Shown: one piece after another, positions 1 through 59,532 of the stretch | Layout: each line of letters begins with the position of its first letter | Numbering within the stretch: the stretch's first letter is position 1 | Virus record (IMG/VR): IMGVR_UViG_3300029479_000004 | Location: 1-59,532 of that record | Length of the DNA stretch: 59,532 bases | Strand: one strand, 5' to 3' | From: a virus | Position numbers and translations under genes: made by a program | Notes under the pieces: generated by a model | Databases searched by the model: none | Told to the model about the DNA's origin: nothing | What the model saw: the letters and a program-made list of their open reading frames with translations, nothing else

Positions 1-99
1 ATATGAGTTGTCAATAAAAGGAATCGTGGGGGGGTGTAATAATGCGAATGATTTTAAAATCGTTACATATTGAAAATTTCAAAGGTGTAAAGGATAAGA
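1..99. repeat. 99-bp terminal redundancy, identical to 59434..59532 (circular assembly overlap)
   Basis: The first 99 nt (atatgagttgtcaataaaag...aaggataaga) recur exactly as the last 99 nt. The SSB ORF end and the ATPase ORF start lie inside it. Confidence 0.9.
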
Positions 100-2039
100 C
101 ATACGAATTCGGAAAGACAACAAGGGTTTCCGGCATGAACCGTAGAGGAAAGACCACAATCGGGGCGGCATGGTACTGGCTGATGTCTGATAAGAACTAT
201 GAACTTGTCAGCAATCCAAACATTAGACCGGACAATGTAGAAGATTGCATTCCGACCGTTACTGCAGATGTTGATGTAAGTGGAAAAGAAATCACTCTTT
301 CCAAGATGCAGAAGCGAAAAGTCGGAAAGCCGGATAAAAATGGGGTTTCGAAAATTACAATCACAAATACATATGAGATCAATTCTGTGCCTAAGACAGA
401 ACGTGATTTTAAGGCATATCTGGAAGAATTAGGGTTTGAGTTTGATAAATTCCTCATTTGTTCGCACCCGAATGTGTTCACTAAGGATTTGTCATTGAAG
501 AAAAAACAGGATGAAATGCGCAAATATTTATTCACTATGGCAAGCGAAAAAACAGATTTAGAGATTGCACAAATGAATAAAGAAACTGCAGATGTTGCAA
601 AACTACTTGAATCTTATAAATTCGAGGAAATTGAAGCCATGAACAATGCTTCCAAGAAGAAAGCAGTTGAACAGTTAGATGCGATTCCAAATCAGATTAT
701 CGGTCTGGAGAAAGCAAAGGTTGATGTAGATGTGGCAGAACAGGAGTTATTGAAAGCCGATTTGGAGAGAAAGATTGAAGCACTTGAAGATTTAATGGAG
801 AAATCTGATGTGCGGATTGATGAAATGCGCAGCGAAGAAATGCATTGTCAGTTTGAAATGTCAGCTATCGCGCAGACCATGAATAACGAGCTTTCAAGCC
901 AAAAATGTGAGATTGAAAATCAAAAATACGACCACGAACGGAAGTTAGAGGATGTTCGTTCATCTATCAGAAAAGAGCAGGATTCTATTGAGAGAAATAG
1001 AAAAACTATTTCCGAACAGAGCATTAAGAGAGCCGATCTTGCAAAAAAATACAACGATGAAATCGCAAAGAAGTTTGATGATTCCAAGTTGGTATTTGAC
1101 GAATCCACAACGGTTTGTTCGTTATGCGGACAAAGATTGCCGGAAGATAAAATAGAGTCTTTAAGAGCCGATTTTTCGCAGAGAAAGGCAGATGCAATCG
1201 AAATATTTAATGAAGAACACGCGAAAACACTTGCCATGATTGTTGATGATGGAAATGCGTGTGCTGAAATGATTAAGAATCTGACCGAGAATAACAAGGA
1301 ATTAGAAAACACAATTAACACCTTGAAACTGCATGAAGCGGAAGAAATTGATATTATCAAGGGATTTGACGAACAGATTTCTAAGATTCCATCTTGCGCT
1401 GATTGTACGCAGAATGCGGAATATGCCAAGTTAAAGGCTAAACAGGATAAATTGCTTGCTGATATTGCAGAGTTAGAATCCAAGGGCACAGATAAGGCGG
1501 CTGATTACGCAAAAGCTGATATTACAAAATTAAAGAGCCAGCTTGATGAAGTAAATAAGATTATTGCACAGGCTGAAAACAATGTTCGCATTGATGAACA
1601 GATTGCAGATATGCAACATAAACAGAGCGAGTATGGGCAAGCAAAGGCAGATGCCGAGAAGATTCTTTATCAGCTCAAAGAAGTTTCAAAGCGAAAGAAT
1701 AAGTTACTTGTTGAGGAAATCAATCAGCATTTCGGTATTGTACGTTGGAAGTTGTTCGATTTCCAGAAAAACGGAGAATATAAGGAAGTTTGTATTCCTA
1801 CAGTGATTGATGAAGAAACCGGCATTTATAAGGTATTCGGGGATACAACAAACACTGGCAGGGAAATTGAAGCGAAGATTGATATTTGCAACAGTTTTCA
1901 GAAGTTCTTTAATATGTATGTTCCGATTTTCCTTGATGGTGCAGAAAGTATCAATGACGAATATGTACCGGCTGTTGATACGCAGTTAATTCTTCTTACA
2001 GTATCAGAGGACAAACAATTGAAAGTGGAGGGTGTGTAG
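42..2039 (+). CDS. SMC/Rad50/SbcC-like AAA ATPase (recombination module)
   Basis: Walker A GMNRRGKTT near the N-terminus. Long coiled-coil with a central CxxC hook-like motif (CSLCGQ). C-terminal Walker B/D-loop IFLDGAES. Confidence 0.7.
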   Translation: MRMILKSLHIENFKGVKDKTYEFGKTTRVSGMNRRGKTTIGAAWYWLMSDKNYELVSNPNIRPDNVEDCIPTVTADVDVSGKEITLSKMQKRKVGKPDKNGVSKITITNTYEINSVPKTERDFKAYLEELGFEFDKFLICSHPNVFTKDLSLKKKQDEMRKYLFTMASEKTDLEIAQMNKETADVAKLLESYKFEEIEAMNNASKKKAVEQLDAIPNQIIGLEKAKVDVDVAEQELLKADLERKIEALEDLMEKSDVRIDEMRSEEMHCQFEMSAIAQTMNNELSSQKCEIENQKYDHERKLEDVRSSIRKEQDSIERNRKTISEQSIKRADLAKKYNDEIAKKFDDSKLVFDESTTVCSLCGQRLPEDKIESLRADFSQRKADAIEIFNEEHAKTLAMIVDDGNACAEMIKNLTENNKELENTINTLKLHEAEEIDIIKGFDEQISKIPSCADCTQNAEYAKLKAKQDKLLADIAELESKGTDKAADYAKADITKLKSQLDEVNKIIAQAENNVRIDEQIADMQHKQSEYGQAKADAEKILYQLKEVSKRKNKLLVEEINQHFGIVRWKLFDFQKNGEYKEVCIPTVIDEETGIYKVFGDTTNTGREIEAKIDICNSFQKFFNMYVPIFLDGAESINDEYVPAVDTQLILLTVSEDKQLKVEGV

Positions 2040-2040
2040 A

Positions 2041-2208
2041 ATGTCAAGAGTAGGGACAAGCAACAACATCACGCAGCCAGATGCACGGTGTATGTCGTGC
2101 AAGCGTTGGAGGAACGCAAATAAAGGGTTTTGGGTAGGGGACGGACATTGTTCTCTTTCGTATTGCGAGAAAGATATGAGAAATAAAGGAAAGAGAGGTT
2201 ACAGATAA
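2041..2208 (+). CDS. small Cys-rich protein (55 aa)
   Basis: ATG lies just after the ATPase stop and its TAA abuts the next ATG. Below the ORF-track cutoff; read manually. Confidence 0.3.
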   Translation: MSRVGTSNNITQPDARCMSCKRWRNANKGFWVGDGHCSLSYCEKDMRNKGKRGYR

Positions 2209-2946
2209 ATGCAGTATATCAAAGCGAAATTTCCAAACATCACAAGAAGCTACGTGTATCGCACCGAGGATTCCGTGAAAGCTGGTGATACGGTTGTAAA
2301 TGCCAAGGGTGCAAAGCTGACGGTCACGGATGAAACCGTGGATATGAAGTGGGTAGAAACCTACGGTGCTGATAAGATGGCGGTTGTTAAGAAGTATGAG
2401 GAACCGGAAAAACGGTACATTGTCGAGCGTGAGTTTGAATACGCAGGATATAAATGCGTAGTAGTATTTACGCGCATGGGGCATAGATGCGGTTATGTCG
2501 GAATTTCAAAGAATCATCCATTATACGGAAAGGATTACAGTGATTACCTTGAAATCAAGAAAGCCGATGTCGGGGACAGAGAAGTAAGCGGAATTTTCCC
2601 TTTGCTTTGTGCTTGTCTGGATGAAGATGAAAGAATCCAAATTGAAGCATATTTTCAGTGTCACGGTGGCATTACATATGCAGGCGGTGGAGAGCATTCA
2701 AGTTATCTAATCGAGAGTGATTTGTGGTGGTTCGGATTTGATTGCGCACATGCAGGAGATAAGTCGGATTTGAAGTATGCAATAGAGAAGTTCCCCAAAC
2801 AGGCAGAGCAACTTAAAATGCAGAAGCGAATCAACGATATGTACCAGATTGAGGGCGATATCATCAGAACAGAGGAATATGTTGCAGAAGAATGCAAGAA
2901 ATTGGCAGAGCAGTTAAAGCAGTTTGAAGAAAGCGGGGAAAAATAA
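2209..2946 (+). CDS. conserved phage protein, unknown function (His/Cys/Asp-rich C-terminal half)
   Basis: 245-aa ORF with an upstream purine-rich RBS. Motifs HRCGYVG, HGGITYAG and FDCAHAGD suggest metal binding. Confidence 0.5.
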   Translation: MQYIKAKFPNITRSYVYRTEDSVKAGDTVVNAKGAKLTVTDETVDMKWVETYGADKMAVVKKYEEPEKRYIVEREFEYAGYKCVVVFTRMGHRCGYVGISKNHPLYGKDYSDYLEIKKADVGDREVSGIFPLLCACLDEDERIQIEAYFQCHGGITYAGGGEHSSYLIESDLWWFGFDCAHAGDKSDLKYAIEKFPKQAEQLKMQKRINDMYQIEGDIIRTEEYVAEECKKLAEQLKQFEESGEK

Positions 2947-3102
2947 ATGATTTTACAGAAAAAGACAGTTCGTACAGGAAGAGGAACTAGCAAGGTTGAA
3001 CTTGTGGAAGAGGGGACAGATTACATCGTGAAAGTAGATGGGGACGTTTATAAAAGAACTACAAATGAGCTGTTCGCAGTGCAGGCATTTAATGAGATTT
3101 AG
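2947..3102 (+). CDS. small hypothetical protein (51 aa)
   Basis: ATG immediately follows the upstream TAA. Read manually. Confidence 0.3.
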   Translation: MILQKKTVRTGRGTSKVELVEEGTDYIVKVDGDVYKRTTNELFAVQAFNEI

Positions 3103-3122
3103 GAAAGCGAGGAAAAATAATT

Positions 3123-4226
3123 ATGGCAGAAACAAAGAAACAGGAAGTTGCAGTTAAGCAGGAAATGAATACAAGGCTTTCGTTCTACGCAAACCAGTAT
3201 ACCGGACTTATGGAGCGAGATTTCGAGGAACATGGTCTTGTATTTGATGATTATTCAAAACAGTGTGTTATGGCATCAATGAGTGCGATTTACAACCTTG
3301 TTACATCAAATAAGGCAGCTATGGAAAATCTGAATGGTTCTAATTTGCGGCAGGTTATCGGGCAGGTCTCCAGCCTTAAACTTAATGCAAATGCAGTACC
3401 GAGAGAGTGTTATTTCCAGTTAAGAAATAAGCAGGATGCCAATGGAAATTGGTATAAAGAGGTTGAGATGGGAATCGAGGGAGACGGAAACGATGCACTT
3501 CTTCGCAACTTCGGCGTTGGCGTTAAAAAAGTCTATCCGGTATGGCTTGTGAAAGAAGGAGATGAATTTACATACCCGAAACATAAAGGCGTTGAGATTA
3601 CACCACCGGAATGGGAAGAAAAAGGATTGTCGCAGAAAGTCATTCGCGTTGTTTATCCGGTCGAGATGGACGGCGGAAAGATTGAATATATGATTGCCGA
3701 GCGAGAAGGTGTAAAAGGAAACCTTTTGGCTCATGTGCGCAACAATCTTTTGAATGAAACGTTTGGAATTTGCGAGAATAAGCGCAAGGCAACCGACAAG
3801 CAAAAGGCTGAAATTAAGGCTAAAAAGGACGAGATTATCAGTGCACTTCTCGGATGCAAGACATTGGAAGAAATGCTTGCTTGTGAAGTGGCAAGACCTT
3901 ATATGAGCGCGGCGTGGAGAGAAACTTCCGAAGCTATGATTGTCCGCAAGATGCGTAATAACGCAATCAAGAAACACCCGAAAGACCTTAACGCTATGGC
4001 TACACAGTCACTTATGCAGATGGATGAAACTTATCAGCAGACGCAGGAAGATATTGCCGAAAACGCCAATTCAGAGGACTTCATTGTTGCAGATGCAGAA
4101 GTAAAGGAATCAGTGAAAGATGGCGTTGAGAAGTCGGTTGGAGCGCATTTTGATGTAGAAGTTCCGGTGAAAGATGATCGAAAGATTTCTACAGATGCTG
4201 ACGTTCCGGATTTTATGAAGAATTAG
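3123..4226 (+). CDS. RecT-like single-strand annealing protein
   Basis: Lies next to the SMC-like ATPase, SSB and MBL hydrolase. RecT-like segments LKLNANAVPRECYFQLRN and YPVWLVKEGDEFTY; acidic C-terminal tail. Confidence 0.5.
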   Translation: MAETKKQEVAVKQEMNTRLSFYANQYTGLMERDFEEHGLVFDDYSKQCVMASMSAIYNLVTSNKAAMENLNGSNLRQVIGQVSSLKLNANAVPRECYFQLRNKQDANGNWYKEVEMGIEGDGNDALLRNFGVGVKKVYPVWLVKEGDEFTYPKHKGVEITPPEWEEKGLSQKVIRVVYPVEMDGGKIEYMIAEREGVKGNLLAHVRNNLLNETFGICENKRKATDKQKAEIKAKKDEIISALLGCKTLEEMLACEVARPYMSAAWRETSEAMIVRKMRNNAIKKHPKDLNAMATQSLMQMDETYQQTQEDIAENANSEDFIVADAEVKESVKDGVEKSVGAHFDVEVPVKDDRKISTDADVPDFMKN

Positions 4227-4235
4227 GAGGGCATT

Positions 4236-4448
4236 ATGATTTTTGTTAAATTGGCGATTCTGTTATTCGCGTTATGGTTTGTTATCGGAAAAATTGTTGC
4301 TTCAAACATATCTCCACAAGAGCAGGCACTTCACAATCTCGGAGTTCCATATAAGCTTACGTTCGGAAGAGTTGTTTTAGCTATCTTATCGATTGCACTG
4401 TTTGTTGATGCTTTCGTTGCTTTGGTTTGGTTTTTGTTTTTCAGATAG
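4236..4448 (+). CDS. small membrane protein (2 TM)
   Basis: 70 aa with two hydrophobic helices; RBS GGAGGG upstream. Confidence 0.5.
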   Translation: MIFVKLAILLFALWFVIGKIVASNISPQEQALHNLGVPYKLTFGRVVLAILSIALFVDAFVALVWFLFFR

Positions 4449-4457
4449 GAGGAGTCT

Positions 4458-4788
4458 ATGAGAGTTATATCGCAGGACGGAACAATGGATGTACCATATG
4501 AAGTCAGTTCTTTAAATATGGTAGTCGGGAAATATGAAGATGTTGTAAATGCGGCTATTTATTGCTGCAACTCTTTTTTCGACAATAAGAATGGCTGAAT
4601 ATGGTTCCGAAGAAAAGGCAAAGAAAGCTATGGAAAGGCTTAGAAAAATATATGAAAATAATGTGTTTTATCATTGTACAGCCGGTTCAAAGAGTTTTGA
4701 AGAAGCACAGAGCATTTTGAGCGTGGAACAATTTCAGAAAGCTACAACAGAATATTTTCAGTTTCCGGCAGAGGAAGAATTGGAGTAG
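4458..4788 (+). pseudogene. small phage protein split by a +1 frame change at a T6 run (frameshifted, recoded, or homopolymer error)
   Basis: Frame A (4458..4598, good RBS GGAGG) stops after 46 aa. Frame B (4549..4788) continues with ...MAEYGSEEKAKKAMERL. The frames meet at T6 4574..4579. Confidence 0.35.
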
Positions 4789-4791
4789 CCT

Positions 4792-5598
4792 ATGAAATAC
4801 TATTGGGTTCGCATCTATGATTACAAGGTAGACGATGAACTGAAAGAGTTTACAGATGATAACGTGTGGGATTCTCAAAAAGGCACTCTTCTTGATGAAT
4901 ATTATCTTTGCGGAGAAGATATGTCTCGTAGTGAAGCAAAGGACGAAGTAAAGAAGAAAAGCAGTATTTCAAGGTTTGCAAAGCCAAGAAAAGGTAGCGG
5001 AATATATGCTCTGGTTATGGAAAGCAACCAATTCTTCTATGAGCGATTCAATATTGAAGTTGATACAATCTGTTTTAACTGCCATAAGTCGATCAAAGGC
5101 AAACAAAAGGACTTTCCATACATTACGACAGATGGTGGAGAAAAATATTACTTTTGTTCTTATGATTGCCGAGCAAAAACCAGTAGCAAAATCAATCCCT
5201 ACTACGAAGGAGAATTTCAAACCAGAGAGGGATATGAGAGTAACGGTGGCGTATATGGATATATCTATCATATTTACAACAGAAAGACTAATATGCACTA
5301 CATAGGACAAACGGTATATATGCCATTCTTCCGGTGGCAGGAACACGTTAAGAGCGGTTTGAAAGGTAATATTACAGACCTTGTATTTGAGACCATTACA
5401 GAGGTTCGTGTTAAGTCACAGGAGTATCTGAACAACATTGAAGCATGGTGGATTAGGAAATACATTGATGAATATGGGCGAGACCGTGTTATGAATATTA
5501 CAGTTCCAAAGATAACACTTGAGGACTTGGCAAAGGAATATTCAAAGATAGTTTCGGGACAGTTAAGTATTGAAACGGATGAAAGTGAGGTGGTTTAA
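4792..5598 (+). CDS. GIY-YIG nuclease-domain protein with N-terminal zinc finger (homing-endonuclease-like)
   Basis: GVYGYIY...YIGQT...R..EH motif set. Upstream CFNCH...YFCSYDC zinc-finger pattern. Confidence 0.7.
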   Translation: MKYYWVRIYDYKVDDELKEFTDDNVWDSQKGTLLDEYYLCGEDMSRSEAKDEVKKKSSISRFAKPRKGSGIYALVMESNQFFYERFNIEVDTICFNCHKSIKGKQKDFPYITTDGGEKYYFCSYDCRAKTSSKINPYYEGEFQTREGYESNGGVYGYIYHIYNRKTNMHYIGQTVYMPFFRWQEHVKSGLKGNITDLVFETITEVRVKSQEYLNNIEAWWIRKYIDEYGRDRVMNITVPKITLEDLAKEYSKIVSGQLSIETDESEVV

Positions 5599-5604
5599 AC
5601 GCTT

Positions 5605-6336
5605 ATGCGATGTTGCGGTTCATCATCAGCAGGCAACAGTTACGCTTTAATCAGCAGCAGTGGTGAGATTCTTGCCATTGAAGCAGGTGTGAAATTTATG
5701 GACTTTAAGAAAATGATTGATTGGAAAATAGCAAATGTTTCCGGATGCATTGTGAGCCACGAACACGGAGACCATGCACGATACATAAAAGATTTCATGC
5801 AGTCCGGTATTCCGGTTTACACGGCTTTTGAAACGCAGACCGCACTTGAAACCATAACCGGAGAACGTACAGCACCTATTCCACCGCGCAGAACACGGCA
5901 AATCGGCGGTTTTACAGTAACACCATTCAATGTACCGCATGACACAGAAATCGAGTGCTACGGCTATTTAATCGAGCATGAGGAAATGGGCAAACTGTTA
6001 TTCTTGACCGACTTGGAATATTGCAGATATGACTTTTCCGGTATGAACGTTGAGCATATCATGGTCGAAGCCAATTACAGCATGGACTTGGTAGACCGGA
6101 ATGAGCCAAATTATGAACACCGCCTACGAGGTCATATGAGCCTTGATACGGCACTTAAATTTATTCAGACGAACGACAACCCAGCTTTACGAAATGTCGT
6201 TTTAATACACTTATCGGACACAAGCGGAGATCCCGCGTTATTCCTAAAACGAACGAAAGAAACAATTAAATATGGAGCGAATGTTTATATTGCAGAAAAA
6301 GGACTAGAGGTTGATATGAACCTTTGTCCGTTCTGA
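5605..6336 (+). CDS. MBL-fold metallo-hydrolase
   Basis: HxHxDH motif (SHEHGDH). N-terminal GSSSAGNSY and downstream His/Asp positions are typical of the beta-lactamase fold. Confidence 0.75.
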   Translation: MRCCGSSSAGNSYALISSSGEILAIEAGVKFMDFKKMIDWKIANVSGCIVSHEHGDHARYIKDFMQSGIPVYTAFETQTALETITGERTAPIPPRRTRQIGGFTVTPFNVPHDTEIECYGYLIEHEEMGKLLFLTDLEYCRYDFSGMNVEHIMVEANYSMDLVDRNEPNYEHRLRGHMSLDTALKFIQTNDNPALRNVVLIHLSDTSGDPALFLKRTKETIKYGANVYIAEKGLEVDMNLCPF

Positions 6337-6472
6337 TTGGTTGAAACACCTTGGCGAAAGCCTAAAAGAAACTATCTCGTTTGGCGAATAATAGTTATCA
6401 CAAACCTTATTGAAAGCCATGTCTTGGCGGTGCGTTTGCCGTACCGCCCTTACAAAAGATTGGAGGTAAAAA

Positions 6473-6820
6473 TTGAAATTATGTGAATACTGTATGGCTG
6501 AATTTGAGCCGAAGCGACCAGATCAAAAATACTGTAGACCAAAATGTGCCAAAAGATACGCACAGTTTAAGAATTTTAAAAAGGCTGGAAGAATTGTGTA
6601 TACAAGAATATGCCCGAAATGTGGCAGGCTGTTTATGACGATAGATGAACGCAAAGTTGATTGCCAAGACTGCATCGGCAATGAAGTTAAAGAACGCTTG
6701 AAAAAACCAAAGAAAAAGGACGATATAATCAAGGCTGTGAATCATATGGCACGCGCATCTGGAATGAGTTACGGAAAGTTTGTGGCTCAAATGAGCATTA
6801 AACCATTGGAGAGGAAGTGA
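6473..6820 (+). CDS. zinc-ribbon protein
   Basis: TTG start after GGAGGT. Motifs CEYC...YCRPKC and CPKC...CQDC. Confidence 0.45.
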   Translation: MKLCEYCMAEFEPKRPDQKYCRPKCAKRYAQFKNFKKAGRIVYTRICPKCGRLFMTIDERKVDCQDCIGNEVKERLKKPKKKDDIIKAVNHMARASGMSYGKFVAQMSIKPLERK

Positions 6821-6824
6821 TTGG

Positions 6825-7547
6825 ATGGGATATAAACACGGATTATCAAATAAATGCGGTAGATTATATCCTCTGTGGAAAAGTATTAAATATCGTTGCT
6901 ATTGCAAAACTTCTCGTGACTATAAAAATTACGGTGAAAGAGGGATTGCAATGTGTGATGAATGGAAGAATGATTTTCTAAGTTTCCATGATTGGGCAAT
7001 CGCAAACGGGTATAAAGAGGAAAAGACGGATAAGGGATTGAACATTTTAACCATTGACAGAATTGATGTTAATGGGAATTACGAGCCTAGCAATTGCAGG
7101 TTTGTAACAAATGCAGAACAAGCTAAAAACAAAAGAAATAGCATTCCTTTAGAGGAAAAATTTTTAAAATGTCCTGTTTGCGGAAAGCAATTTGTGAAAA
7201 AGCAGAGAAATGGGCAAAAAACATGTAGCAATCACTGCGGAAGGATTCTTTATTACAGAGAGCATCCAAACACAAAAGACTATATGAAAATATGTCCTAT
7301 TTGCAATAAATCATTTAACGCCAAAAGAGGAGGTCATTACAATGACGCAGTTTATTGCAGTAAAAAATGTAAAGATTTATCAGGTTCGCCTGTTTGGGAG
7401 CACAATGGACAAACCCATAGGGTTGTTGAGTGGGCTGAAATAGTAGGTATAAATGCACATTGCTTATTACATAGAAAGGATATGGGTTGGACTATTGAAG
7501 AGATATTAACAACGCCATTCAGAGGTAGAAGAAAATGCCAAATGTAA
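6825..7547 (+). CDS. HNH-derived (IDRID-type) homing-endonuclease-like DNA-binding protein, paralog of 36457..37104
   Basis: Contains W.S...RC...Y..YGERGI..CDEW..F..F..W....GY...IDRIDVNGNYEPSNCRF. C-terminal zinc ribbons and an HTH-like repeat. Confidence 0.45.
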   Translation: MGYKHGLSNKCGRLYPLWKSIKYRCYCKTSRDYKNYGERGIAMCDEWKNDFLSFHDWAIANGYKEEKTDKGLNILTIDRIDVNGNYEPSNCRFVTNAEQAKNKRNSIPLEEKFLKCPVCGKQFVKKQRNGQKTCSNHCGRILYYREHPNTKDYMKICPICNKSFNAKRGGHYNDAVYCSKKCKDLSGSPVWEHNGQTHRVVEWAEIVGINAHCLLHRKDMGWTIEEILTTPFRGRRKCQM

Positions 7548-8134
7548 ATTATAAGAAGCTATATGCAATAAAAAAGAACAACGAGAAACGGATATTAAGC
7601 GTTTGTCCGAGAATGAAAAACCAGAGCGGAATTTATTTTTACACAAGGACTGATGAAAACGGTATATCTTACTTTTATATCGGGCAGAGCGTTGACTGCC
7701 TAGAGAGAAATATTTCACATTTATCCGGTTATCAGCACATAGATCTTTCGATTAAAAAAAGAGGATTTTATAGTGAAGAAAATCCGTATGGATGGAAATT
7801 GGATTTTATTCATTATCCGACAGAAAAGCTTGATGAAATGGAACAATATTGGATTTTGGAATATACAAAGAAAGGTTATCAATGCCGTTACAACAAAACG
7901 GCTGGCGGTCAAGGTACAGGAAAAGAAAAGATAAACGAATTTAAACCGGCAAAAGGCTATTATGACGGCATTAAGCAAGGCAAAAAGAGTCTTGCCAAGG
8001 AATTATCGCATATCGCTGAAAAGCACCTTGAAATCCGCTTGAAGCCGGAGAAACAGGGCAACAAAGTTTCTGAAAAGCAGTATGAGAAGTTTATGGCTTT
8101 GATTTCTGAAAACACATATGAGGAGAGTGATTAA
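7535..8134 (+). CDS. GIY-YIG nuclease-domain protein (second copy)
   Basis: Motifs GIYFYTR...YFYIGQS...R...H and YWILEY...NKTAGG. Confidence 0.65.
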   Translation: MPNVNYKKLYAIKKNNEKRILSVCPRMKNQSGIYFYTRTDENGISYFYIGQSVDCLERNISHLSGYQHIDLSIKKRGFYSEENPYGWKLDFIHYPTEKLDEMEQYWILEYTKKGYQCRYNKTAGGQGTGKEKINEFKPAKGYYDGIKQGKKSLAKELSHIAEKHLEIRLKPEKQGNKVSEKQYEKFMALISENTYEESD

Positions 8135-8938
8135 ATGGCAGAAGTCAAGTGGATTAAAATCACAACAGATGTTTTTGATGATGAAAAGATTCTGCTGATT
8201 GAGAGTATGCCGAGTGCGGATAGCATCATTACGATTTGGTTCAAACTTCTTATTCTTGCCGGAAAACAGAATAACAACGGTGTGTTTATGATGAGCAACA
8301 AGTTACCGTTCACGGATGAAATGCTTGCCACCATTTTCCGCAGAGATTTGAACACGGTAAGGCTTGCACTTAAGACCTTTGAAGAATTTGGGATGATTGA
8401 GGTCGTTGACAATGTGATAACGATTCCGAATTGGAATAAGCATCAAACGCTTGACGCTTATGAGAAGAAAAAGGAACGTGACAGGCTTTATCAGCAGAAC
8501 CGGAGAAAGAAGCAGAAGAACCTAATTGAGCAAAAATCGCCCGATAAATCGTCTGACGTCGCTGTTTCAGATAAAGAAGAAGAAAAAGAAGAAGATAAAG
8601 AGAAAGAAAATATAAAAGAAAATTCGCTGTCGACCGATTCCGGAGATTTGTTTGATTTTGACGATGCATGGAAAAAGACTTTTAGTATATACCCCAAGAA
8701 AACAGCGTACAGTACCTCTAAAACGGCTTGGATGGATAAAGTGCTAGAAGTTATCGAAGAGAACCAACCGGACATTGCACGGCTGTTATACAAAGCCACA
8801 GAAGCATATTTGAGTGACTATCAAGAAAAGAATCCAGACGATACGGATTTTCGGTATATTCCAAAATATGTTGATTGGATAAAAAACGATTGCGATTATT
8901 GGTTGCAGATTGCGGAGAAACGAGGTGATTGTAGTTGA
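8135..8938 (+). CDS. phage replisome organizer (N-terminal domain family)
   Basis: MAEVKWIKITTDVFDDEKILLIESMP...IWFKLLILAGK matches the replisome-organizer N-terminal signature. Charged Lys/Glu linker. Confidence 0.8.
   Translation: MAEVKWIKITTDVFDDEKILLIESMPSADSIITIWFKLLILAGKQNNNGVFMMSNKLPFTDEMLATIFRRDLNTVRLALKTFEEFGMIEVVDNVITIPNWNKHQTLDAYEKKKERDRLYQQNRRKKQKNLIEQKSPDKSSDVAVSDKEEEKEEDKEKENIKENSLSTDSGDLFDFDDAWKKTFSIYPKKTAYSTSKTAWMDKVLEVIEENQPDIARLLYKATEAYLSDYQEKNPDDTDFRYIPKYVDWIKNDCDYWLQIAEKRGDCS
8547..8571. repeat. iteron-containing 25-mer inside the organizer gene, shared with 26536..26560
   Basis: AATCGTCTGACGTCGCTGTTTCAGA versus AATCGTCTGACGTCGCTTTTTCAGA (24/25). Followed by a purine-rich AT-rich tract. 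Confidence 0.6.
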
Positions 8939-10251
8939 CAGAAGCAGAATTCGGAGTGATCGGGTGCGTACTGATTGACAATGATGTGCTAAATAACATC
9001 TGGAGAACGCTGAAACCGGAAATGTTTAGTTCTGATTTCGCGCAGGACGCATACAAGGAAATGCTTGCCATGTATGACCGGAATGAAAGCATTGACCCAA
9101 TGTCTTTATCAATGGCACTTGAGAATCACAAACACACCCAGGAACAGATTAGTGAATTGATGAAATCCTGTATTACCGGAACAATCACTTCAACCATGGT
9201 TAAAAGTTATGCCGATGCGGTTGTGAAAGAATACAAAGTAAGAACGGTTCGTGACATGTATCAGAAATCCAGCTTAAAGCCATGTGACATTGATGATACA
9301 ATCAGCGATCTTCTTACAAAACTTGAACATTTGCAAGAGGGAAAAGAAGTAAAGCTAAAGCCAATTAAGGAGATTGTTGGTGAGAATAAGGACAAGTATT
9401 TCAACGAAAGTGTTGGAGAGGGCGGTATAAGAATCGGGTTGTCGCAACTTGACGATGCGCTTGGAGACCTTGAACGTGGTGATGTAACAGTAATTGCCGC
9501 AAGACCGGCAGTTGGAAAATCCGCACTCACAACGCAGATTATTGGGAATATGGCAAAAAAGGGACTTAAAGTCGCATATTTTAACTTGGAGATGATCGAT
9601 AAACAGGTGTATGAGCGATTTATTTCAAGACTTACGGAAATCGGCTTAACAAGAATCAGAAGGGCAAAGGCTTTTCTTGGAGATGAACAGGAAAAATTTA
9701 ACCGAGCAAATGAAGAAATGAGTAATTATCAATTATGGGTTGCGTCCGGCACTGTATCTCCGAGAGAGATAAAGTCGGAATGCAGGCACCAAAACTTTGA
9801 CGTTATCGTTGTTGACTATCTGCAATTGCTTATGCCGGATAACAGATATTCCGGAAGAAATGAAGAAGTAGCATCAATTTCAAGAGGTTTAAAATCGGTT
9901 GCAAGAGACTTAAATACACATGTGATAGCACTTTCACAGATAACAAGAGCTTCCGAAAGCAGAGACACAAAAGAGCCTACCATGGCAGAGTTGAGGGAAT
10001 CCGGGGCAATCGAACAGGATGCGTCAAACATAATTATGCTGTGGAATCTGTCAGACAATGACAAGGGGGCCAAGGGCGCAAAAATCGAAAAGAACAGACA
10101 GGGAATGACAATGCGTGAAGCAATGGAGTTTGATGGAGATCACATGAAGTTTGTTGAAATCGACAAACCACTTGATGATGTTGTTGCGGAAATCAAAAAG
10201 AAAGAACGTGGGGACGGATTCAAGCCATACAATGGCAATTGTCCGTTTTAG
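8935..10251 (+). CDS. dnaB: replicative DNA helicase, DnaB family
   Basis: Walker A AARPAVGKSALT, Walker B VVVDYLQLL, and SQITR...ELRESGAIEQDA. Confidence 0.85.
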   Translation: MTEAEFGVIGCVLIDNDVLNNIWRTLKPEMFSSDFAQDAYKEMLAMYDRNESIDPMSLSMALENHKHTQEQISELMKSCITGTITSTMVKSYADAVVKEYKVRTVRDMYQKSSLKPCDIDDTISDLLTKLEHLQEGKEVKLKPIKEIVGENKDKYFNESVGEGGIRIGLSQLDDALGDLERGDVTVIAARPAVGKSALTTQIIGNMAKKGLKVAYFNLEMIDKQVYERFISRLTEIGLTRIRRAKAFLGDEQEKFNRANEEMSNYQLWVASGTVSPREIKSECRHQNFDVIVVDYLQLLMPDNRYSGRNEEVASISRGLKSVARDLNTHVIALSQITRASESRDTKEPTMAELRESGAIEQDASNIIMLWNLSDNDKGAKGAKIEKNRQGMTMREAMEFDGDHMKFVEIDKPLDDVVAEIKKKERGDGFKPYNGNCPF

Positions 10252-10262
10252 GGGTAGCAGCT

Positions 10263-10520
10263 ATGGCAAGTGCAAAGATCGAAAAGGGTTCGGAAGAATG
10301 GCAGGTATTTATGGATTATTGGAAGCTTATCCAAGACTACTACGCGCCGGATAATGACGATGCATGGTGGCAGGAAGTGATGAAAGCCGGGGAAGAACTG
10401 ATAAATAAATACAAAGGCATGGAAATTGAAGAACGCGCAAGACAGCTTGTATTAAGTCATTTTGCATGGTTGGAAATTACATACAGAAAGGGCAAAAATG
10501 TCGGAACAAAGATTGTATGA
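10263..10520 (+). CDS. hypothetical protein
   Basis: ORF in series with the replication genes. The ATG at 10263 lies after the dnaB stop. Confidence 0.45.
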   Translation: MASAKIEKGSEEWQVFMDYWKLIQDYYAPDNDDAWWQEVMKAGEELINKYKGMEIEERARQLVLSHFAWLEITYRKGKNVGTKIV

Positions 10521-10773
10521 GATTGTTAATCTCAAAACAGGGCAGGTATACAACCGGGTGAAAAGCAACGAGGTAAGAATGGTGATCGGGTTGCCAAGAC
10601 ATATTCAAATCGGTCAAGTTGCAAATTCCAAGGATAAAACATACAAAAACTGGTATGTTCAAATACTTGGCGATCGGTGCGAAAGAGTCTTTCGGAAATC
10701 AAAAATTTACCCATTTACGAAAAAGACGTACAAGCAGTGGGAAAATCTGAATCGGAGGTATTCGCAGGTATGA
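10498..10773 (+). CDS. hypothetical protein
   Basis: ATG with GAAAGGG RBS. Its stop overlaps the next start (ATGA). Confidence 0.45.
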   Translation: MSEQRLYEIVNLKTGQVYNRVKSNEVRMVIGLPRHIQIGQVANSKDKTYKNWYVQILGDRCERVFRKSKIYPFTKKTYKQWENLNRRYSQV

Positions 10774-11369
10774 GCAATGCATTAAAGAGAAAAAGTAATA
10801 AAAATCTGTTTTTTACAAAGCAGGACACGAAGATTATTGGCAGAAATAGCTTCGAAAAGCGAAATTCTGATGCGGTTATCACAAGATCATACAAAGAGTT
10901 CGTCGTGATCGGCTATATTATCCTGCACGACAAATTCGGATTCGGGCAGAAACGCATTGTGCGATTGCAGAAATTATTGAAACAGTATTTAGATGTCGCG
11001 TCTGCCGGTGGTGAGAATGGGAGAGATTTATCCGCAATGATGAAACAGAAATATGAAATTGACGTTCAAGAGAAAGTGAGAAGTGTGCCGCAAAGACAGC
11101 TTATGATCTTGTACGCAAAGAAAGGATTCTGCATCGAGCGAGAAGCCTACAGACTTTCCAGCGCGTCATTGTTTAACTATTTTGCACTCACGCTTACGAT
11201 TCTGAAAAAGGAATTTAAGCTGTCTGTGAAGCAGTTACAGCAGTTCACGGACAAGTCTATTGATTATATTGATACGTTAGCTAATTATAAGCAGTTTCAG
11301 TTGACGGTTCCTATGATAGCTGAAACGTTAGCTGATGAGATTAAGTTTGTATGTGATTTGGAGGTGTGA
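10770..11369 (+). CDS. hypothetical protein
   Basis: GGAGG RBS and ATGA coupling to the upstream ORF. Confidence 0.5.
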   Translation: MSNALKRKSNKNLFFTKQDTKIIGRNSFEKRNSDAVITRSYKEFVVIGYIILHDKFGFGQKRIVRLQKLLKQYLDVASAGGENGRDLSAMMKQKYEIDVQEKVRSVPQRQLMILYAKKGFCIEREAYRLSSASLFNYFALTLTILKKEFKLSVKQLQQFTDKSIDYIDTLANYKQFQLTVPMIAETLADEIKFVCDLEV

Positions 11370-11761
11370 ATATGCTGAACAGAGAGAAATACGCAAAAGA
11401 AATTTTAGATATTGCGTGTAAGGGAGATAAAATTGCAGTTCGCAACGGGAAAATGACTTCTTGTGACAATCTTCTTTGCAAAGATTGTGATTTCGGTTAT
11501 TCAGATTGTAATGAAAAAATACTGAAATGGGCGAACAGCGAATATATCGAGCCACCTGTTGATTGGAGTAAGGTTGCAGTCGATACGCCGATTTTAGTAA
11601 GAAATAGTGAAAAAAATGCGTGGAAAAAAAGATATTTTGCAAAATACGAGAACGGAATAGTGTACGCATGGGGATACGGAGCAACATCTTGGAGTGCATA
11701 CGGGAGTGACAATATAATCGATTGGGAAATGGCAAAGCTAGCAGAAAGAGAGGATGTGTAG
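11366..11761 (+). CDS. hypothetical protein
   Basis: 131-aa ORF whose start overlaps the upstream stop. Confidence 0.5.
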   Translation: MNMLNREKYAKEILDIACKGDKIAVRNGKMTSCDNLLCKDCDFGYSDCNEKILKWANSEYIEPPVDWSKVAVDTPILVRNSEKNAWKKRYFAKYENGIVYAWGYGATSWSAYGSDNIIDWEMAKLAEREDV

Positions 11762-11875
11762 AAATGGGAGTTTTGCTTGCATTATCAACCTTATTTATAT
11801 GGGGTCGGCTGGTTAATATTGATTGCGACCTAAAAGATATCAGCGAAGAACTGAAAAAGATGAACGAAAGGAAAA

Positions 11876-12337
11876 ATGATGGAAGATAGATACTTATTCA
11901 AGGCAAAAACCGGTAATGGATATTGGACTATAGGATTTTTACGTTGCAAAGATAATAAATGGTATATAAACAATGCAGGCTCACCATTTGCATATGAAGT
12001 AAGACCAGATACAATCTGCCAATGCACAGGCTTAAAAGACAAGAACGGCAAACTGATCTGGGAGAATGATATTGTTGACTTCTTAGGGCATAAAGGGACT
12101 GTCGTATTTGAATGTGGCAGTTTTGGCATTGCATATAAAACACCTATAGATTGGAATGGAATAGAAGCAAATATTAAGCCAATAACCGGTTGCGATAATC
12201 GTTTATATGTTTGCGAAAATGATAATTATATATCATTGTGGGAAATCTATTGGAATTTTAATGATGAGGATGATTCGGTAAACACAGTAGAGGTTATCGG
12301 CAACATCTTTGACAATCCGGAATTGTTGGAGGTGTAG
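11876..12337 (+). CDS. YopX family protein
   Basis: Motifs IWENDIV..., GTVVFECGSFGI... and the C-terminal VEVIGNIFDNPELLE signature. Confidence 0.8.
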   Translation: MMEDRYLFKAKTGNGYWTIGFLRCKDNKWYINNAGSPFAYEVRPDTICQCTGLKDKNGKLIWENDIVDFLGHKGTVVFECGSFGIAYKTPIDWNGIEANIKPITGCDNRLYVCENDNYISLWEIYWNFNDEDDSVNTVEVIGNIFDNPELLEV

Positions 12338-12339
12338 GC

Positions 12340-12663
12340 ATGACGGAGAATGAAGCAATCGAATTTATGAAAAGATATTTAGATGCTGATTGCTATACAG
12401 ATAAATGCGTAAATGCGCACAATATGGCAATCAATGCACTTGAAGAAGTACAGCAGTACCGAGCAATCGGAATGGTGGAAGAATGCCGGGCGGCTGTGGA
12501 ACGTCAGAATCCGAGAGCTGCTATTACTGAAAAAGAAGATAATGGGATTAAAAAATATACATGTTATGCATGCGGTAGGTACATGGGTTGGTCAACTGGA
12601 ACACTTCCTGCTCGTTATTGCTGGAAATGTGGTCAGAAATTGGATTGGGGTGATGAAGAATGA
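12340..12663 (+). CDS. hypothetical protein with C-terminal zinc ribbon
   Basis: Motif CYACG...CWKCG. Confidence 0.5.
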   Translation: MTENEAIEFMKRYLDADCYTDKCVNAHNMAINALEEVQQYRAIGMVEECRAAVERQNPRAAITEKEDNGIKKYTCYACGRYMGWSTGTLPARYCWKCGQKLDWGDEE

Positions 12664-12824
12664 TTTTTCAATCGTACATAAATTTCTTTCTACTAATCCT
12701 TATAGCCATTAGGTTAGATATTCTAACAAAATTTGGAGTCAATCTTTTTTGCGTTCTGTCAGTTGTAGCGATGATTGGACATGAGATTTTTGATTGTTTG
12801 AAAAAAGGAGATAAAAAACGATGA
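12660..12824 (+). CDS. small membrane protein (54 aa, 2 TM)
   Basis: ATGA overlaps at both ends (12660 and 12821). Hydrophobic sequence; read manually. Confidence 0.4.
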   Translation: MIFQSYINFFLLILIAIRLDILTKFGVNLFCVLSVVAMIGHEIFDCLKKGDKKR

Positions 12825-13117
12825 GACTGATTGATGCAGATGCACTAAAAGAATATTGCATGCGTGCGAGTAAATCTGATGATGATTTTAGGAGAGTAAG
12901 TTTGGCAACATTGGCGAGCGTGGTAGATGCACAGCCGATTGCCTACGATCCGGACAAGGTTGTAGAAAAACTGGAAAAGAGACGAATGGACGCATTAAGG
13001 CATCTTCGGGAAAATAAGGGGACAGAATTCGGATACGCATCTGAATGTGCGTATAATGCTTTGAATGAAGCAGTTGAAATCGTGAAAGGCGGTGGAGTGA
13101 ATGAAATGGAAGAATAA
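12821..13117 (+). CDS. hypothetical protein
   Basis: 98-aa ORF with RBS AAAGGAG. Confidence 0.5.
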   Translation: MRLIDADALKEYCMRASKSDDDFRRVSLATLASVVDAQPIAYDPDKVVEKLEKRRMDALRHLRENKGTEFGYASECAYNALNEAVEIVKGGGVNEMEE

Positions 13118-13280
13118 AGCAGTAACAAAAATAACAGGTATTTCGTTAAGCTCAAGCGTCAGAGAACTTGCAATGGCGATAAATCATAATGCAGAAGTCT
13201 TGAGAGAAGCAGTGCAGAAGATAGAAGAATTGAGCGATAAAGTTGATCGACTAAAGGCGGGTGAAGCGGATGCCAATTAA
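13101..13280 (+). CDS. small hypothetical protein (59 aa)
   Basis: Fills the 13118..13269 gap. Weak RBS spacing. Confidence 0.25.
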   Translation: MKWKNKAVTKITGISLSSSVRELAMAINHNAEVLREAVQKIEELSDKVDRLKAGEADAN

Positions 13281-13890
13281 ACCGATTTTATTCAATACTG
13301 AGATGGTTCGAGCGATTCTGGACGGAAGAAAGAGTTGTACGAGGAGAATCAATAAAGATGCCAATGATTATGTTGTGCCGGATATGGATTTTTATGATTC
13401 TGATAAACGTACTTACGCAGTGCATAATTATTCAGACAAAGAACACAAAGATAAGTTAAGCATAGCAGAACGTACCTGTCCGATATGCCCGGGCGATATA
13501 TTGTACGTGAGAGAATCGTATTCGGAATTGTCCTTTGGATATGTATATAAGGCAGACGGGGAGAATATTGACCATCTTGGAAATGTGATTAAGTGGCACC
13601 CGTCCATCCACATGCCAAAAGAAGCGGCACGTATCTGGCTTAAGGTTACGAATGTGAGAGTGGAGCGGTTACAGCAGATTACGGAAGTCGGCATACGGAA
13701 AGAAGGAATTGAGGTAGATCCGAAGGAATGCGTTGGTAAATTTGATTTCATCTCTGAATTGTTTTTCTTATTTCAGAGATTGTGGGATTCTACCATCAAG
13801 AAATCAGACCTTGACCGCTACGGTTGGAGTGCAAATCCGTTGGTTTGGATTATCGAATTTGAACGGTGCGAGAAGCCGGAGGGAGTGTGA
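13270..13890 (+). CDS. ASCH/PUA-like domain protein
   Basis: N-terminal MPIKPILFNTEMVRAILDGRKSCTRR, typical of phage ASCH-domain proteins. Confidence 0.5.
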   Translation: MPIKPILFNTEMVRAILDGRKSCTRRINKDANDYVVPDMDFYDSDKRTYAVHNYSDKEHKDKLSIAERTCPICPGDILYVRESYSELSFGYVYKADGENIDHLGNVIKWHPSIHMPKEAARIWLKVTNVRVERLQQITEVGIRKEGIEVDPKECVGKFDFISELFFLFQRLWDSTIKKSDLDRYGWSANPLVWIIEFERCEKPEGV

Positions 13891-13893
13891 AGT

Positions 13894-14187
13894 ATGACTG
13901 AACTTGAATGGAAAGAAGTCGAACCAGAGCAGGAAGACTGGAAGAAACAAATTGATGTAGTTGCCTATTACGGAGATCTCGTCATAGGAAGCATTGTTTA
14001 TTGTGGTGAAGAAATTGGATGGAAGTCTGTCATTGATGGGCACATGGATTTTTTACAGGCAGAATCTCTGGAAGATGCGAAAGAAGAAATGATTGATGCG
14101 TTAGATAATCATTTCACAGACCAAATCAATTATTACAAAGAATTGCAGGAAAGCCTTGACGAATTAAGGGGGAATGAAAATGCCTAA
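13894..14187 (+). CDS. hypothetical acidic protein
   Basis: 97-aa ORF. Confidence 0.45.
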   Translation: MTELEWKEVEPEQEDWKKQIDVVAYYGDLVIGSIVYCGEEIGWKSVIDGHMDFLQAESLEDAKEEMIDALDNHFTDQINYYKELQESLDELRGNENA

Positions 14188-14449
14188 AGCAGTATTGGTA
14201 ATGGATATGCCGGAACAGGTATGCCAGAAATGCACATTGTGCTATGAGACAGAGAATGATGACGAATATCTGTGCTGTGCGACAGGAAAACTTTTGCCAG
14301 ACGGAGAAAAGCCGGAGTGGTGTCCGCTCCGAGAATTGCCGGAGAAGGTGGAAGAACTTCCATCTGAAAAATATGAATTTGGGAGTCTGGGGATGGCATT
14401 TGCGGCAGGCTTTAATGTGTGCTTAGAGAAGATTTTAGGAAAGGAATAA
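14174..14449 (+). CDS. hypothetical Cys-containing protein
   Basis: 91-aa ORF with CQKCTLC...CC...WCP. Confidence 0.45.
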   Translation: MKMPKAVLVMDMPEQVCQKCTLCYETENDDEYLCCATGKLLPDGEKPEWCPLRELPEKVEELPSEKYEFGSLGMAFAAGFNVCLEKILGKE

Positions 14450-14516
14450 CGAATCCTCGGTAAACCGAGGTTGCAACTTAAAGGTTTATGGATTTATTGA
14501 AAGTAGGTGAGAGCGA

Positions 14517-15011
14517 ATGAGTGGTGGAAGTTGGAATTATTTGTATTGTAAAGATGTTGACGAGCTTATGAATGGTTCGTCAGTAGAAACATTGCAAGAT
14601 ATGGTTGACAGATTGAACAGTGCAGGTTTTGAAGATGTGGCTAAAGATACACAAAGATTAGTTGAGTATATCAAGTCGGCAAGTATACGAATAGAAACAC
14701 TTTTTGAAGCACTTAGTCCTGTATTTAAGGCTGTTGAATGGTTTGATAGCGGAGATTGGGGCAAAGAAGCTCTGAATAATGAGGTGCTTAAATATCGAAA
14801 GTCTAATATTGATAGTTATGACAAAGCTGTTGATGATTTGACCGCTAACATCATTGAGCGTTTTTCCGGAATGGCTATGTCAAGCGGGTTACCAACCGAG
14901 GGCGCAACTTGGGAAAATGCCATAAGACAAGTAAAGCAGATAGCAGAAAAGCTGAAAGGAGCGAAGCAGAATGAAGATTTTAAGCAAGAAGAAATACAAC
15001 AAACTCATTGA
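14517..15011 (+). CDS. hypothetical protein
   Basis: 164-aa ORF with RBS GGTGAG. Confidence 0.5.
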   Translation: MSGGSWNYLYCKDVDELMNGSSVETLQDMVDRLNSAGFEDVAKDTQRLVEYIKSASIRIETLFEALSPVFKAVEWFDSGDWGKEALNNEVLKYRKSNIDSYDKAVDDLTANIIERFSGMAMSSGLPTEGATWENAIRQVKQIAEKLKGAKQNEDFKQEEIQQTH

Positions 15012-15246
15012 AGATTTTGAGGAATTGCAAAAAAAGGTCGAGGAACTCAAAAGGATAAATGAAAGCCTTGGGAAAAAGTTAGAGGATAAAAAGACGAGTT
15101 GCAAGCTGAATAGTGGTAAGGATTTCTGCTTTAAATGCGAAAACTCTTACAGATACAAGACATATTGGGGAGGGATGGAAACCGAAAAATGCGGTTGTTT
15201 GCTTGATGTGCCTTGTGAGGATTTTAAGAGAAAAGAAAGCGAGTGA
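14971..15246 (+). CDS. hypothetical protein (coiled-coil plus Cys cluster)
   Basis: 91-aa ORF. Confidence 0.4.
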   Translation: MKILSKKKYNKLIEDFEELQKKVEELKRINESLGKKLEDKKTSCKLNSGKDFCFKCENSYRYKTYWGGMETEKCGCLLDVPCEDFKRKESE

Positions 15247-15252
15247 TTCAGA

Positions 15253-15426
15253 ATGAGTGACAATGTAGAGATAGTAATAGCACAGGCTTTAATGATGAGA
15301 ATTAAAGATTATGCAGAAAGAGCCTTGGATAAAAAAGATGTAACACTTGATATGGCTATGGTTGAAATACGCGATACGGTTGACGCTTATGACGAGTATT
15401 TTCAGACAGGCAGAAAGCCCCAGTAA
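15253..15426 (+). CDS. small hypothetical protein (57 aa)
   Basis: Read manually; follows the previous stop by 6 nt. Confidence 0.3.
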   Translation: MSDNVEIVIAQALMMRIKDYAERALDKKDVTLDMAMVEIRDTVDAYDEYFQTGRKPQ

Positions 15427-15495
15427 TTAACTAAAAATCAAAGAAAGGAATAGGTTGTGCGCACATAAAACCGAGGTTTCCTTTTGGTAAGAAAA

Positions 15496-16335
15496 ATGAA
15501 AAAGAAGTTAAAATGTGAGATTTATCGAGATTCTATGCAGAATTACAAAAAGTATGCGATCCCTCCTGCACAACTTATTATTGCAGACGTTCCGTATAAT
15601 GTCGGGAACAATTTCTACGGCAGTAACCCTATGTGGTATAACGGTGGCGATAACAAGAATGGAGAAAGCAAACTTGCGAAAAAGGCGGCTTTCAATTCGG
15701 ATTTTAACTTTAACTTGTATGAATACTTCCATTTTTGTTCAAAGATGTTGAAAAAAGAGGACACAAAGCCTATTGCAAGGGGCAGAAGCAGTAATAGCCC
15801 TTGTATGATTGTGTTTTGTGCATTTGAGCAGTTGTCAACATTGATTGCGTCGGCGAAAAAACATGGATTCGTTAATTACATACCGCTTGTATTCTGTAAA
15901 AATTACAGTCCACAGGTACTTAAAGCTAATATGCGTATCGTAGGTGCTACGGAATATGCACTCGTACTGTACCGAAATAAGTTACCGAAATTCAGAAACG
16001 GCTTGCAGATTGATGAAAACGGAAAGAATATCAGAGGTACAGGACACATGATTTTCAATTGGTTTACTTGGGAGAAAGACGGAAAAGATATACCGAAGAT
16101 TCATCCAACGCAAAAGCCGGTAGCAGTCCTTAAAAAGCTGATTGAGATTTTTACAGACGAGGGAGACGTTATTATTGACCCTTGTTGCGGTAGCGGTAGC
16201 ACGCTAAGAGCCGCCGCAGAGCTTGGCAGAAGTGCATACGGATTCGAGATTGACAGAAACTTTTACGAGCGCGCAAAGAATGAAATGCTTGTATTTGAAA
16301 ATGATGAGCAAATGGATTTATCAGATTATATTTAA
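15496..16335 (+). CDS. beta-class DNA methyltransferase (N6-adenine/N4-cytosine type), orphan
   Basis: Motif IV-like IIADVPYN precedes motif I DPCCGSGST. PTQKPV segment present. No nearby restriction gene. Confidence 0.75.
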   Translation: MKKKLKCEIYRDSMQNYKKYAIPPAQLIIADVPYNVGNNFYGSNPMWYNGGDNKNGESKLAKKAAFNSDFNFNLYEYFHFCSKMLKKEDTKPIARGRSSNSPCMIVFCAFEQLSTLIASAKKHGFVNYIPLVFCKNYSPQVLKANMRIVGATEYALVLYRNKLPKFRNGLQIDENGKNIRGTGHMIFNWFTWEKDGKDIPKIHPTQKPVAVLKKLIEIFTDEGDVIIDPCCGSGSTLRAAAELGRSAYGFEIDRNFYERAKNEMLVFENDEQMDLSDYI

Positions 16336-16577
16336 TGGAGAAATGGCTTATGAAATTTACAAAATTCATTAAGCCAGAACTTGAACAAATCAAAGAAAAT
16401 GCCAATTTCACGGAAGAAGAGGAGAGAATTTTCTCTCTTCTCTGCCGTGGTTTTTCACAAAAGCAAATATCCACAAAAGAAAATCTATCACTAAGAACGA
16501 TAGAGTACAGAGTGAGAGATATAAAAGATAAAATAGAAAGAACGGGGGTATTTGATTGGATGAAAAAGAACTGTTGA
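16335..16577 (+). CDS. LuxR/sigma-70 region-4-like HTH regulator
   Basis: LTEEEERIFSLLCRGFSQKQISTKENLSLRTIEYRVRDIKDKI. Confidence 0.5.
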   Translation: MEKWLMKFTKFIKPELEQIKENANFTEEEERIFSLLCRGFSQKQISTKENLSLRTIEYRVRDIKDKIERTGVFDWMKKNC

Positions 16578-17752
16578 AATATGCCGTTGATAGTGGTATT
16601 CTCGACATAGCACTTGTGCAGAAACAAGTTACTATGCAAAAGAGAGAAAAATTACTCAACAAAAACCCTTATAAAATCTATCAAGGAAAGGATGAGAACT
16701 GGTACTCATATCTGCCGGATGAAGTAAAAGGCAGACGTAAAATCAAGGCAAAGCGCAGAGAAGCGGTCGAGCAGAAAATCATTGATTATTGGAAAGAGAG
16801 AGAAGATGACCCCACGATAGAGGAAATCTTCAACCGTTGGATTTCACAAAAGCTGGAACTTGAAGAAATCAGCAGGGCAACCTATGACAGATACCTAATG
16901 GATTTTCAAAGATACTTTGACGGTATCAAGGATAAGAAAATCAAAGGTGTAGACGAATGCGACCTTGAAACGTTTATACGAAATAGCATCCATGATTTCG
17001 ACATGACTTCCAAGGCGTTCTCAAACTTCCGAACGCTGATTTACGGAATCTTTAAGTATGCCAAACGGAAGAAGTATGTCAAGTTTTCCATTACATACAC
17101 GCTGAAAGACATGGATATATCGCCAAAAGCGTTTAAGCACGTAGTCCGAAAGGCAAAAGACCAAGTATATATGCCGGATGAAAAGGAACGCATGGAGATG
17201 TACCTTAGAAATCACTTAGATATCGTAAACCTTGGATTGCTATTTATGTTTAAGACAGGAGTCCGTGTCGGGGAATTGTCGGCATTAAAGCGGAAAGATG
17301 TTGAAAACTACACGGTTGCGATCAATTCTACAGAAACACGCTATCGTGATGATGATGGTTTTCACTATGAGGTCAAAGATTTTCCGAAATCAGAAGCCGG
17401 ATTGCGATTTGCCATATTGCCGGATAAGTACAAATGGATTCTTGATGAAGTACGAAAGAGAAATCCCTTCGGGCAATATCTATTTGAGAGAGACGGAGAA
17501 CGGTTGAAATCCTACAACTTTCGTGAACGTTTGCGGTATATCTGCGAACATGAATTGAGAATGAAAGTGAAATCTCCGCACAAAATCCGAAAGACATACG
17601 GAAGTATCTTGCTTGACGGAAAAGTGAAAGAGTCCACAATCCTTGATACCATGGGGCATACAGACATTAGTTGCACAAAAGATCATTATTATTTTGATCG
17701 TACCGGAATTGAGGAAAAGAGACAGGAACTTGACTTAATCGAAGCATTATGA
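16556..17752 (+). CDS. int: tyrosine recombinase (phage integrase family)
   Basis: Arg box GVRVGELSAL, HKIRKTYGS (HxxR) and MGHTDISCTKDHYY (catalytic Tyr region). TTG start after GGGGG. Confidence 0.85.
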   Translation: MDEKELLKYAVDSGILDIALVQKQVTMQKREKLLNKNPYKIYQGKDENWYSYLPDEVKGRRKIKAKRREAVEQKIIDYWKEREDDPTIEEIFNRWISQKLELEEISRATYDRYLMDFQRYFDGIKDKKIKGVDECDLETFIRNSIHDFDMTSKAFSNFRTLIYGIFKYAKRKKYVKFSITYTLKDMDISPKAFKHVVRKAKDQVYMPDEKERMEMYLRNHLDIVNLGLLFMFKTGVRVGELSALKRKDVENYTVAINSTETRYRDDDGFHYEVKDFPKSEAGLRFAILPDKYKWILDEVRKRNPFGQYLFERDGERLKSYNFRERLRYICEHELRMKVKSPHKIRKTYGSILLDGKVKESTILDTMGHTDISCTKDHYYFDRTGIEEKRQELDLIEAL

Positions 17753-17759
17753 GTCCCTA

Positions 17760-17920
17760 GTACTCAAAAGTACTCAAAGAAAAATTGAAAGAATGGCTAT
17801 TTTAAGCCATTTCAAGACAATTACTCTAGGGTTCGATTCCCGTACGGACTGTTTTAAAAGTCGCATAAACACTGTGTTTGCGGCGTCTTAAGAAAATTGG
17901 TACTCAAAATGGTACTCAAA
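17760..17920. other. putative attP: tRNA T-arm-like core flanked by four GTACTCAAA arm-type repeats
   Basis: GTACTCAAA at 17760, 17770, 17900 and 17912. GGGTTCGATTCCC at 17829..17841. Immediately downstream of int. Confidence 0.5.
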
Positions 17921-17986
17921 AACTGAACACAAAAGAAAGGAGTCTGCACAAGCGCTTAAGATTCTTTTCTATAAATGGTAGGCTTG

Positions 17987-18010
17987 GAACGCTTGGGGCG
18001 TTCTTTTTTT
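17987..18010 (+). terminator. rho-independent terminator
   Basis: GAACGC-TTGGG-GCGTTC followed by T7. Confidence 0.7.
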
Positions 18011-18087
18011 ATGCGGTTTTTCTGCTTATTTTTTGCGGAAGAACCGTATTTTTTTATGCAAAAATATAAGCATAGGAGGGATGCGGA

Positions 18088-18240
18088 ATGTTATTTACGG
18101 ATGAAATTCTTGAAAAAATTTTAACAAGAGAAGATGTGTCGAAGGTTCCGCTCGTGTATCAGTCAGCAATGATTCACGCAATCAAGGAAGTATTGGAGGA
18201 AGAGAATGTATCAGATGCAAAATCAGAATATGGCATTTAA
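18088..18240 (+). CDS. small hypothetical protein (50 aa)
   Basis: GGAGGG RBS 7 nt upstream. Overlaps the next ORF by 35 nt. Confidence 0.35.
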   Translation: MLFTDEILEKILTREDVSKVPLVYQSAMIHAIKEVLEEENVSDAKSEYGI

Positions 18241-18682
18241 CCCAAACCCAAGCTATGCCGCTTATCAATACAACCCAATGCAAAGGTTTCAACAACCAGA
18301 GCCACAGATTCCGCAGATGCAACCGCAGTTTCTTGGAATCCAAGGAAAAGTAGTGCAGTCGGAGTCAGCAATCATGGCAAATGATGTGCCTATGGATGGA
18401 AGTGTTGCGTTCTTCCCGATGCAGGACATGAGCGCAATCGTAGCGAAACAATGGGATGCCAATGGAACAATCAGAAAGACCGTTTACAAGCCTTTTAATG
18501 AGCAGATGGCAGATTCTTCAAGTGAAGATAAAAGAATCGAAATAGGGCTATCTGATGATGCGGCAAAGGCTATTACTGACAAATTGGATTGCTTGTTTGG
18601 AAAGATGGAAGAGTTGGAAGATAAGTTGTCTTCGCAAACGCAAAGAAAATCTTCACGAACACAAAAGGAGAGTGAGTCTTAA
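18206..18682 (+). CDS. Gln/Pro/Met-rich protein, unknown function
   Basis: Strong RBS GGAGGAAGAGA. N-terminus MYQMQNQNMAFNPNPSYAAYQYNPMQRFQQPEPQIPQMQPQ. Confidence 0.6.
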   Translation: MYQMQNQNMAFNPNPSYAAYQYNPMQRFQQPEPQIPQMQPQFLGIQGKVVQSESAIMANDVPMDGSVAFFPMQDMSAIVAKQWDANGTIRKTVYKPFNEQMADSSSEDKRIEIGLSDDAAKAITDKLDCLFGKMEELEDKLSSQTQRKSSRTQKESES

Positions 18683-18909
18683 TGAATCCTATGCAGATGT
18701 TACAGGGAATGAGAAACCCACAGCAGTTTTTACAACAAATGATGGGGAACAACAGCGTAATGAGCAACCCTATGGCGCGCAATGCTATGCAAATGGCACA
18801 GAAGGGAGATTCCAAAGGCATTGAGCAGATGGCTAGGAATTTGTGCAAAGAAAAGGGAATTGACGCAGATAAGGCTTTTGAGTCGTTTAAAAGCCAATTA
18901 GGAATGTGA
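18682..18909 (+). CDS. Met/Gln/Asn-rich small protein
   Basis: 75 aa, MNPMQMLQGMRNPQQFLQQMMGNNSVMSNPMARNAMQMAQ. Start overlaps the upstream stop. Confidence 0.55.
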   Translation: MNPMQMLQGMRNPQQFLQQMMGNNSVMSNPMARNAMQMAQKGDSKGIEQMARNLCKEKGIDADKAFESFKSQLGM

Positions 18910-18962
18910 TACTAATTCTTGCAAGATTATGTATATAAAAATGAATTATGGAGGTAAATTCT

Positions 18963-19724
18963 ATGTTTAACACAGGTAATTGTGCATCTGTTCCGCTTGT
19001 CGCAAACATTGACGGAAACGGAAATAACAACGGATGGGGCGCAGAAGGCTCATGGTTATGGTTCATCATCGTTATCTTTGCCATCTTTGGATGGGGTGGA
19101 TTCGGTAACGGATTCGGAGGAAACGGAATGAATGGTGGTGTCGGAAGCGAAATCCAGCGCGGATTTGACAACCAGGCAGTTGTGTCAAAACTTGACGGCA
19201 TTTCGAATGGTCTTTGTGACGGATTCTATGCAGTACAAAACGGCATGAACGGCATCAACACAAACATTTTGCAGACCGGATTCGGCATTCAGCAGGCTAT
19301 CAATGCTGATACAGTCGCTAATATGCAGAATACAAACGCATTACAGTCACAGCTTGCTAACTGTTGCTGCGAGACAAGAGAAGCTATCCAAGGCGTAAAC
19401 TACAACATGGCAACTAACACTTGCGCTTTGCAGAACACCATGAACAGCAACACGAGAGACATTATCGACAGTCAGAACGCAGGAACACGCGCTATTCTCG
19501 ATTATCTCTGCAATGAAAAGATTTCTAGCTTACAGGCAGAAAATAGCGACCTTCGCAGAGCGGCTTCACAGGATCGTCAGAGTGCATTGCTTACAACTCA
19601 GATGGCAGCTCAGACGCAGCAGATTATCAATGCAGTAAATCCGTCTGCTATCCCGGCATATGTCGTACCTAATCCAAATGCTTATGCATATGGATGTGGA
19701 TGCAATACAGGATGTGGCTGCTAA
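18963..19724 (+). CDS. Gly/Asn/Cys-rich membrane-anchored protein (YjcZ-like Gly-rich TM segment, GCGCNTGCGC tail)
   Basis: GGAGG RBS. GWGAEGSWLWFIIVIFAIFGWGGFGNGFGGNG, an internal CCC, and a C-terminal YGCGCNTGCGC. Confidence 0.6.
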   Translation: MFNTGNCASVPLVANIDGNGNNNGWGAEGSWLWFIIVIFAIFGWGGFGNGFGGNGMNGGVGSEIQRGFDNQAVVSKLDGISNGLCDGFYAVQNGMNGINTNILQTGFGIQQAINADTVANMQNTNALQSQLANCCCETREAIQGVNYNMATNTCALQNTMNSNTRDIIDSQNAGTRAILDYLCNEKISSLQAENSDLRRAASQDRQSALLTTQMAAQTQQIINAVNPSAIPAYVVPNPNAYAYGCGCNTGCGC

Positions 19725-19794
19725 AACTGAATAATTGAGTATCTTAATTGAGTTTAACTCGATCATGTCTGCTATGCAGTATTACTTACAATCA

Positions 19795-19825
19795 AAGGGC
19801 AGACTGTAATGTTTGCCCTTATTTT
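19795..19825 (+). terminator. hairpin terminator
   Basis: AAGGGCA...TGCCCTT followed by ATTTT. Confidence 0.5.
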
Positions 19826-19845
19826 GTGAAAGAGAGGTAAAAATA

Positions 19846-20265
19846 ATGGAAGTAACAGGAATTGCATTACAAGCCGTTGCTGCTGGAGAAGATGTTGCAT
19901 TCACAGAAACAGCAGTAAACGGAACAAAATGTATCGTACACAGACAGGGAAGTGGAATTATCAAGTTAAGAGGTATCACCAATCAGTGTAAGGCTAGATT
20001 TTTGGTATCGTATTCCGGCAACATTCAGATCCCGACAGGCGGCACAGTTGGAGAGATTTCTCTTGCAATCGCGGTTGATGGAGAGCCTTTGCAGTCAACA
20101 AAGATGATCGTAACCCCTGCGGCAGTTGAGAATTTCTTTAATGTATCAGCACAAGCATACGTTGATGTGCCTTGCGGTTGCTGCAGTACCGTAGCCGTGC
20201 AGAATACATCCACACAGGCTATCGAGGTTCAGAACAGTAATTTGATTGCAGTAAGGGAGGCTTGA
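19846..20265 (+). CDS. beta-rich protein resembling BclA C-terminal (TNF/C1q-like) exosporium domains
   Basis: 139 aa. The pattern and ending ...VQNTSTQAIEVQNSNLIAVREA recall the BclA-CTD architecture. Judged from memory, not searched. Confidence 0.4.
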   Translation: MEVTGIALQAVAAGEDVAFTETAVNGTKCIVHRQGSGIIKLRGITNQCKARFLVSYSGNIQIPTGGTVGEISLAIAVDGEPLQSTKMIVTPAAVENFFNVSAQAYVDVPCGCCSTVAVQNTSTQAIEVQNSNLIAVREA

Positions 20266-20269
20266 TATT

Positions 20270-20950
20270 ATGCATAAATTTGCGAAACAGATTATGGATT
20301 GCGTGAAAGCCCACGTTGATGGCATCGGAATCGAGAATTTTGAGGGTCAAAACCTTGATGATCTTAAGGACTGGACGGAGATTGCAAAGAACATCGTATG
20401 CTTTGACAAAGACTACAACATTGTTGAAGCCATGAAAAAGTCTGAAGATGAAGAAATTATGCGCATGGTGGAAGAATTTGGGGACTATCCGGAAAGAAGA
20501 TACTACAATGAGTACCGGTACTCAAACGGAAGATTCGCACCAAAAGGGCGTGGAACACGCAGAGGATATGTAGAACCTCCATATTACCATCAGATGCCGG
20601 AAGATTACCGAGAGTGGGAGAGCATGCCGGAATACGACCGAATGAGAGACCTTGACAGAATGAGTATGGGGAAGATGTATTATTCAGAGCCTATGAGCGG
20701 AAATAATGGCATGAGTACCGGTACTCACGATGCAAGAGAGGGCAGAGCCGGTATGAGCCGGAGAAGCTACATGGAGACAAAGGAAATGCATAACGGAAAT
20801 TCACCGGAAGATAAGGACGCAAAGATGAAAGAACTTGAAAAGTACATGAAATCTCTTTCGGAAGATGTGACTGAACTGTTTTCCGGTATGTCCCCAGAAG
20901 AGAAACAGTTGACCAAGACAAAGCTGACTACGCTTGTCACGAAAATGTAA
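20270..20950 (+). CDS. Tyr/Arg/Met/Glu-rich protein, unknown function
   Basis: Central segment RRYYNEYRYSNGRFAPKGRGTRRGYVEPPYYHQMPEDYREWESMPEYDRM. Confidence 0.55.
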   Translation: MHKFAKQIMDCVKAHVDGIGIENFEGQNLDDLKDWTEIAKNIVCFDKDYNIVEAMKKSEDEEIMRMVEEFGDYPERRYYNEYRYSNGRFAPKGRGTRRGYVEPPYYHQMPEDYREWESMPEYDRMRDLDRMSMGKMYYSEPMSGNNGMSTGTHDAREGRAGMSRRSYMETKEMHNGNSPEDKDAKMKELEKYMKSLSEDVTELFSGMSPEEKQLTKTKLTTLVTKM

Positions 20951-20953
20951 TAG

Positions 20954-20978
20954 AGAGGGCATTTTGCCCTCTTTGTTT
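20954..20978 (+). terminator. rho-independent terminator
   Basis: AGAGGGC-ATTTT-GCCCTCT followed by TTGTTT. Confidence 0.7.
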
Positions 20979-20991
20979 GCGAGGTGGTAAA

Positions 20992-21309
20992 TTGTTCACG
21001 ATAAACAATAAAGTTTGGAATTTGGTCAAAGTATCGCGTTACAGCGATATGCTACAGAGAAGTGACGGAAGCAGAACGGTAGGAATGACCGACAGGAACA
21101 CGAAAACGATATATCTTGCGGATGATCTACGCGGAAAATTCCTTGACCGTGTGTTATGCCACGAATTATGTCATGCGTTCTGTCTTTCGTATAATGTATA
21201 CATGGATATTGATACAGAGGAAATCATAGCAGACTTCTTGGCTACATACGGAAGAGAAGTATTTGAAATAGCAGACAGACTATTGATTGAACTTATGGAG
21301 GTTGCATAA
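20992..21309 (+). CDS. small HExxH zinc-metallopeptidase-like protein
   Basis: VLCHELCHAF motif. TTG start after GAGGTGG. Confidence 0.45.
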   Translation: MFTINNKVWNLVKVSRYSDMLQRSDGSRTVGMTDRNTKTIYLADDLRGKFLDRVLCHELCHAFCLSYNVYMDIDTEEIIADFLATYGREVFEIADRLLIELMEVA

Positions 21310-21467
21310 TGGATAAAATTTCAGAACTCTTACAGTATGTGCGCCGGACAAATCCGGAAATGACGAGAGAAAGGCTGATAGAAGAGTTGAGCAAAAGTGA
21401 TTATGCTGCGCGGTCTTTGATTTTTACGAAAGAAAATTTTTTCCGCGCCGCAAAAAATATTTCGTAA
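21309..21467 (+). CDS. small hypothetical protein (52 aa)
   Basis: TAATG overlap with the upstream gene. Read manually. Confidence 0.3.
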   Translation: MDKISELLQYVRRTNPEMTRERLIEELSKSDYAARSLIFTKENFFRAAKNIS

Positions 21468-21701
21468 TTTTTTTGTACCCCCTGGGGTAGAGTTTTTGGG
21501 GTCGAGATTCCATTTTCACGGATTCCCCAAAACGTGTAACAAACGTGCAAATATCTGCGACATTCCGCAAATAACACAAATACACCATATATTATGTTAT
21601 ATATAGATAATGCACTGATGATATTTGATAATATTGCCGGTCACAGGCAAACGCCAAAAGACGCTTGCCCGGCTTAGTTACAATCTAGCATAGACCGCAT
21701 T

Positions 21702-21947
21702 TTACCACTTGTCAAGATAGTTTTTCCCGTCGTACCGGCTGTAAGTGTGTGTTATGTTTTCCGGTCTTTGCGTGATCTGCATCCAGTCACCGCCACGTTG
21801 GACGGTTATTTTGGTTTTTGCAGACTCCACCCATTCCACACCCTCGAACTTGGAATAGCCGCACATTTTGCCAAATATTTCCGGATAGCCAAGAGCAGAC
21901 ACCCGGCGCATGATTTCCCTTTTGCCGATATACTCATATTTCCCCAT
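21702..21947 (-). CDS. hypothetical protein
   Basis: 81 aa with RBS AAGGAGGTG. Confidence 0.55.
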   Translation of the reverse strand: MGKYEYIGKREIMRRVSALGYPEIFGKMCGYSKFEGVEWVESAKTKITVQRGGDWMQITQRPENITHTYSRYDGKNYLDKW

Positions 21948-22258
21948 CTTTCACACCTCCTTATATCGTGTTTATTTGTCAATGCGCGTTATATGTCCGC
22001 ATCCGGCTGAACGGTGTGCAATCTGTTTTTTGTTGGAGATGCACAAGCTCCAAAGTGCCGCAATAGTGACGGCTTGCGATCTTGCCGCCGCTCTTAATGA
22101 TAGAACGGTAGAAACGAGCTTTCCCGCGTGTCTTGCGTCTGCATTAAAGCAGATCAACCGCGATTATTTACGGCTGCGGCGCGCCGTGTGACGGCAATAT
22201 GCCGCCATATAACCCGATGCAGTCCCAATATATGACCATCGGTTAATAAATCCACGCC

Positions 22259-22275
22259 GCCGGAATCGAACCGGC
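22259..22275 (-). terminator. hairpin carrying the tRNA T-loop 11-mer GGTTCGATTCC
   Basis: Minus sense GCCGG-TTCGATT-CCGGC, about 55 nt downstream of the 22330 stop. Confidence 0.4.
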
Positions 22276-22329
22276 TCACAACGCCACCAGGCACGCGGAA
22301 AGGGGCGGAAGAGTACCGCCCTAAGTGCT

Positions 22330-22659
22330 TTATTTTGCTTTTTTAACCGATATAATACGATCATCGGTTTTATCCTTTGGCGTGCCGTTGTCGCTGATCT
22401 TAACAATAACTTTCTGTCCGTCTTTAAAATGCAAGTCGGTGTCCGTGTCGGACATTTCCCAGATGTTCCCGTCTGCGGTATAGATGTCAAAACCTTTCCC
22501 AGTCAGTCTTTCGCAGTCCTCGTAGGTATAGGTATAACTAAAATTCCGTACGGTTCCGCGCACTTTGTAGGTGCGCGCGGCCTTTGCTTCCGTTGTTGCT
22601 GGTGCAAGGTTTACAAGGGTAACTGCAGTTAATACAATAGCTAAAATTTTCTTTTTCAT
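22330..22659 (-). CDS. small secreted protein (signal peptide)
   Basis: MKKKILAIVLTAVTLVNLAPATTEAKA. GGAGGAAAACAGTC RBS before this ATG. Confidence 0.6.
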   Translation of the reverse strand: MKKKILAIVLTAVTLVNLAPATTEAKAARTYKVRGTVRNFSYTYTYEDCERLTGKGFDIYTADGNIWEMSDTDTDLHFKDGQKVIVKISDNGTPKDKTDDRIISVKKAK

Positions 22660-22745
22660 GACTGTTTTCCTCCGTTTTTTGTTTTTATGCACTCAAAATT
22701 GAGTAAAACCGCCGCCGGTAGTGATCCGGCGTGCATCCTCTGCGG

Positions 22746-22985
22746 TTATTTTAATTCAAAGGCATAATATAAAATTTCCCCGTTATCTCCCTTTACTGCC
22801 TTAACGGTGGTTAATTTTTCTAATGCTTGTGACATTGGGGAGCCATATGTTCCACGCTCCCAAAGCCTGGACTTTTCCGCCATATTCCAAAAGCAACCAA
22901 CTTCTATACCTGTTGCAAATCCTGAATACTTCGCAAATGTCTTTTTGATAAAATTTTCGCACCATTCAACCTTGATTTTTCTCAT
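22746..22985 (-). CDS. hypothetical protein
   Basis: 79 aa with RBS GGAGGAATAGG. Confidence 0.5.
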   Translation of the reverse strand: MRKIKVEWCENFIKKTFAKYSGFATGIEVGCFWNMAEKSRLWERGTYGSPMSQALEKLTTVKAVKGDNGEILYYAFELK

Positions 22986-23033
22986 TTTCCTATTCCTCCA
23001 CATTCTAAATTTTTCCGGTTATTCCGGTAAAAA

Positions 23034-23074
23034 GCAAGCCGGGGAATCGAACCCCGGAAAACGCCGCCGCTTGC
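23034..23074 (-). terminator. tRNA acceptor/T-arm-like minihelix terminator
   Basis: Minus sense GCAAG...CCGGGG-TTCGATT-CCCCGG-CTTGC followed by TTTTT. Abuts the stop at 23075. Confidence 0.55.
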
Positions 23075-23350
23075 CTAATCTGCTAAAATCTGTCTAGCCG
23101 TGTTAAATACATACAATCTGTTGTGGCTGTGCCGCTTAAAATCTCCGTTTTCAGTAATCACGCGCCCGCTATTTGGGTATTTGAGGCTTACAACGGTTAA
23201 ATACTTGTTTAAAAGTTCATCCGGGCATTTTAGGCATTCTATAGCGTTTTCTATGGTGCTTTTCTTGCTATTGCAATAAATTCCCTCAATGCGTACCCCT
23301 TTTTCTTTTTCCAGCTTGTCAAACTCTTTCAACAATTCTGCTTTTGTCAT
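23075..23350 (-). CDS. hypothetical protein
   Basis: Starts MTKAELLKEFDKLEKEKG with AAGGATGG 8 nt upstream. Confidence 0.5.
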   Translation of the reverse strand: MTKAELLKEFDKLEKEKGVRIEGIYCNSKKSTIENAIECLKCPDELLNKYLTVVSLKYPNSGRVITENGDFKRHSHNRLYVFNTARQILAD

Positions 23351-23369
23351 ATAATCAACCATCCTTTCA

Positions 23370-23516
23370 TTATTCAAAAATGAACCCGTAGCCGCTAGTC
23401 TGTGCGGCTCTCTGAAATTCTTCTTTTCCGTACTTTTGATACATCTTTTCAAGGTTCGCGGAAATGTCAAACCCTGCAAGTTTTAACTCAAACAGTATTT
23501 GTATTTTGTCGTCCAT
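23370..23516 (-). CDS. small hypothetical protein (48 aa)
   Basis: Read manually; RBS AAAGGGAAAAC. Confidence 0.35.
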   Translation of the reverse strand: MDDKIQILFELKLAGFDISANLEKMYQKYGKEEFQRAAQTSGYGFIFE

Positions 23517-23593
23517 GTTTTCCCTTTCTGGTCTGCCATCATCAGAGCCGGGAGACCATCCCGCGGCTGACGCTCCAGATCGGAGCGTTTCGG

Positions 23594-23731
23594 CTAATCA
23601 AGAAATTTTTCAATTTCTTCATCCGTCATATTTTCAACTTCCTTTCGTGCCGGTATTGGGTTCATTTCCATTTCCCCGACTAAATAAGCAAATGCAATGC
23701 TGGAAAGCATTGTTCTTTCTTCCCTGCTCAT
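23594..23731 (-). CDS. small hypothetical protein (45 aa)
   Basis: ATGA coupling to the upstream ORF. Read manually. Confidence 0.35.
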   Translation of the reverse strand: MSREERTMLSSIAFAYLVGEMEMNPIPARKEVENMTDEEIEKFLD

Positions 23732-23904
23732 GCGTCTTCCTCCTCAACATATTTTTTAAGATCGCTTTCTGTTAAATGATCAGCTACTAAATTGTGATCC
23801 TGATTGTATAACTCATATTCATTTTCAACGGTTCCGAAAAAACCGTCGAACTGGTTGCATACGTGATAACCAGCTTTTTCTAATTTCTTAATAATTTCGT
23901 TCAT
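23728..23904 (-). CDS. small acidic protein (58 aa)
   Basis: GGAGGAAACGGAA RBS before MNEIIKKLEKAGY. Confidence 0.5.
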   Translation of the reverse strand: MNEIIKKLEKAGYHVCNQFDGFFGTVENEYELYNQDHNLVADHLTESDLKKYVEEEDA

Positions 23905-23955
23905 TTCCGTTTCCTCCGTTTCCTGTGCTTCATTTGATACTTGTATTATACAGAA

Positions 23956-24076
23956 ATTAAGCACTAAAGTATATAGGCAAAACATACAAAATTAAGCACT
24001 AATATTATATTAGAAATTGTACATTATTATTAAGCACTAATTAAGTATTGACAATTAAGCACTAACTATATATAAT
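23956..24076. promoter_or_regulatory. divergent control region: four ATTAAGCACTAA operator repeats plus a consensus promoter (TTGACA-17-TATAAT)
   Basis: Repeats at 23956, 23991, 24029 and 24054. -35 at 24048..24053 and -10 at 24071..24076. A repeat fills the spacer. Confidence 0.7.
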
Positions 24077-24104
24077 GTAAGAAAAAATACGGAGGTGCAG
24101 AAAG

Positions 24105-24296
24105 ATGGACGAAAACACAAAAGCAGAAAAGAACAGGCAAGCGGTAAAGAAATGCATGAGTAATAAAGATAGAATAAACATTATATTACCGCTTGGAACA
24201 ATAGAAAGAATCAACTCATACGGATTAAAAACAAGCGCATTTGCTAGAGAATTGATTCTTGCAGAACTCGATAAAATGGATAGAATGAAAAAATAA
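24105..24296 (+). CDS. ribbon-helix-helix (CopG/Arc-like) regulator
   Basis: 63 aa. RINIILPLGTIERIN...SAFARELILAEL fits a beta-strand plus two helices. Confidence 0.6.
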   Translation: MDENTKAEKNRQAVKKCMSNKDRINIILPLGTIERINSYGLKTSAFARELILAELDKMDRMKK

Positions 24297-24299
24297 TGA

Positions 24300-24351
24300 A
24301 TTAAGCACTAATTAAGTATTGACAATTAAGCACTAACTATATATAATGTAA
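24300..24351 (+). promoter_or_regulatory. exact 52-bp duplicate of the promoter/operator block 24029..24080
   Basis: Identical 52 nt including two ATTAAGCACTAA repeats. -35 at 24319..24324 and -10 at 24342..24347. Confidence 0.75.
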
Positions 24352-24390
24352 TCAGATCAAAGAAATAGAGCACCGAAAGGAGAAAAGAAC

Positions 24391-24771
24391 ATGATTAAAT
24401 GGAAAGCAACAAGCGTGAACGGACTTGTGGAATATGAGCAGGAAGCGGAAAGCTTCAAGGAGCTTTTTGATGAACTGGACGAAAGGGGAATAATTAGCGA
24501 TCCAGATTTTCCACTTTATGATACGGCACTCTTGGAAAAATACGGGAAATCATTTGATGATGCCGATTTTAAAGATGAGAGCGGCGAACTTGATTATGGG
24601 AAAGTTGATAATTTCTTAGATGGAAAAGAGTTATCCGATAAGGAATTATACGAATTAATATGCTCCCGGAATGGAGAAGCATATTATCAAAAATTTATGA
24701 GAGAAACCGAAAACGGCATCGTTGAAATCGGGGAATCAGATTTTGATAAAACCGGCAAATACAAATATTAA
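24391..24771 (+). CDS. highly acidic small protein, unknown function
   Basis: 126 aa rich in Asp/Glu. Driven by the duplicated promoter. Confidence 0.55.
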   Translation: MIKWKATSVNGLVEYEQEAESFKELFDELDERGIISDPDFPLYDTALLEKYGKSFDDADFKDESGELDYGKVDNFLDGKELSDKELYELICSRNGEAYYQKFMRETENGIVEIGESDFDKTGKYKY

Positions 24772-24936
24772 AAATGCCGGTGGATAATCCACCGGCAACA
24801 GTCACGTAAATTTGAATAGGTACTAAACCTAATCTTCCATAACTTACGTGGCTAAGAATAACATATAATAGATCAAAAGTCAAGAAAATATTTTGACAAC
24901 ATTTATATTAACCATACAAGAAAGGAGAAACGAGAT

Positions 24937-25224
24937 ATGAAAATTAACGGAATAGGGGTAGTAAAGAAACAGGATGCAATGAGCATCTTAACAAGAGAGG
25001 GAAGAAAAGCCGTAAAAACCGGATCGATTACAACTGAAGAACTTGGTCAGATGTACAAGTTAAGACAGATTGAGAAAGCTTCCAAAATCGGCAGTATGGG
25101 CGATACATTCCGGGAATCGTATAAGTGGATTCCGGACGATCTGAAAGAAGAGCTTACACCGGAACAGCTTGGAAAACTCGTAGATAGCTTTTATGAATGC
25201 TACGGAGCAGGAAAGAACGCATAA
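24937..25224 (+). CDS. hypothetical protein
   Basis: 95 aa with RBS AAAGGAGAA. Confidence 0.5.
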   Translation: MKINGIGVVKKQDAMSILTREGRKAVKTGSITTEELGQMYKLRQIEKASKIGSMGDTFRESYKWIPDDLKEELTPEQLGKLVDSFYECYGAGKNA

Positions 25225-25242
25225 GAAAGAGAGGAAAACATT

Positions 25243-25479
25243 ATGACAGCAAATGAGGTATTAAAAAATTTAAAGGCAATGATCGGAAAAGAAATGGATT
25301 TTGACGATGTTGTATGTGCGTTTGAAGATTTCGAGGAAGGTGGAGAAACAAGCGTATATGTGGGAGAGAGCAACAATAACGGATATGACTATATAGCATA
25401 TATTGACGCTCCGGAATCCACACAGTTTTTAATTAAAGTGAACCACGAGGACGTTATCGAAGACGTGTGGATGTTATAA
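25243..25479 (+). CDS. acidic small protein
   Basis: 78 aa with RBS AGAGAGGAAAA. Confidence 0.5.
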   Translation: MTANEVLKNLKAMIGKEMDFDDVVCAFEDFEEGGETSVYVGESNNNGYDYIAYIDAPESTQFLIKVNHEDVIEDVWML

Positions 25480-26018
25480 TGGGCGAATATATTCGTTATA
25501 ATGGAAGCCGTGTAAAAAACATAAAAGGACAGCATTTCGGGCATTTGATTCCGCAGAAAGTAGTGGGGATAAAAAATAAATATGCAGTTTGGGAATGTCT
25601 ATGTGAATTATGCGGTGGAACAAGAGAAGTTTCTGCAAAGCGTTTAAACTCCTGCAGTAACACAACAATGTGCGAAAAATGCAAAAAAGAAAGAGAGGAA
25701 AACAAAATGAAGAACTACAAAGAATACGAGAAAAGGTTTATAGGGTCAAGCGATATTGCGGCATTAATACTTGTCGGATGCGATGAAAACGGATTGAAAA
25801 CAAGCACTCTTGATTTTGGCGAAGATGGAAGCTACATGGCATACGTCGTTGACGAGGACGCGGAGATAGGTGCACATTATAAAAAAGTTGCTGATTTTAA
25901 GCACTGGCTCAAGATTTATGATGATGACGAATTGACATACCGGGTTAATGCACAGGAGATAAATATATATCGCGCTGGAGATTTTGGTTGTATCATACAG
26001 ACGATTGGCAAACATTAA
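25479..26018 (+). CDS. zinc-finger protein (possibly with an internal start at MKNYKEY)
   Basis: TAATG overlap. GQHFGHL...WECLCELCGG...CEKC pattern. Internal RBS AGAGAGGAAAACAAA. Confidence 0.45.
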   Translation: MGEYIRYNGSRVKNIKGQHFGHLIPQKVVGIKNKYAVWECLCELCGGTREVSAKRLNSCSNTTMCEKCKKEREENKMKNYKEYEKRFIGSSDIAALILVGCDENGLKTSTLDFGEDGSYMAYVVDEDAEIGAHYKKVADFKHWLKIYDDDELTYRVNAQEINIYRAGDFGCIIQTIGKH

Positions 26019-26081
26019 AAGAAATCGAGTGGGAAAGATTAAGAATCTGACCCACTCATTTTCATCACTGAGAATATAATT

Positions 26082-26147
26082 ATTTCAATCCGTGCATCCG
26101 GGGGAATTGCTCCAGATACCACGCGCAGAGCATCCACTGCACGCGAC
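26082..26147 (-). ncRNA. CRISPR-repeat-like structured RNA unit A
   Basis: Minus sense GTCGCGTGCAG-TGGATGCT-CTGCGCGTGG, a second hairpin, then CACGGATTGAAAT. Homologous to unit B with compensatory stem changes. Confidence 0.45.
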
Positions 26148-26192
26148 GCAAAAACATAAATTAAATGCTTTGCTTTTACTAAAAAGACTATT

Positions 26193-26257
26193 GTTTCAAT
26201 CCGTGGTCGCCGGGATCGCTGGCGGCACCACATCGGCAAGCATCCATGCCGTGTGAC
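26193..26257 (-). ncRNA. CRISPR-repeat-like structured RNA unit B
   Basis: Minus sense GTCACACGGCA-TGGATGCT-TGCCGATGTGG, a second hairpin, then CACGGATTGAAAC. Confidence 0.45.
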
Positions 26258-26457
26258 ATATCTATAGTCTATCATAAGATCGGGCAAAATGTAAGTAAAT
26301 ATTTAACAAAGGGCAACTTTTCTGGCTGCCTTTTCTTTTTGCCATGTCCAAAATCAACAACGCATCAGGGCATATCTTACAAAATCTCCGAAAAACCGTA
26401 AACAAACCATAAAACTTTTCTTAAATTTTTATAAACAATGATAGTTGTATTAGGTTC

Positions 26458-26487
26458 TTGACAAGTCCGAAAATGATAGAATAGTAT
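26458..26487 (+). promoter_or_regulatory. candidate promoter (TTGACA, extended -10 TGaTAGAAT)
   Basis: TTGACA at 26458..26463 and TGATAGAAT at 26474..26482. Spacing is non-canonical. Confidence 0.35.
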
Positions 26488-26501
26488 CAGTTTTTACAAA
26501 A

Positions 26502-26560
26502 AATCGTCTGACAATCGTCTGACATAAGGCGAAATAATCGTCTGACGTCGCTTTTTCAGA
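26502..26560. repeat. three AATCGTCTGAC iterons; the third extends to a 25-mer shared with the organizer gene
   Basis: Copies at 26502, 26513 and 26536. An AT-rich tract follows (26575..26640). Confidence 0.65.
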
Positions 26561-26774
26561 ACTATGTTCTCTTTCTCTATCTTTTTCTTAATCTTTTAAA
26601 TTAATAATAATATACTGTATCTAAAGCCTATAGGTTTATAGTAAGTGTATATCCGCATACGCGCGCGGCGTAAGTATATAATACCACCGTAAAAAATTAA
26701 GGCTTGACTTTAATCCCGGAAATAGTGTATACCAGAATCAAAGAGATTAAACAGAACGGAGGTGTGAATAGTAT

Positions 26775-27458
26775 ATGCAGGATATAAAGAGTGTAGAGAA
26801 TGTAGATCTTACAAGCCTTATAGTGGATCTAGGTACAGTACAGATATACACATCAACTGTACAAGATTTAATAGACAACGCTTGTATAGAATTCCACATC
26901 GAAGATTTGTTAAAAGCTGGACAGAGACAGTGGAAAGCTGTTATGCAGTATGTTGGTATGCATTTATTCCCGGATACAAAAGCATTAAAAGATAAGAGCT
27001 TAAGTCCTCTTGGTAATGCAACTATACCGACTAACTGCAATAGGTATGATAGAGAGGTATTATATAAGCTTTGTGATTATTATATATACATCTCCAATGT
27101 GTATAGCAAGTTGGTAAGTACGGTAGCATTTAGTTATTTTTGTAATATACCTACGAACACAATGGATATATGGGCTAGTGATGAACCAAGTTCGCTGACT
27201 TTCAAGATGTGGCAAAAATTGCAGCGATCCCGTAAGGATTGTATCCTAGATCGTGCATATGATTCCAATAGCCCTGTAGGCACCATGTTCGTGGGAAATA
27301 ATGAATTCGGCATGAATCAGCCCGGCATTGGCGATAATGCCACGCAACGCAAGGCAATCACAGCGCAGGAGCTGCCAAGATTGGACGAGAAAAAGAGTCA
27401 AGAATTGCACGCAATTGATACACAATTTACGGATGCAGCGGCAAATAATACGGTTTAA
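26775..27458 (+). CDS. terS: terminase small subunit (Terminase_2-like)
   Basis: NRYDREVLYKLCDYY..., FSYFCNIPTNTMDIW..., KLQRSRKDCIL... and GTMFVGNNEFGMNQ follow the TerS pattern. Judged by eye. Confidence 0.5.
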   Translation: MQDIKSVENVDLTSLIVDLGTVQIYTSTVQDLIDNACIEFHIEDLLKAGQRQWKAVMQYVGMHLFPDTKALKDKSLSPLGNATIPTNCNRYDREVLYKLCDYYIYISNVYSKLVSTVAFSYFCNIPTNTMDIWASDEPSSLTFKMWQKLQRSRKDCILDRAYDSNSPVGTMFVGNNEFGMNQPGIGDNATQRKAITAQELPRLDEKKSQELHAIDTQFTDAAANNTV

Positions 27459-27760
27459 ATTGTGTGTGATTATTCTACAATTCACAAATGCAGTAATATC
27501 AATGGTTGTAGCGTTTCTACTGTTCGTAAACTATTCGGAAAAGTTAGGTTTTGCGAATAGTTGCAAGGGTATGACGTGAATTGTATTAAAACAATTTGAT
27601 TTTCACACAATGACAACAGAACGAAACGGAAAATATTTTAGATTTCCATGTTTGCAAGAAAAGGATGGGGAGGGGGTCTGACAGAAAGACCACCGGGCGG
27701 CTACTAAGTCCCTCAAATTCCTACAAAAACAAAAAGTCTTATTCAGACAAAGGAGCATAC

Positions 27761-27943
27761 ATGAATCCACTGAAAATTACAGAGCCAATAGATTCTACAA
27801 ACGCAGAAGAATTTCAAGAAGAGGTAAACAGAGTAATAAAATCACTGTCTGAGTCTTATCGTGAGATAGTAGACATTAAATATTCTACACACGTATTCAA
27901 TTGCTGGAAGAGAGGTTATAGCGCAATAGTGCTTTACCGATAG
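27761..27943 (+). CDS. small hypothetical protein (60 aa)
   Basis: AAAGGAG RBS before MNPLKITEP. Confidence 0.45.
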   Translation: MNPLKITEPIDSTNAEEFQEEVNRVIKSLSESYREIVDIKYSTHVFNCWKRGYSAIVLYR

Positions 27944-27971
27944 CAATAAAAAGCCACTTACAACACACCCA

Positions 27972-28038
27972 TTGACTTTCATCGTAAATAGGCTATAATA
28001 AATTTATAACAATTCACTTTCACGTTGCGAATCGCAAC
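27972..28038 (+). promoter_or_regulatory. promoter TTGACT-16-TATAAT followed by palindrome GTTGCGAATCGCAAC
   Basis: -35 at 27972..27977, -10 at 27994..27999, palindrome at 28024..28038. Confidence 0.6.
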
Positions 28039-28096
28039 TACATTTCCAAAAAATTTTTTAAAAACAAAAAGAGTGTTTCGGACAGGAGAATGATAT

Positions 28097-28432
28097 ATGA
28101 CCGGGAATGAGTATCAGGCTTTAGCAATGAGAACTTGCAATATTCCATACAATCAGAAAAATGACATGCTTAGACACGCAGTGTTTGGACTTACATCAGA
28201 AGCAGGAGAAGTTGCAGGCATTTTGCAAAAGGAATATCAAGGTCATGAGTTTGACAGAGAGCATATGAAAAAAGAATTAGGAGATTGTCTGTGGATGGTT
28301 GCAGAAGCATGTACTGCACTTGAATTTGATATGGACGATGTAATGCAGACGAATATTGATAAATTAAAGGCAAGATTTCCAAAAGGCTTTGATGTTGATA
28401 TGGATTTGCACAGGAAGGCAGGAGATGTGTAA
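28097..28432 (+). CDS. mazG: MazG-like nucleotide pyrophosphohydrolase
   Basis: YQALAMRT...GLTSEAGEVAGILQK...ELGDCLWMVAEAC...NIDKLKARFPKGF. Confidence 0.8.
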   Translation: MTGNEYQALAMRTCNIPYNQKNDMLRHAVFGLTSEAGEVAGILQKEYQGHEFDREHMKKELGDCLWMVAEACTALEFDMDDVMQTNIDKLKARFPKGFDVDMDLHRKAGDV

Positions 28433-28589
28433 TGGGTGAATGAGAACAGTGCTGCGGCACCTACAAATATGGCTTATGTGTCAAGACAAACGGTTATGTT
28501 TGTTCAAACGGCGAAAGCGATTATGCCGCTGATTTAGTAGAATACATCCATTCATGCGATTTTTGGGAACAGAAACAGGGAAAACTGAA

Positions 28590-28940
28590 ATGAATGAAAC
28601 ATTGATGAAAACCGAGTATTCCACAGCTTTTGATGAAAAGCGCAAAGGTCTGATTGAACAGTCGTATTACAAATACGGACCGGCAAGAATGAATTTTGCA
28701 AACGGGAATGTGGATGCAATCGAAAGTTTAAAAATGTGCCTTGCCAAGTTTGAAGAAACCGGAAATCTTGAATATCTGTGTGATGTTGCGAATTATGCAA
28801 TGTTCCGGTTTATGTTTCCACAGCAGGGCGAGTATTTCGAACATACGAATTCTGATGAATCTGCCGGACTTTGCGGTATGAGCGTAAATGAAATGGAACG
28901 ATTCAAACAGGAACACAACTTTGAGGATGGGGGATATTGA
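28590..28940 (+). CDS. hypothetical protein
   Basis: 116 aa from MNETLMKTEY. Start is uncertain (28554 is an alternative). Confidence 0.45.
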   Translation: MNETLMKTEYSTAFDEKRKGLIEQSYYKYGPARMNFANGNVDAIESLKMCLAKFEETGNLEYLCDVANYAMFRFMFPQQGEYFEHTNSDESAGLCGMSVNEMERFKQEHNFEDGGY

Positions 28941-28941
28941 T

Positions 28942-29094
28942 ATGGCTTTGAAAGTTATTGCAACAGCGACAGATGCTCTTGTAATACTTGGACTTATGGG
29001 AGAACAGGTAAAACAAAAAGACAATTCAAACGCAATGGGGTATTTGTTTTCATACGCGATCTTTGCAATGAATATTATGACCATTTGGAAATGA
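28942..29094 (+). CDS. small membrane protein (50 aa)
   Basis: GAGGATGGGGGA RBS; two hydrophobic segments. Confidence 0.4.
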   Translation: MALKVIATATDALVILGLMGEQVKQKDNSNAMGYLFSYAIFAMNIMTIWK

Positions 29095-29165
29095 TGGGCT
29101 ATCGCCAAGCGGTAAGGCACAGGATTTTGATTCCTGCATTCCGGGTTCGAATCCCGGTAGCCTAA
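29095..29165 (+). tRNA. tRNA-Gln (anticodon UUG)
   Basis: Full cloverleaf: U1-A72, anticodon loop TTTTGAT, T-arm CCGGG-TTCGAAT-CCCGG. Resembles bacterial tRNA-Gln as recalled from memory. Confidence 0.9.
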
Positions 29166-29392
29166 TTGGTTACATGCTGACGTTTCATGTAACCGCGTAT
29201 GTTTTTCATATGTACTTGAACCCTTGGTTGAGTGATTCAAGCATTTGGGTTCCTCCTTTCGCCACTAGGACGATTCTGTTAAGGACGGTGCGAGACCGTC
29301 CGGTGGCTTTCCATCATGCGTCTATCCAACGGCACATGATCGTGCAACGCATAGCACGTAAAACATATTGCTAACCGTCTGATGGCGGTTAT
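29166..29392 (+). ncRNA. structured inter-tRNA RNA (about 225 nt), unknown class
   Basis: Stems GGTTACATG/CATGTAACC, CTTGAA/TTCAAG, GCCAC/GTGGC enclosing GGACGG/CCGTCC, ATCATG/CATGAT, CGTGC/GCACG. No credible ORF. Confidence 0.45.
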
Positions 29393-29464
29393 GGGGATTT
29401 AATTCAGTGGTAGAAGACACGGCTTATATCCGGGTTGTCGCGGGTTCGATTCCTGCAATCCCAA
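29393..29464 (+). tRNA. tRNA-Ile-like (anticodon UAU)
   Basis: Cloverleaf with loop CTTATAT and T-arm GCGGG-TTCGATT-CCTGC. Mismatches at 1-72, 10-25 and 28-42 lower the score. Confidence 0.55.
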
Positions 29465-29547
29465 CGATAGGTCTTGCGTATTCTTTAACAAGAGTATGCG
29501 AAGTGGATTATAAAAGAAACGCACAACAAACAGGCTGCGAGTAGGAA

Positions 29548-29648
29548 GTACAACAAAAGCAGTTCAGACAGGACACTCGAAAATATCCATATGCGTTTGG
29601 TAGCCTTTGATCGAGTGCATCTTGTCAGTTCAATTACATTTGTTGTAC
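29548..29648 (+). ncRNA. nested-helix structured RNA downstream of the tRNAs
   Basis: GTACAACAAA (29548..29557) pairs with TTTGTTGTAC (29639..29648). It encloses a 14-bp bulged stem, 29567..29580 with 29611..29626. Confidence 0.4.
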
Positions 29649-29658
29649 ACGAAAGACA

Positions 29659-29685
29659 CGGAATCTCACGAGGATTCCGATTTTT
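29659..29685 (+). terminator. rho-independent terminator
   Basis: CGGAATC-TCACGAG-GATTCCG followed by ATTTTT. Confidence 0.7.
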
Positions 29686-29704
29686 GCTATGATTGGGGTG
29701 TAAT

Positions 29705-30181
29705 ATGAAAGATTGCTCAATTTGTAAATATTGTGATGAAGATTTTGTTTTTGATGAAGAAACGGGAGAAGAATATCCGTTTTATGGATGCCAAAAAGGG
29801 AATGACACATCACTTGATTATAAGTGTAAAGACTTTGAACAATACAAACCGAAAAAATATAAAGAGAAAAATACCGAATGCGATATATGCGAATACATAG
29901 AAAAATGTGCAAAATATAGTTCTGGGATAGACTGTACAACCCACAGAGATACAAAAACACATATTATTTATCCGCAAGACAAATGTATTAAAAGAGCTTA
30001 TGATTGTACAGATTTTAATAATAGCTTAGAACATAGACATATTGACATAGACCAATGGTTTAGAACTGTTAATATGCCTACAAATGAAGAAATAAAAGTA
30101 TTTAAAAGGGCAAAAGAACTAGGTGTTGAGATACCTAAAGATATTGAAAACTATTTCAAAGAATATGGGATTGAGGTGTAA
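29705..30181 (+). CDS. Cys-rich hypothetical protein
   Basis: 158 aa, MKDCSICKYC...; RBS GGGGTG. Confidence 0.5.
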   Translation: MKDCSICKYCDEDFVFDEETGEEYPFYGCQKGNDTSLDYKCKDFEQYKPKKYKEKNTECDICEYIEKCAKYSSGIDCTTHRDTKTHIIYPQDKCIKRAYDCTDFNNSLEHRHIDIDQWFRTVNMPTNEEIKVFKRAKELGVEIPKDIENYFKEYGIEV

Positions 30182-30182
30182 T

Positions 30183-30353
30183 ATGTGTGAATTTTGTCGG
30201 TATAAAAAGAAAATCATTGATGGTAAAGGAAATTCAGTTCTTTTTGGAGCTGGAAATAACATGATTTTCGACAATAGCGATGGAAAAGAGGTTGCAGGAG
30301 CTGTAAAAATTAATTTTTGCCCTATGTGCGGTAGAAAACTGGTGGAAGAATGA
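30183..30353 (+). CDS. small zinc-ribbon protein (56 aa)
   Basis: MCEFCRY...CPMCGRK. ATG lies 1 nt after the upstream stop. Confidence 0.45.
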   Translation: MCEFCRYKKKIIDGKGNSVLFGAGNNMIFDNSDGKEVAGAVKINFCPMCGRKLVEE

Positions 30354-30715
30354 CTAAACCGATATACACATATACTTCGATTCACATAAAAGAGGCGTTT
30401 CAATTTGAGCAGTTACTTGAAAATATTTTTAAGGGAATGAACGTTTCATATAAGAGAAAAAGTGAGTATATGGAATTTGAAACCGATAAATTTACTTTGA
30501 TATGCGCACCTTTGTTTTCAAATAATTGCTTGCCATACAAGCGGTGTTCATGCCTTATCCTTAACCTTGACTATTCAAGGATTCCGTTTGCAGCATATGA
30601 CAAGGTAGATTATGCAGTAGAAAACATTTTACATGAAATACATCACGACACAGAAGTTATTGACAAAAACAATTTTATGAAAATTATCAAGAAAATGTAC
30701 GAGGTGGAAGAATGA
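30350..30715 (+). CDS. hypothetical protein
   Basis: 121 aa with ATGA overlap. Confidence 0.5.
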   Translation: MTKPIYTYTSIHIKEAFQFEQLLENIFKGMNVSYKRKSEYMEFETDKFTLICAPLFSNNCLPYKRCSCLILNLDYSRIPFAAYDKVDYAVENILHEIHHDTEVIDKNNFMKIIKKMYEVEE

Positions 30716-31008
30716 AACATCAAAAAGAATGGCACACTTGCGACAGGTGCGGTGCTGAAATAGAAAAGCCTAAAATATGGTATGACCGAATGTTCCCTTA
30801 TCTAAGAACCGTAAATTTAAAAAGACCTATGCGTTTCAGAGAAATATTTGCAGAAATTGAACAAGGGAGAATAGAACCGGTTATAAGTAGAGACGGTATA
30901 GACAGTATTATATTGGACGAATACTATTGCACAAAGACAAAGCAAATTGACTTATGCCCTAAGTGCAGGAAAGATTTTGAGAGGTTTATGAGGAATGACC
31001 AGAATTAA
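30712..31008 (+). CDS. zinc-ribbon protein
   Basis: CDRCG...CPKC with ATGA overlap. Confidence 0.5.
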   Translation: MKHQKEWHTCDRCGAEIEKPKIWYDRMFPYLRTVNLKRPMRFREIFAEIEQGRIEPVISRDGIDSIILDEYYCTKTKQIDLCPKCRKDFERFMRNDQN

Positions 31009-31273
31009 AGAAATACTTCATTGCCTGCAATTAGATAGCAGAATAAGGCACAATATAAAATACGCACAAAGAGAATGGTTCTTTTCGTACTTTAAGCACT
31101 TTAGAAAAGATTTAAACATGCCATTACTCAATAGTATCAAGCAAGCAAGAGGAATATCGAAAACTATTTTAGAAAGATGGTATATGCAAGACCTTGTACA
31201 TGATTCTGTAATGCGTATTAGATATTCGAGGAGATGCAATACTCGTGTGTGCAGGGCTGCTAGGAATGATTAG
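30995..31273 (+). CDS. hypothetical protein
   Basis: 92-aa ORF. Confidence 0.4.
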   Translation: MTRIKEILHCLQLDSRIRHNIKYAQREWFFSYFKHFRKDLNMPLLNSIKQARGISKTILERWYMQDLVHDSVMRIRYSRRCNTRVCRAARND

Positions 31274-31286
31274 AGGTTTATGAAAA

Positions 31287-31502
31287 ATGATTGTTAATAC
31301 GGGAACCCAAACCTATGAAATGAGCCGCAAGCAGGCAAAAGCTATCCTTGGAACGGCTAAGAAACTTGCAAATTGCAACATATACGGCATTGAAAAAGGT
31401 AATGTGGTGATTATGCTGAATGAAAAGTATGAGGACGATATGAGCCTTAAAAAAGCCGTAGAGGAGTATAAAAAGAAAGGGTTCAAGGTACATTGGAAAT
31501 GA
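31287..31502 (+). CDS. hypothetical protein
   Basis: 71-aa ORF. Confidence 0.45.
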   Translation: MIVNTGTQTYEMSRKQAKAILGTAKKLANCNIYGIEKGNVVIMLNEKYEDDMSLKKAVEEYKKKGFKVHWK

Positions 31503-31681
31503 AAATAATCAAAGAAGGCAGCCTTAGGTACGAAAGAAAACCTTTAAAGTTTGAGTGTAAGAATTGCAAAACCGTTTTTGAAGCGGAAAAGACTGAATAT
31601 GAATATTGTGGAGATCAAAGGGAAGGCGACAACTACAAGTGCGAATGCCCTTTGTGCCACAAAACAGTATATTACAGCTAA
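31493..31681 (+). CDS. zinc-ribbon protein
   Basis: CKNCK...CPLCHK. Confidence 0.45.
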   Translation: MEMKIIKEGSLRYERKPLKFECKNCKTVFEAEKTEYEYCGDQREGDNYKCECPLCHKTVYYS

Positions 31682-31718
31682 AATAATGATTGCTGATTAT
31701 CAGCGGAAAGGAATTTTT

Positions 31719-32105
31719 ATGAAAAAATTATTTGTAAGCGTGCCAATGAAAGGCAGAACAGAGGAAGAAATCAAAGCAAGTATTCAGAAGATGAAAAAGA
31801 TTGCTGAAATATATGAGGGCGAAGAGTTAGAACTTATCGACAGCTACATTGAGGATAACCCACCTAAAGACAGCAAAGAAGCTGTATGGTATTTAGGAGA
31901 AAGCCTTAAGAAGCTGGCACAGGCTGATGTGTTCATGGGAATATGTGAGAGATATGATTGGAACAGCTGTTGCATTGAAATGGAAACAGCAAATAAATAT
32001 GGCATTAAAGCATATGTGATTCCGGCAAGGTATGTAATTGATGATTATAATGCACTTATAAACAAATTGCATCCGGTTTGCAATGAAGGAATGCCAACAT
32101 TCTAA
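31719..32105 (+). CDS. nucleoside 2-deoxyribosyltransferase-like/DUF4406-like protein
   Basis: MKKLFVSVPMKGRTEEEI...ADVFMG...ETANKYGIKAYV resembles the NDT-like Rossmann pattern. Weak call. Confidence 0.3.
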   Translation: MKKLFVSVPMKGRTEEEIKASIQKMKKIAEIYEGEELELIDSYIEDNPPKDSKEAVWYLGESLKKLAQADVFMGICERYDWNSCCIEMETANKYGIKAYVIPARYVIDDYNALINKLHPVCNEGMPTF

Positions 32106-32202
32106 CAAAATTTTACCGGCTAACAAATGGAGTTAGTCGCTACCCTAAAACAGTTATAGGCAGAGGTCAAGGCACTTCTGCTTTTGCGGAGGTGCTTTTT
32201 AT

Positions 32203-33990
32203 TTGGCTTCAAAGCAGTTAATCAATGCAGTAAATGGATATGAAAACTACATACAGAGAAAAGGCGTTGATGAACAGGTAATAGATGCCCTTTTGAAAGC
32301 GTGCAATGTGGCAATTCGGACGGAAAAAGACGTTGACTATGGATTGACTATAACCGAAAGAACAAAGGCTTTAATAAACGAATATACGCAGAAAAACGCG
32401 GGTGGTAGCATATGGGAACTTGAACGATATGCGCAGGATCACGACATTAAAGGCGGATACAAACTTGTGGATCAGTTCTATGAAGTCTTGCGATTAGAGA
32501 GCTTTTATCGTTTCGAGAGCTTTATTTACTTTATGGAGCGCAAAAGAAATTGGAGTAAACGGTTTTATTATCCACGCCGCAAGACACTGAATATAGTCGC
32601 TCAAGATCTTGAAGATTTGGAAAACCGGAAGATTAAATTTTACGGATTGTCAATGCCATCGCGTGTCGGTAAATCGACTATCTGTATTTTCTTTCTTGCG
32701 TGGGTAGCTTTGCGCAGACCAAACAGCCATAGTGCTATGGGTGGTCACTCCGGTATTTTGGCAAAAGGTTTTTACAAAGAACTGATGAATCTTTTTACCA
32801 CAGAAGAATATACGTTTGCGGAACTTTTTGCTTATTGGCATCCGGAATACGCAAACGCATCAATTCCGACAGACAAGAGTGCGGACGAATTTACAATTAC
32901 ACTTGGAGATCCGGACAGATTCGCAACCGTAACGTGCCGTGGTATTGATGGAACATGGACAGGAGCGGTCGATGTTTCAAAAGATGGATATTTGTATGTC
33001 GATGACTTGGTGCGTGATCGAGAGCATTCATTAAGTCCTACTCGAATGGAAAACACATACCAAGAGTACCTAAACAAGATGGTTGACCGTAAAAATGACG
33101 GCGCAAGGGAATTGATGGTTGGTACTCTTTGGAATGTTTTAGATCCATTGGAGCGAATGAGAAAGCAATATGAGCATGACCAACAATACCGATTCCGTAA
33201 GATTCCGGCACTTAATGAAAATGACGAAAGCAATTTTGCGTATGAAATCAACGGATTTTCCACGGAATACTATCGGGATATGCGAGATAAGCTTGACAAT
33301 GCCGAATGGATGGCTAAGTTTATGCAACAACCATATGTCCGCGAGGGATTGCTTTATACGGATTTGAGACTATTTAACGGAATCCTGCCGGATGGAGATT
33401 TCCGGCGTATTGGAGTTGTGGATGTTGCCTGGGGCGGCGGCGATAGCTTGTCAATGCCGATAGGGGCAGAATATGAAAACGGTGATGTTTATATTTACGA
33501 TTGGGTATTCAACAAAGGCCCGAAAGAGGTAACAATCCCTCTTGTTGTTGGACGAATTATCGGGAATGAGATTCGGCAGACAAGATTTGAGGGAAATACA
33601 GGAGGAGATTTGTATTGCCAATATGTAGATGAAAAGTTACAGGAACAGGACTATAAATGTTCATGCACAAGCAGAAAAGCCCCAAACAAGGTTGAAAAGT
33701 TGTCGAAGATCATAGCGTATTCCGGTGATGTTAAGAGAAAATTCATATTTCTTGATACGCACCGACCGACGCAGGAACAAATGAAGAAAGATTCAGATCT
33801 TGGAGTAACAAGATATTACAGAAATGACGAATATCAAGCGGCTATGGATGAACTTTCTATGTTTGTAAGTATTGGCGGTAATGAACATGACGATGCGGCA
33901 GACGGTTTAACCCAGCTTGAAATGTTTATAGAGAACCCAAACAATACCGCAAAGGTAGAAGCGGCAGTAAACCCATTTAGGAGGTATTAG
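32203..33990 (+). CDS. terL: terminase large subunit
   Basis: Walker A GLSMPSRVGKST, Walker B YLYVDDLV. Nuclease-domain acidic motifs DVAWGGGDS and HDDAADGL. TTG start after GGAGGTG. Confidence 0.85.
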   Translation: MASKQLINAVNGYENYIQRKGVDEQVIDALLKACNVAIRTEKDVDYGLTITERTKALINEYTQKNAGGSIWELERYAQDHDIKGGYKLVDQFYEVLRLESFYRFESFIYFMERKRNWSKRFYYPRRKTLNIVAQDLEDLENRKIKFYGLSMPSRVGKSTICIFFLAWVALRRPNSHSAMGGHSGILAKGFYKELMNLFTTEEYTFAELFAYWHPEYANASIPTDKSADEFTITLGDPDRFATVTCRGIDGTWTGAVDVSKDGYLYVDDLVRDREHSLSPTRMENTYQEYLNKMVDRKNDGARELMVGTLWNVLDPLERMRKQYEHDQQYRFRKIPALNENDESNFAYEINGFSTEYYRDMRDKLDNAEWMAKFMQQPYVREGLLYTDLRLFNGILPDGDFRRIGVVDVAWGGGDSLSMPIGAEYENGDVYIYDWVFNKGPKEVTIPLVVGRIIGNEIRQTRFEGNTGGDLYCQYVDEKLQEQDYKCSCTSRKAPNKVEKLSKIIAYSGDVKRKFIFLDTHRPTQEQMKKDSDLGVTRYYRNDEYQAAMDELSMFVSIGGNEHDDAADGLTQLEMFIENPNNTAKVEAAVNPFRRY

Positions 33991-33993
33991 GAT

Positions 33994-34428
33994 ATGACAA
34001 CAGACAAATATCTTTCGCAGATAAGCAGAATTGACCATGCGATTGCAAATAAGCTGGAAGAAATCAAAAGGCTATCCGATATGGCAACTTCTATATCTAT
34101 ATCTCCGAAAGAGGTGGATGTGCAATCATCTGGCAATCCCGACAAAATGGGGAGCGCGGTATCGAAGATTGTTGATTTGCAGAATGAGGTTCAGACACTT
34201 GTAGATGAATTGGTTGATAAAAGACGTATTATCATATCACAAATTGACAGTATGGATAATACAGATGTATATATCGTGCTTTCATCGCATTATGTCAACG
34301 GAAAAGATTGGAACTTGATTTCCGTTGAGATGAAATATTCCTACAGAAACATTATGAAACTTAGGAAAAGAGCATTGCAGGAGTTTGAAAGACGTTATGG
34401 ACAGCTTTATTCTGAAAAGAGTGCATAA
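33994..34428 (+). CDS. putative sigma-70 region-4-like HTH protein
   Basis: 144 aa. C-terminal ...ISVEMKYSYRNIMKLRKRALQEFERRY resembles small phage sigma-like regulators. Confidence 0.3.
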   Translation: MTTDKYLSQISRIDHAIANKLEEIKRLSDMATSISISPKEVDVQSSGNPDKMGSAVSKIVDLQNEVQTLVDELVDKRRIIISQIDSMDNTDVYIVLSSHYVNGKDWNLISVEMKYSYRNIMKLRKRALQEFERRYGQLYSEKSA

Positions 34429-34587
34429 AAGTACACAATAGTTCACACTCTTTCACAACATTTCCTAAAACTTGCATGATATACTAAAAGAGTAGAAAAA
34501 CAAATTTCTACAACCCCCAAAGTATATAACCCGCAAAAGGCACTGTCAGAAATGGCAGTGTTTTTTATTTACAAGAAAGAGGTTGCT

Positions 34588-34779
34588 ATGAAAAAAGTAA
34601 CTATATATTGCCCGGATTGCGGAAGAATTGCCGGACATTATGATGGGAGATCTACGATAGACCATCCGTGTAAATGTAAAAAATGCAATCATATTGTGAT
34701 TTATCGCGTGGCAACAGGCAAGATTGAAACAAAGCCAATACCGAAGCGCGCTTGCAGTAGTGGAGTTTTATTTATATGA
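34588..34779 (+). CDS. Com-like zinc-finger protein
   Basis: MKKVTIYCPDCGR...CKCKKCNH; 63 aa. Confidence 0.4.
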   Translation: MKKVTIYCPDCGRIAGHYDGRSTIDHPCKCKKCNHIVIYRVATGKIETKPIPKRACSSGVLFI

Positions 34780-36188
34780 AGAATACACAGTATTTCCATG
34801 ACCTTGTAAAAGGCAGATACGGAAGAAAAATTGCATATGCTAACGTAGAACAGATTACGGCAGACAATATCGTGAATGTTGTCGGAAACTGCATTGGTGC
34901 ATTTTATTTCAACAAGACGATCATTCGTTATCTGTGGAACTACTACAAGGGCGATCAGCCTGTATTGTACCGAACAAAGGTACAGAATGCGGATATAACC
35001 AATAAGGTATCTGAAAACCATGCCTATGAGATTGTTCAATTCAAGGTTGGTCAGACTTACGGTGAGCCAATTCAGCTTATCAGTAGGAAAGACGATGAGC
35101 GTATAAACAATGCGGTTGATGAATTTAACGATTATCTGACCGATGCTAATAAGCAGGAAAAGGACATTAAGGCAGGAGAGTGGCAATCAGCAACCGGAAC
35201 GTCGTTTAAGGCAGTGCAGATTACAAAAAATGAAGATATGCCATTTAGAATTGTTGCACCGACACCAATGAATACGTTTGTTATCTACAGCCAATCCACA
35301 GAAGAACCACTTTTAGCAATCCAAGAGCTTAAGGATGCCGATGGACAGATGTATAAACTCTGCTACACGGACTCTTACGAATGCAAGATTGTAAATGGAA
35401 AGGTTCGAGATTGGAAACTGCATGGCTTTGGCGGAATCCCAATTGTTGAGTTTCCGAACAACCATGAGCGCATTTCTGATATTGAGCTTGTGATCGGGCT
35501 ATTGGATGCAATCAATACAATGCAGTCAAACCGAATGGATGGCGTTGAGCAGTTTGTTCAGTTTTGGATAAAGTTTGTAAATTGCGACATTGACCCGGAA
35601 ACCTTTGAAAAAATGAAGATTTCCCATGCGCTGACGGTAAAATCCAATAATGAGCAGAATAAATCAGATGTTGACATTATGACACAAGAGCTGAATCAAA
35701 CAGAGTGCCAAGTTGCAAAGGATGATTTGTGGGATAATGCACAGTCCATTCTTGCTATACCGACAAGAGAATCGCAAAATTCTGGTGGTGATACACAGGG
35801 GGCGGTATCTTTAAGGGCAGGATGGGACTTCTCTAAAACCAGGGCTAAACAAAAAGACCCGATAATAAAAACATCGGAAAAGAGATTGGCTAAAGTAATA
35901 TTAAACGTAATAAGAATTAAAGACCATGATTTAGGGCTTACGGCAAGAGATTTTGATGTTCAAATCAACCATAGTCCTCTTGATAATTTATATACAAAAA
36001 CGCAAGCACTCGATCAAATGTTAAAAGCTGGAATAAATCCAAGAATAGCAGTATCTACTTGTGGATTATGGGGAGATGCCGAAAAAGTATTTATACAATC
36101 AAAGCCATATTTCGATGTTTTGTATAAAACAGTAGATATGGTAAAAAAAGAAAATGAGAATACAAAAAAACAAGAACCGACAAGCTAA
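34776..36188 (+). CDS. portal protein (SPP1 gp6-like)
   Basis: 470 aa just downstream of terL. N-terminal ...RYLWNYYKGDQP... portal-type motif. Confidence 0.75.
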   Translation: MKNTQYFHDLVKGRYGRKIAYANVEQITADNIVNVVGNCIGAFYFNKTIIRYLWNYYKGDQPVLYRTKVQNADITNKVSENHAYEIVQFKVGQTYGEPIQLISRKDDERINNAVDEFNDYLTDANKQEKDIKAGEWQSATGTSFKAVQITKNEDMPFRIVAPTPMNTFVIYSQSTEEPLLAIQELKDADGQMYKLCYTDSYECKIVNGKVRDWKLHGFGGIPIVEFPNNHERISDIELVIGLLDAINTMQSNRMDGVEQFVQFWIKFVNCDIDPETFEKMKISHALTVKSNNEQNKSDVDIMTQELNQTECQVAKDDLWDNAQSILAIPTRESQNSGGDTQGAVSLRAGWDFSKTRAKQKDPIIKTSEKRLAKVILNVIRIKDHDLGLTARDFDVQINHSPLDNLYTKTQALDQMLKAGINPRIAVSTCGLWGDAEKVFIQSKPYFDVLYKTVDMVKKENENTKKQEPTS

Positions 36189-36352
36189 TTCCTATCGGTT
36201 CTTGTTTTTACATAATCAGTTAAAATACTAACCATGAGATTGTTAAGAGAGCGAATTTCTTCTTTTGCAATAATCTCAAGAGAAGATTTAAGCTTCTTTT
36301 CCATAACAATTGTAGTTTTAACTTTACTTTCTGAAATTTTTCCTTGCGGCAT
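36185..36352 (-). CDS. ribbon-helix-helix regulator (55 aa)
   Basis: MPQGKISESKVKTTIVMEKKLKSSLEIIAKEEIRSLNNLMVSILTDYV. AGAGGTGAT RBS. Its stop overlaps the portal stop. Confidence 0.55.
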   Translation of the reverse strand: MPQGKISESKVKTTIVMEKKLKSSLEIIAKEEIRSLNNLMVSILTDYVKTRTDRN

Positions 36353-36372
36353 ATTATCACCTCTTTTTGTGT

Positions 36373-36435
36373 AGTATAAATTACCATCAAGTAATTGTCA
36401 AGTAACTTGCAAGTTGCTAGCAACTATGATATAAT
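36373..36435. promoter_or_regulatory. back-to-back promoters with palindromic operator GTTGCTAGCAAC
   Basis: Minus strand: TTGACA (36401..36396)-17-TATACT (36378..36373). Plus strand: TTGCAA (36407..36412)-17-TATAAT (36430..36435). Palindrome 36413..36424 lies in the plus spacer. Confidence 0.7.
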
Positions 36436-36456
36436 ACATGTAAAGGAGATGATTAT

Positions 36457-37104
36457 ATGCCAGATAAGAAAATGGCAAGACATGTTACACATGGGTTGAC
36501 AGGTAAAAGAGTTTATAAAACTTGGGAAAGCATGAAAGCAAGGTGCTACAATCCTAATGATGGGAAGTATGAGAAATACGGTGGGAGAGGGATTAAAGTA
36601 TGCGAGGAATGGTTAGGGAAAGACGGGGCGAGGAACTTTGCGAAATGGGCTTACGAAAATGGTTTTGATGAAAATAAACACCAAAAAGAACAAAGTATTG
36701 ACCGGATAGATGTAAATGGTAATTATGAGCCAAATAATTGCAGATTTACAGATGCAAAAATCCAAGCTAATAATAGAACAAATACTATCTTTCTTGAATA
36801 TCAAGGAAAGACAAAATGCTTACAAGAATGGGCAGATGAAGTAGGAATATCAGAATCAACTATTCGTTGGAGATTGAATAACGGGTATTCAGCAGAAAAG
36901 GCACTGACTACCGAAGTAAAGAAAAATTCAAACGCAGGTAAGAGGTATTTGACATACAAAGGAGAAACAAAAACAGTTTCTGAATGGGCGAAGCATCTAG
37001 GATTTGACCCTAAAGTATTATATTCAAGAATAAAACGAGGGTGGTCAACAGAAAGAGCTTTAGAAACCCCAACTGGTGCCGACAAGTGGCATAAAACAAA
37101 ATAA
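36457..37104 (+). CDS. HNH-derived (IDRID-type) homing-endonuclease-like protein, paralog of 6825..7547
   Basis: YKTWESMKARCYNP...YGGRGIKVCEEW...SIDRIDVNGNYEPNNCRF. Two C-terminal HTH-like repeats. Confidence 0.45.
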   Translation: MPDKKMARHVTHGLTGKRVYKTWESMKARCYNPNDGKYEKYGGRGIKVCEEWLGKDGARNFAKWAYENGFDENKHQKEQSIDRIDVNGNYEPNNCRFTDAKIQANNRTNTIFLEYQGKTKCLQEWADEVGISESTIRWRLNNGYSAEKALTTEVKKNSNAGKRYLTYKGETKTVSEWAKHLGFDPKVLYSRIKRGWSTERALETPTGADKWHKTK

Positions 37105-37120
37105 TAAATTTGAAGATAAG

Positions 37121-37155
37121 ACAGTCACCGAATAATCGGCGGCTGTTTTTATTTT
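37121..37155 (+). terminator. rho-independent terminator
   Basis: ACAGTCACCGA...TCGGCGGCTGT followed by TTTTATTTT. Confidence 0.65.
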
Positions 37156-37240
37156 ATAAATTTTGCACCTATGCGTGAAATAGGAGAAATCACAAGTTGA
37201 GCAACCAACGTAAAAAAGCGTAGTGAATCGGAGGTAATTT

Positions 37241-37816
37241 ATGACAAGGGAACAGGCAAAACAAAATCTTATCGCTATCGGAGTGGCAGAGCCTACGGAT
37301 GAACAGGTAAGCAATTATCTGAATCAAGTCAATGGCGAAACAAAGAAAGAGAAAGACAGAGCCGATGGCTACAAGGCTAAAGCTGACACAGCAGATGGTT
37401 TACAGAAACAGCTTGACGAATTGCAGGCTGGAAATCTGACAGAGCTTGAAAAGGCAAATAAGGCATTAGACACAGCTAATCAGCAGATCGCAGAATTGCA
37501 GAAAAATAATGCTATTAGAGATTTGCGCGAAAAAGCTATGACCGATTTCAAAGTAACCGCAGAACAGGCAAAAGCAATTGTAAAAGAAGATGGCAGCTTT
37601 GATACAGCCGAACTTGGAAAGATTATGTCCGAAAAAGAGACCGCTGCAGCACAAGCCAAGGAACAGGAGATTGCAAAAGGCAGTACAAATCCGGGCGGTG
37701 GCACGGCTGGCGGCAATAAAGATAACGAAAAGACAGCGGATGTTGAAAATGCTGAAAAGATTACTTTTGGAAGCAATTCAGCTACCGCAGAAGCAAAAAA
37801 TCATTATGTAATTTAG
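37241..37816 (+). CDS. scaffolding protein
   Basis: 191 aa, coiled-coil and charged. Lies between the portal and capsid genes. Confidence 0.6.
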   Translation: MTREQAKQNLIAIGVAEPTDEQVSNYLNQVNGETKKEKDRADGYKAKADTADGLQKQLDELQAGNLTELEKANKALDTANQQIAELQKNNAIRDLREKAMTDFKVTAEQAKAIVKEDGSFDTAELGKIMSEKETAAAQAKEQEIAKGSTNPGGGTAGGNKDNEKTADVENAEKITFGSNSATAEAKNHYVI

Positions 37817-37828
37817 GAGGTAAAAATC

Positions 37829-38158
37829 ATGGGTAAGCCTATTGAAAGAGATTTTACTCAAGAACTTGGTATTTTAAAACATTTCCCTTATCTGGGAGCC
37901 GCTTGTATTGTTCCACAGACAATGGTAACAAGCGCAGATGCAAACGGAAGAAAGATCGTAAAAGGTGGAACACCATTCCCATCCAACGATGAAAGCTGTG
38001 TCGGTTATCTGCTTAATGATGTTGACGTAACGATGGGTGATGCACCGGGAACTTACGTTTACGCGGGCGATATCGACAATGCGAAACTTACAAAGAACGG
38101 AGTAACTGTTGAGGAAACGGCAAAAGCCAAAACCCCAAGAGTTACTTTTTTTGATTAA
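37829..38158 (+). CDS. head decoration protein (lambda gpD-position)
   Basis: 109 aa immediately upstream of the E-type major capsid gene. Confidence 0.4.
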   Translation: MGKPIERDFTQELGILKHFPYLGAACIVPQTMVTSADANGRKIVKGGTPFPSNDESCVGYLLNDVDVTMGDAPGTYVYAGDIDNAKLTKNGVTVEETAKAKTPRVTFFD

Positions 38159-38175
38159 AGAAAGAGGTGTAAATT

Positions 38176-39267
38176 ATGGCATTACCATTAGCAGAAGCAT
38201 TTACCGCAAGAAGTCTCGGTGTAATGTGGAATAACTATGAAAAGACTTTAGGTTCTCAACCTTATCTCGGCAGACAGAAATTTGGTACAAGAAAGCAGGA
38301 GAGCCTTGACCTTAGATTTATTAAGGGAAAGAGCGGTCTTCCGGTTTCACTGAAAGCATCTAACTTTGATGCACAGGCAGAGTTGAGAGATGTTGGCGGT
38401 TTCTCTGATATCCAAAACGAGATGCCTTTCTATCGTGAGTCCTACATGGTAACAGAGAGAGAGGAGCAGGAATACGACAATTACAGAAATGCAGAGAACA
38501 CTTCTCTTGCAAATGATGTACTTCGTGAGATCAGCAAAAAGCCTATGATGCTGATCGAGGGCGCGAGAGTCGTACCAGAGAGACAGATTTGGAGCTTGCT
38601 TGCACCGGCTGACGGTGTACCGAAGATTGATGTAAATATCGGAAAGAAGAAGTACACAGTCGAGTACACCTCAGATGCTGGCGAAGCACACAAGAAAGAT
38701 CACTTTGTTGAGATTTCAGGTGAAGCCGATAAGTGGAACGTTCCGGCAACGGCAACACCGCTTGATGATCTTATAGAGACAAGACGTAACTTTGCTAAGA
38801 AAACCGGATATTCTCTTACAAGATTCAGTATGAACACAGAGACATGGGAAATGGTATTAAAGGCAGAGGATACAAAGAAACAGGTTCTCGGTATTACTGC
38901 ATACACAGGCGGTATTCGTTTACAGCAGTCGCAGGTAACTGAATATCTGCGCGGCTACGGAATTGAGATCGAGGTATACGATAAGTTATACGTTGATCCG
39001 GCTGACGGTCAGACAAAATACTTTATTCCAACAGGAATTGTATCTTGTCAGTGTGCCGGAGTTTATCTTGGTGACTATGTATTCGGAAAGACACCGGAAG
39101 AGAGAAGCGGAAGTCTTACAGACGGAAACCTTTCTATCGTAGAAACCGGAATTGCGGTTTACACATATGCTACAAACCATCCAATCAATACTCACTGCGT
39201 AGTATCCATGATCGGACTTCCAACATTTGAGGGAATGGACAGCGTTGTTGTAATGAAAGTTATGTAG
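38176..39267 (+). CDS. major capsid protein (lambda gpE-like family)
   Basis: 363 aa. The position and the N-terminal ...LGSQPYLGRQKFGTRKQESLDLRFIKG... pattern fit major capsid protein E. Confidence 0.65.
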   Translation: MALPLAEAFTARSLGVMWNNYEKTLGSQPYLGRQKFGTRKQESLDLRFIKGKSGLPVSLKASNFDAQAELRDVGGFSDIQNEMPFYRESYMVTEREEQEYDNYRNAENTSLANDVLREISKKPMMLIEGARVVPERQIWSLLAPADGVPKIDVNIGKKKYTVEYTSDAGEAHKKDHFVEISGEADKWNVPATATPLDDLIETRRNFAKKTGYSLTRFSMNTETWEMVLKAEDTKKQVLGITAYTGGIRLQQSQVTEYLRGYGIEIEVYDKLYVDPADGQTKYFIPTGIVSCQCAGVYLGDYVFGKTPEERSGSLTDGNLSIVETGIAVYTYATNHPINTHCVVSMIGLPTFEGMDSVVVMKVM

Positions 39268-39280
39268 GAGGTGATCCAGC

Positions 39281-39508
39281 GTGGTAGCAACACACACAAT
39301 TAAATGTGGTGGAAAATGGTACAAGGCAGGAGAAAAAATGCCGGAGAGTAATTCTCCGGTATCTTCCGTTGGGTATACAAAGACCGAAATTAACAGAATG
39401 AGTACCGCAGACTTGCAAAAACTTGCCGCAGAGCAGGGAATTGAAAACGCACAAGCGACAAGCGGTGCGGAACTGAAAGAAATTCTGATTGCAAAATTTA
39501 ATCTGTAG
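39281..39508 (+). CDS. small protein with Rho-N/SAP-like motif
   Basis: STADLQKLAAEQGIENAQATSGAELKEILIAKF. GTG start after GGAGGTGA. Confidence 0.4.
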   Translation: MVATHTIKCGGKWYKAGEKMPESNSPVSSVGYTKTEINRMSTADLQKLAAEQGIENAQATSGAELKEILIAKFNL

Positions 39509-39518
39509 GAGATCGCTT

Positions 39519-39899
39519 ATGTCATACACACTTGTCGAACAGGTAAAAATTCGTTTAAAACAATTTCATATAGAAGAGGTAGAGGACGAAACAACCGGGG
39601 AAAAGTCCGATAAAGTTGTGTTTGATGAAAAAGAATGTAACCCTTTGATTGAACAGCTTTTAGAACAGGCAAGAAAAGAGATTATCAGCAGACGGAACTA
39701 TCCGGACACATACACGCAAGACCAGATTGACAGTGATGTTAAGAACTATGAAAACATTATGGTTAATTTGGCAGTGTACGACCGGTCGCAGGCAGGAGAA
39801 GCATACATGGCAAGTTTCTCCGAAAACGGTGTGAGCCGTACATGGAAAGACCGTGAAAGCCTTTTTGTCGGAGTGTTTCCGTTCGTAAAAGCAATGTAA
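39519..39899 (+). CDS. head-tail connector (gp6-like) protein
   Basis: 126 aa. Position and the N-terminal ...VEQVKIRLKQ... pattern. Confidence 0.45.
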   Translation: MSYTLVEQVKIRLKQFHIEEVEDETTGEKSDKVVFDEKECNPLIEQLLEQARKEIISRRNYPDTYTQDQIDSDVKNYENIMVNLAVYDRSQAGEAYMASFSENGVSRTWKDRESLFVGVFPFVKAM

Positions 39900-39999
39900 T
39901 TAAAGAAGATTGAGCGTGACCATATTGCCGATGTCGGTAAAATGGTTGCAGGCGGCGCACATTAAGCGGTGGTGGGCAGTGCGCAAAAAGGAGATTCAA

Positions 40000-40329
40000 A
40001 TGAAAAGTATTTTGATTCAAACTTATCTTGTGGCACTTCCGATAGTGCTTGGATATATAGTTTGGCTTCTTAAACAACAAAAGAAAAGCAGGGATGCGAA
40101 CAGCAAAGGAACAATGCTCCTTTTGCGTGTCCAGCTTATTGAATACCATGCAAAGTACACCAGAATCGGAGAAATACCGTCATATGCCTATCAGAACTTC
40201 TGTGAGATGTATGATGCGTATCATGCGTTAGGTGGAAATGGAATGGTTACGAAAATGAAACATGAAATTGAAGAGATTCATATAGGGAAAGGAGATAAGA
40301 GCCATGAGGAATTGGAAGGATTGGACTAA
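40000..40329 (+). CDS. N-terminally membrane-anchored protein (possible holin partner)
   Basis: MKSILIQTYLVALPIVLGYIVWLL TM segment. AAAGGAG RBS. Confidence 0.4.
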   Translation: MKSILIQTYLVALPIVLGYIVWLLKQQKKSRDANSKGTMLLLRVQLIEYHAKYTRIGEIPSYAYQNFCEMYDAYHALGGNGMVTKMKHEIEEIHIGKGDKSHEELEGLD

Positions 40330-40507
40330 GAAAGCCGGAATCCGAGCAATCAAGACTGTTGCACAAGCGGCGATTGCCGGAATTGGAACGGCGGCATTTA
40401 TGGGCGCGGTGGATTGGAAATATGTTCTTTCTGCATCAGTACTTGCCGGAGTGTTATCACTTCTGACGAGTGTTGCCGGAATCCCGGAGGAAAACACCAA
40501 TGCTTGA
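40304..40507 (+). CDS. holin-like protein
   Basis: 67 aa. AGIRAIKTVAQAAIAGIGTAAFMGAVDWKYVLSASVLAGVLSLLTSVAGIPEE resembles LL-H-type holins. Confidence 0.55.
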   Translation: MRNWKDWTKKAGIRAIKTVAQAAIAGIGTAAFMGAVDWKYVLSASVLAGVLSLLTSVAGIPEENTNA

Positions 40508-40958
40508 CATTAACAAGCAGAAAATGAAGTATTCGCAATCCGGTCAGAGGGTATTCATCCCACAAACTGACGAAAATGGAGATATTTTCTATGAAGGGTA
40601 CAAGGATTCCGATGGGAACTTTGTACCTTATTTAGATTCCGAAGGTAACAAGATTCCAAAGGGCGAGGAAGTTGAAGGGTTTTCAGAACCTACGACATTC
40701 CAAGCCAATATCAGCAATAAGCTGTCAGAAGCCCTTGTGAAAGAATTTGGAATTGATGATAGTACATCATACTGTCAGCTTGTCACGGATAAAGGATATT
40801 TACCACTGAAAGCCGGTGACGTTGTGTGGAAACGTTCAGAAGTAAAACGCACTGATGATGGACTTGTGGATTCAGAAACCGCAGATTATATCGTAAAAGG
40901 CGTCGCTGACGAAGGACTGACCACGGATTTATTTCTTCTTCGAAAGAATATTAAGTAG
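40500..40958 (+). CDS. head closure/head-tail adaptor candidate
   Basis: Called from its position in the head-tail joining block only. Confidence 0.3.
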   Translation: MLDINKQKMKYSQSGQRVFIPQTDENGDIFYEGYKDSDGNFVPYLDSEGNKIPKGEEVEGFSEPTTFQANISNKLSEALVKEFGIDDSTSYCQLVTDKGYLPLKAGDVVWKRSEVKRTDDGLVDSETADYIVKGVADEGLTTDLFLLRKNIK

Positions 40959-40966
40959 GTGATTGT

Positions 40967-41509
40967 ATGAAAAAGAAACCTATTTCAATGACACTATCCA
41001 CTAAGTCCATACAAGACGCTATAAAGAAATTAGAACAGTACCGCGATAGTTTACAGGCTAAATGCGATTTACTTGTTTCTAGGCTTGCACAGATAGGTCA
41101 GACGGTGGCAATACGACACATATCGGAATCTCCAATAGGGAACACGATAACGGTAAGGGTTGATAAATCACCACAGCTAATGACCTCGAACGCGATTCTG
41201 ATTGCAACCGGAAAAACGGTAACGTCAGAAGATAGAGAACCGTTCTATACTTTGTTGGCTGTGGAGTTTGGAGCAGGAATTTTTTACAATTCCGAAGAGA
41301 ATCCAAAAGCACCGGAACTTGGATTCGGTGTCGGCACGTATCCGGGGCAAATACACGCTTTTGAAGATGGTTGGTACTATTGGGACGATAAGACCGAAAC
41401 ATGGCGTTATACCCACGGTATCAAAGCCACAATGCCTATGTACAACGCGGAACAACAGATTATACAACAGTATGTAAAGATTGCAAGGGAGGTATTTGGT
41501 GGAAAATGA
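40967..41509 (+). CDS. tail-completion/neck protein candidate
   Basis: Called from position only. Confidence 0.3.
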   Translation: MKKKPISMTLSTKSIQDAIKKLEQYRDSLQAKCDLLVSRLAQIGQTVAIRHISESPIGNTITVRVDKSPQLMTSNAILIATGKTVTSEDREPFYTLLAVEFGAGIFYNSEENPKAPELGFGVGTYPGQIHAFEDGWYYWDDKTETWRYTHGIKATMPMYNAEQQIIQQYVKIAREVFGGK

Positions 41510-41909
41510 GTTAAACAGTTGGGCACTTGATTTTGAAGATACCTTATGTTCCCTTTTGAAATCGTACATGGAAAGCAAGGTAAGAGGAATTAAAGTGACG
41601 CAAGATGAAGAATCGGGTGGCACCGCAATATTCCCGACACTTTTAGTCAGACAAATCGGTGGCACAGAAGCCGGACGAACGAATGAAGCAAAGACAATCA
41701 ACGCAATTCGCCCAACATTTCAAATCACAATTACAAACAAAGGTTCAAGAAAGGCAACTAAGGACATCGCAGCATATGCGGTGTCTTTTTTTAAACAACA
41801 AATGTTTGAGGTATCAAATGTAATTCAAACAATTTCCAAGCAAGTGCGAACGGTTACATTCCGCGCAACTCGCGTAATTGGAAACATTGAGCATTTAGAT
41901 CAGCTATAA
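41499..41909 (+). CDS. tail terminator candidate
   Basis: GTG start after GGGAGG. Lies upstream of the major tail gene. Confidence 0.3.
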   Translation: MENELNSWALDFEDTLCSLLKSYMESKVRGIKVTQDEESGGTAIFPTLLVRQIGGTEAGRTNEAKTINAIRPTFQITITNKGSRKATKDIAAYAVSFFKQQMFEVSNVIQTISKQVRTVTFRATRVIGNIEHLDQL

Positions 41910-41929
41910 GCAGAAAGGAAGTAGAAAAT

Positions 41930-42415
41930 ATGGCATCAACAAGTTATAAAACGCGTGTCATTGTAAAAGAGCACACGGAAAAACAGGCCGATTTTGCAGG
42001 AACATACAATCTTTTGGTTGCGGCTAAGTCAGTTCCAAGCCCTGCATCACCGCCAAACACAGTTGAGTCAACCACGATGGAAGATGACCAGCAGACCTTT
42101 GAAAAAGGAATTAAGACTTCTGATTCAAGAGAAATCACAGGAAACCTTGAAAAAGAATATCTTTCAAAGGTGGATGGATATGGAGATAAAAAACTTGATA
42201 TTATCCATCTGTACGGAACTGACGGTATTGGTGGCGTAGCGAAGTACGCATATGTAGGAACTGCAACAGCAACACCTAACGATGTAGGTGGAAACGATGA
42301 AATCCTTGAAATGACGGTAACAGTTATTCCAAGTACAGCATCAGAGCTTGTTACAGATAAGCTGACTGTCGTTGATAACAACGATGGCACATTTACCGTA
42401 ACAGTGGTGGGGTAA
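41930..42415 (+). CDS. major tail protein
   Basis: 161 aa, Thr/Val-rich beta protein. Immediately precedes the chaperone pair and the tape measure. Confidence 0.6.
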   Translation: MASTSYKTRVIVKEHTEKQADFAGTYNLLVAAKSVPSPASPPNTVESTTMEDDQQTFEKGIKTSDSREITGNLEKEYLSKVDGYGDKKLDIIHLYGTDGIGGVAKYAYVGTATATPNDVGGNDEILEMTVTVIPSTASELVTDKLTVVDNNDGTFTVTVVG

Positions 42416-42558
42416 AAAGCCTATCGGACGAGCAATCGACCGCACCGGTAGGCGAGGATGAACGGTCGATCGCAGAACTTGAAGCAATAAGATAAGCAAC
42501 AATGGGGCGGTGGCAATACTGCCCCTTGCCAATATAGGGCAGAAAGGCAAGGTAAAAC

Positions 42559-42975
42559 ATGAAAGTTAAATTAGGTGGAAAAGAATATACAATTCAGTTT
42601 GCAACAAGACCATCGTTAAAATCACATATCTTACAGGATATTATGAAGACACAGGACATGGAAGATATTTCCTCTATGGAAGATATTCTTCTTGAAACGC
42701 TTCCTAAGACACTTCTTGTGGGATTGCAGATGCATCACAATGAAGAATTTGGATATGATTACAAAACAAACAAGGGCTACGATGAGCAGCTTGAGAAGGT
42801 GTCCGACATTCTCTACGATGCGATTGATACAAACGAGATTAACTGCATGGATTTATTTGCTGATATGCAGGAGGAAATGATGACAAACGGTTTTTTAGCA
42901 CAGATGATGGAGTCATTGGAGAGAGCACAGAAAGCGGAGAAAAAGACTCCATCCAAGGCAAAGACCAAGAATTAA
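42559..42975 (+). CDS. tail assembly chaperone (G-like)
   Basis: 138 aa. Lies between the major tail and tape measure genes. Confidence 0.6.
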   Translation: MKVKLGGKEYTIQFATRPSLKSHILQDIMKTQDMEDISSMEDILLETLPKTLLVGLQMHHNEEFGYDYKTNKGYDEQLEKVSDILYDAIDTNEINCMDLFADMQEEMMTNGFLAQMMESLERAQKAEKKTPSKAKTKN

Positions 42976-43355
42976 CATGGGAATATTACGTTGCGGAAAT
43001 CCGTCCGTTTTACCTTATGGTAACGAAAGGCTACGGATTTTCCGTTGATGATATAGATATGATGAATCCAGAGTTGCTTAAGCCTTATGTGGATGCGTAT
43101 AAGGCAGAATGGAAGCAACGCGACATGGAAATGTATATGTGGTTCGGCAGATATGCAACGTCAGCACTTGTGACCGCAATAGACGCGACATTCGGAAAGG
43201 GTAATAGTAAGTACGTGAAAGAAACTTGCTATGATTCCATTGAAAAGCAGAATACGGACGATCCAGATGCAGAGATACGAGAAATGCTTAAGGCAGAAGA
43301 AGAATGGGCGGCTAAATCAAGACAATCACATTTACCAAAACCAAAGATAGTTTAA
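42559..43355 (+). CDS. tail assembly chaperone -1 frameshift product (GT-like)
   Basis: Slippery T_TTT_TTA at 42891..42897 in the zero frame. The -1 frame is open from 42864 to 43355. Confidence 0.55.
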
Positions 43356-43371
43356 GAAAAGAGGTATTGCT

Positions 43372-44058
43372 ATGGCAGTAATTATTGGAAGTGCGCGGCA
43401 AGATGAACGCGGTCGTTATTCTGGTGGAAAAGCCGGAGACCAAACCGGAAAGGAAGTTTCAACACAGAATTTTTACAACCATTCCAAAGGTTGGAATGTG
43501 TTAAGGGCGAAAGATAATAAGGTTGCGGAAAAGTTAGCTGAAGCTATGAAGATTGCGTGTGGCAATAACAATATTGGTTATGACCAATCAGAGCGTTACG
43601 GAGTCATTAAGCATGGCATTAACACAAAGGTCAAGACGGAATGCGACTGCTCATCACTTGTTCGTGCTTGTATTATCTATGCATCCGGCAAGGATGTGGG
43701 AGATTTTAATACATCCAATGAACGACCGGTAATTTTGAAATCCGGTTTGTTTGATGATATGGGTTCTTATCATGCCGGGTTTATTCTTCGCAACGGAGAT
43801 ATTCTTGTGACACGCATAAAAGGGCACACAGTTATTGTTGTAAGCGGCGCGAAGAAAAGCAAAGCCAAGTATTATCCGAAGTATAAGGGAAACTCAAACT
43901 CAATCGTTGAAGCGTTAAAAGCGGTTGGGGAAGATGATGTGTCGAAAGAACATCGTGCGGAAATCGCAAAAAAGAACGGATTTTCCAATTTTAAGTTTAC
44001 ATCAGAGGAAAATTCAAAGATGCTTTCTCTTCTGAAAAAGGGAAAACTGAAAAAGTAA
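43372..44058 (+). CDS. peptidoglycan hydrolase (Cys-type amidase/peptidase-like), candidate endolysin
   Basis: GYDQSERY and ECDCSSLV motifs. C-terminal ...IVEALKAVGEDDVSKEHRAEIAKKNGF... wall-binding-like segment. Confidence 0.5.
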   Translation: MAVIIGSARQDERGRYSGGKAGDQTGKEVSTQNFYNHSKGWNVLRAKDNKVAEKLAEAMKIACGNNNIGYDQSERYGVIKHGINTKVKTECDCSSLVRACIIYASGKDVGDFNTSNERPVILKSGLFDDMGSYHAGFILRNGDILVTRIKGHTVIVVSGAKKSKAKYYPKYKGNSNSIVEALKAVGEDDVSKEHRAEIAKKNGFSNFKFTSEENSKMLSLLKKGKLKK

Positions 44059-44119
44059 TTCAAGGGCGGTAAGGGTCAAATCTTACCGTCTTTTTCTTAT
44101 GTAGAAAGTTGGTGGATAA

Positions 44120-47100
44120 ATGGAATTAGAGTCTCTTGAAATAAAAATCCAAGCACAGGCACAACAGGCAAGCGGTCAGATAGATGCGCTTGTGACAAGA
44201 CTCGGGAGATTATCTTCCGCGCTTTCTGGGCTTAGTACCGGAAATCTGAATAGTCTTTCCACAGGGGTAAACCGACTTGCAGGGGCAATGACGGCAATGC
44301 GTGGAATTGACACACGGACTTTTTCTGCAGTGGCGAGAAATGTGAGCAAATTAGGCTCCATCAACAGCAGACAGATTAATGCTGCGGCTGGTTCTATGCG
44401 TCAGATTTCCAACGCGGTAAAAGGGCTTTCTGGAATGTCAGCATCTGTTAAGGGTCTGACCGAACTTGCATCTGCAATCAAACAGCTTGGCTACCAAAGT
44501 TCCACCAAGGCGATTGAAAATATACCGAAACTTGCTACGGCAATGCGACAGCTTATGTCTGAACTGTCGAAAGCTCCTAGCGTAAGCCGGAATATTATTG
44601 ACATGACAAACGCATTGGCAAAGTTATCACGTACTGGTGGAGCGGCAGGAACAGCGGCAAAAAGTATCACAAGCTCATTTAGCGGATTTAGTTCCGGTGC
44701 TTCTGCGGTTACCAAGAAGTCGTTCTCTCTTGCGTCTGCAATCGGAAAAGTGTATGCAACGTATTGGACTCTATTCCGAGGATTTAGGCTACTTGGAGAT
44801 GCTATTGATATATCATCCTCACTGACAGAGGTTGAGAACGTTGTAAGGCAGACATTCGGGCAGTATGAAAGCCTAATTAACAATTTCGCAAAAACATCAA
44901 TTGAAAAATTTGGTATGTCCGAATTGTCCGCGAAACAGTTTGCAAGCCGTTTCCAAGCCATGGGAACTGCCCTTGATATTCCACAGGGGAAAATGGCAGA
45001 TATGTCAATCCGGTTGACAGAATTAGCCGGAGATATGGCTTCATTCTATGATGTGAGTCAAGAAGATATTGCCAAGAGTCTGCAATCTGTATTTTCCGGT
45101 ACTACGGCACCTATGCGGCGTTATGGTATCGACTTGACACAGGCAACATTAAAGGAATGGGCATTAAAACAAGGACTTGATGCAAACATTTCCTCGATGA
45201 CGCAGGCTCAAAAAGCCATGTTGCGTTATCAGTATGTGCTTGCGCATACAACCAATATTACCGGAGATTTCGCACGTACAGCAGATACGTGGCATAACCA
45301 AATAACAATGCTTAAAGAGAATTTCAAAGCACTTGGAGCGGTTGTTGGTGGTGGTTTAATCAATGCATTTAAGCCGTTTATCAAGGTACTTAATGCAGTT
45401 CTGCAAAAGGTTATTTCTTTTGCGGAAATGGTAACAAATGCTTTAGGTTCAATCTTCGGATGGAAGTATGAAGCAAGCAAAGGGGCAGGAATCAGCGGTC
45501 TTGCTGATGATATTGGAAGCGCATCTGACGGCATGGACGATTTAAGTAATGCCGCAGGAAACGCAGGGAAAAACACGGGTGGTATCGCAAAAAATGCCAA
45601 GAAAGCAAAAAAGGAAATCCAACAGGCAACTCGTGCATTTGATGAATTGAAGGTTATTTCAAAACAGAGTAAAGACAAGGGTTCCGGTTCAGGGAATAAA
45701 GGTTCTGGTTCTGGATCTGGTTCTGGTGGCGCTGGTGGCGGCACCGGTGCTGATGGTGGTTTGGTTCAGACCGACACGATTTTTAAGAAATTCAAAAGCG
45801 ACATCAAAGACCTTGAAGGACTTGGAATTGAAATAAGAAAAGCCCTTGTAAAAGCCGTTGGTGGCATTGAATGGGATAAAATATATGCTAAAGCTTCCGG
45901 CTTCGGAACAGGACTCGCAGAGTTTCTTAATGGTTTGTTTTCAGAAGATAAAAAAGGAAATAGCGTATTTACTGCAACCGCAGATGTTATTGCGGGAGCG
46001 TTGAATACTGCAATATTTGCATCAAAAGGATTTACGGATAAATTTAAGTTTGAAACATTTGGCAATAACATAGCACATGGATTTAATCGCTTTTTCAAAA
46101 AATTCAAATGGAAAAAGTGCGCAGAAGCTATCAATGGATGGGTTGATGGTTTTTGGAAGTTTGTTCACGGCTTCTTTGATGATTTGAGTTGGAAAGATAT
46201 TTTTAATGGATTAAAAACATTCCTAACAAATTTAACACCAAAGAGTTTGGCTACAATTCTCATGTTTTCTGGTGGAAAACTTGCGCCTATAGTTTCATCT
46301 GCGCTTTGTTCTATACTAGGGTTTACAAGCGGAGGAAAAGGCGGAAAAGGTGGAAAGACTTTCAAACTCAACGGTCTTGGATTGGCGGCGTTTATTGCAA
46401 CTATAGGTTTTCAATTGTCTGAAAAAAAGACAGATTTTACATCCTCTGTTGTAGAAGCATTGGCGGCTGGTGGAGCGGCATTTTATATGTCAGGCGGAAA
46501 TCCGTATTTTGCGCTTGCCGGAGTAACGGTTTCGGTTGGAATTTCTCTTGGAAAGTTTTTTGTTGAAAAAAGTGATTCTATGAAGAAAGGAATTAAGAAA
46601 CTTAAAACTAACATTGACACAATGTTGGGTAAAACAACAACTACTACTGGATTAGACGGAAAAAAGACAACGATCAAAACACCTTTGAGCCAATTAGGAA
46701 AAGGAAAGGTGAAAAAAAATGCATATTCTGGAACAAAAGAAATGCGGGATAACTATTCAAAGATTGTTGCAAATCGTGAAAAAAATTATGGAAAGGGAAA
46801 GGTTTCTGTTACGGCGGAAATTACATCCGCATCGGACAAACTGTCCGCAAAAAATAAAAATTTAAAAGGTTTTACCGCTGATTTAGAAAAGAATAAAGAT
46901 AATATAGCGGCTAAAAATAAATCCTTAAAGAACTATACAGCTAACTTATCCAGCAATAAAGACGGGATTAAGCTGGGAGATAAATCTTTAAGCAATTATC
47001 TTGCAAATATATCCAAAAATAAGGACAAGATAAAGTCAAGTGATAAAACACTGGGAAATTACACGGCTAGTTTAACAGGAAACAAAGATAAAATACCTGA

Positions 47101-47686
47101 CAAATACAAGAGGGTAAGCAATTACACCGCGGAGCTTATTGCAAATAAGGACAAGATTAAAAGAAGTGATAAGACATTAGATCACTTTACAGGCACTCTG
47201 ACGAGGGTAACTGATAATATAAAGCCTGCAAACAAAAGACTTGGTGGATTCACTGCACTCATAACCTCTTTTGTGAACAGAATTAAAAATGCAGTATTAG
47301 ACTTCACGGCTAGACTTACAGGAAAGAGTACAAAGAAAGCTGATGGCGGCGTATTTTCCGGTGGAAGTTGGAAACCGATTAAGAAATACGCAGTCGGTGG
47401 ATTGCCAAACATGGGGCAGATGTTCGTTGCGAGAGAAGCGGGCCCGGAACTTGTCGGTACGCTTGGTGGTCATACGGCAGTTATGAATAACGATCAGATT
47501 GTTTCATCTGTTTCTTACGGAGTTGCACAGGCTGTAAAGGAAGTTATTCAGCCACTTTTAAAGACAAGTGTAGGCAATAATCGACCGATTCAGATTTCAC
47601 TTGACGGAAAAGTTATCTTTGATAGCACACGACAAAGCGCACAAGAGTATTTTAATCGCACCGGAATATCACCATTTCCGGTATAA
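44120..47686 (+). CDS. tape measure protein
   Basis: 1188 aa, helical with Gly-rich and hydrophobic segments. Canonical position. Confidence 0.85.
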   Translation: MELESLEIKIQAQAQQASGQIDALVTRLGRLSSALSGLSTGNLNSLSTGVNRLAGAMTAMRGIDTRTFSAVARNVSKLGSINSRQINAAAGSMRQISNAVKGLSGMSASVKGLTELASAIKQLGYQSSTKAIENIPKLATAMRQLMSELSKAPSVSRNIIDMTNALAKLSRTGGAAGTAAKSITSSFSGFSSGASAVTKKSFSLASAIGKVYATYWTLFRGFRLLGDAIDISSSLTEVENVVRQTFGQYESLINNFAKTSIEKFGMSELSAKQFASRFQAMGTALDIPQGKMADMSIRLTELAGDMASFYDVSQEDIAKSLQSVFSGTTAPMRRYGIDLTQATLKEWALKQGLDANISSMTQAQKAMLRYQYVLAHTTNITGDFARTADTWHNQITMLKENFKALGAVVGGGLINAFKPFIKVLNAVLQKVISFAEMVTNALGSIFGWKYEASKGAGISGLADDIGSASDGMDDLSNAAGNAGKNTGGIAKNAKKAKKEIQQATRAFDELKVISKQSKDKGSGSGNKGSGSGSGSGGAGGGTGADGGLVQTDTIFKKFKSDIKDLEGLGIEIRKALVKAVGGIEWDKIYAKASGFGTGLAEFLNGLFSEDKKGNSVFTATADVIAGALNTAIFASKGFTDKFKFETFGNNIAHGFNRFFKKFKWKKCAEAINGWVDGFWKFVHGFFDDLSWKDIFNGLKTFLTNLTPKSLATILMFSGGKLAPIVSSALCSILGFTSGGKGGKGGKTFKLNGLGLAAFIATIGFQLSEKKTDFTSSVVEALAAGGAAFYMSGGNPYFALAGVTVSVGISLGKFFVEKSDSMKKGIKKLKTNIDTMLGKTTTTTGLDGKKTTIKTPLSQLGKGKVKKNAYSGTKEMRDNYSKIVANREKNYGKGKVSVTAEITSASDKLSAKNKNLKGFTADLEKNKDNIAAKNKSLKNYTANLSSNKDGIKLGDKSLSNYLANISKNKDKIKSSDKTLGNYTASLTGNKDKIPDKYKRVSNYTAELIANKDKIKRSDKTLDHFTGTLTRVTDNIKPANKRLGGFTALITSFVNRIKNAVLDFTARLTGKSTKKADGGVFSGGSWKPIKKYAVGGLPNMGQMFVAREAGPELVGTLGGHTAVMNNDQIVSSVSYGVAQAVKEVIQPLLKTSVGNNRPIQISLDGKVIFDSTRQSAQEYFNRTGISPFPV
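46847..47287 (+). repeat. seven tandem 63-bp (21-aa) repeats inside the tape measure gene
   Basis: Units such as SDKTLGNYTASLTGNKDKIPD, KYKRVSNYTAELIANKDKIKR and GDKSLSNYLANISKNKDKIKS. Confidence 0.7.
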
Positions 47687-47702
47687 ACATAGACATTCTG
47701 AT

Positions 47703-47735
47703 TCCCTTGTGGTATAGTCAATGTATCACAAGGGA
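47703..47735 (+). promoter_or_regulatory. extended -10 promoter (TGgTATAGT) embedded in a 9-bp inverted repeat
   Basis: TCCCTTGTG at 47703..47711 and CACAAGGGA at 47727..47735. TATAGT at 47713..47718. Confidence 0.5.
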
Positions 47736-47748
47736 AAGGGGCGTTATT

Positions 47749-48435
47749 ATGAAGCGAACAAAAAGAATATTGGTAGCAATGGGGTTAGCGTTTGCCGTTT
47801 TGATTTCGGCTATGCCAATCCAAAATGCATATGGGAAACAGATTGTTGCGCAGGCGGCAACTATCAAATTAAACAAGAAAGCAATTTCGCTTGATGTTGG
47901 GAAAACACAGAAATTGAAAGTTACCGGAACAAAAGCAAGAGTTAAATGGAGTTCAACCGAACCAAGCATTGCAAAGGTAGGTAAAAGCGGAATTGTTACA
48001 GCAGTATCATCCGGAACGGCAACGATCAAAGCTAAAGTCGGAAAGAAAGTGATGTCTTGCAAAGTAACCGTGAAAGAGAAAATCAACAGACTTGCATACG
48101 AAGATTCGAGCATTAGGGTTTACTTTACAGGGCTAAAGAAGGGAACATACCCGGACGAACTTATAGCTTGCTTGACAATCGAAAACATTACAGACAATAA
48201 TATTACGGTTAATTCCGACACATCATCAGTAAATGATGTTATGGCAGAAGGAACGTTATATCAGGATCTATCTCCGCATAAAAAAGCCTATGTAACGTGG
48301 TGGACAATGGATGATAACATTGTGAGTTTGCCAATAAAGAATATTGACAACATACAACTATCCCTAGTTGTCTGGAATGAGGACTCGGAAGATTCCGACT
48401 ACTACGTGACAGATTCTTTTGGGTTACTAAAATGA
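47749..48435 (+). CDS. secreted Big_2 (bacterial Ig-like) domain protein
   Basis: Signal peptide MKRTKRILVAMGLAFAVLISAMPIQNAYG. The segment LDVGKTQKLKVTGT...VKWSSTEPSIAKVGKSGIVTAVSSGTATIKA matches Big_2. Confidence 0.7.
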   Translation: MKRTKRILVAMGLAFAVLISAMPIQNAYGKQIVAQAATIKLNKKAISLDVGKTQKLKVTGTKARVKWSSTEPSIAKVGKSGIVTAVSSGTATIKAKVGKKVMSCKVTVKEKINRLAYEDSSIRVYFTGLKKGTYPDELIACLTIENITDNNITVNSDTSSVNDVMAEGTLYQDLSPHKKAYVTWWTMDDNIVSLPIKNIDNIQLSLVVWNEDSEDSDYYVTDSFGLLK

Positions 48436-48464
48436 GTTAAAGGATTTTTGGGAGGAATTTGATT

Positions 48465-49151
48465 ATGAAACAAAGCGGATGGGGAATTGCGTCTTTAGTG
48501 TGCGGAATAGCAGGAATTTTGTTAGCATGTGTTGCGATAGGTGTAGTCCCTGCAATAATCGGTCTCGTATGCGCAATAATTGCACTTACGCAAAAATGGA
48601 AAGGGCATGGAACTGCAATTGCGGGTCTTGCTTGTTCAATAGTTGCGATAATTATTTTTATTTTTGCGGCACTTGTATTTGATGAAAGTGATTCAGACCA
48701 ACCAGAAAAAGTTGAAAACAGTCGAGATGCGGAAGTATTGGACGATGAAACGGAAGAATCGACCGATTCATACGATGACTACTTCACATTAGGCGATTCG
48801 GTTGAGACTAATGACTTGATAATAACATTTTCATCTGCAAAATTAACATTGGACGATGTTGCGTATCAAAGTCCTGATGATGGAAATGCGTTTATGAAAC
48901 TAGATTTCGAGTTTGAAAATATATCAGATGAAGATCAAGACATTTCTGGATATGATTTTTCTGCATACGCAGACGATTATGCTGTTGATTACATAGACAG
49001 CACATTTGACACAACGCTTAGTCCGGGTAAAAAAACTAAAGGTTCGATATATTTTGAAGTTCCTATGGACACGAAAGTTTTTGACACAGAATATAGCACA
49101 AGCTATTATGGAAATTCAAAAGTAAAATTTTCAATAGTGGCAGAAGAATAA
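48465..49151 (+). CDS. membrane protein (DUF4190-like N-terminus, DUF4352-like C-terminal domain)
   Basis: Two TM helices rich in Gly/Ile/Ala. Extracellular domain with ...GDSVETNDLIITF...FMKLDFEFENISDE...GSIYFEVP. Confidence 0.55.
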   Translation: MKQSGWGIASLVCGIAGILLACVAIGVVPAIIGLVCAIIALTQKWKGHGTAIAGLACSIVAIIIFIFAALVFDESDSDQPEKVENSRDAEVLDDETEESTDSYDDYFTLGDSVETNDLIITFSSAKLTLDDVAYQSPDDGNAFMKLDFEFENISDEDQDISGYDFSAYADDYAVDYIDSTFDTTLSPGKKTKGSIYFEVPMDTKVFDTEYSTSYYGNSKVKFSIVAEE

Positions 49152-49155
49152 AAGC

Positions 49156-49186
49156 ATAAGCCGTGGAAACACGGCTTATTTTAATT
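49156..49186 (+). terminator. rho-independent terminator
   Basis: ATAAGCCGTG-GAAA-CACGGCTTAT followed by TTTAATT. Confidence 0.75.
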
Positions 49187-49197
49187 CCAAAATCGGA

Positions 49198-49336
49198 TTG
49201 ACACAAAATCAAAAATAGTCTATCCTTATTACTAAGGAAACAACCTTATCCGTGAAGATGCGGATTACTTACTCGAACGCCATACTGTACGAAAGAGGAA
49301 ACCAATGTGATTTCACAAGTGGCTTCCTCTTTTTTA
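49198..49336 (+). promoter_or_regulatory. promoter plus structured leader ending in an intrinsic terminator, upstream of the Bro gene
   Basis: TTGACA (49198..49203)-17-TATCCT. Hairpin AAGAGGAAACCA (49293..49304) with TGGCTTCCTCTT (49320..49331), then a T-run. Confidence 0.5.
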
Positions 49337-49367
49337 TTCAGATAAAAATGTATGGAGGTAGACACGA

Positions 49368-50171
49368 ATGAAAAAATCACAACTTATGCTTAAGATTCAA
49401 AACAGCATTGAGGTATTTGAAAATCCAATATTCGGACAGATCAGAATGGTAATGGTCGATGATGAACCGATGTTTTGCCTTATTGATGTTTGCAGGGCAT
49501 TGGAAATTAAAAATGCCACAGACGTAGCAAAAAGACTTGATGAAGATGAACTGACTAGATTAAATCTAGGCGGTCGTGCAGGAGAATCAAATTTCATTAC
49601 AGAGAGCGGCTTATATGCAGTTATCGTTCGGAGCGACAAGCCGAATGCCAAGAAGTTTCGCAAGTGGGTAACATCCGAGGTTCTTCCCACAATCCGTAAA
49701 ACAGGTGGGTATGTCAATAATGATGAATTATTTATTTCCACTTACCTGCCATATGCGGATGAAAACACTAAGCTGATATTCTCACAGACATTAAAAACTG
49801 TTAGAGAGCAGAACGAAACCATTAAAAGGCAGAAGAAAGAAATCATCCATAAAGAAGATGTTATTATCGGACTCGTTGATGATATTGACTTGGCGACCAA
49901 GAGACAGCGGATAACGCAGATTGTCCGTTTCGGTGCCGATGGAAAGTATCAAGAACGCTATTTGTTGCTTTATGGAGAATTTGAAAGGAAATATCACTGC
50001 AACCTTAAATCAAGGATGGAAGGGTGCGCGCTCAAACCGAAAGTAAGAAACAAGATGGATTATATCGACAGGGAAATGGGAATGATTCCGCAGTTGTACG
50101 AAATCGCTTGCAAACTTTTTGAAAACGATGTAGAAAAGCTGAAATCTGAATGGGAATCAGTAGTAGCTTAA
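49368..50171 (+). CDS. Bro-N domain antirepressor-like protein
   Basis: FGQIRMVMVDDEPMFCLIDVCRALEI...ITESGLYAVIVRSDKPNAKKFRKWVTSEVLPTIRKTG. Confidence 0.75.
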   Translation: MKKSQLMLKIQNSIEVFENPIFGQIRMVMVDDEPMFCLIDVCRALEIKNATDVAKRLDEDELTRLNLGGRAGESNFITESGLYAVIVRSDKPNAKKFRKWVTSEVLPTIRKTGGYVNNDELFISTYLPYADENTKLIFSQTLKTVREQNETIKRQKKEIIHKEDVIIGLVDDIDLATKRQRITQIVRFGADGKYQERYLLLYGEFERKYHCNLKSRMEGCALKPKVRNKMDYIDREMGMIPQLYEIACKLFENDVEKLKSEWESVVA

Positions 50172-50243
50172 AATTTAATCAAATGGATAGCATCTACCAA
50201 AACGGTAGGTGCTATTTTTATACCCATTTTTAGGAGGTAAACG

Positions 50244-50660
50244 ATGGGATATGGCGGATATTTAGTAAAGTTTGGCAATTATACCATACCGAACAATTTA
50301 ATAAAGCAGGGCACGTTTAGTTCCTATTTGAATATGCAGGATAAAGACCCTTGGACGGATGAAAACGGATATGAGCATCGTGATGCCGTGGAACTGAAAG
50401 CCCTAAAGGTTGAGTTTGAAACCAAAGCCATGTTGACTGAAAAACAGTTTGATGATTTTTGGAAGAATATCGAGAAGAACTATACCAAGGCAAAGGAGCG
50501 CGGTGGCTATATCACGGCGTACGTGCCGGAGAAAAGCGGATATGTCACACAGTACGGATATATCGCTGATATTCAGCCTACGTTCTATTCTGTGGCACAT
50601 GGGAAGATAAAATACGACGCAATCAAATTTTCGTTTGTAGGTGGTGTATATGATAAATAG
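50244..50660 (+). CDS. small distal-tail-position protein
   Basis: 138 aa. First structural ORF after the tape measure and moron island. Confidence 0.3.
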   Translation: MGYGGYLVKFGNYTIPNNLIKQGTFSSYLNMQDKDPWTDENGYEHRDAVELKALKVEFETKAMLTEKQFDDFWKNIEKNYTKAKERGGYITAYVPEKSGYVTQYGYIADIQPTFYSVAHGKIKYDAIKFSFVGGVYDK

Positions 50661-52878
50661 CAATTTGAAAGAAAAGTATTGGGATTCCGCGACAGATAAG
50701 CAGATGGTCATATCTGTTGTTGGAACGAACCAGAAAATAGACAATTCGATGCTTGAAATCGGTACGTTTTCGCTTGAAGAAAGTCTTTGTTCGGAGTCTG
50801 AATTAAAGTTTGGAGCGTGCGAAGCGAATTGTGTAAAATTCACGGCAAGAAACACCGCAGGAAACATTATCGGAAAGACAATCTCTATTGAAGAAACGAT
50901 TGACGGAGATAGCCAAAATCCGATGCCATACGGAATTTTTAAGGTGGCATCCGATGTTCCTACGGCTGACCGGACAAAACGGCAGATTACGGCATATGAC
51001 GCTATGTACGACATTATCAATACGGATGTAAAGGCTTGGTATGCAGGACTTAGCTTTCCAATGACGCTTAAGCAGTTCCGCGATAGCTTCTTTGCACATC
51101 TTGGAATTGCGCAAGTTGAAACAAGCCTTGTCAATGATTCCATGACGGTAAATAAGACGATTGTAGCCACACAGACGGACGATTCAAGTGCGGTCACAGA
51201 AGAGTCCTCTATCAGTGGAAAAACCGTTGTAACGGCAATCTGTGAGATTAACGGATGCTTTGGCAATATCAACCGGAATGGCAAGTTTGAGTATGTCTTT
51301 CTTAAAGCAATCACAAGTGCGCTTTATCCGGCAGACAATTTATTTCCGTCAGACAATTTATTTCCGTCTGATGCAAACACGGAGTCCATGACCGGACACT
51401 ATATCACGTTTGATTATGAGGACTTCCAAAGTAAGGCAATCACGCAGCTAGAAATCAAGACAAACGAAGATAATGCCGGTGCTATTGTTGGAACTGCCGG
51501 GAACAACTATTCGATTACAGGAAACTTTCTTGTATCAGATAAGACCGGAGCGGAGCTGGAGCAGATTGCAAATAACCTATTGCCGATTATGAAACAGGCG
51601 GTATACACACCGATTAAAAGTTGCACTTGTGTCGGAAATCCATGTCTGACACTTGGCGAACCCATCCGGTTCAATACCACAAGAGAAATTGTTGAAACGT
51701 ATCTATTGCAACGTACCCTAACCGGTGTGCAGAGCAAGAGAGATTCAATCTCGGCACAGGGTACGCAGACACACTCTGCAAAGGTTAATTCGATCAGAGA
51801 CACGATTGAAAGTGTGGAAAGGCGTACCGGAAAGTTAGAGAGGAACGCAGACCATCTTCAATCCACGTATGAAGATTTAGAGGAACAGACAAATACCAAG
51901 TTTGAGCAGACCACAAAAAGCATTGTCGCAGAAGTCAATCGTGCACAAAAGGCAGAAGGTGCATTGGACGCATCCTTGGAATTGAAGTTGGGCAGAGATG
52001 AGAACGACCAAGTTGTTTCTATGATTAATGCCAGTGCCGACCAAATTGTGCTACGAGGAAACAGATTGATTGTAGAATGTAACAACTTTGAACTGGACGG
52101 TAGCGGACGAGTACATATAATAGAATCTCTGCTTTTTGACAGCGGTGAGGTATCTGGTGTAGAGATATTAGGACATGATGGAAGAAATAATGCATTATTG
52201 CAGAATGTTAAGTTGGACTTGTCATCTGTTACTGACGCAAACGGGGAAAACTTGGCGACAGAAAGTTATGTTGACAATTCGCTGAGCGACTACGCAACCA
52301 AAAGCGAATTGCCAAGTGGGTATTTTACAGATGTAAAATATACACTGAATGATGGGTCTACGACCAAGTATTCGCCAAGACACTTTAATAAAATGTCTGA
52401 TTTCGGTTCAAGGGAAAGTACCTTAGATATCGAGGGTCTTTTGATTTCTATTCCGAGTTCCGACAAAAGATTGAAAAATAATATACAATCATTAAGGGAT
52501 ATTAAAAGCGTGTATATGGCAATGTGCCCGGTTGAATACACATGGAAATCCGGATACATCACGCAGCACAAAGGCTTGCAGTTTGGTTTAATTGCGCAGG
52601 ATTTAGAGAAGATTTTGCAGGATGCTGGATTGTCCGATAGCGGACTTGTACTAAAAGAAGATGCCGAAGAGGATGAAAAAGCAATTCACGGAGATTCAAA
52701 GACATGGAAAATCGACAAGGAAAATCTCCATGCAATGCACATTCAGATGATTCAAAATCAGCAAAAGGAAATCGAAGAGTTAAAGCGAGAAAACAAAAAT
52801 TTGAGTGAACAGATGAAAGACTTTGAACAACGATTATCCGTGTTAGAAAGGAGTGTGAGCCATGCAGAAAATATATAG
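50650..52878 (+). CDS. tail tip/tail-associated protein with C-terminal intramolecular chaperone (peptidase S74-like) domain
   Basis: C-terminal SSDKRLKNNIQSL...PVEYTWK...QFGLIAQDLEKIL... followed by a coiled-coil. Confidence 0.65.
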   Translation: MINSNLKEKYWDSATDKQMVISVVGTNQKIDNSMLEIGTFSLEESLCSESELKFGACEANCVKFTARNTAGNIIGKTISIEETIDGDSQNPMPYGIFKVASDVPTADRTKRQITAYDAMYDIINTDVKAWYAGLSFPMTLKQFRDSFFAHLGIAQVETSLVNDSMTVNKTIVATQTDDSSAVTEESSISGKTVVTAICEINGCFGNINRNGKFEYVFLKAITSALYPADNLFPSDNLFPSDANTESMTGHYITFDYEDFQSKAITQLEIKTNEDNAGAIVGTAGNNYSITGNFLVSDKTGAELEQIANNLLPIMKQAVYTPIKSCTCVGNPCLTLGEPIRFNTTREIVETYLLQRTLTGVQSKRDSISAQGTQTHSAKVNSIRDTIESVERRTGKLERNADHLQSTYEDLEEQTNTKFEQTTKSIVAEVNRAQKAEGALDASLELKLGRDENDQVVSMINASADQIVLRGNRLIVECNNFELDGSGRVHIIESLLFDSGEVSGVEILGHDGRNNALLQNVKLDLSSVTDANGENLATESYVDNSLSDYATKSELPSGYFTDVKYTLNDGSTTKYSPRHFNKMSDFGSRESTLDIEGLLISIPSSDKRLKNNIQSLRDIKSVYMAMCPVEYTWKSGYITQHKGLQFGLIAQDLEKILQDAGLSDSGLVLKEDAEEDEKAIHGDSKTWKIDKENLHAMHIQMIQNQQKEIEELKRENKNLSEQMKDFEQRLSVLERSVSHAENI

Positions 52879-53590
52879 CCGCATCAATTGGGAGAATCTT
52901 CCCAGCGAAAAAACAGCGGTAAATGAATCTAATCTTAACAAGATGGACTTGGCAGTTGACAATCTGGATGATCGTATAGTTGCTATGGACGCGGCAAAAG
53001 TCGATCTTGTCAAGGCGAATGAACTTGTAAAGGAAATCCTTTGGAATGAACCTATGGGAGTGCTGACGGTCGTTAAGATGAATGGTTCACGAGCCGTGAT
53101 TGATACCAAGTTGGAAAAGTTGGCGGTCAACTTCACATACAATCCGCAGACACAACAATTAGTAATCGCGCTTGACGATGGCACGGTGCAGAACGTGGAT
53201 TTATCATCCTTGATTACAGAGTATGAGTTCTTAGATTCTGATACGATTGCATTCGAGATTACGGGTGGCAAGGTCAAGGCTATCGTTAAGAATGGTTCCA
53301 TTACGGAAGATATGCTGCAGCCGAACTTCTTGGCAGATGTTAAAGTTGAAGCCGAAAAAGCGAAAGCATCAGCATCCGCTGCGGATGCGTCAGAAAAGGA
53401 ATCCACGGTACAAGCTAATCTATCCAAAGAGTATGCGGATAAGGCCAAGGAATACAGCGATAACATTGATAAAAAAGCTCATCTGGCAACATTTGATGTG
53501 AATGAGGACGGCGAGCTGATCTATACAGATAACACAGCGGATGTGTTTACCGTTGATAATGACGGAAACTTAAATTGGGAGGTGGCTTAG
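52862..53590 (+). CDS. tail fibre/baseplate-associated protein
   Basis: 242 aa. N-terminal MQKIYSRINWENLPSEKTAVNESNLNKMD, typical of Firmicute prophage fibre-associated proteins. Confidence 0.45.
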   Translation: MQKIYSRINWENLPSEKTAVNESNLNKMDLAVDNLDDRIVAMDAAKVDLVKANELVKEILWNEPMGVLTVVKMNGSRAVIDTKLEKLAVNFTYNPQTQQLVIALDDGTVQNVDLSSLITEYEFLDSDTIAFEITGGKVKAIVKNGSITEDMLQPNFLADVKVEAEKAKASASAADASEKESTVQANLSKEYADKAKEYSDNIDKKAHLATFDVNEDGELIYTDNTADVFTVDNDGNLNWEVA

Positions 53591-53591
53591 A

Positions 53592-54392
53592 ATGGCTATA
53601 GCAGGAAGAGTAGCAATCGTGCCAAAAGGCGATTGGAGCGCAGATGCTACATATAAGAGATTGGATGCAGTGACTTATAACAATACGCTTTATTTCGCAA
53701 AAAAGGAAGTGCCTGCAGGAACGGCAACAAGCAATACGGAATATTGGTCGAAGTCGATTGTGGGTGGTGCCGGTGCAATCGCAACGAAAGAGGATGCCGG
53801 GATTGTGAAACCGGCAGACGGACTTTCGATTGCAGAAGATGGAACCCTTAAGGTAAGCATTGATGGCACGACTCTTACAATGGATCAGGTCAACAATGTA
53901 ATCAAGTTGGCAGATACCTTAAAAGAAAAAATCGGAAGCGCACTGCAACCGGAAAGTATCGTAAACAACCAGATTACGACAGTGGAAGGGTTTGCGTTGG
54001 ACGCGCGGCAGGCTAATCCGGATCTGGATGGTACGCTTGCAAAGCAGATAAGTGATTTAAACGGCAGTTTAAAAATTAAAATTGTTCAATGGACACCATA
54101 TTGTCCTCGAACAGATTTTGCAGATAAGGTTAAGCTTAGCGAAGCGATGGCACTACGATACGGATCTTTAGTAATTTGCGCTATACGTATTGATTTATCT
54201 GAAAATACTCCTGGCGGATATGTTTCTATTGTAAATTTACCAACAAAATTGTTTACTGGTATCAACCAAACAAACATGGACGGAAAAGAAGGTAAATGGT
54301 ATTTAGATAAAAACACAGCTAGTGTCTTTTTGCGAAGCGTATTTGAAGCCGGCACGTATTGGCTTAACTTCATGTATCTAGAAGCAGAATAA
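53592..54392 (+). CDS. tail fibre / receptor-binding protein (current C-terminal variant A)
   Basis: 266 aa with the GDWSADATYKRLDAVTYNNTLYFAKKEV N-terminal motif. Contains inversion site 1 at codons L-N-G-S-L. Confidence 0.6.
   Translation: MAIAGRVAIVPKGDWSADATYKRLDAVTYNNTLYFAKKEVPAGTATSNTEYWSKSIVGGAGAIATKEDAGIVKPADGLSIAEDGTLKVSIDGTTLTMDQVNNVIKLADTLKEKIGSALQPESIVNNQITTVEGFALDARQANPDLDGTLAKQISDLNGSLKIKIVQWTPYCPRTDFADKVKLSEAMALRYGSLVICAIRIDLSENTPGGYVSIVNLPTKLFTGINQTNMDGKEGKWYLDKNTASVFLRSVFEAGTYWLNFMYLEAE
54056..54073. repeat. inversion site 1 (dyad TTTAAAC-GGCA-GTTTAAA)
   Basis: 17 bp (54057..54073) are the exact reverse complement of 54687..54703. Confidence 0.75.
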
Positions 54393-54394
54393 AA

Positions 54395-54724
54395 TTAAAT
54401 ATCATACAAAATAAAATTGCCTTCCCAAACTTGTACAAAACAAAGAGTGGTACTTCGTGGACTTGCAAGTAACCCAATACCATAATTTAAAGTATCTAAA
54501 CCATTCCACGAAAATATAATAAGCGAGTAATCACCTACATTTTTGAAAGTCGTTACGTGTTTAGATATTGAACTATAGAAATTATCTTCTATTGTTTCTA
54601 CGTGGTATATTCCACATCCACCAGATACTTGCGATGCCGAAGACCAATTATTGATTATTTTTCTGAACTTAAAATTATTTAAGTCATTTAAACTGCCGTT
54701 TAAGAAAATATATCGAACAAACAT
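54395..54724 (-). CDS. promoterless alternative tail-fibre C-terminal cassette (variant B), inverted orientation
   Basis: Only 7 codons precede the shared L-N-G-S-L repeat. No SD. Tail-to-tail with the fibre gene (2-bp gap). AT-richer than its neighbours by eye. Confidence 0.6.
   Translation of the reverse strand: MFVRYIFLNGSLNDLNNFKFRKIINNWSSASQVSGGCGIYHVETIEDNFYSSISKHVTTFKNVGDYSLIIFSWNGLDTLNYGIGLLASPRSTTLCFVQVWEGNFILYDI
54687..54704. repeat. inversion site 2 (TTTAAAC-TGCC-GTTTAAG)
   Basis: Inverted copy of site 1. Core TGCC is the reverse complement of GGCA. Confidence 0.75.
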
Positions 54725-54774
54725 TCGAAAGTAACTTATAAACCATTTTTTATCATAGAAAGGAATTAAAAAAC

Positions 54775-55155
54775 ATGGATAAAATTATTTTAGCCAACAA
54801 AACAGAGTTCGAAATTGCCGATGGGGCAAGCCTTGGAAACATCCAGATCAAAGCCGAGAACTTCGAAGCCGTCAAGACCATCACGGATGCATTTTCTGCG
54901 GACAACCTGCAGGAAGTTACATTTACACATAATGGCGAAACATCCGGCAAGTACACAGATCTGAAATCCGATGGGTTTACATATATGCCGAACGTGGGAG
55001 AGGACGGAGCAGAAGACGGTACATATACCGTTACTATCAGGTTGCGAACAAAAACGGAAATGGAAAAGGCAATTGATGAGCTTAAAGCAGGACACGAAGC
55101 AAACGCAGAAGCAATCGAAGAATTGGCAAGCATTACCGCAGAAAGTGAGGTGTAG
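54775..55155 (+). CDS. XkdW-position hypothetical protein
   Basis: 126 aa. Precedes an XkdX-like mini-ORF. Confidence 0.4.
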   Translation: MDKIILANKTEFEIADGASLGNIQIKAENFEAVKTITDAFSADNLQEVTFTHNGETSGKYTDLKSDGFTYMPNVGEDGAEDGTYTVTIRLRTKTEMEKAIDELKAGHEANAEAIEELASITAESEV

Positions 55156-55158
55156 GAT

Positions 55159-55284
55159 ATGGTTAAATTCTACGTGAGACGTATTCTTGTAGATAAGAAA
55201 ATGACGATTGATGAAGTGCCGATGCGTTGGCGCGCAAAAGTGCAAGAAGAGATTGAGAAACAGCTTTCCGCTTCTCTGCAATGA
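55159..55284 (+). CDS. XkdX-like small protein (41 aa)
   Basis: MVKFYVRRILVDKKMTIDEVPMRWRAKVQEEIEKQL. Read manually. Confidence 0.5.
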   Translation: MVKFYVRRILVDKKMTIDEVPMRWRAKVQEEIEKQLSASLQ

Positions 55285-55421
55285 CATTTCCTGTCGAAAC
55301 TTGCGACCGAAAAATGTTGAAATCATGCATATTGCAGTGATACTATGGACTTGTCCGAAAGGACACTTCAAGTTCTGGCATGGGGGCAAGGCTTGGCATT
55401 GGCTTTGTCCCCAAGTTGTTA

Positions 55422-55450
55422 TTGACTATGCCGAACACGCGTTCTATAAT
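55422..55450 (+). promoter_or_regulatory. promoter TTGACT-17-TATAAT
   Basis: -35 at 55422..55427 and -10 at 55445..55450. Confidence 0.65.
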
Positions 55451-55477
55451 GGGGTATATCAATAGGAGGGGTTGCAA

Positions 55478-55588
55478 ATGGATTACAAAAAGAAGATAAT
55501 AGAATTGATTGATAAGATTGAAGACCGGAAGGTCTTACGTTGTATTTATATTATTGTATCAAATATCGTAAAGGAGTTCTGTAAATGA
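55478..55588 (+). CDS. small hypothetical protein (36 aa)
   Basis: GGAGGGG RBS and ATGA coupling to the next ORF. Confidence 0.35.
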   Translation: MDYKKKIIELIDKIEDRKVLRCIYIIVSNIVKEFCK

Positions 55589-55839
55589 AAAATTCAAAAC
55601 TTGAAATCAGATCCATTAATGAAGACAGTATTTTTTGCGAAGTTCTTATTGACGGTCATGTGATTCATGGTGTTCGTAGCGTTCGATTTGAAAAGAAGGC
55701 TATGGAAATGCCGGTTGTTCACCTTGATTTTAATTGCATCAATATGTCAATAGACTCTCCGTTTGTTACAAGATTAGAAGGAAATGACGGAGAGAGCGAG
55801 ATTGAGATTAAATTTAAGAATCAAGACCACGCCATATAG
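55585..55839 (+). CDS. hypothetical protein, paralog of 57055..57330
   Basis: Shares the core ...(L/F)(I/V)DGH.I.G(V/I)R...F...P...LD....N...D. Confidence 0.5.
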   Translation: MKNSKLEIRSINEDSIFCEVLIDGHVIHGVRSVRFEKKAMEMPVVHLDFNCINMSIDSPFVTRLEGNDGESEIEIKFKNQDHAI

Positions 55840-56002
55840 GGCAATCGTTTCTTTCGCAATGATACGTTGTGTCGCTATAACCGCAACGTATCTTGCCTTT
55901 TGCGTATACAATTCCTTCATTGTTCTTGTACGGAACTTGGTCAATTTCTATTGTTACATTTTTATTTACCAATTCACAAAATCCATATTCTTTTATAAAC
56001 AT
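55814..56002 (-). CDS. small Cys-containing protein co-transcribed with the repressor
   Basis: 62 aa. ATG lies 2 nt after the repressor stop, with a GAGGAA RBS inside the repressor's 3' end. Confidence 0.5.
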   Translation of the reverse strand: MFIKEYGFCELVNKNVTIEIDQVPYKNNEGIVYAKGKIRCGYSDTTYHCERNDCPIWRGLDS

Positions 56003-56004
56003 AA

Positions 56005-56334
56005 TTATTCCTCACTTAATAGGTTTATCAATTCAATAACGTGTTTCTTTTTAGCGTCTGATAAGTTGAAATATTTCTTTAATGAGCAGGTCAATTCTTC
56101 GTCCTTCATTAATTTTGCTGACATATTTGCATATTTTTCCAATCTGTCTTCTTTACCATTTACGAGATAGTCAAGAGAAACACCAAAATATTCAGCTATT
56201 GCATTTACTTTGTCCACATTTGGATGATCCAGCTTGCTCAAATATCCCTTTGCAAATCCGCAATACTCCTCTAATTGGTAGCTTTTTACACCGTTTTCAT
56301 CGCACAATTCTTTAACTCTTTCTTTTAATGTCAT
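56005..56334 (-). CDS. XRE-family HTH repressor (CI-like)
   Basis: MTLKERVKELCDENGVKSYQLEEYCGFAKGYLSKL...AIAEYFGVSLDYLV. Confidence 0.8.
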   Translation of the reverse strand: MTLKERVKELCDENGVKSYQLEEYCGFAKGYLSKLDHPNVDKVNAIAEYFGVSLDYLVNGKEDRLEKYANMSAKLMKDEELTCSLKKYFNLSDAKKKHVIELINLLSEE

Positions 56335-56357
56335 TTGATTTTCTCCACAAAATAAAA

Positions 56358-56550
56358 TTCTGAAAAAATCGCAAAAATAATTATTGACATTCTGAATATA
56401 TCGCGTATAATGTACTTAAAGGTTCTGAAAAAATCGCAACAAAATAGCGACATTCGCATGCCGTAATTAATTTCTATGATTTTTGCTCGCAACTCAAATT
56501 ATAGAATATTTTCAGAGAATAGTCAACATATATGTGCGATTTTTTCAGAA
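56358..56550. promoter_or_regulatory. immunity switch: three TTCTGAAAAAATCGCA operators plus apparently face-to-face promoters
   Basis: Operators at 56358..56373, 56423..56438 and, inverted, 56535..56550. Plus promoter TTGACA (56384)-16-TATAAT (56406). Minus promoter TTGACT (56526..56521)-17-TATAAT (56503..56498). Confidence 0.6.
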
Positions 56551-56578
56551 CTTAAAGAAAAGGAAGGGAGGTTTTAAC

Positions 56579-56767
56579 TTGTACGAAAAAATCAAACGGT
56601 TCAGTAAGGAAAAGGGAATTCCAATCAGAAAACTAGAAATGATGGCTAATATTTCGCAGGGCAGTATTTGCAAATGGGGAGAGATTAGCCCTTCGTTTGA
56701 CAAAGTTGTAAGGGTTTCCGAAATACTAGGAATTGATGTAGCCGAGTTAATTGATCGCAAAGAATAA
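56579..56767 (+). CDS. Cro-like XRE HTH protein
   Basis: TTG start 7 nt after GGGAGG. IRKLEMMANISQGSICKWGEISPSFDKVVRVSEILGIDVAELI. Confidence 0.7.
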   Translation: MYEKIKRFSKEKGIPIRKLEMMANISQGSICKWGEISPSFDKVVRVSEILGIDVAELIDRKE

Positions 56768-56795
56768 AGATTTTGAGCAGAAAGGAGAGGAAGAA

Positions 56796-57080
56796 ATGAA
56801 AGAAATTAAATCCGTAAATGATTTGGTTGTTGTTCCGGTTTCCTATTTTAATGGAATGGAAAAGGAATTGCAGAAGATTCTAAACAAAGTGGATATTCAC
56901 GATATGGACGTCATGGAACAGGTTCTTCATATGCGGAAGTGGCTGAAAACCAAAACCGTATATGAAGAAACAAAGAGATTATATCCTAATCTCCGTTTGG
57001 AAAATATTCATTTGCTTTTACCACAAGAAGAGAGCGACGAAAGGGGGTTAGGGCATGGAACACAAACCACAAAAAATTGA
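56796..57080 (+). CDS. hypothetical protein
   Basis: AAAGGAGAGG RBS. Confidence 0.5.
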   Translation: MKEIKSVNDLVVVPVSYFNGMEKELQKILNKVDIHDMDVMEQVLHMRKWLKTKTVYEETKRLYPNLRLENIHLLLPQEESDERGLGHGTQTTKN

Positions 57081-57330
57081 AATCAAGCCGAGAAAAGAGG
57101 GCGAGCCGCCGTCAAGTATTCATCTTTTTGTAGATGGACATGAAATCAAAGGAATTAGAAAACTTGATTTTTCTGTAGAACCAAACGGTTTTCCACATTT
57201 GGTGCTTGATTTACAGGCATTTAATTTGACGGTTGATGCCGCTTGCTTGATATATCAGGAAAAAATCGGGGCAATCAATCTACAGATTGCAGACGAAGAA
57301 AACGAAAGGGGTGAGAATGGGTGGAAGTAA
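57055..57330 (+). CDS. hypothetical protein, paralog of 55585..55839
   Basis: IHLFVDGHEIKGIRKLDFSVEPNGFPHLVLDLQAFNLTVD. Confidence 0.5.
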   Translation: MEHKPQKIEIKPRKEGEPPSSIHLFVDGHEIKGIRKLDFSVEPNGFPHLVLDLQAFNLTVDAACLIYQEKIGAINLQIADEENERGENGWK

Positions 57331-57548
57331 AAAGATACCGGCTTTTAGACGAAGAAGGAAAAGCTGTAATTGTAAAGAAAGACAAGGATAGATATATCGG
57401 TCTTGACGAATTGGCACAGCACATAGCAATGAATATCGTTGATGATTACCAAAGCATTTTGGACGGCGATAAGAAAATCGAAGATACAAACATTGAATTA
57501 TCCGTCAAAGTCCTTACCGCCATTTCTCCGGTCATTAAAACATATTAG
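57321..57548 (+). CDS. hypothetical protein
   Basis: 75-aa ORF with a GTG start. Confidence 0.4.
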   Translation: MEVKRYRLLDEEGKAVIVKKDKDRYIGLDELAQHIAMNIVDDYQSILDGDKKIEDTNIELSVKVLTAISPVIKTY

Positions 57549-57733
57549 AAATGTTTTATGTTACGGAATGGGTTTTCTGCCGCTTCCACGCTAGAGGATC
57601 GATTTTCTTCTTTCGGTAGAGATTTTTTGATTTCTTCGCAGTATTGGTCGTACTTGGTTTTGAAATCACTGAAAGAATCATTACATCCGCAAATTTTAGC
57701 GATAGCGTAGGCAGATACATATTCATTGTTCAA
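57545..57733 (-). CDS. small hypothetical protein (62 aa)
   Basis: TTG start 5 nt after GGGAGGTG on the minus strand. Confidence 0.4.
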   Translation of the reverse strand: MNNEYVSAYAIAKICGCNDSFSDFKTKYDQYCEEIKKSLPKEENRSSSVEAAENPFRNIKHF

Positions 57734-57787
57734 AAATTCACCTCCCTTATTTGATGATAAGGGAATTATACCACAGAAAGGAGAGTT

Positions 57788-58513
57788 ATGAACGAACTTG
57801 TAAAAGTGAATTTTGACACACAGACAGTGTCGGCAAGAGAACTGCATGAGCAGTTACATATTGGGACTGAATTTGCAAAGTGGTTTTCGCGCATGTGTGA
57901 GTACGGATTTTCAGTAGGAAATGACTATTCAGAGGTTATCGTCAAAAATGACGAAAACTCAAAAGGCGGCAGACCGGCAACAGATTACAACATTTCCGTA
58001 GACATGGCGAAGCAAATCTGCATGATTCAGAGGACACCAGAGGGCAAAGCGGTACGACAGTACCTTATCGATTTAGAAAAGGCATGGAATACACCGGAAC
58101 AGGTCATGGCAAGAGCATTGAAGATTGCAAATAATACGATTGAAAGTCTGAAATCAGAAAACAATACGCTTGCAATCAAAAATAAGGAAATGAAACCTAA
58201 AGCGATTTTCGCAGATGCGGTATCAGCGAGCCATACATCAATCCTTATAGGAGATTTAGCAAAGCTTATTTGTCAGAACGGTGTGCAGATAGGACAGAAG
58301 CGGTTGTTTGAGTGGTTACGAGAGAATAACTTCCTTATTAAAAGCGGCACTTCTAGGAACATGCCAAAACAGAGATATGTTGAACAGGGATTGTTTGAGG
58401 TTAAGGAAAGTAACATTCAGAATCCAGACGGTTCCGTAAGAATCACAAAGACAACGAAAGTTACCGGAAAAGGACAGGTTTACTTTGTAAACAAATTCCT
58501 GAAAGGAGCATGA
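57788..58513 (+). CDS. antirepressor (AntA/AntB N-terminal domain plus KilAC-type C-terminal domain)
   Basis: VSARELHEQLHIGTEFAKWFSRMCEYGF...DY. C-terminal ...FADAVSASHTSILIGDLAKLI...KRLFEWLRENNFL. Confidence 0.75.
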   Translation: MNELVKVNFDTQTVSARELHEQLHIGTEFAKWFSRMCEYGFSVGNDYSEVIVKNDENSKGGRPATDYNISVDMAKQICMIQRTPEGKAVRQYLIDLEKAWNTPEQVMARALKIANNTIESLKSENNTLAIKNKEMKPKAIFADAVSASHTSILIGDLAKLICQNGVQIGQKRLFEWLRENNFLIKSGTSRNMPKQRYVEQGLFEVKESNIQNPDGSVRITKTTKVTGKGQVYFVNKFLKGA

Positions 58514-58744
58514 ATGAAAAAAGTAATTCAATTCATTATAGGTGCGGTTGCAATGGAATATTCCTTAGTTGCCGCGTGCTATATGGATAGTGAGGGCGCG
58601 GCCGGGAATATGGCGGCTATTAAATTTGTAGCCGGTGCGGTAATCGCGGCAATTATGTATTACTGGTCGGAAGTAGACCGGAAGAGAGCCGAACTTGACA
58701 AGCGAATCAAGAGAAATCGCAGAATGAGAGAGGATGCATGGTAG
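58514..58744 (+). CDS. small membrane protein
   Basis: 76 aa with two hydrophobic helices and a basic tail. Confidence 0.5.
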   Translation: MKKVIQFIIGAVAMEYSLVAACYMDSEGAAGNMAAIKFVAGAVIAAIMYYWSEVDRKRAELDKRIKRNRRMREDAW

Positions 58745-58885
58745 ACGTTGTGTATATAAGTGGCACGAGATGTTCCACGAAAGAAAAGCGTATGCTTGCT
58801 GAACTTTTGGCAGGGAAACGAAAGAAACAGAATGATAAAGATAATTTTGAAAAGGTTCTTGGCAGAGAAATGGAAAGGAGAAGCA

Positions 58886-59506
58886 ATGGAGAACAAAATA
58901 ACACTAATCGGTGATGTTGTATCAGCACCAAGAGAAAGCCATAAATCAAATGGTAAGAATTTTTATAAATTTTTTATCGGAGTTGAAAGAAGAAGTGGTG
59001 TTGCAGATATACTTCCGGTACTGTTCGACAAAGAAATCAGCGATACAGGAATCAGCGGAACGGTATGTGTCAATGGGAAGATAATTACCAGGCGCGTAAA
59101 AACAGGGTCTGGAAAAGCCATTCTTACATATGTTATGGCTGATACAATCACAAAACCAGAGGATGATAGCCCTTTGAATGAAGTAAGCCTTGATGGAATT
59201 ATCGAGGAAAAGCAACTTAGAGAAACGCCACTTGGTCGTAAAATCTGTGATTTGAAACTCAAAAACGTAAGAGAAAACGGAAAAGAGGATTTGATCACCT
59301 GCATTGCGTGGAGTGATAATGCGGAATACACAAATACTCTTTCGATAGGAGATAGGGTTAGCGTTTACGGCAGACTACAGAGCCGGAGATACAAGAAAAC
59401 GTGTAAAGATGGTCACGTTATGGAAAAAGTTACATATGAGTTGTCAATAAAAGGAATCGTGGGGGGGTGTAATAATGCGAATGATTTTAAAATCGTTACA
59501 TATTGA
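58886..59506 (+). CDS. ssb: OB-fold single-stranded DNA-binding protein
   Basis: GAAAGGAG RBS. MENKITLIGDVVSAPR...GDRVSVYGRLQSRRY pattern of SSB/PriB-like OB folds. Heads the recombination module. Confidence 0.55.
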   Translation: MENKITLIGDVVSAPRESHKSNGKNFYKFFIGVERRSGVADILPVLFDKEISDTGISGTVCVNGKIITRRVKTGSGKAILTYVMADTITKPEDDSPLNEVSLDGIIEEKQLRETPLGRKICDLKLKNVRENGKEDLITCIAWSDNAEYTNTLSIGDRVSVYGRLQSRRYKKTCKDGHVMEKVTYELSIKGIVGGCNNANDFKIVTY

Positions 59507-59532
59507 AAATTTCAAAGGTGTAAAGGATAAGA
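59434..59532. repeat. 99-bp terminal redundancy, identical to 1..99
   Basis: Exact copy of the window start. Confidence 0.9.

Follow-up and report, generated by a model that had tools for sequence, protein, structure and literature searches.

A discrete block of genes at positions 18088–21467 of the window (the whole stretch of viral DNA analysed here, 59,532 nt) is, from sequence comparison, one copy of a conserved accessory module that has its own transcription signals and is carried by tailed phages of gut anaerobes. The same module, with its gene order kept, is found in about 80 other loci. Because these include phages of non-sporulating bacteria, the product is probably a fibre-like assembly built by the phage, rather than the set of host-converting spore-coat proteins that a sequence-only reading of the window had proposed.

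Layout and regulatory elements of the module

The module consists of eight ORFs on one strand (+), with attP lying 236 nt upstream. The module and its surroundings contain the following features:

16335–16577, +: HTH protein, 80 aa (cluster 7); Pfam GerE, E 1.7e-5, 24.8 bits, over the cut-off
16556–17752, +: tyrosine integrase; Pfam Phage_integrase 1.9e-12, phrog_1 1.7e-29
17829–17852, +: attP core, equal to the 3' 24 nt of the host tRNA-Glu(CTC) gene
17986–18011, +: intrinsic terminator; 8-bp stem (17986–18004) followed by T7; -11 kcal/mol, z -2.1
18034–18087, +: regulatory element; hairpin with T7, extended -10 TATGCAAAAAT (18055–18065), RBS GGAGGG (18075–18080)
18088–18240, +: c50, small acidic helical protein, 50 aa; from gene callers, homologues in 7 loci
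18206–18682, +: c158, 158 aa; family in 68 loci, phrog_21718 (weak)
18682–18909, +: c75, Met/Gln/Asn-rich small helical protein, 75 aa; cluster 11 or 5 (phrog_22984), position kept, 53 loci
18963–19724, +: c253, core protein 1; phrog_16490 1.2e-59
19795–19827, +: internal hairpin (19795–19820) with T-rich tail in the c253/c139 gap; -21.1 kcal/mol, z -4.9
19846–20265, +: c139, core protein 2, 139 aa; phrog_20016 5.6e-67
20270–20950, +: c226, 226 aa; family in 66 loci
20952–20982, +: terminator-like hairpin (20952–20974) directly 3' of c226; -19.2 kcal/mol, z -4.6
20977–21309, +: c110, minimal gluzincin metallopeptidase, 110 aa (HELCH); phrog_1233 2e-13
21309–21467, +: c52, small basic helical protein, 52 aa; homologues in 7 loci

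The attP core was placed by comparison with a 100% identical prophage on a 479-kb contig (L174). Homology to the window begins inside the tRNA-Glu(CTC) gene of that contig (gene at 1005–1078, homology from 1055), which corresponds to window position 17829; the core is thus 17829–17852. In L174, the cassette comes directly inside attL, and it again comes first in a Roseburia faecis MAG, where a 96%-identical variant occupies tRNA-Thr(CGT). The hairpins and the tRNA-Glu core bear out the earlier description of a discrete, terminator-bounded unit at the prophage end adjoining attP.

The terminator at 17986–18011 shields the cassette from the tRNA in the prophage; a second hairpin with T7, at 18034–18048, had previously been overlooked. 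The regulatory element forms a near-invariant block across eight upstream regions that are unalignable elsewhere, and in which the hairpin sequences differ. The motif TTTTATGCnAAAATnTAA is present once per locus in 22 loci, nearly always directly 5' of the module's first genes, and occurs only once in the window. Its extended -10 fits the pattern TRTGn-nAnnAT and is of sigma-A type, with a weak hexamer (AAAAAT) and no -35. Sporulation-type promoters before 18088 had been put forward as something to look for; no sigma E/K/F/G consensus was found upstream. Whether integrase-side, after lysis genes or within the head-gene block, every context checked showed the module with a terminator of its own and the conserved extended -10.

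Two further hairpins lie inside the module. The strong hairpin at 19795–19820, also unnoticed earlier, has a counterpart with a T-run in the same place in 25 of 47 loci, and the sequences differ. It is probably an attenuator that keeps c253 stoichiometry above that of c139, as would be expected if more of a major than of a minor subunit were required. The hairpin at 20952–20974 has a broken T tract (TTTGTTTG); at least 16 other loci likewise have a terminator no more than about 110 nt from the stop codon of c226.

The 80-aa HTH protein is a stand-alone sigma-70 region-4/GerE(LuxR)-type protein. Of the 19 loci that have a homologue of its gene, nearly all place it at the start of the module or within a few genes 5' of there; in the window, the integrase gene and attP separate the two, and the early lytic operon ends with the HTH gene. 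This protein is a candidate activator that probably switches the module on. Together, the weak -10, the missing -35, and a small sigma-like gene that closes the early lytic operon suggest induction-dependent expression.

Core proteins and their companions

The c253 ORF has two starts (18948 and 18963, giving 258 and 253 aa), of which gene callers choose the latter. The protein can be divided into (i) a Gly/Asn-rich N-terminus, which contains the hydrophobic segment WLWFIIVIFAIFGW (14 residues) and the stretch GWGGFGNGFGG, (ii) an N/Q/A/T-rich amphipathic helical middle of ~165 residues, in which a CCC is invariant, and (iii) a C-terminal PxPAYVVxNP followed by a Cys-rich tail, CGCNTGCGC. The hydrophobic segment (mean Kyte-Doolittle 2.05 over 15 residues) is conserved family-wide; judged by its sequence, it resembles a membrane anchor and looks better suited to a membrane protein than to a soluble fibre. 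Compared with the 71 other ORFs of the window, c253 is enriched in N (2.5-fold), C (2.5-fold) and G (1.9-fold), with Lys at 0.8%. The AF2 model is unusable (pLDDT 33), so a fibrous nature is suggested by composition and by a helix periodicity of 3.6–3.67, a value compatible with any amphipathic helix.

The c253 family profile gave only weak PDB matches, to influenza HA2 (E 1.6e-3), in which the GWGGFG region and the N/Q-rich helices align to the fusion peptide and long helix of this class I fusion protein. However, c253 has no HR2 or C-terminal anchor, shows no evidence of cleavage activation, and lacks a clean heptad periodicity. Homology was rejected on the grounds of a borderline, composition-driven score, leaving a resemblance in outline. 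The annotation 'spike protein/glycoprotein' in crAss-like phages likely shares its origin with this match.

c139 is modelled as a high-confidence, stand-alone TNF/C1q jelly roll (AF2, pLDDT 93.1), with a nearly invariant C48 and an invariant C112–C113. The best solved structures in Foldseek are F-BclA-CTD (9h38, E 5.8e-8), ExsFA/BxpB (7r1m/8d02, TM 0.74–0.77) and BclA-CTD (1wck), with EDA-A1 and C1q also among the matches. The predicted fold therefore agrees with the earlier recognition of a TNF-like protein nearest to BclA-CTD, F-BclA and ExsFA. Relative to these Bacillus cereus group proteins, c139 has the same jelly roll at a similar size (Foldseek E 6e-8 to 5e-6, TM 0.64–0.77) and, like ExsFA, is a stand-alone domain. 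It differs in that (i) identity is only 9–15%, with no Pfam BclA_C match, (ii) it has neither a collagen-like stalk nor an exosporium leader, and (iii) its genes are confined to phage modules, some of them in phages with non-sporulating hosts. Clustered at 50% identity, the family gives 927 clusters; the best 150 of the 927 representatives are without exception short, stand-alone proteins (83–196 aa, mostly 130–160). In the viral structure library, the TNF/C1q fold forms the head of collagen-like and other fibres; the BFVD matches of c139 include C1q heads of collagen-like Caudovirales proteins and giant-virus proteins.

By inspection, neither c253 nor c139 has a signal peptide or lipobox. Both are poor in Lys (0.8% and 2.9%, against a background of 9%) and rich in N/Q/A/T/G/V, while the flanking proteins have ordinary charged compositions. 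The pair thus has what reads as the composition of exposed fibrous proteins.

The companion proteins are also unusual; the extreme compositions reported earlier for the cassette products are real when measured against the 71 other window ORFs. c158 (Q 3.3-fold, P 2.3-fold, M 2.3-fold) has a low-complexity N-terminus that is Q/P/M-rich in the window and Y/Q/P-rich family-wide, then a conserved ~55-aa domain (WVxGExxAKxYxVxPGxxVxLxDS...YxKSxDxxG) and a charged helical tail; no PDB or Pfam relatives were found. c75 (M 5.2-fold, Q 3.6-fold) contains repeated NPxQ(M/F)LQQMM motifs, also present in the CPD1 homologue. c226 (M 2.9-fold, R and Y 1.6-fold) has helical N- and C-terminal domains around a disordered, Tyr/Arg/Met/Gly-rich centre of 106 residues (14% R, 12% Y), which carries YSR or DY(D/E)R repeats in relatives. 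Analogous Y/R/D-repeat proteins adjoin the c253 homologues of crAss-like phage cr52_1 and Bacteroides phage C3_41T2LP.

The HExxH mini-peptidase noticed past the second terminator proved genuine and minigluzincin-like. At ~110 aa, with invariant H62, E63, H66 and E82 (HExxH plus a downstream Glu), c110 resembles the minigluzincins (projannalysin/selecase MJ1213; profile E 5e-4) and IrrE/ImmA (IrrE 0.03), whereas its Pfam matches to SprT-like, DUF6782 and M78 are all sub-threshold. Many variants have, in place of c110, either a PolyVal-type peptidase or a 108-aa protein unrelated to it; others encode a papain-like Cys/His/Asp protein of transglutaminase fold. Neither the papain-like nor the gluzincin proteins match known cell-wall hydrolase families. 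c50 is confined to the window-type variant, in which c52 comes after c110; neither has a family match.

Distribution among phages

The comparison set comprised 85 loci: the window and 84 others. The families of the 158-, 253-, 139- and 226-aa proteins are each present in 63–70 of the 85, in conserved order; the remaining four ORFs were detected in fewer. c253 and c139 are adjacent in 80 of 84 loci. This adjacency, and the presence of c158 and c226 in about 66–68 of the 85 loci in a fixed order, point to proteins that work together. All 80 genomic loci are phage- or prophage-like, and no chromosomal sporulation-locus relatives of the module were found among them. The only link to defence systems is a marginal ZorA coiled-coil match (E 0.0035).

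Most hosts are Clostridia. Butyrivibrio phage Ceridwen, whose host B. fibrisolvens is non-sporulating, carries the full module including the TNF-like protein. True c253-family members, accompanied by a Y/R-repeat protein and an HExxH peptidase, also occur in Bacteroides uniformis and in crAss-like phages, the hosts of which do not sporulate. A different beta protein, in which no similarity to c139 can be detected, takes the partner role in Bacteroides, crAss-like and C. perfringens phages.

The position of the module varies. It lies (i) in several loci (e.g., L008, L102, L154, L157), between the gene for a MuF-like protein and those for scaffold and major capsid, (ii) directly after holin/endolysin genes in many, (iii) beside tail and virion genes in cr52_1, where one neighbour is annotated LysB/FtsL-like, and (iv) far from the late genes in the window and several other loci. 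Dulem virus 39 keeps the module in the same integrase-side place even though c253 and c158 have diverged to 33–34% identity.

What the module may build

Our preferred, still tentative, reading is an accessory fibre that would be produced in the cytoplasm and become exposed extracellularly, with a Cys-rich helical stalk or polymer, a TNF-like head, and chaperone-like and peptidase helpers; it would probably be virion-associated. Transcription would start from the extended -10 directly behind the terminator, probably activated by the sigma-r4/GerE-like protein. c253, as the abundant stalk or polymer, and c139, as head or cap, would be produced without secretion signals, joined into a fibre-like structure and possibly cross-linked through their conserved cysteines; the fibre would end up outside the cell, most likely attached to or released with the virion. 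The other products would act as intracellular helpers: c75 and c158 would shield the hydrophobic segment of c253 and aid assembly (c75 is its proposed chaperone), the Y/R-rich region of c226 could serve as scaffold or glue, and the peptidases, c110 or the papain-like protein elsewhere, may process components. The analysis itself establishes the gene content and order, the c139 fold, the conserved cis elements, the distribution and attP, whereas assembly, location, helper roles and timing are inferred.

The late and structural neighbourhoods that the module occupies in many phages count for this fibre, while the different beta partner in Bacteroides, crAss-like and C. perfringens phages counts against it. 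Parallels are phage and virus fibres with TNF/C1q-like heads, such as the Sf6-type tail-needle knob on a P22 gp26-like coiled-coil needle, the PRD1 P5 spike and collagen-like fibres with C1q heads. Like these, the proposed structure would combine a helical or otherwise trimeric stalk with a distal TNF-like domain. Unlike these, stalk and head are separate polypeptides, the c253 stalk has a hydrophobic N-terminal segment and a Cys-rich tail, and an insulated unit groups the genes with those for disordered helpers and peptidases.

Also counting against the fibre, the module has its own promoter between terminators, an arrangement rare for structural genes and usual for morons. An alternative, which we consider unlikely if well worth weighing, is that the prophage expresses an envelope moron: c253 would be anchored in the cytoplasmic membrane by its N-terminal hydrophobic helix, and its helical domain and a c139 trimer would form an envelope-spanning or surface complex for superinfection exclusion or an altered lysogen surface. 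Lambdoid morons are autonomous promoter-gene-terminator insertions (e.g., HK97 gp15), and the module shares their upstream terminator and promoter, downstream terminator, varied positions, and dispensability for most phages. Its place in the window directly inside attL, with two terminators between it and the tRNA, the hydrophobic segment kept throughout the c253 family, and a sigma-A-like -10 that could work in a lysogen also fit. However, a set of six to eight co-adapted genes that includes peptidases and disordered proteins far exceeds the one or two of morons and the needs of known exclusion proteins, and the module is ancient, widely conserved and paired with its own small sigma-like regulator gene. 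Furthermore, c139 lacks an export signal, no positive charges flank the c253 segment to orient it as a membrane anchor, the promoter features suggest induction-dependent expression, and carriers include plaque-isolated and crAss-like phages, in which lysogenic conversion is not expected.

An accessory lysis system is improbable. In this reading, c253, crossing the membrane once and bearing a large helical ectodomain with Cys, would work like a class III holin or an i-spanin, c139 would be its partner or regulator, and the peptidases would attack envelope layers for progeny escape. c253 does share the Rz-type outline (N-terminal hydrophobic helix, long helices, conserved Cys) and, as in Rz/Rz1, has a small partner gene immediately 3'; lysis genes often adjoin, the cr52_1 neighbour is annotated LysB/FtsL-like, and no endolysin or holin is recognisable anywhere in the window. 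Yet most carriers infect monoderm Clostridia, which need no spanin, and most already have a canonical holin and endolysin beside the module, which in the window and several other loci is distant from the late genes. The c253 helices are nearly uncharged, unlike spanin coiled coils; the partner is a 139-aa jelly roll lacking a lipobox; at least four further genes accompany the pair; and the peptidases match no known cell-wall hydrolase family.

Least probable is spore-coat conversion, in which mother-cell-made proteins would be built into the coat or exosporium of a sporulating lysogen and alter the spore surface. The solved structures nearest c139 are exosporium proteins, and c253 and c139 look extracellular without secretion signals, as coat and exosporium proteins do; Cys-rich, Tyr/Arg-repeat and Gln-rich proteins, joined in other variants by a papain-like enzyme, are reminiscent of cross-linked coat layers; a stand-alone GerE-type HTH accompanies the module as its associated regulator; and most hosts are Clostridia, with spo0A present in the R. 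faecis genome. Against this stand the full module of Ceridwen and the c253 family and companions in Bacteroides and crAss-like phages, which remove the claimed spore specificity; the sigma-A-type promoter; the short, stand-alone form of c139; loci that are all phage- or prophage-like; and BclA_C, YjcZ and coat-family membership, for which there was no Pfam/NCBIfam match at E up to 1. A non-sporulating host thus holds for relatives of the window but not for its own host, in which spo0A is present, although Roseburia is described as non-spore-forming.

The cassette, its compositions and the c139 fold were therefore correctly recognised, but a spore coat is not supported as the general function; the fallback then offered, "another self-assembling extracellular or membrane structure", still describes the module best. 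Being missing from most phages, the module is dispensable for virion production, a point against the fibre, and the kept position in Dulem virus 39 despite divergence indicates long-term retention, not transient cargo. Carriage by phages of monoderm and diderm, sporulating and non-sporulating hosts points to a function that is the phage's own, not the host spore's.

The carrier phage and its integration site

The window is a 59.5-kb temperate tailed-phage genome. Its genes include those for a DnaB-type helicase, a replisome organiser, a DNA methylase, a tyrosine integrase, an antirepressor and an SSB, together with an SPP1-type portal, a scaffold, a capsid and a tail fibre with an S74 chaperone domain; a cI/cro-like divergent pair lies near 56.0–56.8 kb (56005–56767). 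Its close relatives abound in human-gut metagenomes, and in Roseburia faecis they occur as prophages. The identical sequence of c253, one of the cassette proteins (which are named here by their length in amino acids), was found on 281 contigs; for one window protein, the index of the contig collection lists 516 blocks. A scan of IMG/VR returned near-identical relatives only and added no diversity. The carrier phage belongs to the very common prophages of human-gut Roseburia.

A 479-kb metagenomic contig contains a prophage (L174) that is 100% identical to the window over the compared region. The similarity starts at window position 17829 and takes in the last 24 nt of a tRNA-Glu(CTC) gene, which makes 17829–17852 the attP core; this T-arm-like sequence lies just 3' of the integrase gene. 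In the integrated prophage, the cassette comes first inside attL, at 236 nt from the core. The cassette is also the first unit in a 96%-identical variant (L001, on a 2.06-Mb R. faecis contig), which is inserted at tRNA-Thr(CGT). An attL junction at 17984, derived from this variant, was discarded as wrong for the window genotype, for which the identical L174 gives 17829. The tRNA sites of these two close prophages differ (tRNA-Thr(CGT) at 8784–8856 in L001 versus tRNA-Glu(CTC) at 1005–1078 in L174), and the two are 96% identical across the cassette start. That such similar prophages use different tRNA genes implies that the integrase/attP segment has been exchanged while the adjacent cassette was kept.

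Several further features of the window were observed in passing:

22330–22692, minus strand: 120-aa ORF with a signal-peptide-like N-terminus (MKKKILAIVLTAVTLVNLAPATTEAKA...), in the minus-strand block beside the cassette
23039–23057, minus strand: CCGGGGTTCGATTCCCCGG with a T-rich tail, resembling a tRNA T-arm; picked up by the terminator scan
23990–24350: two perfect sigma-70-type promoters (TTGACA, 17 nt, TATAAT), each within repeats of ATTAAGCACTAA(T)
29095–29165: phage-encoded tRNA-Gln(TTG), upstream of the terminase region
29393–29465: phage-encoded tRNA-Ile(TAT), upstream of the terminase region

The 120-aa ORF has no family match and is a more conventional candidate for a secreted, lysogen-expressed protein. 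ARAGORN called no tRNA at 23039–23057; the sequence could be a piece of a tRNA or another att-like relic. The two promoters, which lie 5' of a 63-aa ORF (~24106–24297) and of the ORF at 24391, face the minus-strand block 21702–23985; the arrangement suggests an additional switch under operator control, distinct from the cI/cro-like pair.

A conserved module and its predicted control elements

The sequence-only reading described a terminator-bounded cargo cassette of proteins with unusual compositions. Its eight ORFs are present, with gene callers in agreement in public assemblies, and the compositions stand out against the rest of the window: c158 is enriched in Gln, Pro and Met; c75 contains 16% Met and 13% Gln; c253 contains 14% Asn, 12% Gly and 4.3% Cys, with two lysines only; and the middle part of c226 contains 14% Arg and 12% Tyr. 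The cassette and its hairpins are as follows:

17986–18004: hairpin followed by T7, a real terminator as proposed
18034–18048: a further hairpin with T7, previously unmentioned
18088–21467, plus strand: ORFs c50, c158, c75, c253, c139, c226, c110 and c52
19795–19820: strong hairpin between c253 and c139, previously unmentioned
20952–20974: hairpin proposed as the second terminator; the hairpin is real (-19.2 kcal/mol, z -4.6), the T tract is interrupted

In PHROGs, c253 and c139 belong to phrog_16490 (1e-59) and phrog_20016 (6e-67), respectively, and all PHROG families of the module are labelled "unknown function". A tblastn search of GenBank phages showed that the c253 and c139 genes adjoin in many gut phages. 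A one-genome-per-species scan returned 152 relatives of c139; 80 of these loci were analysed along with four phage records. The c253 gene adjoins that of c139 in 80 of these 84 loci and, by transitive clustering of the window plus the 84, c158 is present in 68 loci and c226 in 66. Gene order is also kept: (i) a small HTH gene, (ii) a 128-aa papain-like (Cys/His/Asp) protein or c50, (iii) c158, (iv) c75 or an equivalent, (v) c253, (vi) c139, (vii) c226, and (viii) c110 or an unrelated 108-aa protein. Genes for HNH-type homing endonucleases (cluster 12) have repeatedly been inserted into the module, in the c253–c139 interval or adjacent to these two genes:

L006, 9428–10222: HNH insertion
L135: HNH insertion
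L165: HNH insertion
L170, 4122–4745: HNH insertion

The module spans six to eight genes and extends from Lachnospiraceae siphophages to crAss-like phages. It lies (i) beside the integrase gene in the window and in Dulem virus 39, whose c253 and c158 have diverged to 33–34% identity, and (ii) 3' of the endolysin gene in many prophages as well as in Dulem virus 33 and phage Ceridwen of Butyrivibrio. In Dulem virus 35 and several more loci, (iii) its neighbours are the MuF-like head gene on one side and the scaffold/major capsid genes on the other. Judged by these sequence comparisons, the cassette is a conserved module rather than idiosyncratic cargo.

Most of the hosts are Clostridia. The complete module, TNF-like protein included, is present in phage Ceridwen of Butyrivibrio fibrisolvens. 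True c253 members—with the N-terminal segment, the CCC motif and the Cys tail—are encoded by the crAss-like phage cr52_1, a plaque-isolated Bacteroides uniformis phage and Clostridium perfringens phages. In each of these records, the gene 3' of c253 encodes a small, beta-rich protein other than c139; a Pfam search gave no match for these alternative beta partners, and crAss gp24, considered as a c139 homolog, was rejected when hhalign gave no similarity. A Y/R/D-repeat protein accompanies the c253 homolog in cr52_1 and in the Bacteroides phage, which also has a PolyVal-type HExxH peptidase, and CPD1 carries c158- and c75-like genes. The cr52_1 homolog of c253 reads through in-frame TAG codons. 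In-frame TAG was observed at Gln-conserved positions of c139/c253 homologs in three loci (L122, 3191–3610; L124, 8001–8417; L169, 4707–5630). The TAG-containing homologs come from Acutalibacteraceae-binned contigs and from cr52_1; because the codons fall at conserved Gln positions, the carriers of the module also include phages with apparent TAG recoding.

Upstream of the module, eight divergent copies can be aligned over a single block of ~35 nt only. In this block a hairpin, variable in sequence but with its pairing preserved, is followed by a T7 run, ATGCnAAAATnTAAnCATA and the RBS. A core motif, found once in the window and once per locus in 22 loci, stands in nearly all of these just 5' of the genes that open the module; it has the form of a Firmicute-type extended -10 (TRTGn then nAAAAT) and lacks a -35. 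Consensus sequences for sigma E, K, F or G were not found in 17901–18090. A hairpin with a T-run follows c253 in 25 of the 47 loci with a measurable spacer, and its recurrence with differing sequences indicates a conserved, putative attenuator. A terminator occurs within ~110 nt after c226 in the window and also in 16 or more other loci. Finally, 19 loci contain a gene for a stand-alone HTH protein of the sigma-r4/GerE type (66–112 aa), which in nearly all of them is located at, or a few genes 5' of, the module's first genes; in the window and Dulem virus 39, the integrase gene separates the two. The window HTH gene is the last gene of the early lytic operon, which hints that the module may be switched on after induction. 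Taking its predicted elements at face value, the data show a co-adapted, insulated and separately regulated module.

Core and putative helper proteins

The AlphaFold2 model of c139 (129-sequence alignment) has a pLDDT of 93.1, and Foldseek comparison with the PDB proves the earlier guess of a TNF-like fold right. The top match is F-BclA-CTD (9h38; E 5.8e-8, TM 0.72–0.76); ExsFA/BxpB (7r1m, 8d02; TM 0.74–0.77), EDA-A1, BclA-CTD (1wck), 4-1BBL and C1q also rank at the top. Together, the exosporium matches (9h38, 7r1m, 8d02, 1wck) have E values of 6e-8 to 5e-6 and TM scores of 0.64–0.77. Among viral models, the best matches are stand-alone gut-phage proteins of 130–142 aa, followed by the C1q heads of collagen-like fibres. 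The likeness to BclA that had been noted does not extend to sequence: c139 has no Pfam match to BclA_C (PF18573) or C1q at E up to 1, and the c139-family profile retrieves no BclA, ExsF or C1q from PDB sequences. As a single domain of 139 aa, c139 lacks the collagen-like GXX stalk and N-terminal exosporium leader of the BclA type, and neither a signal peptide nor a lipobox is present in its sequence. The family comprises 927 clusters at 50% identity, and the best 150 of these 927 representatives are all short, stand-alone proteins (83–196 aa) with no extensions. That exosporium proteins are the best structural match is a matter of common fold and does not establish a role in spores; distinguishing fold from function corrects an attractive but over-specific idea.

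The second core protein, c253, has a family-wide architecture: a charge-free, Gly/Asn-rich N-terminus, a ~14-residue hydrophobic segment, a GWGGFGG stretch, N/Q/A/T-rich helices with an invariant CCC, and a PxPAYVVxNP...CC...GCGC tail. Its hydrophobic periodicity is 3.6–3.67, not 3.5. The earlier comparison with YjcZ-type sporulation peptides holds for the Gly-flanked hydrophobic segment; the tiny-protein layout does not apply to a protein of 253 aa with a conserved helical domain of ~190 aa, and no YjcZ match was obtained in NCBIfam or Pfam at E up to 1. Against the PDB, the c253 profile gives a weak match to influenza HA2 only (E 1.6e-3), over the fusion-peptide and long-helix region. We treat this as a similarity of outline, one that probably explains the "spike protein/glycoprotein" label in crAss records; a C-terminal hydrophobic segment, sought as the anchor of a class I fusion protein, is absent from c253. 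An AF2 model built from near-identical homologs only has a pLDDT of 32.7. Apart from the weak HA2 match, PDB sequence and profile searches with c139, c253, c158 and the papain-like protein (cluster 4) gave nothing usable.

The HExxH motif noted earlier in the 110-aa c110 is confirmed (HELCH), and H62, E63, H66 and E82 (HExxH plus a downstream Glu) are invariant. Profile matches to the minigluzincin MJ1213 (4qhj; E 5.2e-4) and to IrrE (0.03) are of borderline significance, so that c110 resembles minigluzincins in its predicted soluble domain of ~110 aa, its HExxH-E motif and a borderline profile match. In the papain-like protein of other variants, Cys, His and Asp are invariant; a PDB profile search found no solved relative. 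No relatives of c158, c75 or c226 were found in Pfam or NCBIfam, nor of c158 in the PDB. The N-terminal region of c158 is of low complexity (rich in Q, P and M in the window protein, in Y, Q and P in the family as a whole) and precedes a conserved domain of ~55 aa; c75 contains repeated NPxQ(M/F)LQQMM motifs, which we take to recall the Met-rich STI1/DP-type segments that bind hydrophobic helices; and in c226 two helical domains flank YSR or DY(D/E)R repeats. Across Pfam, NCBIfam, PHROGs and PADLOC, the eight proteins gave sub-threshold peptidase matches, PHROG "unknown function" matches and one marginal match among the PADLOC defence profiles, between c253 and the ZorA coiled coil (E 0.0035, 14 bits; none for the other seven). 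The spore coat families (the previously suggested CotF and CotG, and CotH, CotY/ExsY and others) yielded no match in Pfam, NCBIfam or PHROGs. A CotH-like kinase candidate elsewhere in the window (52862–53590, PHROG label "kinase") was dropped, having no match to CotH or any other Pfam family.

Possible functions of the module

Both c253 and c139 are very low in Lys and high in N, Q, A, T and G, without secretion signals; by composition, the core products look like exposed fibrous proteins. An exposed-type composition without a secretion signal is found only in assemblies that are built in the cytoplasm and released later—that is, virions and spore layers—and of these, virions alone are common to all of the hosts. 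With the TNF-like head, a putative attenuator behind c253 and the module's frequent placement among late or structural genes taken into account, an accessory fibre, either virion-associated or released at lysis, is our best, if tentative, explanation.

A membrane-anchored function in the lysogen is possible, if somewhat unlikely. The conserved hydrophobic segment of c253 speaks for it, as does the moron-like bracket: like morons, the module has its own promoter and terminator (a likeness in sequence), and differing insertion points in related genomes are seen here too (integrase, endolysin and MuF-like/capsid sites).

An accessory role in lysis is improbable. It gains slightly from the fact that no endolysin or holin is recognised in the window (none among ~40 ORFs or in the Pfam tables for ~16.8–37 kb and from 46 kb through the end to ~5 kb), where the SleB-type early-region "cell wall hydrolase" of Dulem virus 39 and Ceridwen also has no homolog; against it, the module co-occurs with canonical lysis genes elsewhere. 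The two-component spanins differ in that their o-spanin has a lipobox/signal peptide, which c139 is missing, and in that they belong to diderm hosts, unlike the mostly clostridial carriers of the module.

The spore proposal presupposes a sporulating host: the window's own host has spo0A, whereas the family reaches into Butyrivibrio and Bacteroides, which do not form spores. Building of the spore coat or exosporium, for which one correct fold assignment (c139) and the compositions argue, is opposed as a general function by distribution, promoter type and absent family membership, and is very unlikely even as a host-specific possibility.

A broader and rather doubtful proposal is that the module encodes a previously unrecognised, self-assembling phage apparatus common to tailed phages of Bacillota and Bacteroidota. 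In the major subunit, a hydrophobic N-terminus resembling a fusion peptide would be joined to long helices and to Cys clusters for disulfide or metal linking; the jelly-roll protein would act as a cap; Met-rich chaperones, Tyr/Arg-repeat scaffolds and peptidases would serve as builders; and a small sigma-like factor of its own would be the switch. The product could be a new membrane-inserting virion appendage, or a filament or matrix released at lysis. A literature search on prophage-encoded BclA/exosporium proteins, TNF-like prophage proteins and phage fusogens gave no description of this very widespread module, in which known folds (the TNF-like domain, the minigluzincin) stand in an arrangement that fits no described phage system.

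A module with its own conserved, predicted promoter and a dedicated candidate regulator gene represents a sizeable piece of unexplained phage biology. Should the module indeed make an exposed fibre tipped by a TNF-like head, adhesion, host range or the stability of particles in the gut could be under its control; were its action in the lysogen envelope instead, it would count as a conversion or exclusion system of unusual complexity.

Follow-up and report, generated by a model that had tools for sequence, protein, structure and literature searches.

Double-hairpin RNA units with type I-C CRISPR repeat-like ends in a temperate gut phage and its relatives: a candidate RNA anti-CRISPR family

Organization of the unit locus

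The window analyzed here, i.e., the entire 59.5-kb stretch of viral DNA, represents a temperate gut phage. An intergenic gap at positions 26019 to 26774, where the accessory genes give way to the late operon, harbors two homologous units on the minus strand. The features of this locus, together with two neighboring genes, are as follows:

26271 to 26299, minus strand: sigma-70-like promoter (TTTACT, 17 nt, TATGAT; scan score, 9/12)
26257 to 26193, minus strand: unit B, 65 nt, composed of GUCAC, hairpin 1 with loop UGGAUGCU, hairpin 2 with loop AGCGAUCC, and tail CACGGAUUGAAAC; covariance-model match of 80.1 bits (E 3e-24)
26192 to 26148, minus strand: inter-unit linker, 45 nt, AT-rich, with a small predicted internal hairpin (AAAGCAU/AUGUUUU)
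26147 to 26082, minus strand: unit A, 66 nt, composed of GUCGC, hairpin 1 with loop UGGAUGCU, hairpin 2 with loop AGCAAUUCCC, and tail CACGGAUUGAAAU; covariance-model match of 79.5 bits (E 5e-24)
26058 to 26081, minus strand: 3' linker AAUUAUAUUCUCAGUGAUGAAAAU, 24 nt, AT-rich, spacer-like in position and homologous to post-unit linkers elsewhere
26017 to 26057, minus strand: terminator, an inverted repeat comprising the hairpin GAGUGGG...CCCACUC and a U-rich run
24937 to 25224, plus strand: gene for a conserved 95-aa protein, which in the majority of the diverged lineages inspected faces the units directly in convergent orientation
24391 to 24771, plus strand: gene for an acidic protein of 126 aa, probably homologous to the C-terminal, Cas9-inhibiting domain of AcrIIA15

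The two units and the AT-rich gap between them had been described in an earlier, sequence-only reading, whose coordinates and sequences agree with those given here, except that unit A measures 66 nt and not 65 nt. A covariance model constructed from relatives retrieved exactly units A and B from the window, with all other matches scoring 13 bits or less. That the phage carries no cas genes, as was also stated in that reading, is in keeping with the absence of any Cas domain from the 30 ORFs scanned.

The terminator is probably bidirectional, serving also the convergent ORF at 25467 to 26018, and its hairpin appears within the fold of the whole transcript; a hairpin and U-run were present downstream of the last unit in each lineage inspected. 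The two-unit promoter is kept in close relatives, while a promoter scoring 9-12/12 precedes the first unit in over 10 diverged lineages, its -10 element ending 6 to 8 nt ahead of GTC, as compared to 13 nt in the lineage of the window. The locus is, on the basis of these signals, predicted to represent a small non-coding RNA gene which is read leftward (minus strand) from its own promoter to yield a transcript of approximately 240 nt carrying two modules.

Distribution of the unit family

The units of the window belong to a family which comprises at least 84 units across 48 related viral loci. Operons of relatives contain one, two, or three units, with the L131 locus containing five, and a unit spacing of 33 to 35 nt is observed in L131, L022, L058, and L039. 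A scan of 185,579 bacterial species genomes for the unit pattern returned 15 stretches, only one of which, located on a 7-kb contig of a Selenomonadaceae MAG, belongs to the family; in these genomes, no copy (CreR-like) was seen adjacent to cas genes. The unit sequence strings occur in no paper of the literature searched. The family itself, its one-to-three-unit operons, the loop-loop tertiary pair, and the nearby probable acr gene (the latter two described below) extend beyond what the sequence-only reading had noted.

Covariation defines two hairpins and a loop-loop pair

Units A and B display 62.7% identity overall, with 29 of 35 unpaired columns being identical compared to 13 of 32 paired columns. 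The loops and the tail are thus conserved and the stems are not, in line with the conserved loop and tail and the compensatory first stem that had been remarked upon previously. Folding of single sequences was not decisive (unit A, z = -2.8, with the two hairpins as its MFE structure; unit B, z = -0.3), whereas covariation across relatives was. The positions assigned to the two adjacent hairpins can pair in 95 to 97% of cells, compared to 28 to 50% in slid controls. For 42 distinct units aligned plainly with MAFFT, this value was 94.8%, against 29 to 48% with slid partners, and 13 of the 16 pairs displayed two-sided changes, while RNAalifold independently produced the identical two hairpins. 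G-U pairs occur in 85 of 799 stem cells, at which the opposite strand would have A-C mismatches. The earlier contention that selection acts on RNA structure rather than on coding is borne out by the compensatory stems in the covariation test and by an overlapping 82-aa ORF, which is not kept in relatives.

Both loops, GGAUGCU in hairpin 1 and AGCRAU(U)CC in hairpin 2, are nearly invariant. A pair of columns connecting them (19/45) is CG in 44 cases, UA in four, GC in one, and UG in one, and is unpaired in none; the variants derive from separate lineages (L131, L196/L211, L215, and L081), and a scan for C19 paired with a non-G base retrieved no family member. Such a covarying loop-loop pair (C-G, U-A, G-C) points to a kissing-loop fold, and it is proposed, from these sequence comparisons, that the two loops pair with one another to generate a compact pseudoknotted structure. 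Only G-U separates hairpin 1 from hairpin 2, which is followed by 12 nt, ACGGAUUGAAAY. No family of Rfam 15 covers either unit, whether the window is searched at the gathering threshold or positions 25900 to 26800 at E values up to 10; the lone overlapping match, ALIL (26114 to 26242, 10.7 bits, E 4.8, against a gathering score of 50), straddles both units and is at chance level.

The unit ends match type I-C CRISPR repeats

Across 50 distinct units, the columns that are at least 90% conserved read GTC...GGATG.T...GG...AGC.AT.CC...C..GGATTGAAA. Within this consensus, GTC, GG, and C..GGATTGAAA reproduce exactly the ends of type I-C repeats in the literature, which take the form GTCGC/GTCAC-stem-GCG/GTG-TGGATTGAAAT. 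At the RNA level, the agreement with documented I-C repeats holds for both unit ends, namely, GUC(G/A)C and (C)ACGGAUUGAAAY. As in an I-C repeat or pre-crRNA, a hairpin is closed at its base by pairing of the 5' GUC(G/A)C with its complement, the crRNA 5' handle recurs exactly as the 3' GGAUUGAAA(U/C), and approximately 12 nt of single strand follow the stem; the 33- to 35-nt spacing in some relatives represents a further likeness. Natural arrays with repeats ending in CACGGATTGAAAC exist. The motif GGATTGAAA alone is found three times in the window against 1.6 matches expected, an unremarkable count, and significance therefore rests on the whole unit and the family.

The I-C resemblance asserted in the sequence-only reading consequently stands with regard to the termini, although its placement of GCGTGG after the hairpin does not: the covarying pairs C3-G34, G/A4-U/C32, and C5-G31 place most of this motif inside hairpin 1, such that one G alone lies 3' of the stem. 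The second hairpin, which that reading had perceived between the first, repeat-like hairpin and the tail that resembles the handle, is present and supported by covariation. It lies within the approximately 55 nt that set GUC(G/A)C and its basal pairs apart from GGAUUGAAAY, the other repeat-like segment. Besides this extra hairpin, the phage units differ from I-C repeats in the dimensions of hairpin 1 (9 bp and an 8-nt loop, compared to 6 to 7 bp and a 3- to 5-nt loop) and in the tail 3' of hairpin 2, which begins A-C-G-G where natural repeats have U-G-G, i.e., A-C in place of the U that follows the stem. The locus likewise differs from an I-C array in being devoid of cas genes, a leader, and variable spacers.

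The determinants of Cas5c recognition are the stem base and the 3' overhang, as opposed to the loop or the 5' overhang, and U22 is important for cleavage by Cas5c of B. halodurans (PMC8524198). The subtype-specific elements read by Cas proteins, namely, the hairpin base and the handle sequence, are retained in the units, whereas the stems of hairpin 1 are unlike those of every natural repeat examined. Scanning of metagenomes for canonical arrays that end in ACGGATTGAAA identified real arrays, one of them beside cas1, with stems unrelated to those of the units. A canonical host repeat bearing the GGATGC loop was also sought, and none of the 61 IMG/VR matches to GGATGC-N6-16-GTGGATTGAAA proved to be a repeat.

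Neighboring genes and probable host

The gene for the 126-aa protein is situated in the accessory island, 1.3 kb from the units. A phmmer search against PDB matched its product to AcrIIA15 (E 0.0036), a match which was gone once residues 20 to 34, the region of a short PPR-like stretch, were masked, so that the assignment rests mainly on fold. The AF2 model of the protein (pLDDT 79) has 8jft_C as its best Foldseek match (E 7.4e-4, prob 1.0, TM 0.59/0.67). The ORF is thereby considered probably AcrIIA15-like, a modest assignment with E about 1e-3; AcrIIA15 is an inhibitor of Cas9 (II-A) and not of type I-C.

The synteny of the 95-aa gene with the units extends to L013, L039, L066, L119, L131, L196, and L211. 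Sequence searches of Pfam, PHROG, and PDB returned no match to its product, the model of which displays neither a fold match nor an RNA-binding fold. In Bifidobacterium phage BigBern1, a solitary I-C-like repeat of canonical length, accompanied by a terminator, lies approximately 570 bp from a homolog of this gene. The phage of the window also carries a hammerhead ribozyme, 2.5 kb from the units.

A prophage copy adjoins galE, with 90 to 93% identity to Lachnospiraceae GalE, and this junction suggests that the host is probably a member of the Lachnospiraceae; GalE cluster look-ups named the host no further than this family. Roseburia hominis, which belongs to the Lachnospiraceae, possesses a published repeat of I-C form.

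The units as a candidate RNA anti-CRISPR against type I-C

RNA anti-CRISPRs are recent and, to our knowledge, known so far as plain repeat copies (Racr) or degenerate crRNAs (Cracr). Their discovery relies on contiguous repeat matches, and type I-C is among the commonest CRISPR types. Racr are encoded as viral solitary repeat units (Camara-Wilpert et al. 2023, PMC10651486), and the I-C case, RacrIC1, stems from a Bifidobacterium prophage and was assayed with PAO1::IC and phage JBD30. The phage units resemble Racr in being phage or prophage encoded, intergenic, and directly behind their own promoter, with a terminator downstream and cas genes absent nearby; the defining repeat ends of one subtype (I-C) are copied, and competition for crRNA-binding Cas subunits is the action to be expected. 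The nearby probable acr gene may add to this likeness. They differ from Racr in not being contiguous repeat copies (65 nt as opposed to 29 to 37 nt), in having two hairpins with nearly invariant, mutually pairing loops, and in not being solitary, since operons contain one to three units and a locus as many as five. The tables of the Racr paper contain I-C units of canonical length only, about 29 to 37 nt (PMC10651486), and a repeat BLAST that needs a full-length match would allow the phage units to escape detection. Their design is more elaborate than that of the RNA anti-CRISPRs described to date.

From the observed RNA structure, repeat-like ends, transcription signals, family, and phage and acr-island context, we infer that the units may constitute an RNA anti-CRISPR of the Racr/Cracr kind, structured, derived from a repeat, and directed against type I-C. 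To this reading, which takes in expression, Cas5c binding, inhibition, and a type I-C host, we would assign an even chance. The module would have originated from a type I-C CRISPR repeat, of which it would keep the 5' end (GUC(G/A)C together with the pairs at the base of the repeat hairpin) and the 3' sequence corresponding to the crRNA 5' handle, (C)ACGGAUUGAAAY, with two hairpins replacing one. The RNA, produced in excess, would be bound by the host type I-C Cas5c, which processes crRNA and binds the handle, and possibly by Cas7, hairpin 2 and the 12-nt tail mimicking the "stem base plus handle" geometry recognized by Cas5c. Cas subunits would thus be drawn into dead-end complexes and phage-targeting crRNPs depleted, as is the case with RacrIF1. 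Processing or release of the decoy may be impeded by the extra hairpin and by the loop-loop contact, and differing stems within one operon may widen its range.

An intergenic, phage-borne locus behind a promoter is a setting in accordance with an RNA anti-CRISPR. As counterpoints, the second hairpin and the invariant kissing loops, for which we know of no Racr requirement, could reflect another partner, for instance, a phage or host RNA-binding protein; the nearby probable Acr would be directed against Cas9 (II-A) and not against I-C; the A-C start of the tail in place of U, the G-U that alone follows hairpin 1, and the stems of hairpin 1 depart from natural repeats; and a pure decoy leaves the regular 33- to 35-nt spacing of units in some relatives unexplained. 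A tentative version, which we consider somewhat unlikely, holds that the double-hairpin kissing-loop module represents an anti-CRISPR RNA class of its own, acting through its three-dimensional fold and not through plain repeat mimicry. The fold would then offer the I-C repeat base and handle to Cas5c while blocking cleavage, or would hold both cleavage products by the loop-loop helix, thereby trapping Cas5c, and hence Cascade assembly, in a dead-end complex; crRNA-like spacing and varied stems might enable the trap to cover several host variants or to load Cas7 filaments. A bolder version would have the module process itself and supply host Cascade with guide-like RNAs.

The units represent an apparently repeat-derived RNA, missed by contiguous-match searches, in phages of abundant human-gut Firmicutes, and their conserved tertiary fold must bear on how the RNA meets its partner. 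Should type I-C be inhibited, a structural trick for the trapping of Cas5c/Cascade would be revealed, a compact genetic off-switch for type I-C tools would be provided, and searches for RNA counter-defense would widen to split or embellished repeat mimics. The family, moreover, constitutes a clean, testable RNA structure of two helices and one covarying loop-loop pair.

Linkers and alternative explanations

The 45-nt linker is conserved among relatives, and its layout is common to post-unit linkers, a similar AT-rich 5' part being followed by a small hairpin. The linker sequences after units include AAUAGUCUUUUUAG.. and AAUUAUAUUCUCAG.., and single-unit relatives are devoid of the insert. When the 45-nt linker was compared to 50,697 GenBank phage records, the best matches had E values of at least 0.8, none being significant, and its 27-nt core occurs in IMG/VR solely at the homologous locus of relatives. 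No TTC-flanked PAM and seed match to the linkers was found within the window.

These linkers bear on a reading in which the AT-rich sequence downstream of a unit is the active part. Cracr are viral crRNA-like regulatory RNAs, which also occur as Cracr arrays, with CreA/CreR as host systems (Liu et al., bioRxiv 10.1101/2024.10.29.618823). Each unit would, accordingly to this scheme, be a Cas5c-processable handle, and the 45 nt after unit B, or the 24 nt and terminator after unit A, would act as a partial-match guide by which the host I-C Cascade represses a cas promoter or the promoter of a CRISPR-guarding toxin. The succession of repeat-like element, spacer-like stretch, and terminator or next repeat-like element mirrors the layout of CracrVA1 and of Cracr arrays, which include multiplexed phage arrays and two-spacer I-C arrays, and a dedicated promoter is a shared property. 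The 33- to 35-nt unit gaps in the four loci named above approximate the 33-nt spacer of the S. mutans I-C crRNA (PMC8524198), and the 5' parts of the linkers resemble each other (AAUAGCAUUU..). The repeat-like element is, however, double-sized and pseudoknotted relative to that of Cracr, a hairpin lies within the linkers, an uncommon property in a guide, and the gap in the window is 45 nt and not 33 to 35 nt. Furthermore, duplication of a unit with its flank accounts for the linker similarity, PAM-proximal positions are not the most conserved, no PAM and seed match occurs in the window, and the second hairpin and kissing loops are left unexplained. We regard this reading as unlikely.

An exapted, repeat-derived RNA with a role outside CRISPR, be it as a scaffold or decoy for an RNA-binding protein (such as the 95-aa neighbor) or as an sRNA governing the lysis-lysogeny decision or late genes, appears distinctly unlikely. 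The invariant loops and tertiary pair do exceed the needs of repeat mimicry, a single small protein gene neighbors the RNA in most of the inspected diverged lineages, and the locus sits at the boundary between accessory genes and late operon. Nevertheless, what has been kept of the I-C repeat is the part recognized by Cas5c, the near invariance of GGAUUGAAAY in 50 distinct units is not expected once CRISPR function is lost, and the 95-aa model has neither an RNA-binding fold nor a PDB match.

Very improbable, and founded on analogy alone, is a small self-cleaving RNA whose kissing-loop fold would cut near CAC/GG to free the handle and linker without Cas5c. A compact fold, invariant unpaired nucleotides, and a loop-loop contact are reminiscent of small ribozymes, and the hammerhead ribozyme mentioned above occurs in the same phage, but no Rfam ribozyme family matches even at E values up to 10 and no catalytic-core motif was recognized.

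The sequence-only reading had also entertained a mini-array with a 45-nt spacer. Viral mini-CRISPR arrays (repeat-spacer-repeat) are known (PMC10651486) and serve in virus-virus conflicts, and the present locus shares with them two repeat-like elements around a short insert in a virus without cas genes. A true array, with the insert directed against a competing phage or plasmid, is nonetheless close to refuted: the units, of 65 to 66 nt, are 63% identical and differ at 37% of positions, and the insert is conserved, hairpin forming, laid out as are other post-unit linkers, missing from single-unit relatives, and, as judged by the GenBank phage and IMG/VR searches, has no detectable target. The least credible reading, i.e., a protein-coding region (the 82-aa minus-strand ORF at 26039 to 26287, which covers the units) or a DNA site such as pac, ori, or att (the late operon being adjacent), is countered by a region length of 240 to 252 nt in 16 close relatives with differences that are not multiples of 3, by stops in all sense frames in several relatives, by substitutions which preserve base pairs rather than codons, and by the G-U pairs and the oriented promoter and terminator, which favor RNA.

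Organization of the element

The whole element, from promoter to terminal hairpin, spans window positions 26299..26017 on the minus strand, within a 750-bp gap flanked by a convergent ORF (25467-26018) and a divergent ORF (26775-27458). From 5′ to 3′ it comprises:

26299..26271, minus strand: predicted sigma-70-like promoter (TTTACT, 17 nt, TATGAT), from a sequence scan
26257..26193, minus strand: unit B, 65 nt, GUCACACGGCAUGGAUGCUUGCCGAUGUGGUGCCGCCAGCGAUCCCGGCGACCACGGAUUGAAAC
26192..26148, minus strand: AT-rich inter-unit linker, 45 nt
26147..26082, minus strand: unit A, 66 nt, GUCGCGUGCAGUGGAUGCUCUGCGCGUGGUAUCUGGAGCAAUUCCCCCGGAUGCACGGAUUGAAAU
following unit A, minus strand: AT-rich stretch, 24 nt
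3′ of the 24-nt stretch and ending at 26017, minus strand: long hairpin, then GAUUUCUUUU

Units A and B share 62.7% identity, agreeing in 29 of 35 unpaired columns and 13 of 32 paired columns, a pattern of retained unpaired and altered paired positions which bears out the two units described in an earlier, sequence-only reading. The size of about 65 nt proposed there holds for unit B and not for unit A, and most letters of the GCGTGG placed after the hairpin belong to the stem.

Three further features of the gap and its flanks were observed. A GC hairpin with a T-run (GGCAGCCAGAAAAGTTGCC CTTTGTT; 26312-26330, minus strand), located just 5′ of the unit promoter and conserved in relatives, may shield the RNA gene from leftward transcription arriving from upstream, or may serve as the terminator of another small transcript. 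The plus strand carries three direct repeats of AATCGTCTGAC (26498-26546 and 26458-26487), directly 3′ of a TTGACA promoter-like site and 5′ of the 227-aa ORF 26775-27458, which look like operators for a rightward (late?) operon. Within ORF 25467-26018, at 25745-25800 on the plus strand, GTCAAGCG...TCGGATGCGATGAAAACGGATTGAAAA runs through GTC, GGATGC and an exact copy of ACGGATTGAAA in the same order as a unit; this is coding sequence on the strand opposite to the units, its weak covariance-model match (13 bits, E 0.077) recurs at the same place in relatives, and it may be a relic, chance or a functional echo.

A family of two-hairpin RNAs

IMG/VR contigs were searched with a gapped pattern built from the conserved loop and tail; many match, and approximately 50 have units with quite different stems. 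In a plain MAFFT alignment of 42 distinct units, 94.8% of the cells of the two-hairpin structure are paired, against 29-48% with slid partners, both-sided changes occur at 13 of 16 pairs with up to six pair types per position, and RNAalifold, unprompted, predicts the same two hairpins. The units are a structured RNA family, and the compensatory stem changes noted from the sequence alone are upheld by this covariation. Since G-U pairs account for about a tenth of stem cells (85/799), only the strand reading GUC...GAUUGAAA fits.

A covariance model built on the same alignment detects only A and B in the window (E ~1e-24; next match 13 bits) and 84 units across 48 family loci, with more in loci fetched afterwards. 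The suggested comparison with Rfam 15 returned no family covering either unit at cut-offs as loose as E 10, and the element is absent from Rfam and from the literature searched. Coding by the 82-aa ORF which overlaps the units was considered and rejected: among 16 close relatives the region measures 240-252 nt, with length differences that are not multiples of three, and several have stops in all sense frames, so that the ORF is not conserved.

Covariation between the loops

The loops are near-invariant: hairpin 1 has (U)GGAUGC(U) and hairpin 2 has AGC-R-A-U-(U)-CC. The two are mutually complementary, GCU matching AGC and GGA(U) matching (A)UCC. Loop-variant units were drawn from targeted scans, one GenBank contig and L131, a five-unit locus; where the C of GCU is altered in these, its partner is altered too. 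GUU faces AAC in units 1 and 3 of L131 and, as a separate lineage, in viral locus L196 and the L211 group, GGU faces ACC in locus L215, and GUU faces AGC, as a G-U wobble, in locus L081. Over 50 distinct units the pair is CG in 44, UA in 4, GC in 1 and UG in 1, and is never broken; searching for C opposite any base other than G gave 15 stretches, none belonging to the family. One covarying pair with at least three independent changes is good, albeit not exhaustive, evidence that the two loops kiss and that the unit adopts a compact pseudoknotted fold.

Loop 2 (CGAUCC or CAAUUCC) has two complementary partners, loop 1 (GGAUGC) and the first nucleotides of the tail (GGAUUG), for example at window 26213-26220 versus 26197-26202. 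These pairings are mutually exclusive and covariation backs the loop-loop contact only; complementarity to the tail may represent an alternative or switching conformation.

Relationship to type I-C repeats

The similarity to Firmicute type I-C repeats proposed in the sequence-only reading was checked against the published repeats of Roseburia hominis (GTCGCTCCCTGTGAGGGGAGCGTGGATTGAAAT), B. halodurans type I-C (GTCGCACTCTTCATGGGTGCGTGGATTGAAAT) and Bifidobacterium type I-C (GTCGCTCTCCTCATGGAGAGCGTGGATTGAAAT, with variants GTCAC...GTGTGGATTGAAAT and ...GTGCGGATTGAAAT), and the ends agree. Family columns conserved at 90% or above are GTC, GG and C..GGATTGAAA, plus loop letters, and the units retain the first five and last ten nucleotides of the repeat. 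Basal pairing is preserved as well, with C3 opposite G, G/A4 opposite U/C and C5 opposite G, and it covaries in the manner of GTCGC/GCG and GTCAC/GTG in natural repeats. The tail variant is a real handle variant, given that metagenomic natural arrays exist whose repeats end in CACGGATTGAAAC (14-34 copies, with cas1 adjoining one array).

Processing of type I-C repeats leaves an 11-nt 5′ handle and a 21-nt 3′ hairpin, and recognition reads the stem base and 3′ overhang (U22-G23-G24 in the B. halodurans enzyme), not the loop or 5′ overhang (PMC8524198). Hairpin 2 of the units is followed by 12 nt, A-C-G-G-A-U-U-G-A-A-A-Y, a natural geometry, whereas the first position past the cut site is C rather than the U of the repeat. 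Hairpin 1 retains the 5′ end and basal pairs of the repeat, with just G-U after the stem. Judged by these sequence features, the unit looks like a type I-C repeat with a doubled hairpin. No canonical-length repeat carrying the GGATGC loop was found in IMG/VR.

Predicted transcription units and their linkers

A predicted promoter scoring 9-12 of 12 stands ahead of the first unit in more than 10 diverged lineages, with 6-8 nt between the end of the -10 element and the G of GUC; a scan of family operons detected no promoter before internal units. Downstream of each unit come an AT-rich linker and, after it, a hairpin; between units this hairpin is weak and small, and behind the final unit it is strong and accompanied by a U-run. 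Operons contain one, two or three units, and locus L013 has two single-unit operons. The most array-like arrangement is that of L131 (142-728 of Selenomonadaceae MAG contig CAVBUH010000111.1), with five units split 2 + 3 between two operons and 33-35-nt gaps. Its 7-kb, phage-like contig, which may be a mis-binned phage fragment, was the one family hit in a search of 185,579 species-representative genomes, in which no unit was found beside cas genes.

Units lie 33-35 nt apart in L131 and in loci L022, L058 and L039; in the lineage of the window the gap is 44-45 nt. The 45-nt linker of the window is not a usual spacer, as it is conserved among relatives, gives chance-level matches only against GenBank phages (best E 0.8 or more), has a core found in IMG/VR at the same locus only, and has no target within the window; these results speak against the mini-array previously entertained.

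Functional interpretation

Racrs (RNA anti-CRISPRs) consist of a solitary copy of a repeat placed after a promoter; they compete for Cas6/Cas7, giving rise to aberrant complexes, and one of them, RacrIC1, is an inhibitor of type I-C (PMC10651486). Cracrs (viral crRNA-like regulatory RNAs) combine a repeat-like element, a partial-match guide and a terminator, are sometimes arrayed, and make the host effector a repressor of its own genes (bioRxiv 10.1101/2024.10.29.618823). A predicted promoter, repeat-derived ends, a phage-borne setting and the absence of cas genes are common to both and to the element of the window. Unlike a Racr, this element has no contiguous repeat match and is not solitary, and unlike a Cracr it comes with no target match for its linker within the window; it goes beyond both in its second hairpin and conserved tertiary contact.

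The top-ranked reading, to which we assign roughly even chances, is that of a putative structured type I-C repeat decoy. A Cracr-like guide carrier ranks second, and we consider it unlikely. Exaptation of a repeat-derived RNA for another partner ranks third and is doubtful, while self-processing RNA, a true mini-array, coding and DNA-site readings are improbable even taken jointly. The sequence-only reading was accordingly right in kind and wrong in its mini-array option. The element is of clear relevance to the CRISPR/anti-CRISPR and RNA-structure fields.

Phage, host and neighboring genes

The phage of the window is temperate and siphovirus-like, with ORFs for a replisome organiser, DnaB, N6 methylase, integrase, TerL, SPP1-type portal, major capsid protein, tail fibre and antirepressor; the large ORF 44120-47686 has no informative Pfam match. 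Its nearest cultured relative via TerL is Clostridium phage Maintenon (38% identity). A near-identical prophage with both units is present in 382-kb and 157-kb human-gut contigs, adjoining a galE 90-93% identical to named Lachnospiraceae sequences.

The units end an island of small genes without assigned function. The acidic 126-aa ORF 24391-24771 is a probable homolog of the Cas9-inhibiting C-terminal domain of AcrIIA15, based on a phmmer match (E 0.0036) that hinges on a short stretch and on an AF2 model (pLDDT 79) whose best Foldseek match is 8jft_C (E 7.4e-4, prob 1.0, TM 0.59/0.67). Just upstream, the 63-aa ORF 24105-24296 (phrog_31631), by eye a ribbon-helix-helix regulator, is a possible Aca, making the two a candidate acr-aca pair.

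The gene for a 95-aa protein (24937-25224), of no recognisable family or fold, is the direct convergent neighbor of the units in most diverged lineages inspected, and has a 35% identical homolog in Bifidobacterium phage BigBern1. Approximately 570 bp from that homolog lies a solitary I-C-like repeat of canonical length, GTCTCCCCGCGAGGGGAGTGGATTGAAAT, with a terminator of its own behind it (locus L197, 3252-3280, minus strand; MT006237.1, about 15606-15634), and a comparable neighborhood in a distant phage thus holds an ordinary repeat mimic. This solitary repeat, for which no annotation was noticed, is likely an ordinary Racr candidate.

A type II hammerhead ribozyme (Rfam RF02276; 66.9 bits, gathering score 37) was also observed in the accessory region at 23527-23595 on the minus strand, just 5′ of the minus-strand ORF 23479..23075, as were two phage tRNA genes, tRNA-Gln(UUG) and tRNA-Ile(UAU), at 29095-29165 and 29393-29465, respectively.

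Follow-up and report, generated by a model that had tools for sequence, protein, structure and literature searches.

The tail-fibre locus of a temperate, siphovirus-like Roseburia faecis phage contains what comparison with related phages supports as an invertible segment, by which the C-terminal domain of the fibre would be exchanged in frame for a silent cassette; the phage itself lacks an invertase. The stretch of DNA analysed here (the window) comprises 59,532 nucleotides. On balance, we favour the reading that this locus is an orphan, Rin-like fibre switch that is flipped in trans by a tyrosine recombinase. The fibre gene consists of 155 constant codons, a 17-bp site read as LNGSL and a tip cassette of approximately 100 codons; behind it, tail-to-tail, lies a second, unrelated tip cassette, which is preceded by an inverted copy of the site and devoid of translation signals. 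Recombination between the two sites would flip a 647-bp segment and fuse the other tip in frame, and the 126-aa and 41-aa genes that follow would remain in the late operon in both states. The two-cassette architecture and the in-frame flip can be read from the sequence itself together with relatives found in both states. The probable catalyst would be a Xer-like tyrosine recombinase lacking an arm-binding domain, of the type encoded next to four identical sites in a further two R. faecis prophage families; since the phage has no such gene, the enzyme would need to be supplied in trans, presumably by a co-resident element.

Architecture of the fibre locus and its orientations in related phages

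An initial annotation had described a 17-mer that the fibre gene shares, in inverted orientation, with a convergent ORF and that is translated in both as Leu-Asn-Gly-Ser-Leu, and we confirmed this observation with exact coordinates. The fibre ORF (53592..54392, plus strand) encodes 266 aa and the convergent ORF (54395..54724, minus strand) 109 aa; TTAAACGGCAGTTTAAA spans 54057-54073 and, after an interval of 613 nt, its exact reverse complement spans 54687-54703. This perfect 17-nt inverted repeat is read in the LNGSL frame in both the fibre gene (..ISDLNGSLKIK..) and the convergent, leaderless ORF (MFVRYIFLNGSLNDL..). Matches to the 17-mer with three or fewer mismatches occur at only two places in the 59.5-kb window, a count reached in none of 100 shuffles (shuffle mean 0.31). 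The dyad arms and asymmetric core that had been noted for each site correspond to an 18-bp near-palindrome, TTTAAAC-GGCA-GTTTAAA, with a GC dinucleotide at its centre and G7/A10 as the sole asymmetric pair; because the site is near-palindromic, the opposite strand matches the 17-mer at 2-3 mismatches. Features of the locus and of the phage recombination functions are listed in Table 1.

Table 1. Features of the fibre locus, the integrase gene and attP (window coordinates).
Feature	Position	Strand	Basis or remark
Constant N-terminal part of tail-fibre gene, aa 1-155	53592..54056	+	ORF call; ends ..DARQANPDLDGTLAKQISD directly before crossover site
Crossover site 1, TTAAACGGCAGTTTAAA, LNGSL in fibre gene	54057..54073	+	Repeat search
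Expressed C-terminal cassette (fibC), 106 aa + stop, joined to constant part in window	54074..54392	+	ORF call
Silent C-terminal cassette (altC), 97 aa past LNGSL	54395..54686	-	ORF call; homologues aligning from LNGSL
Crossover site 2, exact inverted copy of site 1	54687..54703	-	Repeat search
Silent-cassette leader MFVRYIF, no ribosome-binding site	54704..54726	-	ORF and upstream sequence
Putative 647-bp invertible segment (two sites, two convergent cassettes)	54057..54703	.	Inverted in relatives
126-aa protein of unknown function	54775-55155	+	Conserved after switch
41-aa CD1375-family protein	55159-55284	+	NCBIfam NF040910 match
Terminator-like hairpin	55381-55413		Terminator scan
Tyrosine integrase (Int), 398 aa, only recombinase gene of the genome	16556..17752	+	PF00589 and PHROG integrase matches
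attP, core = tRNA 3'-end-like GGGTTCGATTCCCGTACGGACTG (~17829-17851)	17760..17920	+	Junction homology breaks

The convergent ORF has the attributes of a silent cassette, as had been suggested from its short, Shine-Dalgarno-less start: seven codons precede the repeat, no Shine-Dalgarno-like sequence is present in the 15 nt 5' of its ATG, a promoter scan found no promoter-like match upstream, and its homology begins at LNGSL (22 homologues align solely from LNGSL on, with heterogeneous N-terminal leaders). altC converges on fibC, the two stop codons being separated by 2 nt, and G+C content drops from approximately 0.43-0.49 in the constant part of the fibre gene to 0.28-0.34 over both cassettes. 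Residues 5-59 of the fibre match a PHROG tail-fibre profile, and among 2932 homologues of the N-terminal part many are 94-100% identical in that part only and differ in their C-termini. At least 21 unrelated cassette families, every one of which begins at LNGSL, were distinguished at these loci, which thus share with Rin-like shufflons a constant N-terminus followed by alternative, unrelated C-terminal cassettes at a short repeated site.

Between fixed flanks, the 647-bp segment is found in either orientation among contigs of related phages. In L004, L007 and L009 the segment is inverted relative to the window (99.2%, 95.8% and 95.2% identity, respectively) between colinear flanks of 77-91% identity, with the strand switch located exactly at 54057-54073 and 54687-54703; in these three contigs fibC, at 98-99% aa identity, is silent and inverted. 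The window orientation is shared by L003, L005, L008 and L029, and the flipped orientation is found additionally in L136-L138 and, with a more divergent fibC (66-71% aa identity), in L015, L021 and L023. Of the 26 window-type IMG/VR loci, 19 have altC joined to the N-terminus of the fibre (e.g., L004, L006, L007, L009, L014-L016, and L018-L025), and the same fusion is present in L002, P0009, and P0173. In-silico inversion of 54057-54703 yields an in-frame 257-aa ORF that is identical at 244/257 positions to P0173, a predicted protein on real contigs (16 contigs listed). These data bear out the in-frame C-terminal swap that the initial annotation had predicted from a 647-bp inversion, and its suggestion to search related phages for the 17-mer and for extra cassettes yielded both, including loci with four sites. 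Like Rin-like shufflons, the loci thus differ in orientation at their sites between related contigs. On the phage backbone without invertase, each of three cassette pairs (altC/fibC, altC/family 2, and altC/family 5) was observed both ways round, which indicates repeated events. Among 31 loci there is no isogenic pair with opposite orientation, flanks being 84-95% and segments 95-99% identical; since the segment is more alike than its flanks, some of the orientation differences could have arisen when a cassette pair was imported, and not by inversion at the locus itself. A search for same-sample contigs in opposite orientations, among those bearing P0173 and those bearing the window fibre, yielded none, as the two sets stem from different samples.

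Conservation in related phages is concentrated at the sites: 16/17 positions are invariant in 23 distinct contexts of the site in the fibre gene (site A) and likewise 16/17 in 20 distinct contexts of the silent site, as compared to 9/30 invariant positions in the 30 nt upstream of site A and 7/30 and 0/30 in other adjacent DNA. The invariance of the 17-mer takes in synonymous positions. In the DNA examined, 17-mer sites were not seen outside fibre loci; six relatives have, approximately 10 kb downstream, the three-mismatch match TTATACGGCATTTGAAA, which the window lacks and which was set aside as one conserved chance match. A conserved core of 17-18 bp is short for a complete tyrosine-recombinase site, and this counts against the favoured reading.

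With regard to the tips themselves, an AF2 model of the full fibre had a mean pLDDT of 52.4 (54-76 per 10-residue block in fibC) and a model of altC a mean pLDDT of 50. The best fold matches of fibC were to the receptor-binding protein of lactococcal phage TP901-1 (E ~1e-2); Foldseek matches to this protein and to adenovirus fibre heads all had E >= 7.5e-3, and these predicted fold likenesses are a hint only; profile searches against PDB sequences gave no usable match. With both tip models of low confidence, the designation of the tip as a putative receptor-binding head rests on position, diversity and weak fold matches.

Recombinases inside and outside the phage genome

The window represents a complete circular genome (59.4 kb). 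Pfam scans of approximately 90 ORFs on both strands identified neither a serine recombinase (no PF00239-type match) nor a second tyrosine recombinase, and tblastn with Hin, Gin, and TnpR queries found nothing in the window (E >= 0.29); a serine invertase in the window is excluded on these grounds. The earlier statements that no ORF resembles a serine invertase and that the tyrosine recombinase at 16556..17752 is the only recombinase therefore both hold, the latter for the complete genome. Int lies at the prophage edge, adjoining host rimP-nusA-infB on long contigs, and all invertase-less relatives checked by contig name carry it. Two pairs of arm-type repeats (GTACTCAAA, at 17760, 17770, 17900, and 17912) flank the attP core. 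Homology to the window breaks at 17851-17853 in 13 loci that reach past the junction, and 12 more contigs end exactly there; no tRNA was found at the integrase-side junction, as is expected if the other prophage end rebuilds the intact tRNA. Int is thus a genuine tRNA-targeting integrase.

The initial annotation had also pointed to a weak similarity between the attP core and site 1 and had raised the option that Int does double duty. When each site was locally aligned to attP and compared with 3000 random windows, however, the similarity proved no better than chance: equal or higher scores were reached by a fraction of 0.056 (site 1) and 0.68 (site 2) of random 71-nt windows when the sites were taken with their flanks, and by 0.23 when the 17-mer was used by itself. 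The arm-type repeats occur only at attP (17760-17920) and none was found near the switch, which accordingly lacks the attP-like core with arm-type Int sites of a lambda-type arrangement. Because the likeness is at chance and the arm repeats are confined to attP, double duty is the weaker of the two options that had been offered; the other, an enzyme from outside the phage, is favoured by candidate Xer-like invertases that lie beside identical sites in two prophage families.

These two families, both in R. faecis, are a siphovirus type (recombinase L001rec) and a very common PBSX-like type (recombinase P0313). More than 20 loci in the two families carry up to four sites in the order +,-,+,-, the full set being present in most, and these sites surround the 126-aa gene, a further small gene and a gene for a 326-346-aa Xer-like recombinase; loci with four sites include L001, L116, L128, and L140, whereas the window has only two, fewer than the three or more of a shufflon. 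The position of altC (A, B, C or D) varies by locus. In all three prophage families, the 126-aa gene lies 3' of the second site in every locus that reaches past it, with the exception of L027; the gene is outside the invertible segment and does not vary with orientation. All three families are resident in R. faecis chromosomes, as judged by exact matches of flanking NusA, RNase Y, RF3, GltX, and PcrA.

L001rec and P0313 each match PF13495 and PF00589 and align nearly full-length to the NCBIfam XerA/XerC/XerD models, with P0313 scoring 222 bits against a cut-off of 220 for NF040815. Both thereby have the make-up of Xer-like enzymes (a SAM-like core-binding domain plus PF00589 in approximately 300-350 aa, without an arm-binding domain), which no protein of the window has, and a XerD-like recombinase gene next to the cassettes, present in both of these families, is missing from the whole window genome. 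Int is 22% identical to the recombinases that adjoin identical sites. The best matches of L001rec in an annotated phage collection were 42% (partial) and 36% (near-full-length) identical, both on unannotated faecal phage contigs, and scans of representative bacterial genomes gave no match for either altC or L001rec. In the same phage collection, the closest match to the region was a 145-nt, 70% match in Roseburia phage Jekyll, and no close relative was present.

Sites and enzyme co-vary: in L027 the recombinase is 52% identical and the sites are variant, and in L112 all four sites have a G7-to-C change. Together with the adjacency of gene and sites, this co-variation suggests that these recombinases act on the 17-bp sites. 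The silent leader of the window holds GAA-N6-TTCGATA (54709-54726; one mismatch to the pattern GAA-N6-TTCGAYAWT), a motif that is common to the silent-site leaders of the recombinase-bearing relatives and whose position beside silent sites recurs across loci; the pattern is not enriched window-wide (4 matches versus 2.5 expected). The two kinds of silent-site leader in the invertase-less phages are nearly identical, with at most a few mismatches in 30 nt, to the site-B leaders of the two recombinase-bearing families.

A cassette pair of a PBSX-like element (L140:8982-9595) is 97.6-99.3% identical to those of ten invertase-less phages, with the identity ending at the 17-mers and flanks of 72-89% identity. 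Whole cassette pairs thus appear to be exchanged among the three families through the 17-bp sites, and the shared sites may let them draw on one pool of at least 21 tip cassettes. More tentatively, we propose that these three otherwise unrelated families share this pool, that Xer-like invertases both flip and transfer the pairs, and that the window phage, having dispensed with the enzyme, relies on a resident recombinase; if this is true, host-range switching by the window phage depends on other prophages in its host.

Relation to known inversion systems

Inversion switches of tail-fibre tips are textbook examples of phage variation in Mu and P1, and the same logic, in which inversion swaps a host-range C-terminus on a constant N-terminus, is found in Mu G/Gin, P1 C/Cin, e14 Pin, and p15B Min, the last of which switches several cassettes. 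In systems of the Gin/Cin type, the gene for a serine invertase adjoins the segment, the sites are 26 bp long with a 2-bp crossover, and a Fis-bound enhancer takes part; the Mu/P1-type segment carries alternative fibre-assembly (U/U'-type) genes as well. By contrast, the window has no serine recombinase, the enzymes associated with its sites are tyrosine recombinases, and its segment consists of two C-terminal cassettes only, with the putative accessory 126-aa gene outside and constant. The analogy to Mu G and P1 C drawn in the initial annotation is consequently limited to the logic of the switch and fails for the enzyme family. In the shufflon of R64/IncI1, Rci, a tyrosine recombinase encoded in cis, inverts segments at short sites whose conserved sequence lies chiefly on one side, and thereby exchanges PilV adhesin C-termini. 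The Roseburia silent-site leaders share such a one-sided motif, but R64 is a conjugative-plasmid pilus system and not a phage fibre, and its sites and enzyme are probably unrelated in sequence to those of Roseburia. Mpi/Tsr-family global invertases of Bacteroides fragilis flip several unlinked regions, as cited in PMC6109161. Clostridioides difficile RecV is another global invertase that acts on distant sites. Such systems share with the window an invertible segment that needs no enzyme of its own; they are chromosomal and mostly act on promoters, whereas in Roseburia another prophage would be the proposed donor, with a coding cassette of a phage genome as its target.

The most similar system described is the Rin shufflon of the Bifidobacterium prophages Bb423phi1 and Bl157phi1 and of Eggerthella lenta prophages, in which a constant N-terminal receptor-binding-protein gene is joined, at a short repeated site, to any one of a set of unrelated C-terminal cassettes, each approximately 95-100 aa long and similar in fold to the TP901-1 receptor-binding head; a gene next to the cassettes encodes the predicted catalyst, a XerD-like tyrosine recombinase that lacks an arm-binding domain (PMC6109161, PMC8778435). 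The four-site Roseburia relatives (L001, L116, L128, and L140) share this design, and the likeness is drawn from the design and from the tyrosine-recombinase fold. There are several differences: the window phage has two cassettes and no recombinase gene; its site is a 17-bp near-palindrome (TTAAACGGCAGTTTAAA), whereas the Rin site is the asymmetric 11-bp rix (TTCCCTAACCC); Rin cassettes form a tandem array on one side, whereas those of Roseburia flank the recombinase gene on either side as convergent pairs; and the Rin host is an Actinobacterium, whereas Roseburia is a Firmicute. An orphan fibre locus, inverted at a short repeat and without a flanking recombinase, has also been described in the tRNA-Met-integrated bifidophages 689b-1 and Bb423phi2, for which the authors proposed an invertase acting in trans (PMC6109161). 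That case comprises two genomes and an 8-bp repeat and names no candidate enzyme; by comparison, the Roseburia loci comprise dozens of genomes in both states, conservation of the site at the DNA level, and candidate recombinases beside identical sites.

Alternative explanations and significance

We weighed the trans-acting prophage recombinase against four other explanations. An ordinary gene in its own right on the minus strand, with the shared 17-mer reflecting only a conserved peptide motif (LNGSL) of two paralogues, would fit the presence of an ATG and public annotations as a "hypothetical protein", but is highly improbable given the missing ribosome-binding site and promoter-like signal, a seven-codon leader that is not conserved, homology that starts exactly at LNGSL, the occurrence of the same domain as the C-terminus of full-length fibres elsewhere, and nucleotides invariant even where changes would be synonymous. 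It is conceivable, and in our judgement unlikely, that the switch no longer flips, so that the silent cassette is a passenger and the orientations stem from imported cassette pairs or from rare RecA events at the 17-bp repeat. The L004 segment, 99.2% identical between flanks of 85-90%, the clear passage of cassette pairs between prophage families, and the lack of an isogenic flipped pair among the 31 loci are in keeping with this explanation. However, import bounded by the 17-mers would still require a recombinase that works on the sites of this phage, flanks of 72-89% identity have diverged too far for homologous exchange with the other families to be easy, and efficient RecA recombination usually requires repeats longer than 17 bp; purifying selection at synonymous site positions, in addition, argues for ongoing use.

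The two remaining explanations differ from the favoured one in the enzyme. As the sole recombinase of the complete genome, carried by every invertase-less relative checked, Int would be reliably available, and this would explain the strong conservation of the sites in the lineage. Set against this are the chance-level likeness of attP to the fibre sites, the restriction of the four arm-type repeats to attP, the 22% identity to the recombinases beside identical sites, the use of identical 17-mers in two families with other integrases, and a core that has the sequence of a tRNA T-arm and no relation to TTTAAAC/GTTTAAA; Int is thus an improbable catalyst of the inversion in addition to integration and excision. 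A chromosomal R. faecis recombinase that is not prophage-borne and acts in trans as a global invertase, similar to RecV or Mpi/Tsr, would always be available to a phage without its own invertase, and global action on distant sites is established, as PMC6109161 cites with regard to the orphan bifidophage locus. We consider this source of the enzyme unlikely as well, since our analysis identified no such gene, the recombinases that recur beside these sites are all prophage-borne, and, in the DNA examined, the sites were seen at fibre loci only.

An enzyme supplied by a co-resident prophage is hence the reading that we retain. The kind of system is already known, its tyrosine-recombinase version being represented by Rin in Bifidobacterium and Eggerthella prophages. 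New are its presence in abundant prophages of R. faecis, which is among the major producers of butyrate in the human gut, a well-populated enzyme-less form of the switch for which identical sites pick out candidate trans-acting invertases, and site-bounded cassette pairs that are approximately 98-99% identical across three otherwise dissimilar prophage families. To our knowledge, phage-host specificity in R. faecis is almost unstudied. Because the silent cassette is routinely called a hypothetical gene, the switch, if confirmed, would affect assembly and annotation, and a 17-bp site combined with a small Xer-like enzyme could provide a compact tool for swaps of receptor-binding domains. If the proposed supply in trans is true, the receptor repertoire of a phage would depend on the prophages with which it shares a host, which would bear on the prediction of host range from metagenomes.

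Anatomy of the switch in the phage genome

The tail-fibre ORF of the window and a convergent ORF carry the 17-mer TTAAACGGCAGTTTAAA in inverted orientation, and both copies are read as Leu-Asn-Gly-Ser-Leu (LNGSL). At up to 3 mismatches, the 17-mer occurs at only these two places in the window (as many matches were found in 0 of 100 shuffles), and each site forms an 18-bp near-palindrome (TTTAAAC-GGCA-GTTTAAA) with one asymmetric pair. The expressed C-terminal cassette of the fibre (fibC) and the silent cassette (altC) lie tail to tail, with stop codons 2 nt apart, in a segment with a G+C content of 0.28-0.34 versus 0.43-0.49 in the flanks. Seven codons precede the repeat in the minus-strand ORF, upstream of which neither a Shine-Dalgarno-like sequence nor a promoter-like site was found. 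On re-examination, the ORFs, inverted 17-mer, shared frame and dyad arms reported in the initial annotation were all as described, and its reading of the minus-strand ORF as a silent cassette with a short leader and no Shine-Dalgarno sequence held, with the absence of a promoter-like site as an addition; the finding is real and was correctly read in its essentials.

Positions of features in the window
Feature	Position	Strand	Remarks
Integrase (Int)	16556..17752	+	tyrosine type
attP	17760-17920		tRNA 3'-end-like core GGGTTCGATTCCCGTACGGACTG between two pairs of GTACTCAAA arm repeats
End of homology with relatives	17851-17853		end of tRNA 3'-end-like sequence
tRNA-Gln(TTG) and tRNA-Ile(TAT)	29095-29165 and 29393-29465
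Tail-fibre ORF	53592..54392	+	266 aa
Site 1, 17-mer	54057-54073	+	in fibre ORF
Invertible segment	54057-54703
fibC	54074..54392	+	expressed cassette
Convergent ORF	54395..54724	-	109 aa
altC	54395..54686	-	silent cassette
Site 2, exact reverse complement of the 17-mer	54687-54703	-	in convergent ORF
GAA-N6-TTCGA(T/C)A(A/T)T motif	54709-54726	-	silent-site leader

The first and last 99 nt of the window overlap (within 1-120 and at 59434-59532), and relatives continue from its end into its start, so the window represents an entire phage genome of ~59.4 kb, assembled as a circle. Its early genes encode a repressor, Cro-like protein, antirepressor, SSB, replisome organiser, DnaB and methylase, and its late genes a terminase, portal, capsid, tape measure, 745-aa fibre with an endosialidase-chaperone domain, 242-aa protein and the 266-aa fibre; two phage tRNA genes are also present. 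Pfam scans of ~90 window ORFs on both strands identified one recombinase gene, that of Int, and no second one of any family, in agreement with the earlier statement that no serine invertase motif was seen and that Int is the sole recombinase.

Inversion in related phages and conservation of the sites

Among 22 homologues of the silent ORF, alignment starts only at LNGSL and the preceding sequence differs; two of them (P0009 and P0017) have a fibre-like N-terminus ahead of LNGSL. Each of the altC-bearing loci found in an IMG/VR scan (n=29) was mapped for all its sites, the two cassettes, the constant part of the fibre and the 126-aa gene downstream, and the identical cassette pair was seen both ways round between the same flanks in related contigs. 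The window, L003, L005, L008 and L029 share one orientation; L004, L007 and L009 are flipped, as are L015, L021 and L023, which have a more divergent fibC. By blastn, L004 matches the invertible segment in inverted orientation at 99.2% identity between colinear flanks of 85-90%, with the strand switch exactly at both 17-mers; L007 and L009 show the same at 95% identity. Inverting the segment in silico yields a 257-aa ORF identical at 244 of 257 positions to a predicted protein, P0173 (listed on 16 contigs). The proposal of a segment that swaps the fibre C-terminus in frame is thus borne out by relatives. Two further pairs (altC/family 2 and altC/family 5) each occur in both orientations on the backbone of window-type phages, i.e., those without an invertase gene, which argues that inversion has occurred repeatedly in these phages.

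Between phages, the segment is more conserved (99%) than the constant part of the fibre next to it (84%); this, like its higher AT content, is as expected for a horizontally shared module. A short public contig (L002:1-40), an assembly fragment starting near the invertible boundary, opens with MYKRQ, the translation of a leftover piece of Nextera adaptor, and then runs directly into the fibre-altC junction.

In window-type phages, 16 of 17 positions of the 17-mer are invariant in both the expressed site (23 distinct contexts) and the silent site (20 distinct contexts), as compared to 9/30 in the fibre coding sequence immediately upstream, 7/30 in the silent-site leaders and 0/30 on the cassette side. 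Since the synonymous positions of LNGSL are frozen, this pattern points to selection on the DNA of the 17-mer and not just on the peptide. The initial annotation had proposed searching relatives for the same 17-mer and extra cassettes; both were found, including loci with four sites and at least 21 unrelated cassette families (81-165 aa) read out from these sites. In public protein predictions, fibre N-termini with 95-100% identity to that of the window are joined to many cassette families.

The silent sites of the window, L001, L026 and L112-L128 share a motif with a short dyad, GAA-N6-TTCGA(T/C)A(A/T)T, ~11 nt upstream of the 17-mer; it is absent from the fibre-side site and from a second leader type (atgtgtaaatttayggg..), and could serve the invertase as an accessory site or as an asymmetric arm site.

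Candidate recombinases

As the only recombinase of the window, Int might be thought to catalyse fibre inversion as well as integration. In 13 IMG/VR loci extending beyond the junction, as well as in long ENA contigs, homology to the window stops at the end of the tRNA 3'-end-like sequence, with host rimP-nusA-infB next; the GTACTCAAA repeats surround the attP core and occur nowhere near the fibre; and Int shares only 22% identity with the shufflon recombinase described below. The suggested resemblance of the attP core to site 1 proved no better than chance (0.056, 0.68 and 0.23 of random windows scored at least as high with three query versions). Together, these features argue that Int is a true integrase and that it is unlikely to be the invertase. 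A public record that calls this integrase a 'telomere resolvase' appears to be misannotated. In one lysogen, a 174-aa ORF (L102:5095-5619), which, judging by its sequence, may encode a ToxN/AbiQ-like toxin, lies ~0.8 kb past the integrase-side junction, in DNA that replaces rimP-nusA after the break; the integration site may sometimes be occupied by another element.

Two prophage families carry a recombinase gene beside such sites. The first, siphovirus-type family (L001 and 16 more loci found via the L001 recombinase) has the order constant fibre part, site(+), cassette pair, site(-), 126-aa gene, small gene, recombinase, site(+), cassette pair, site(-). Its recombinase (326-346 aa) contains a SAM-like core-binding domain and a PF00589 catalytic domain, lacks an arm-binding domain, and aligns across nearly the full length of the XerA, XerC and XerD models. 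The second, a PBSX-like contractile-tail element (baseplate J, sheath initiator, holin, amidase), has the same layout and 17-mer and a recombinase, P0313, 55% identical to that of the first family; the exact P0313 sequence occurs on 783 contigs. In different loci, altC is found at each of the four cassette positions. The sites co-vary with their locus: one substitution is common to all four sites of L112, and L027 has a site variant and a recombinase 52% identical. This co-variation and the adjacency to the sites suggest that the Xer-like enzyme is likely the invertase.

In the first family, the shufflon lies at the very prophage end, beside host rny-recX-recA (L128:6700-9229; L118:8578-9447), and some members have a second tyrosine recombinase (290 aa) just past the shufflon while others do not. 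The third site of the PBSX-like element (L140:8981-8997, with counterparts in L141-L143) begins with the recombinase stop codon (..GTAGC-ATAAACGGCAG..), and exchange there would therefore alter the recombinase 3' end or the sequence immediately downstream. In the PBSX-like element of one R. faecis contig (L142:7464-11034), the entire module, comprising the 126-aa gene, a 37-aa gene, the recombinase gene and a cassette pair, is duplicated in tandem, as expected of unequal exchange between directly oriented sites.

Sites and cassettes are shared among the three prophage types. A complete cassette pair of the PBSX-like element (L140:8982-9595) shares 97.6-99.3% identity with its counterpart in ten invertase-less phages and ~99% with that in the other recombinase-bearing family; this identity stops at the 17-mers, beyond which the neighbouring sequences of the fibre and of the 126-aa gene share only 72-89% identity. 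Both kinds of silent-site leader in invertase-less phages are near-exact matches (no more than a few mismatches over 30 nt) to the leaders at the second site (site B) of the two recombinase-bearing families. Cassette pairs thus appear to have been exchanged between elements at the sites, which would require a recombinase to act on sites in phages that lack its gene. Roseburia faecis is the host common to all three prophage types, as the housekeeping proteins encoded beside them match those of this species exactly (NusA; RNase Y and RF3; GltX and PcrA); RecA, beside the same prophage as RNase Y/RF3, matches Roseburia sp. TF10-5 instead.

The best explanation of the locus is a Rin-type inversion switch with two cassettes and no enzyme of its own. 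It is most likely operated in trans by a Xer-like invertase of a co-resident R. faecis prophage, and it probably continues to flip within populations of the window phage. Against this explanation, none of 31 loci formed an isogenic pair with opposite orientations, and predicted structures were poor and resembled the fold of the TP901-1 receptor-binding protein only weakly.

Relation to known inversion systems

The switch follows the same logic as Mu G/Gin, P1 C/Cin and p15B Min, but these have a serine invertase and the window has none. Among described systems, the Rin shufflon of Bifidobacterium prophages comes closest; it was reported as the first case of a tyrosine invertase encoded by a phage. 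That study also noted an inverted fibre locus of ~500 bp with no recombinase beside it, for which an invertase acting in trans was proposed (PMC6109161). A later study recorded loci of the Rin type in prophages of Eggerthella (PMC8778435), and systematic surveys list tail-fibre genes among the families enriched for programmed inversions (PMC9881135). A full-text literature search, possibly incomplete, returned no description of such a system in phages of Roseburia or other Lachnospiraceae, or of prophage families that share cassettes through one common site. The interest of this switch lies in its missing enzyme, in the candidate enzymes identified, and in a cassette pool that extends across elements.
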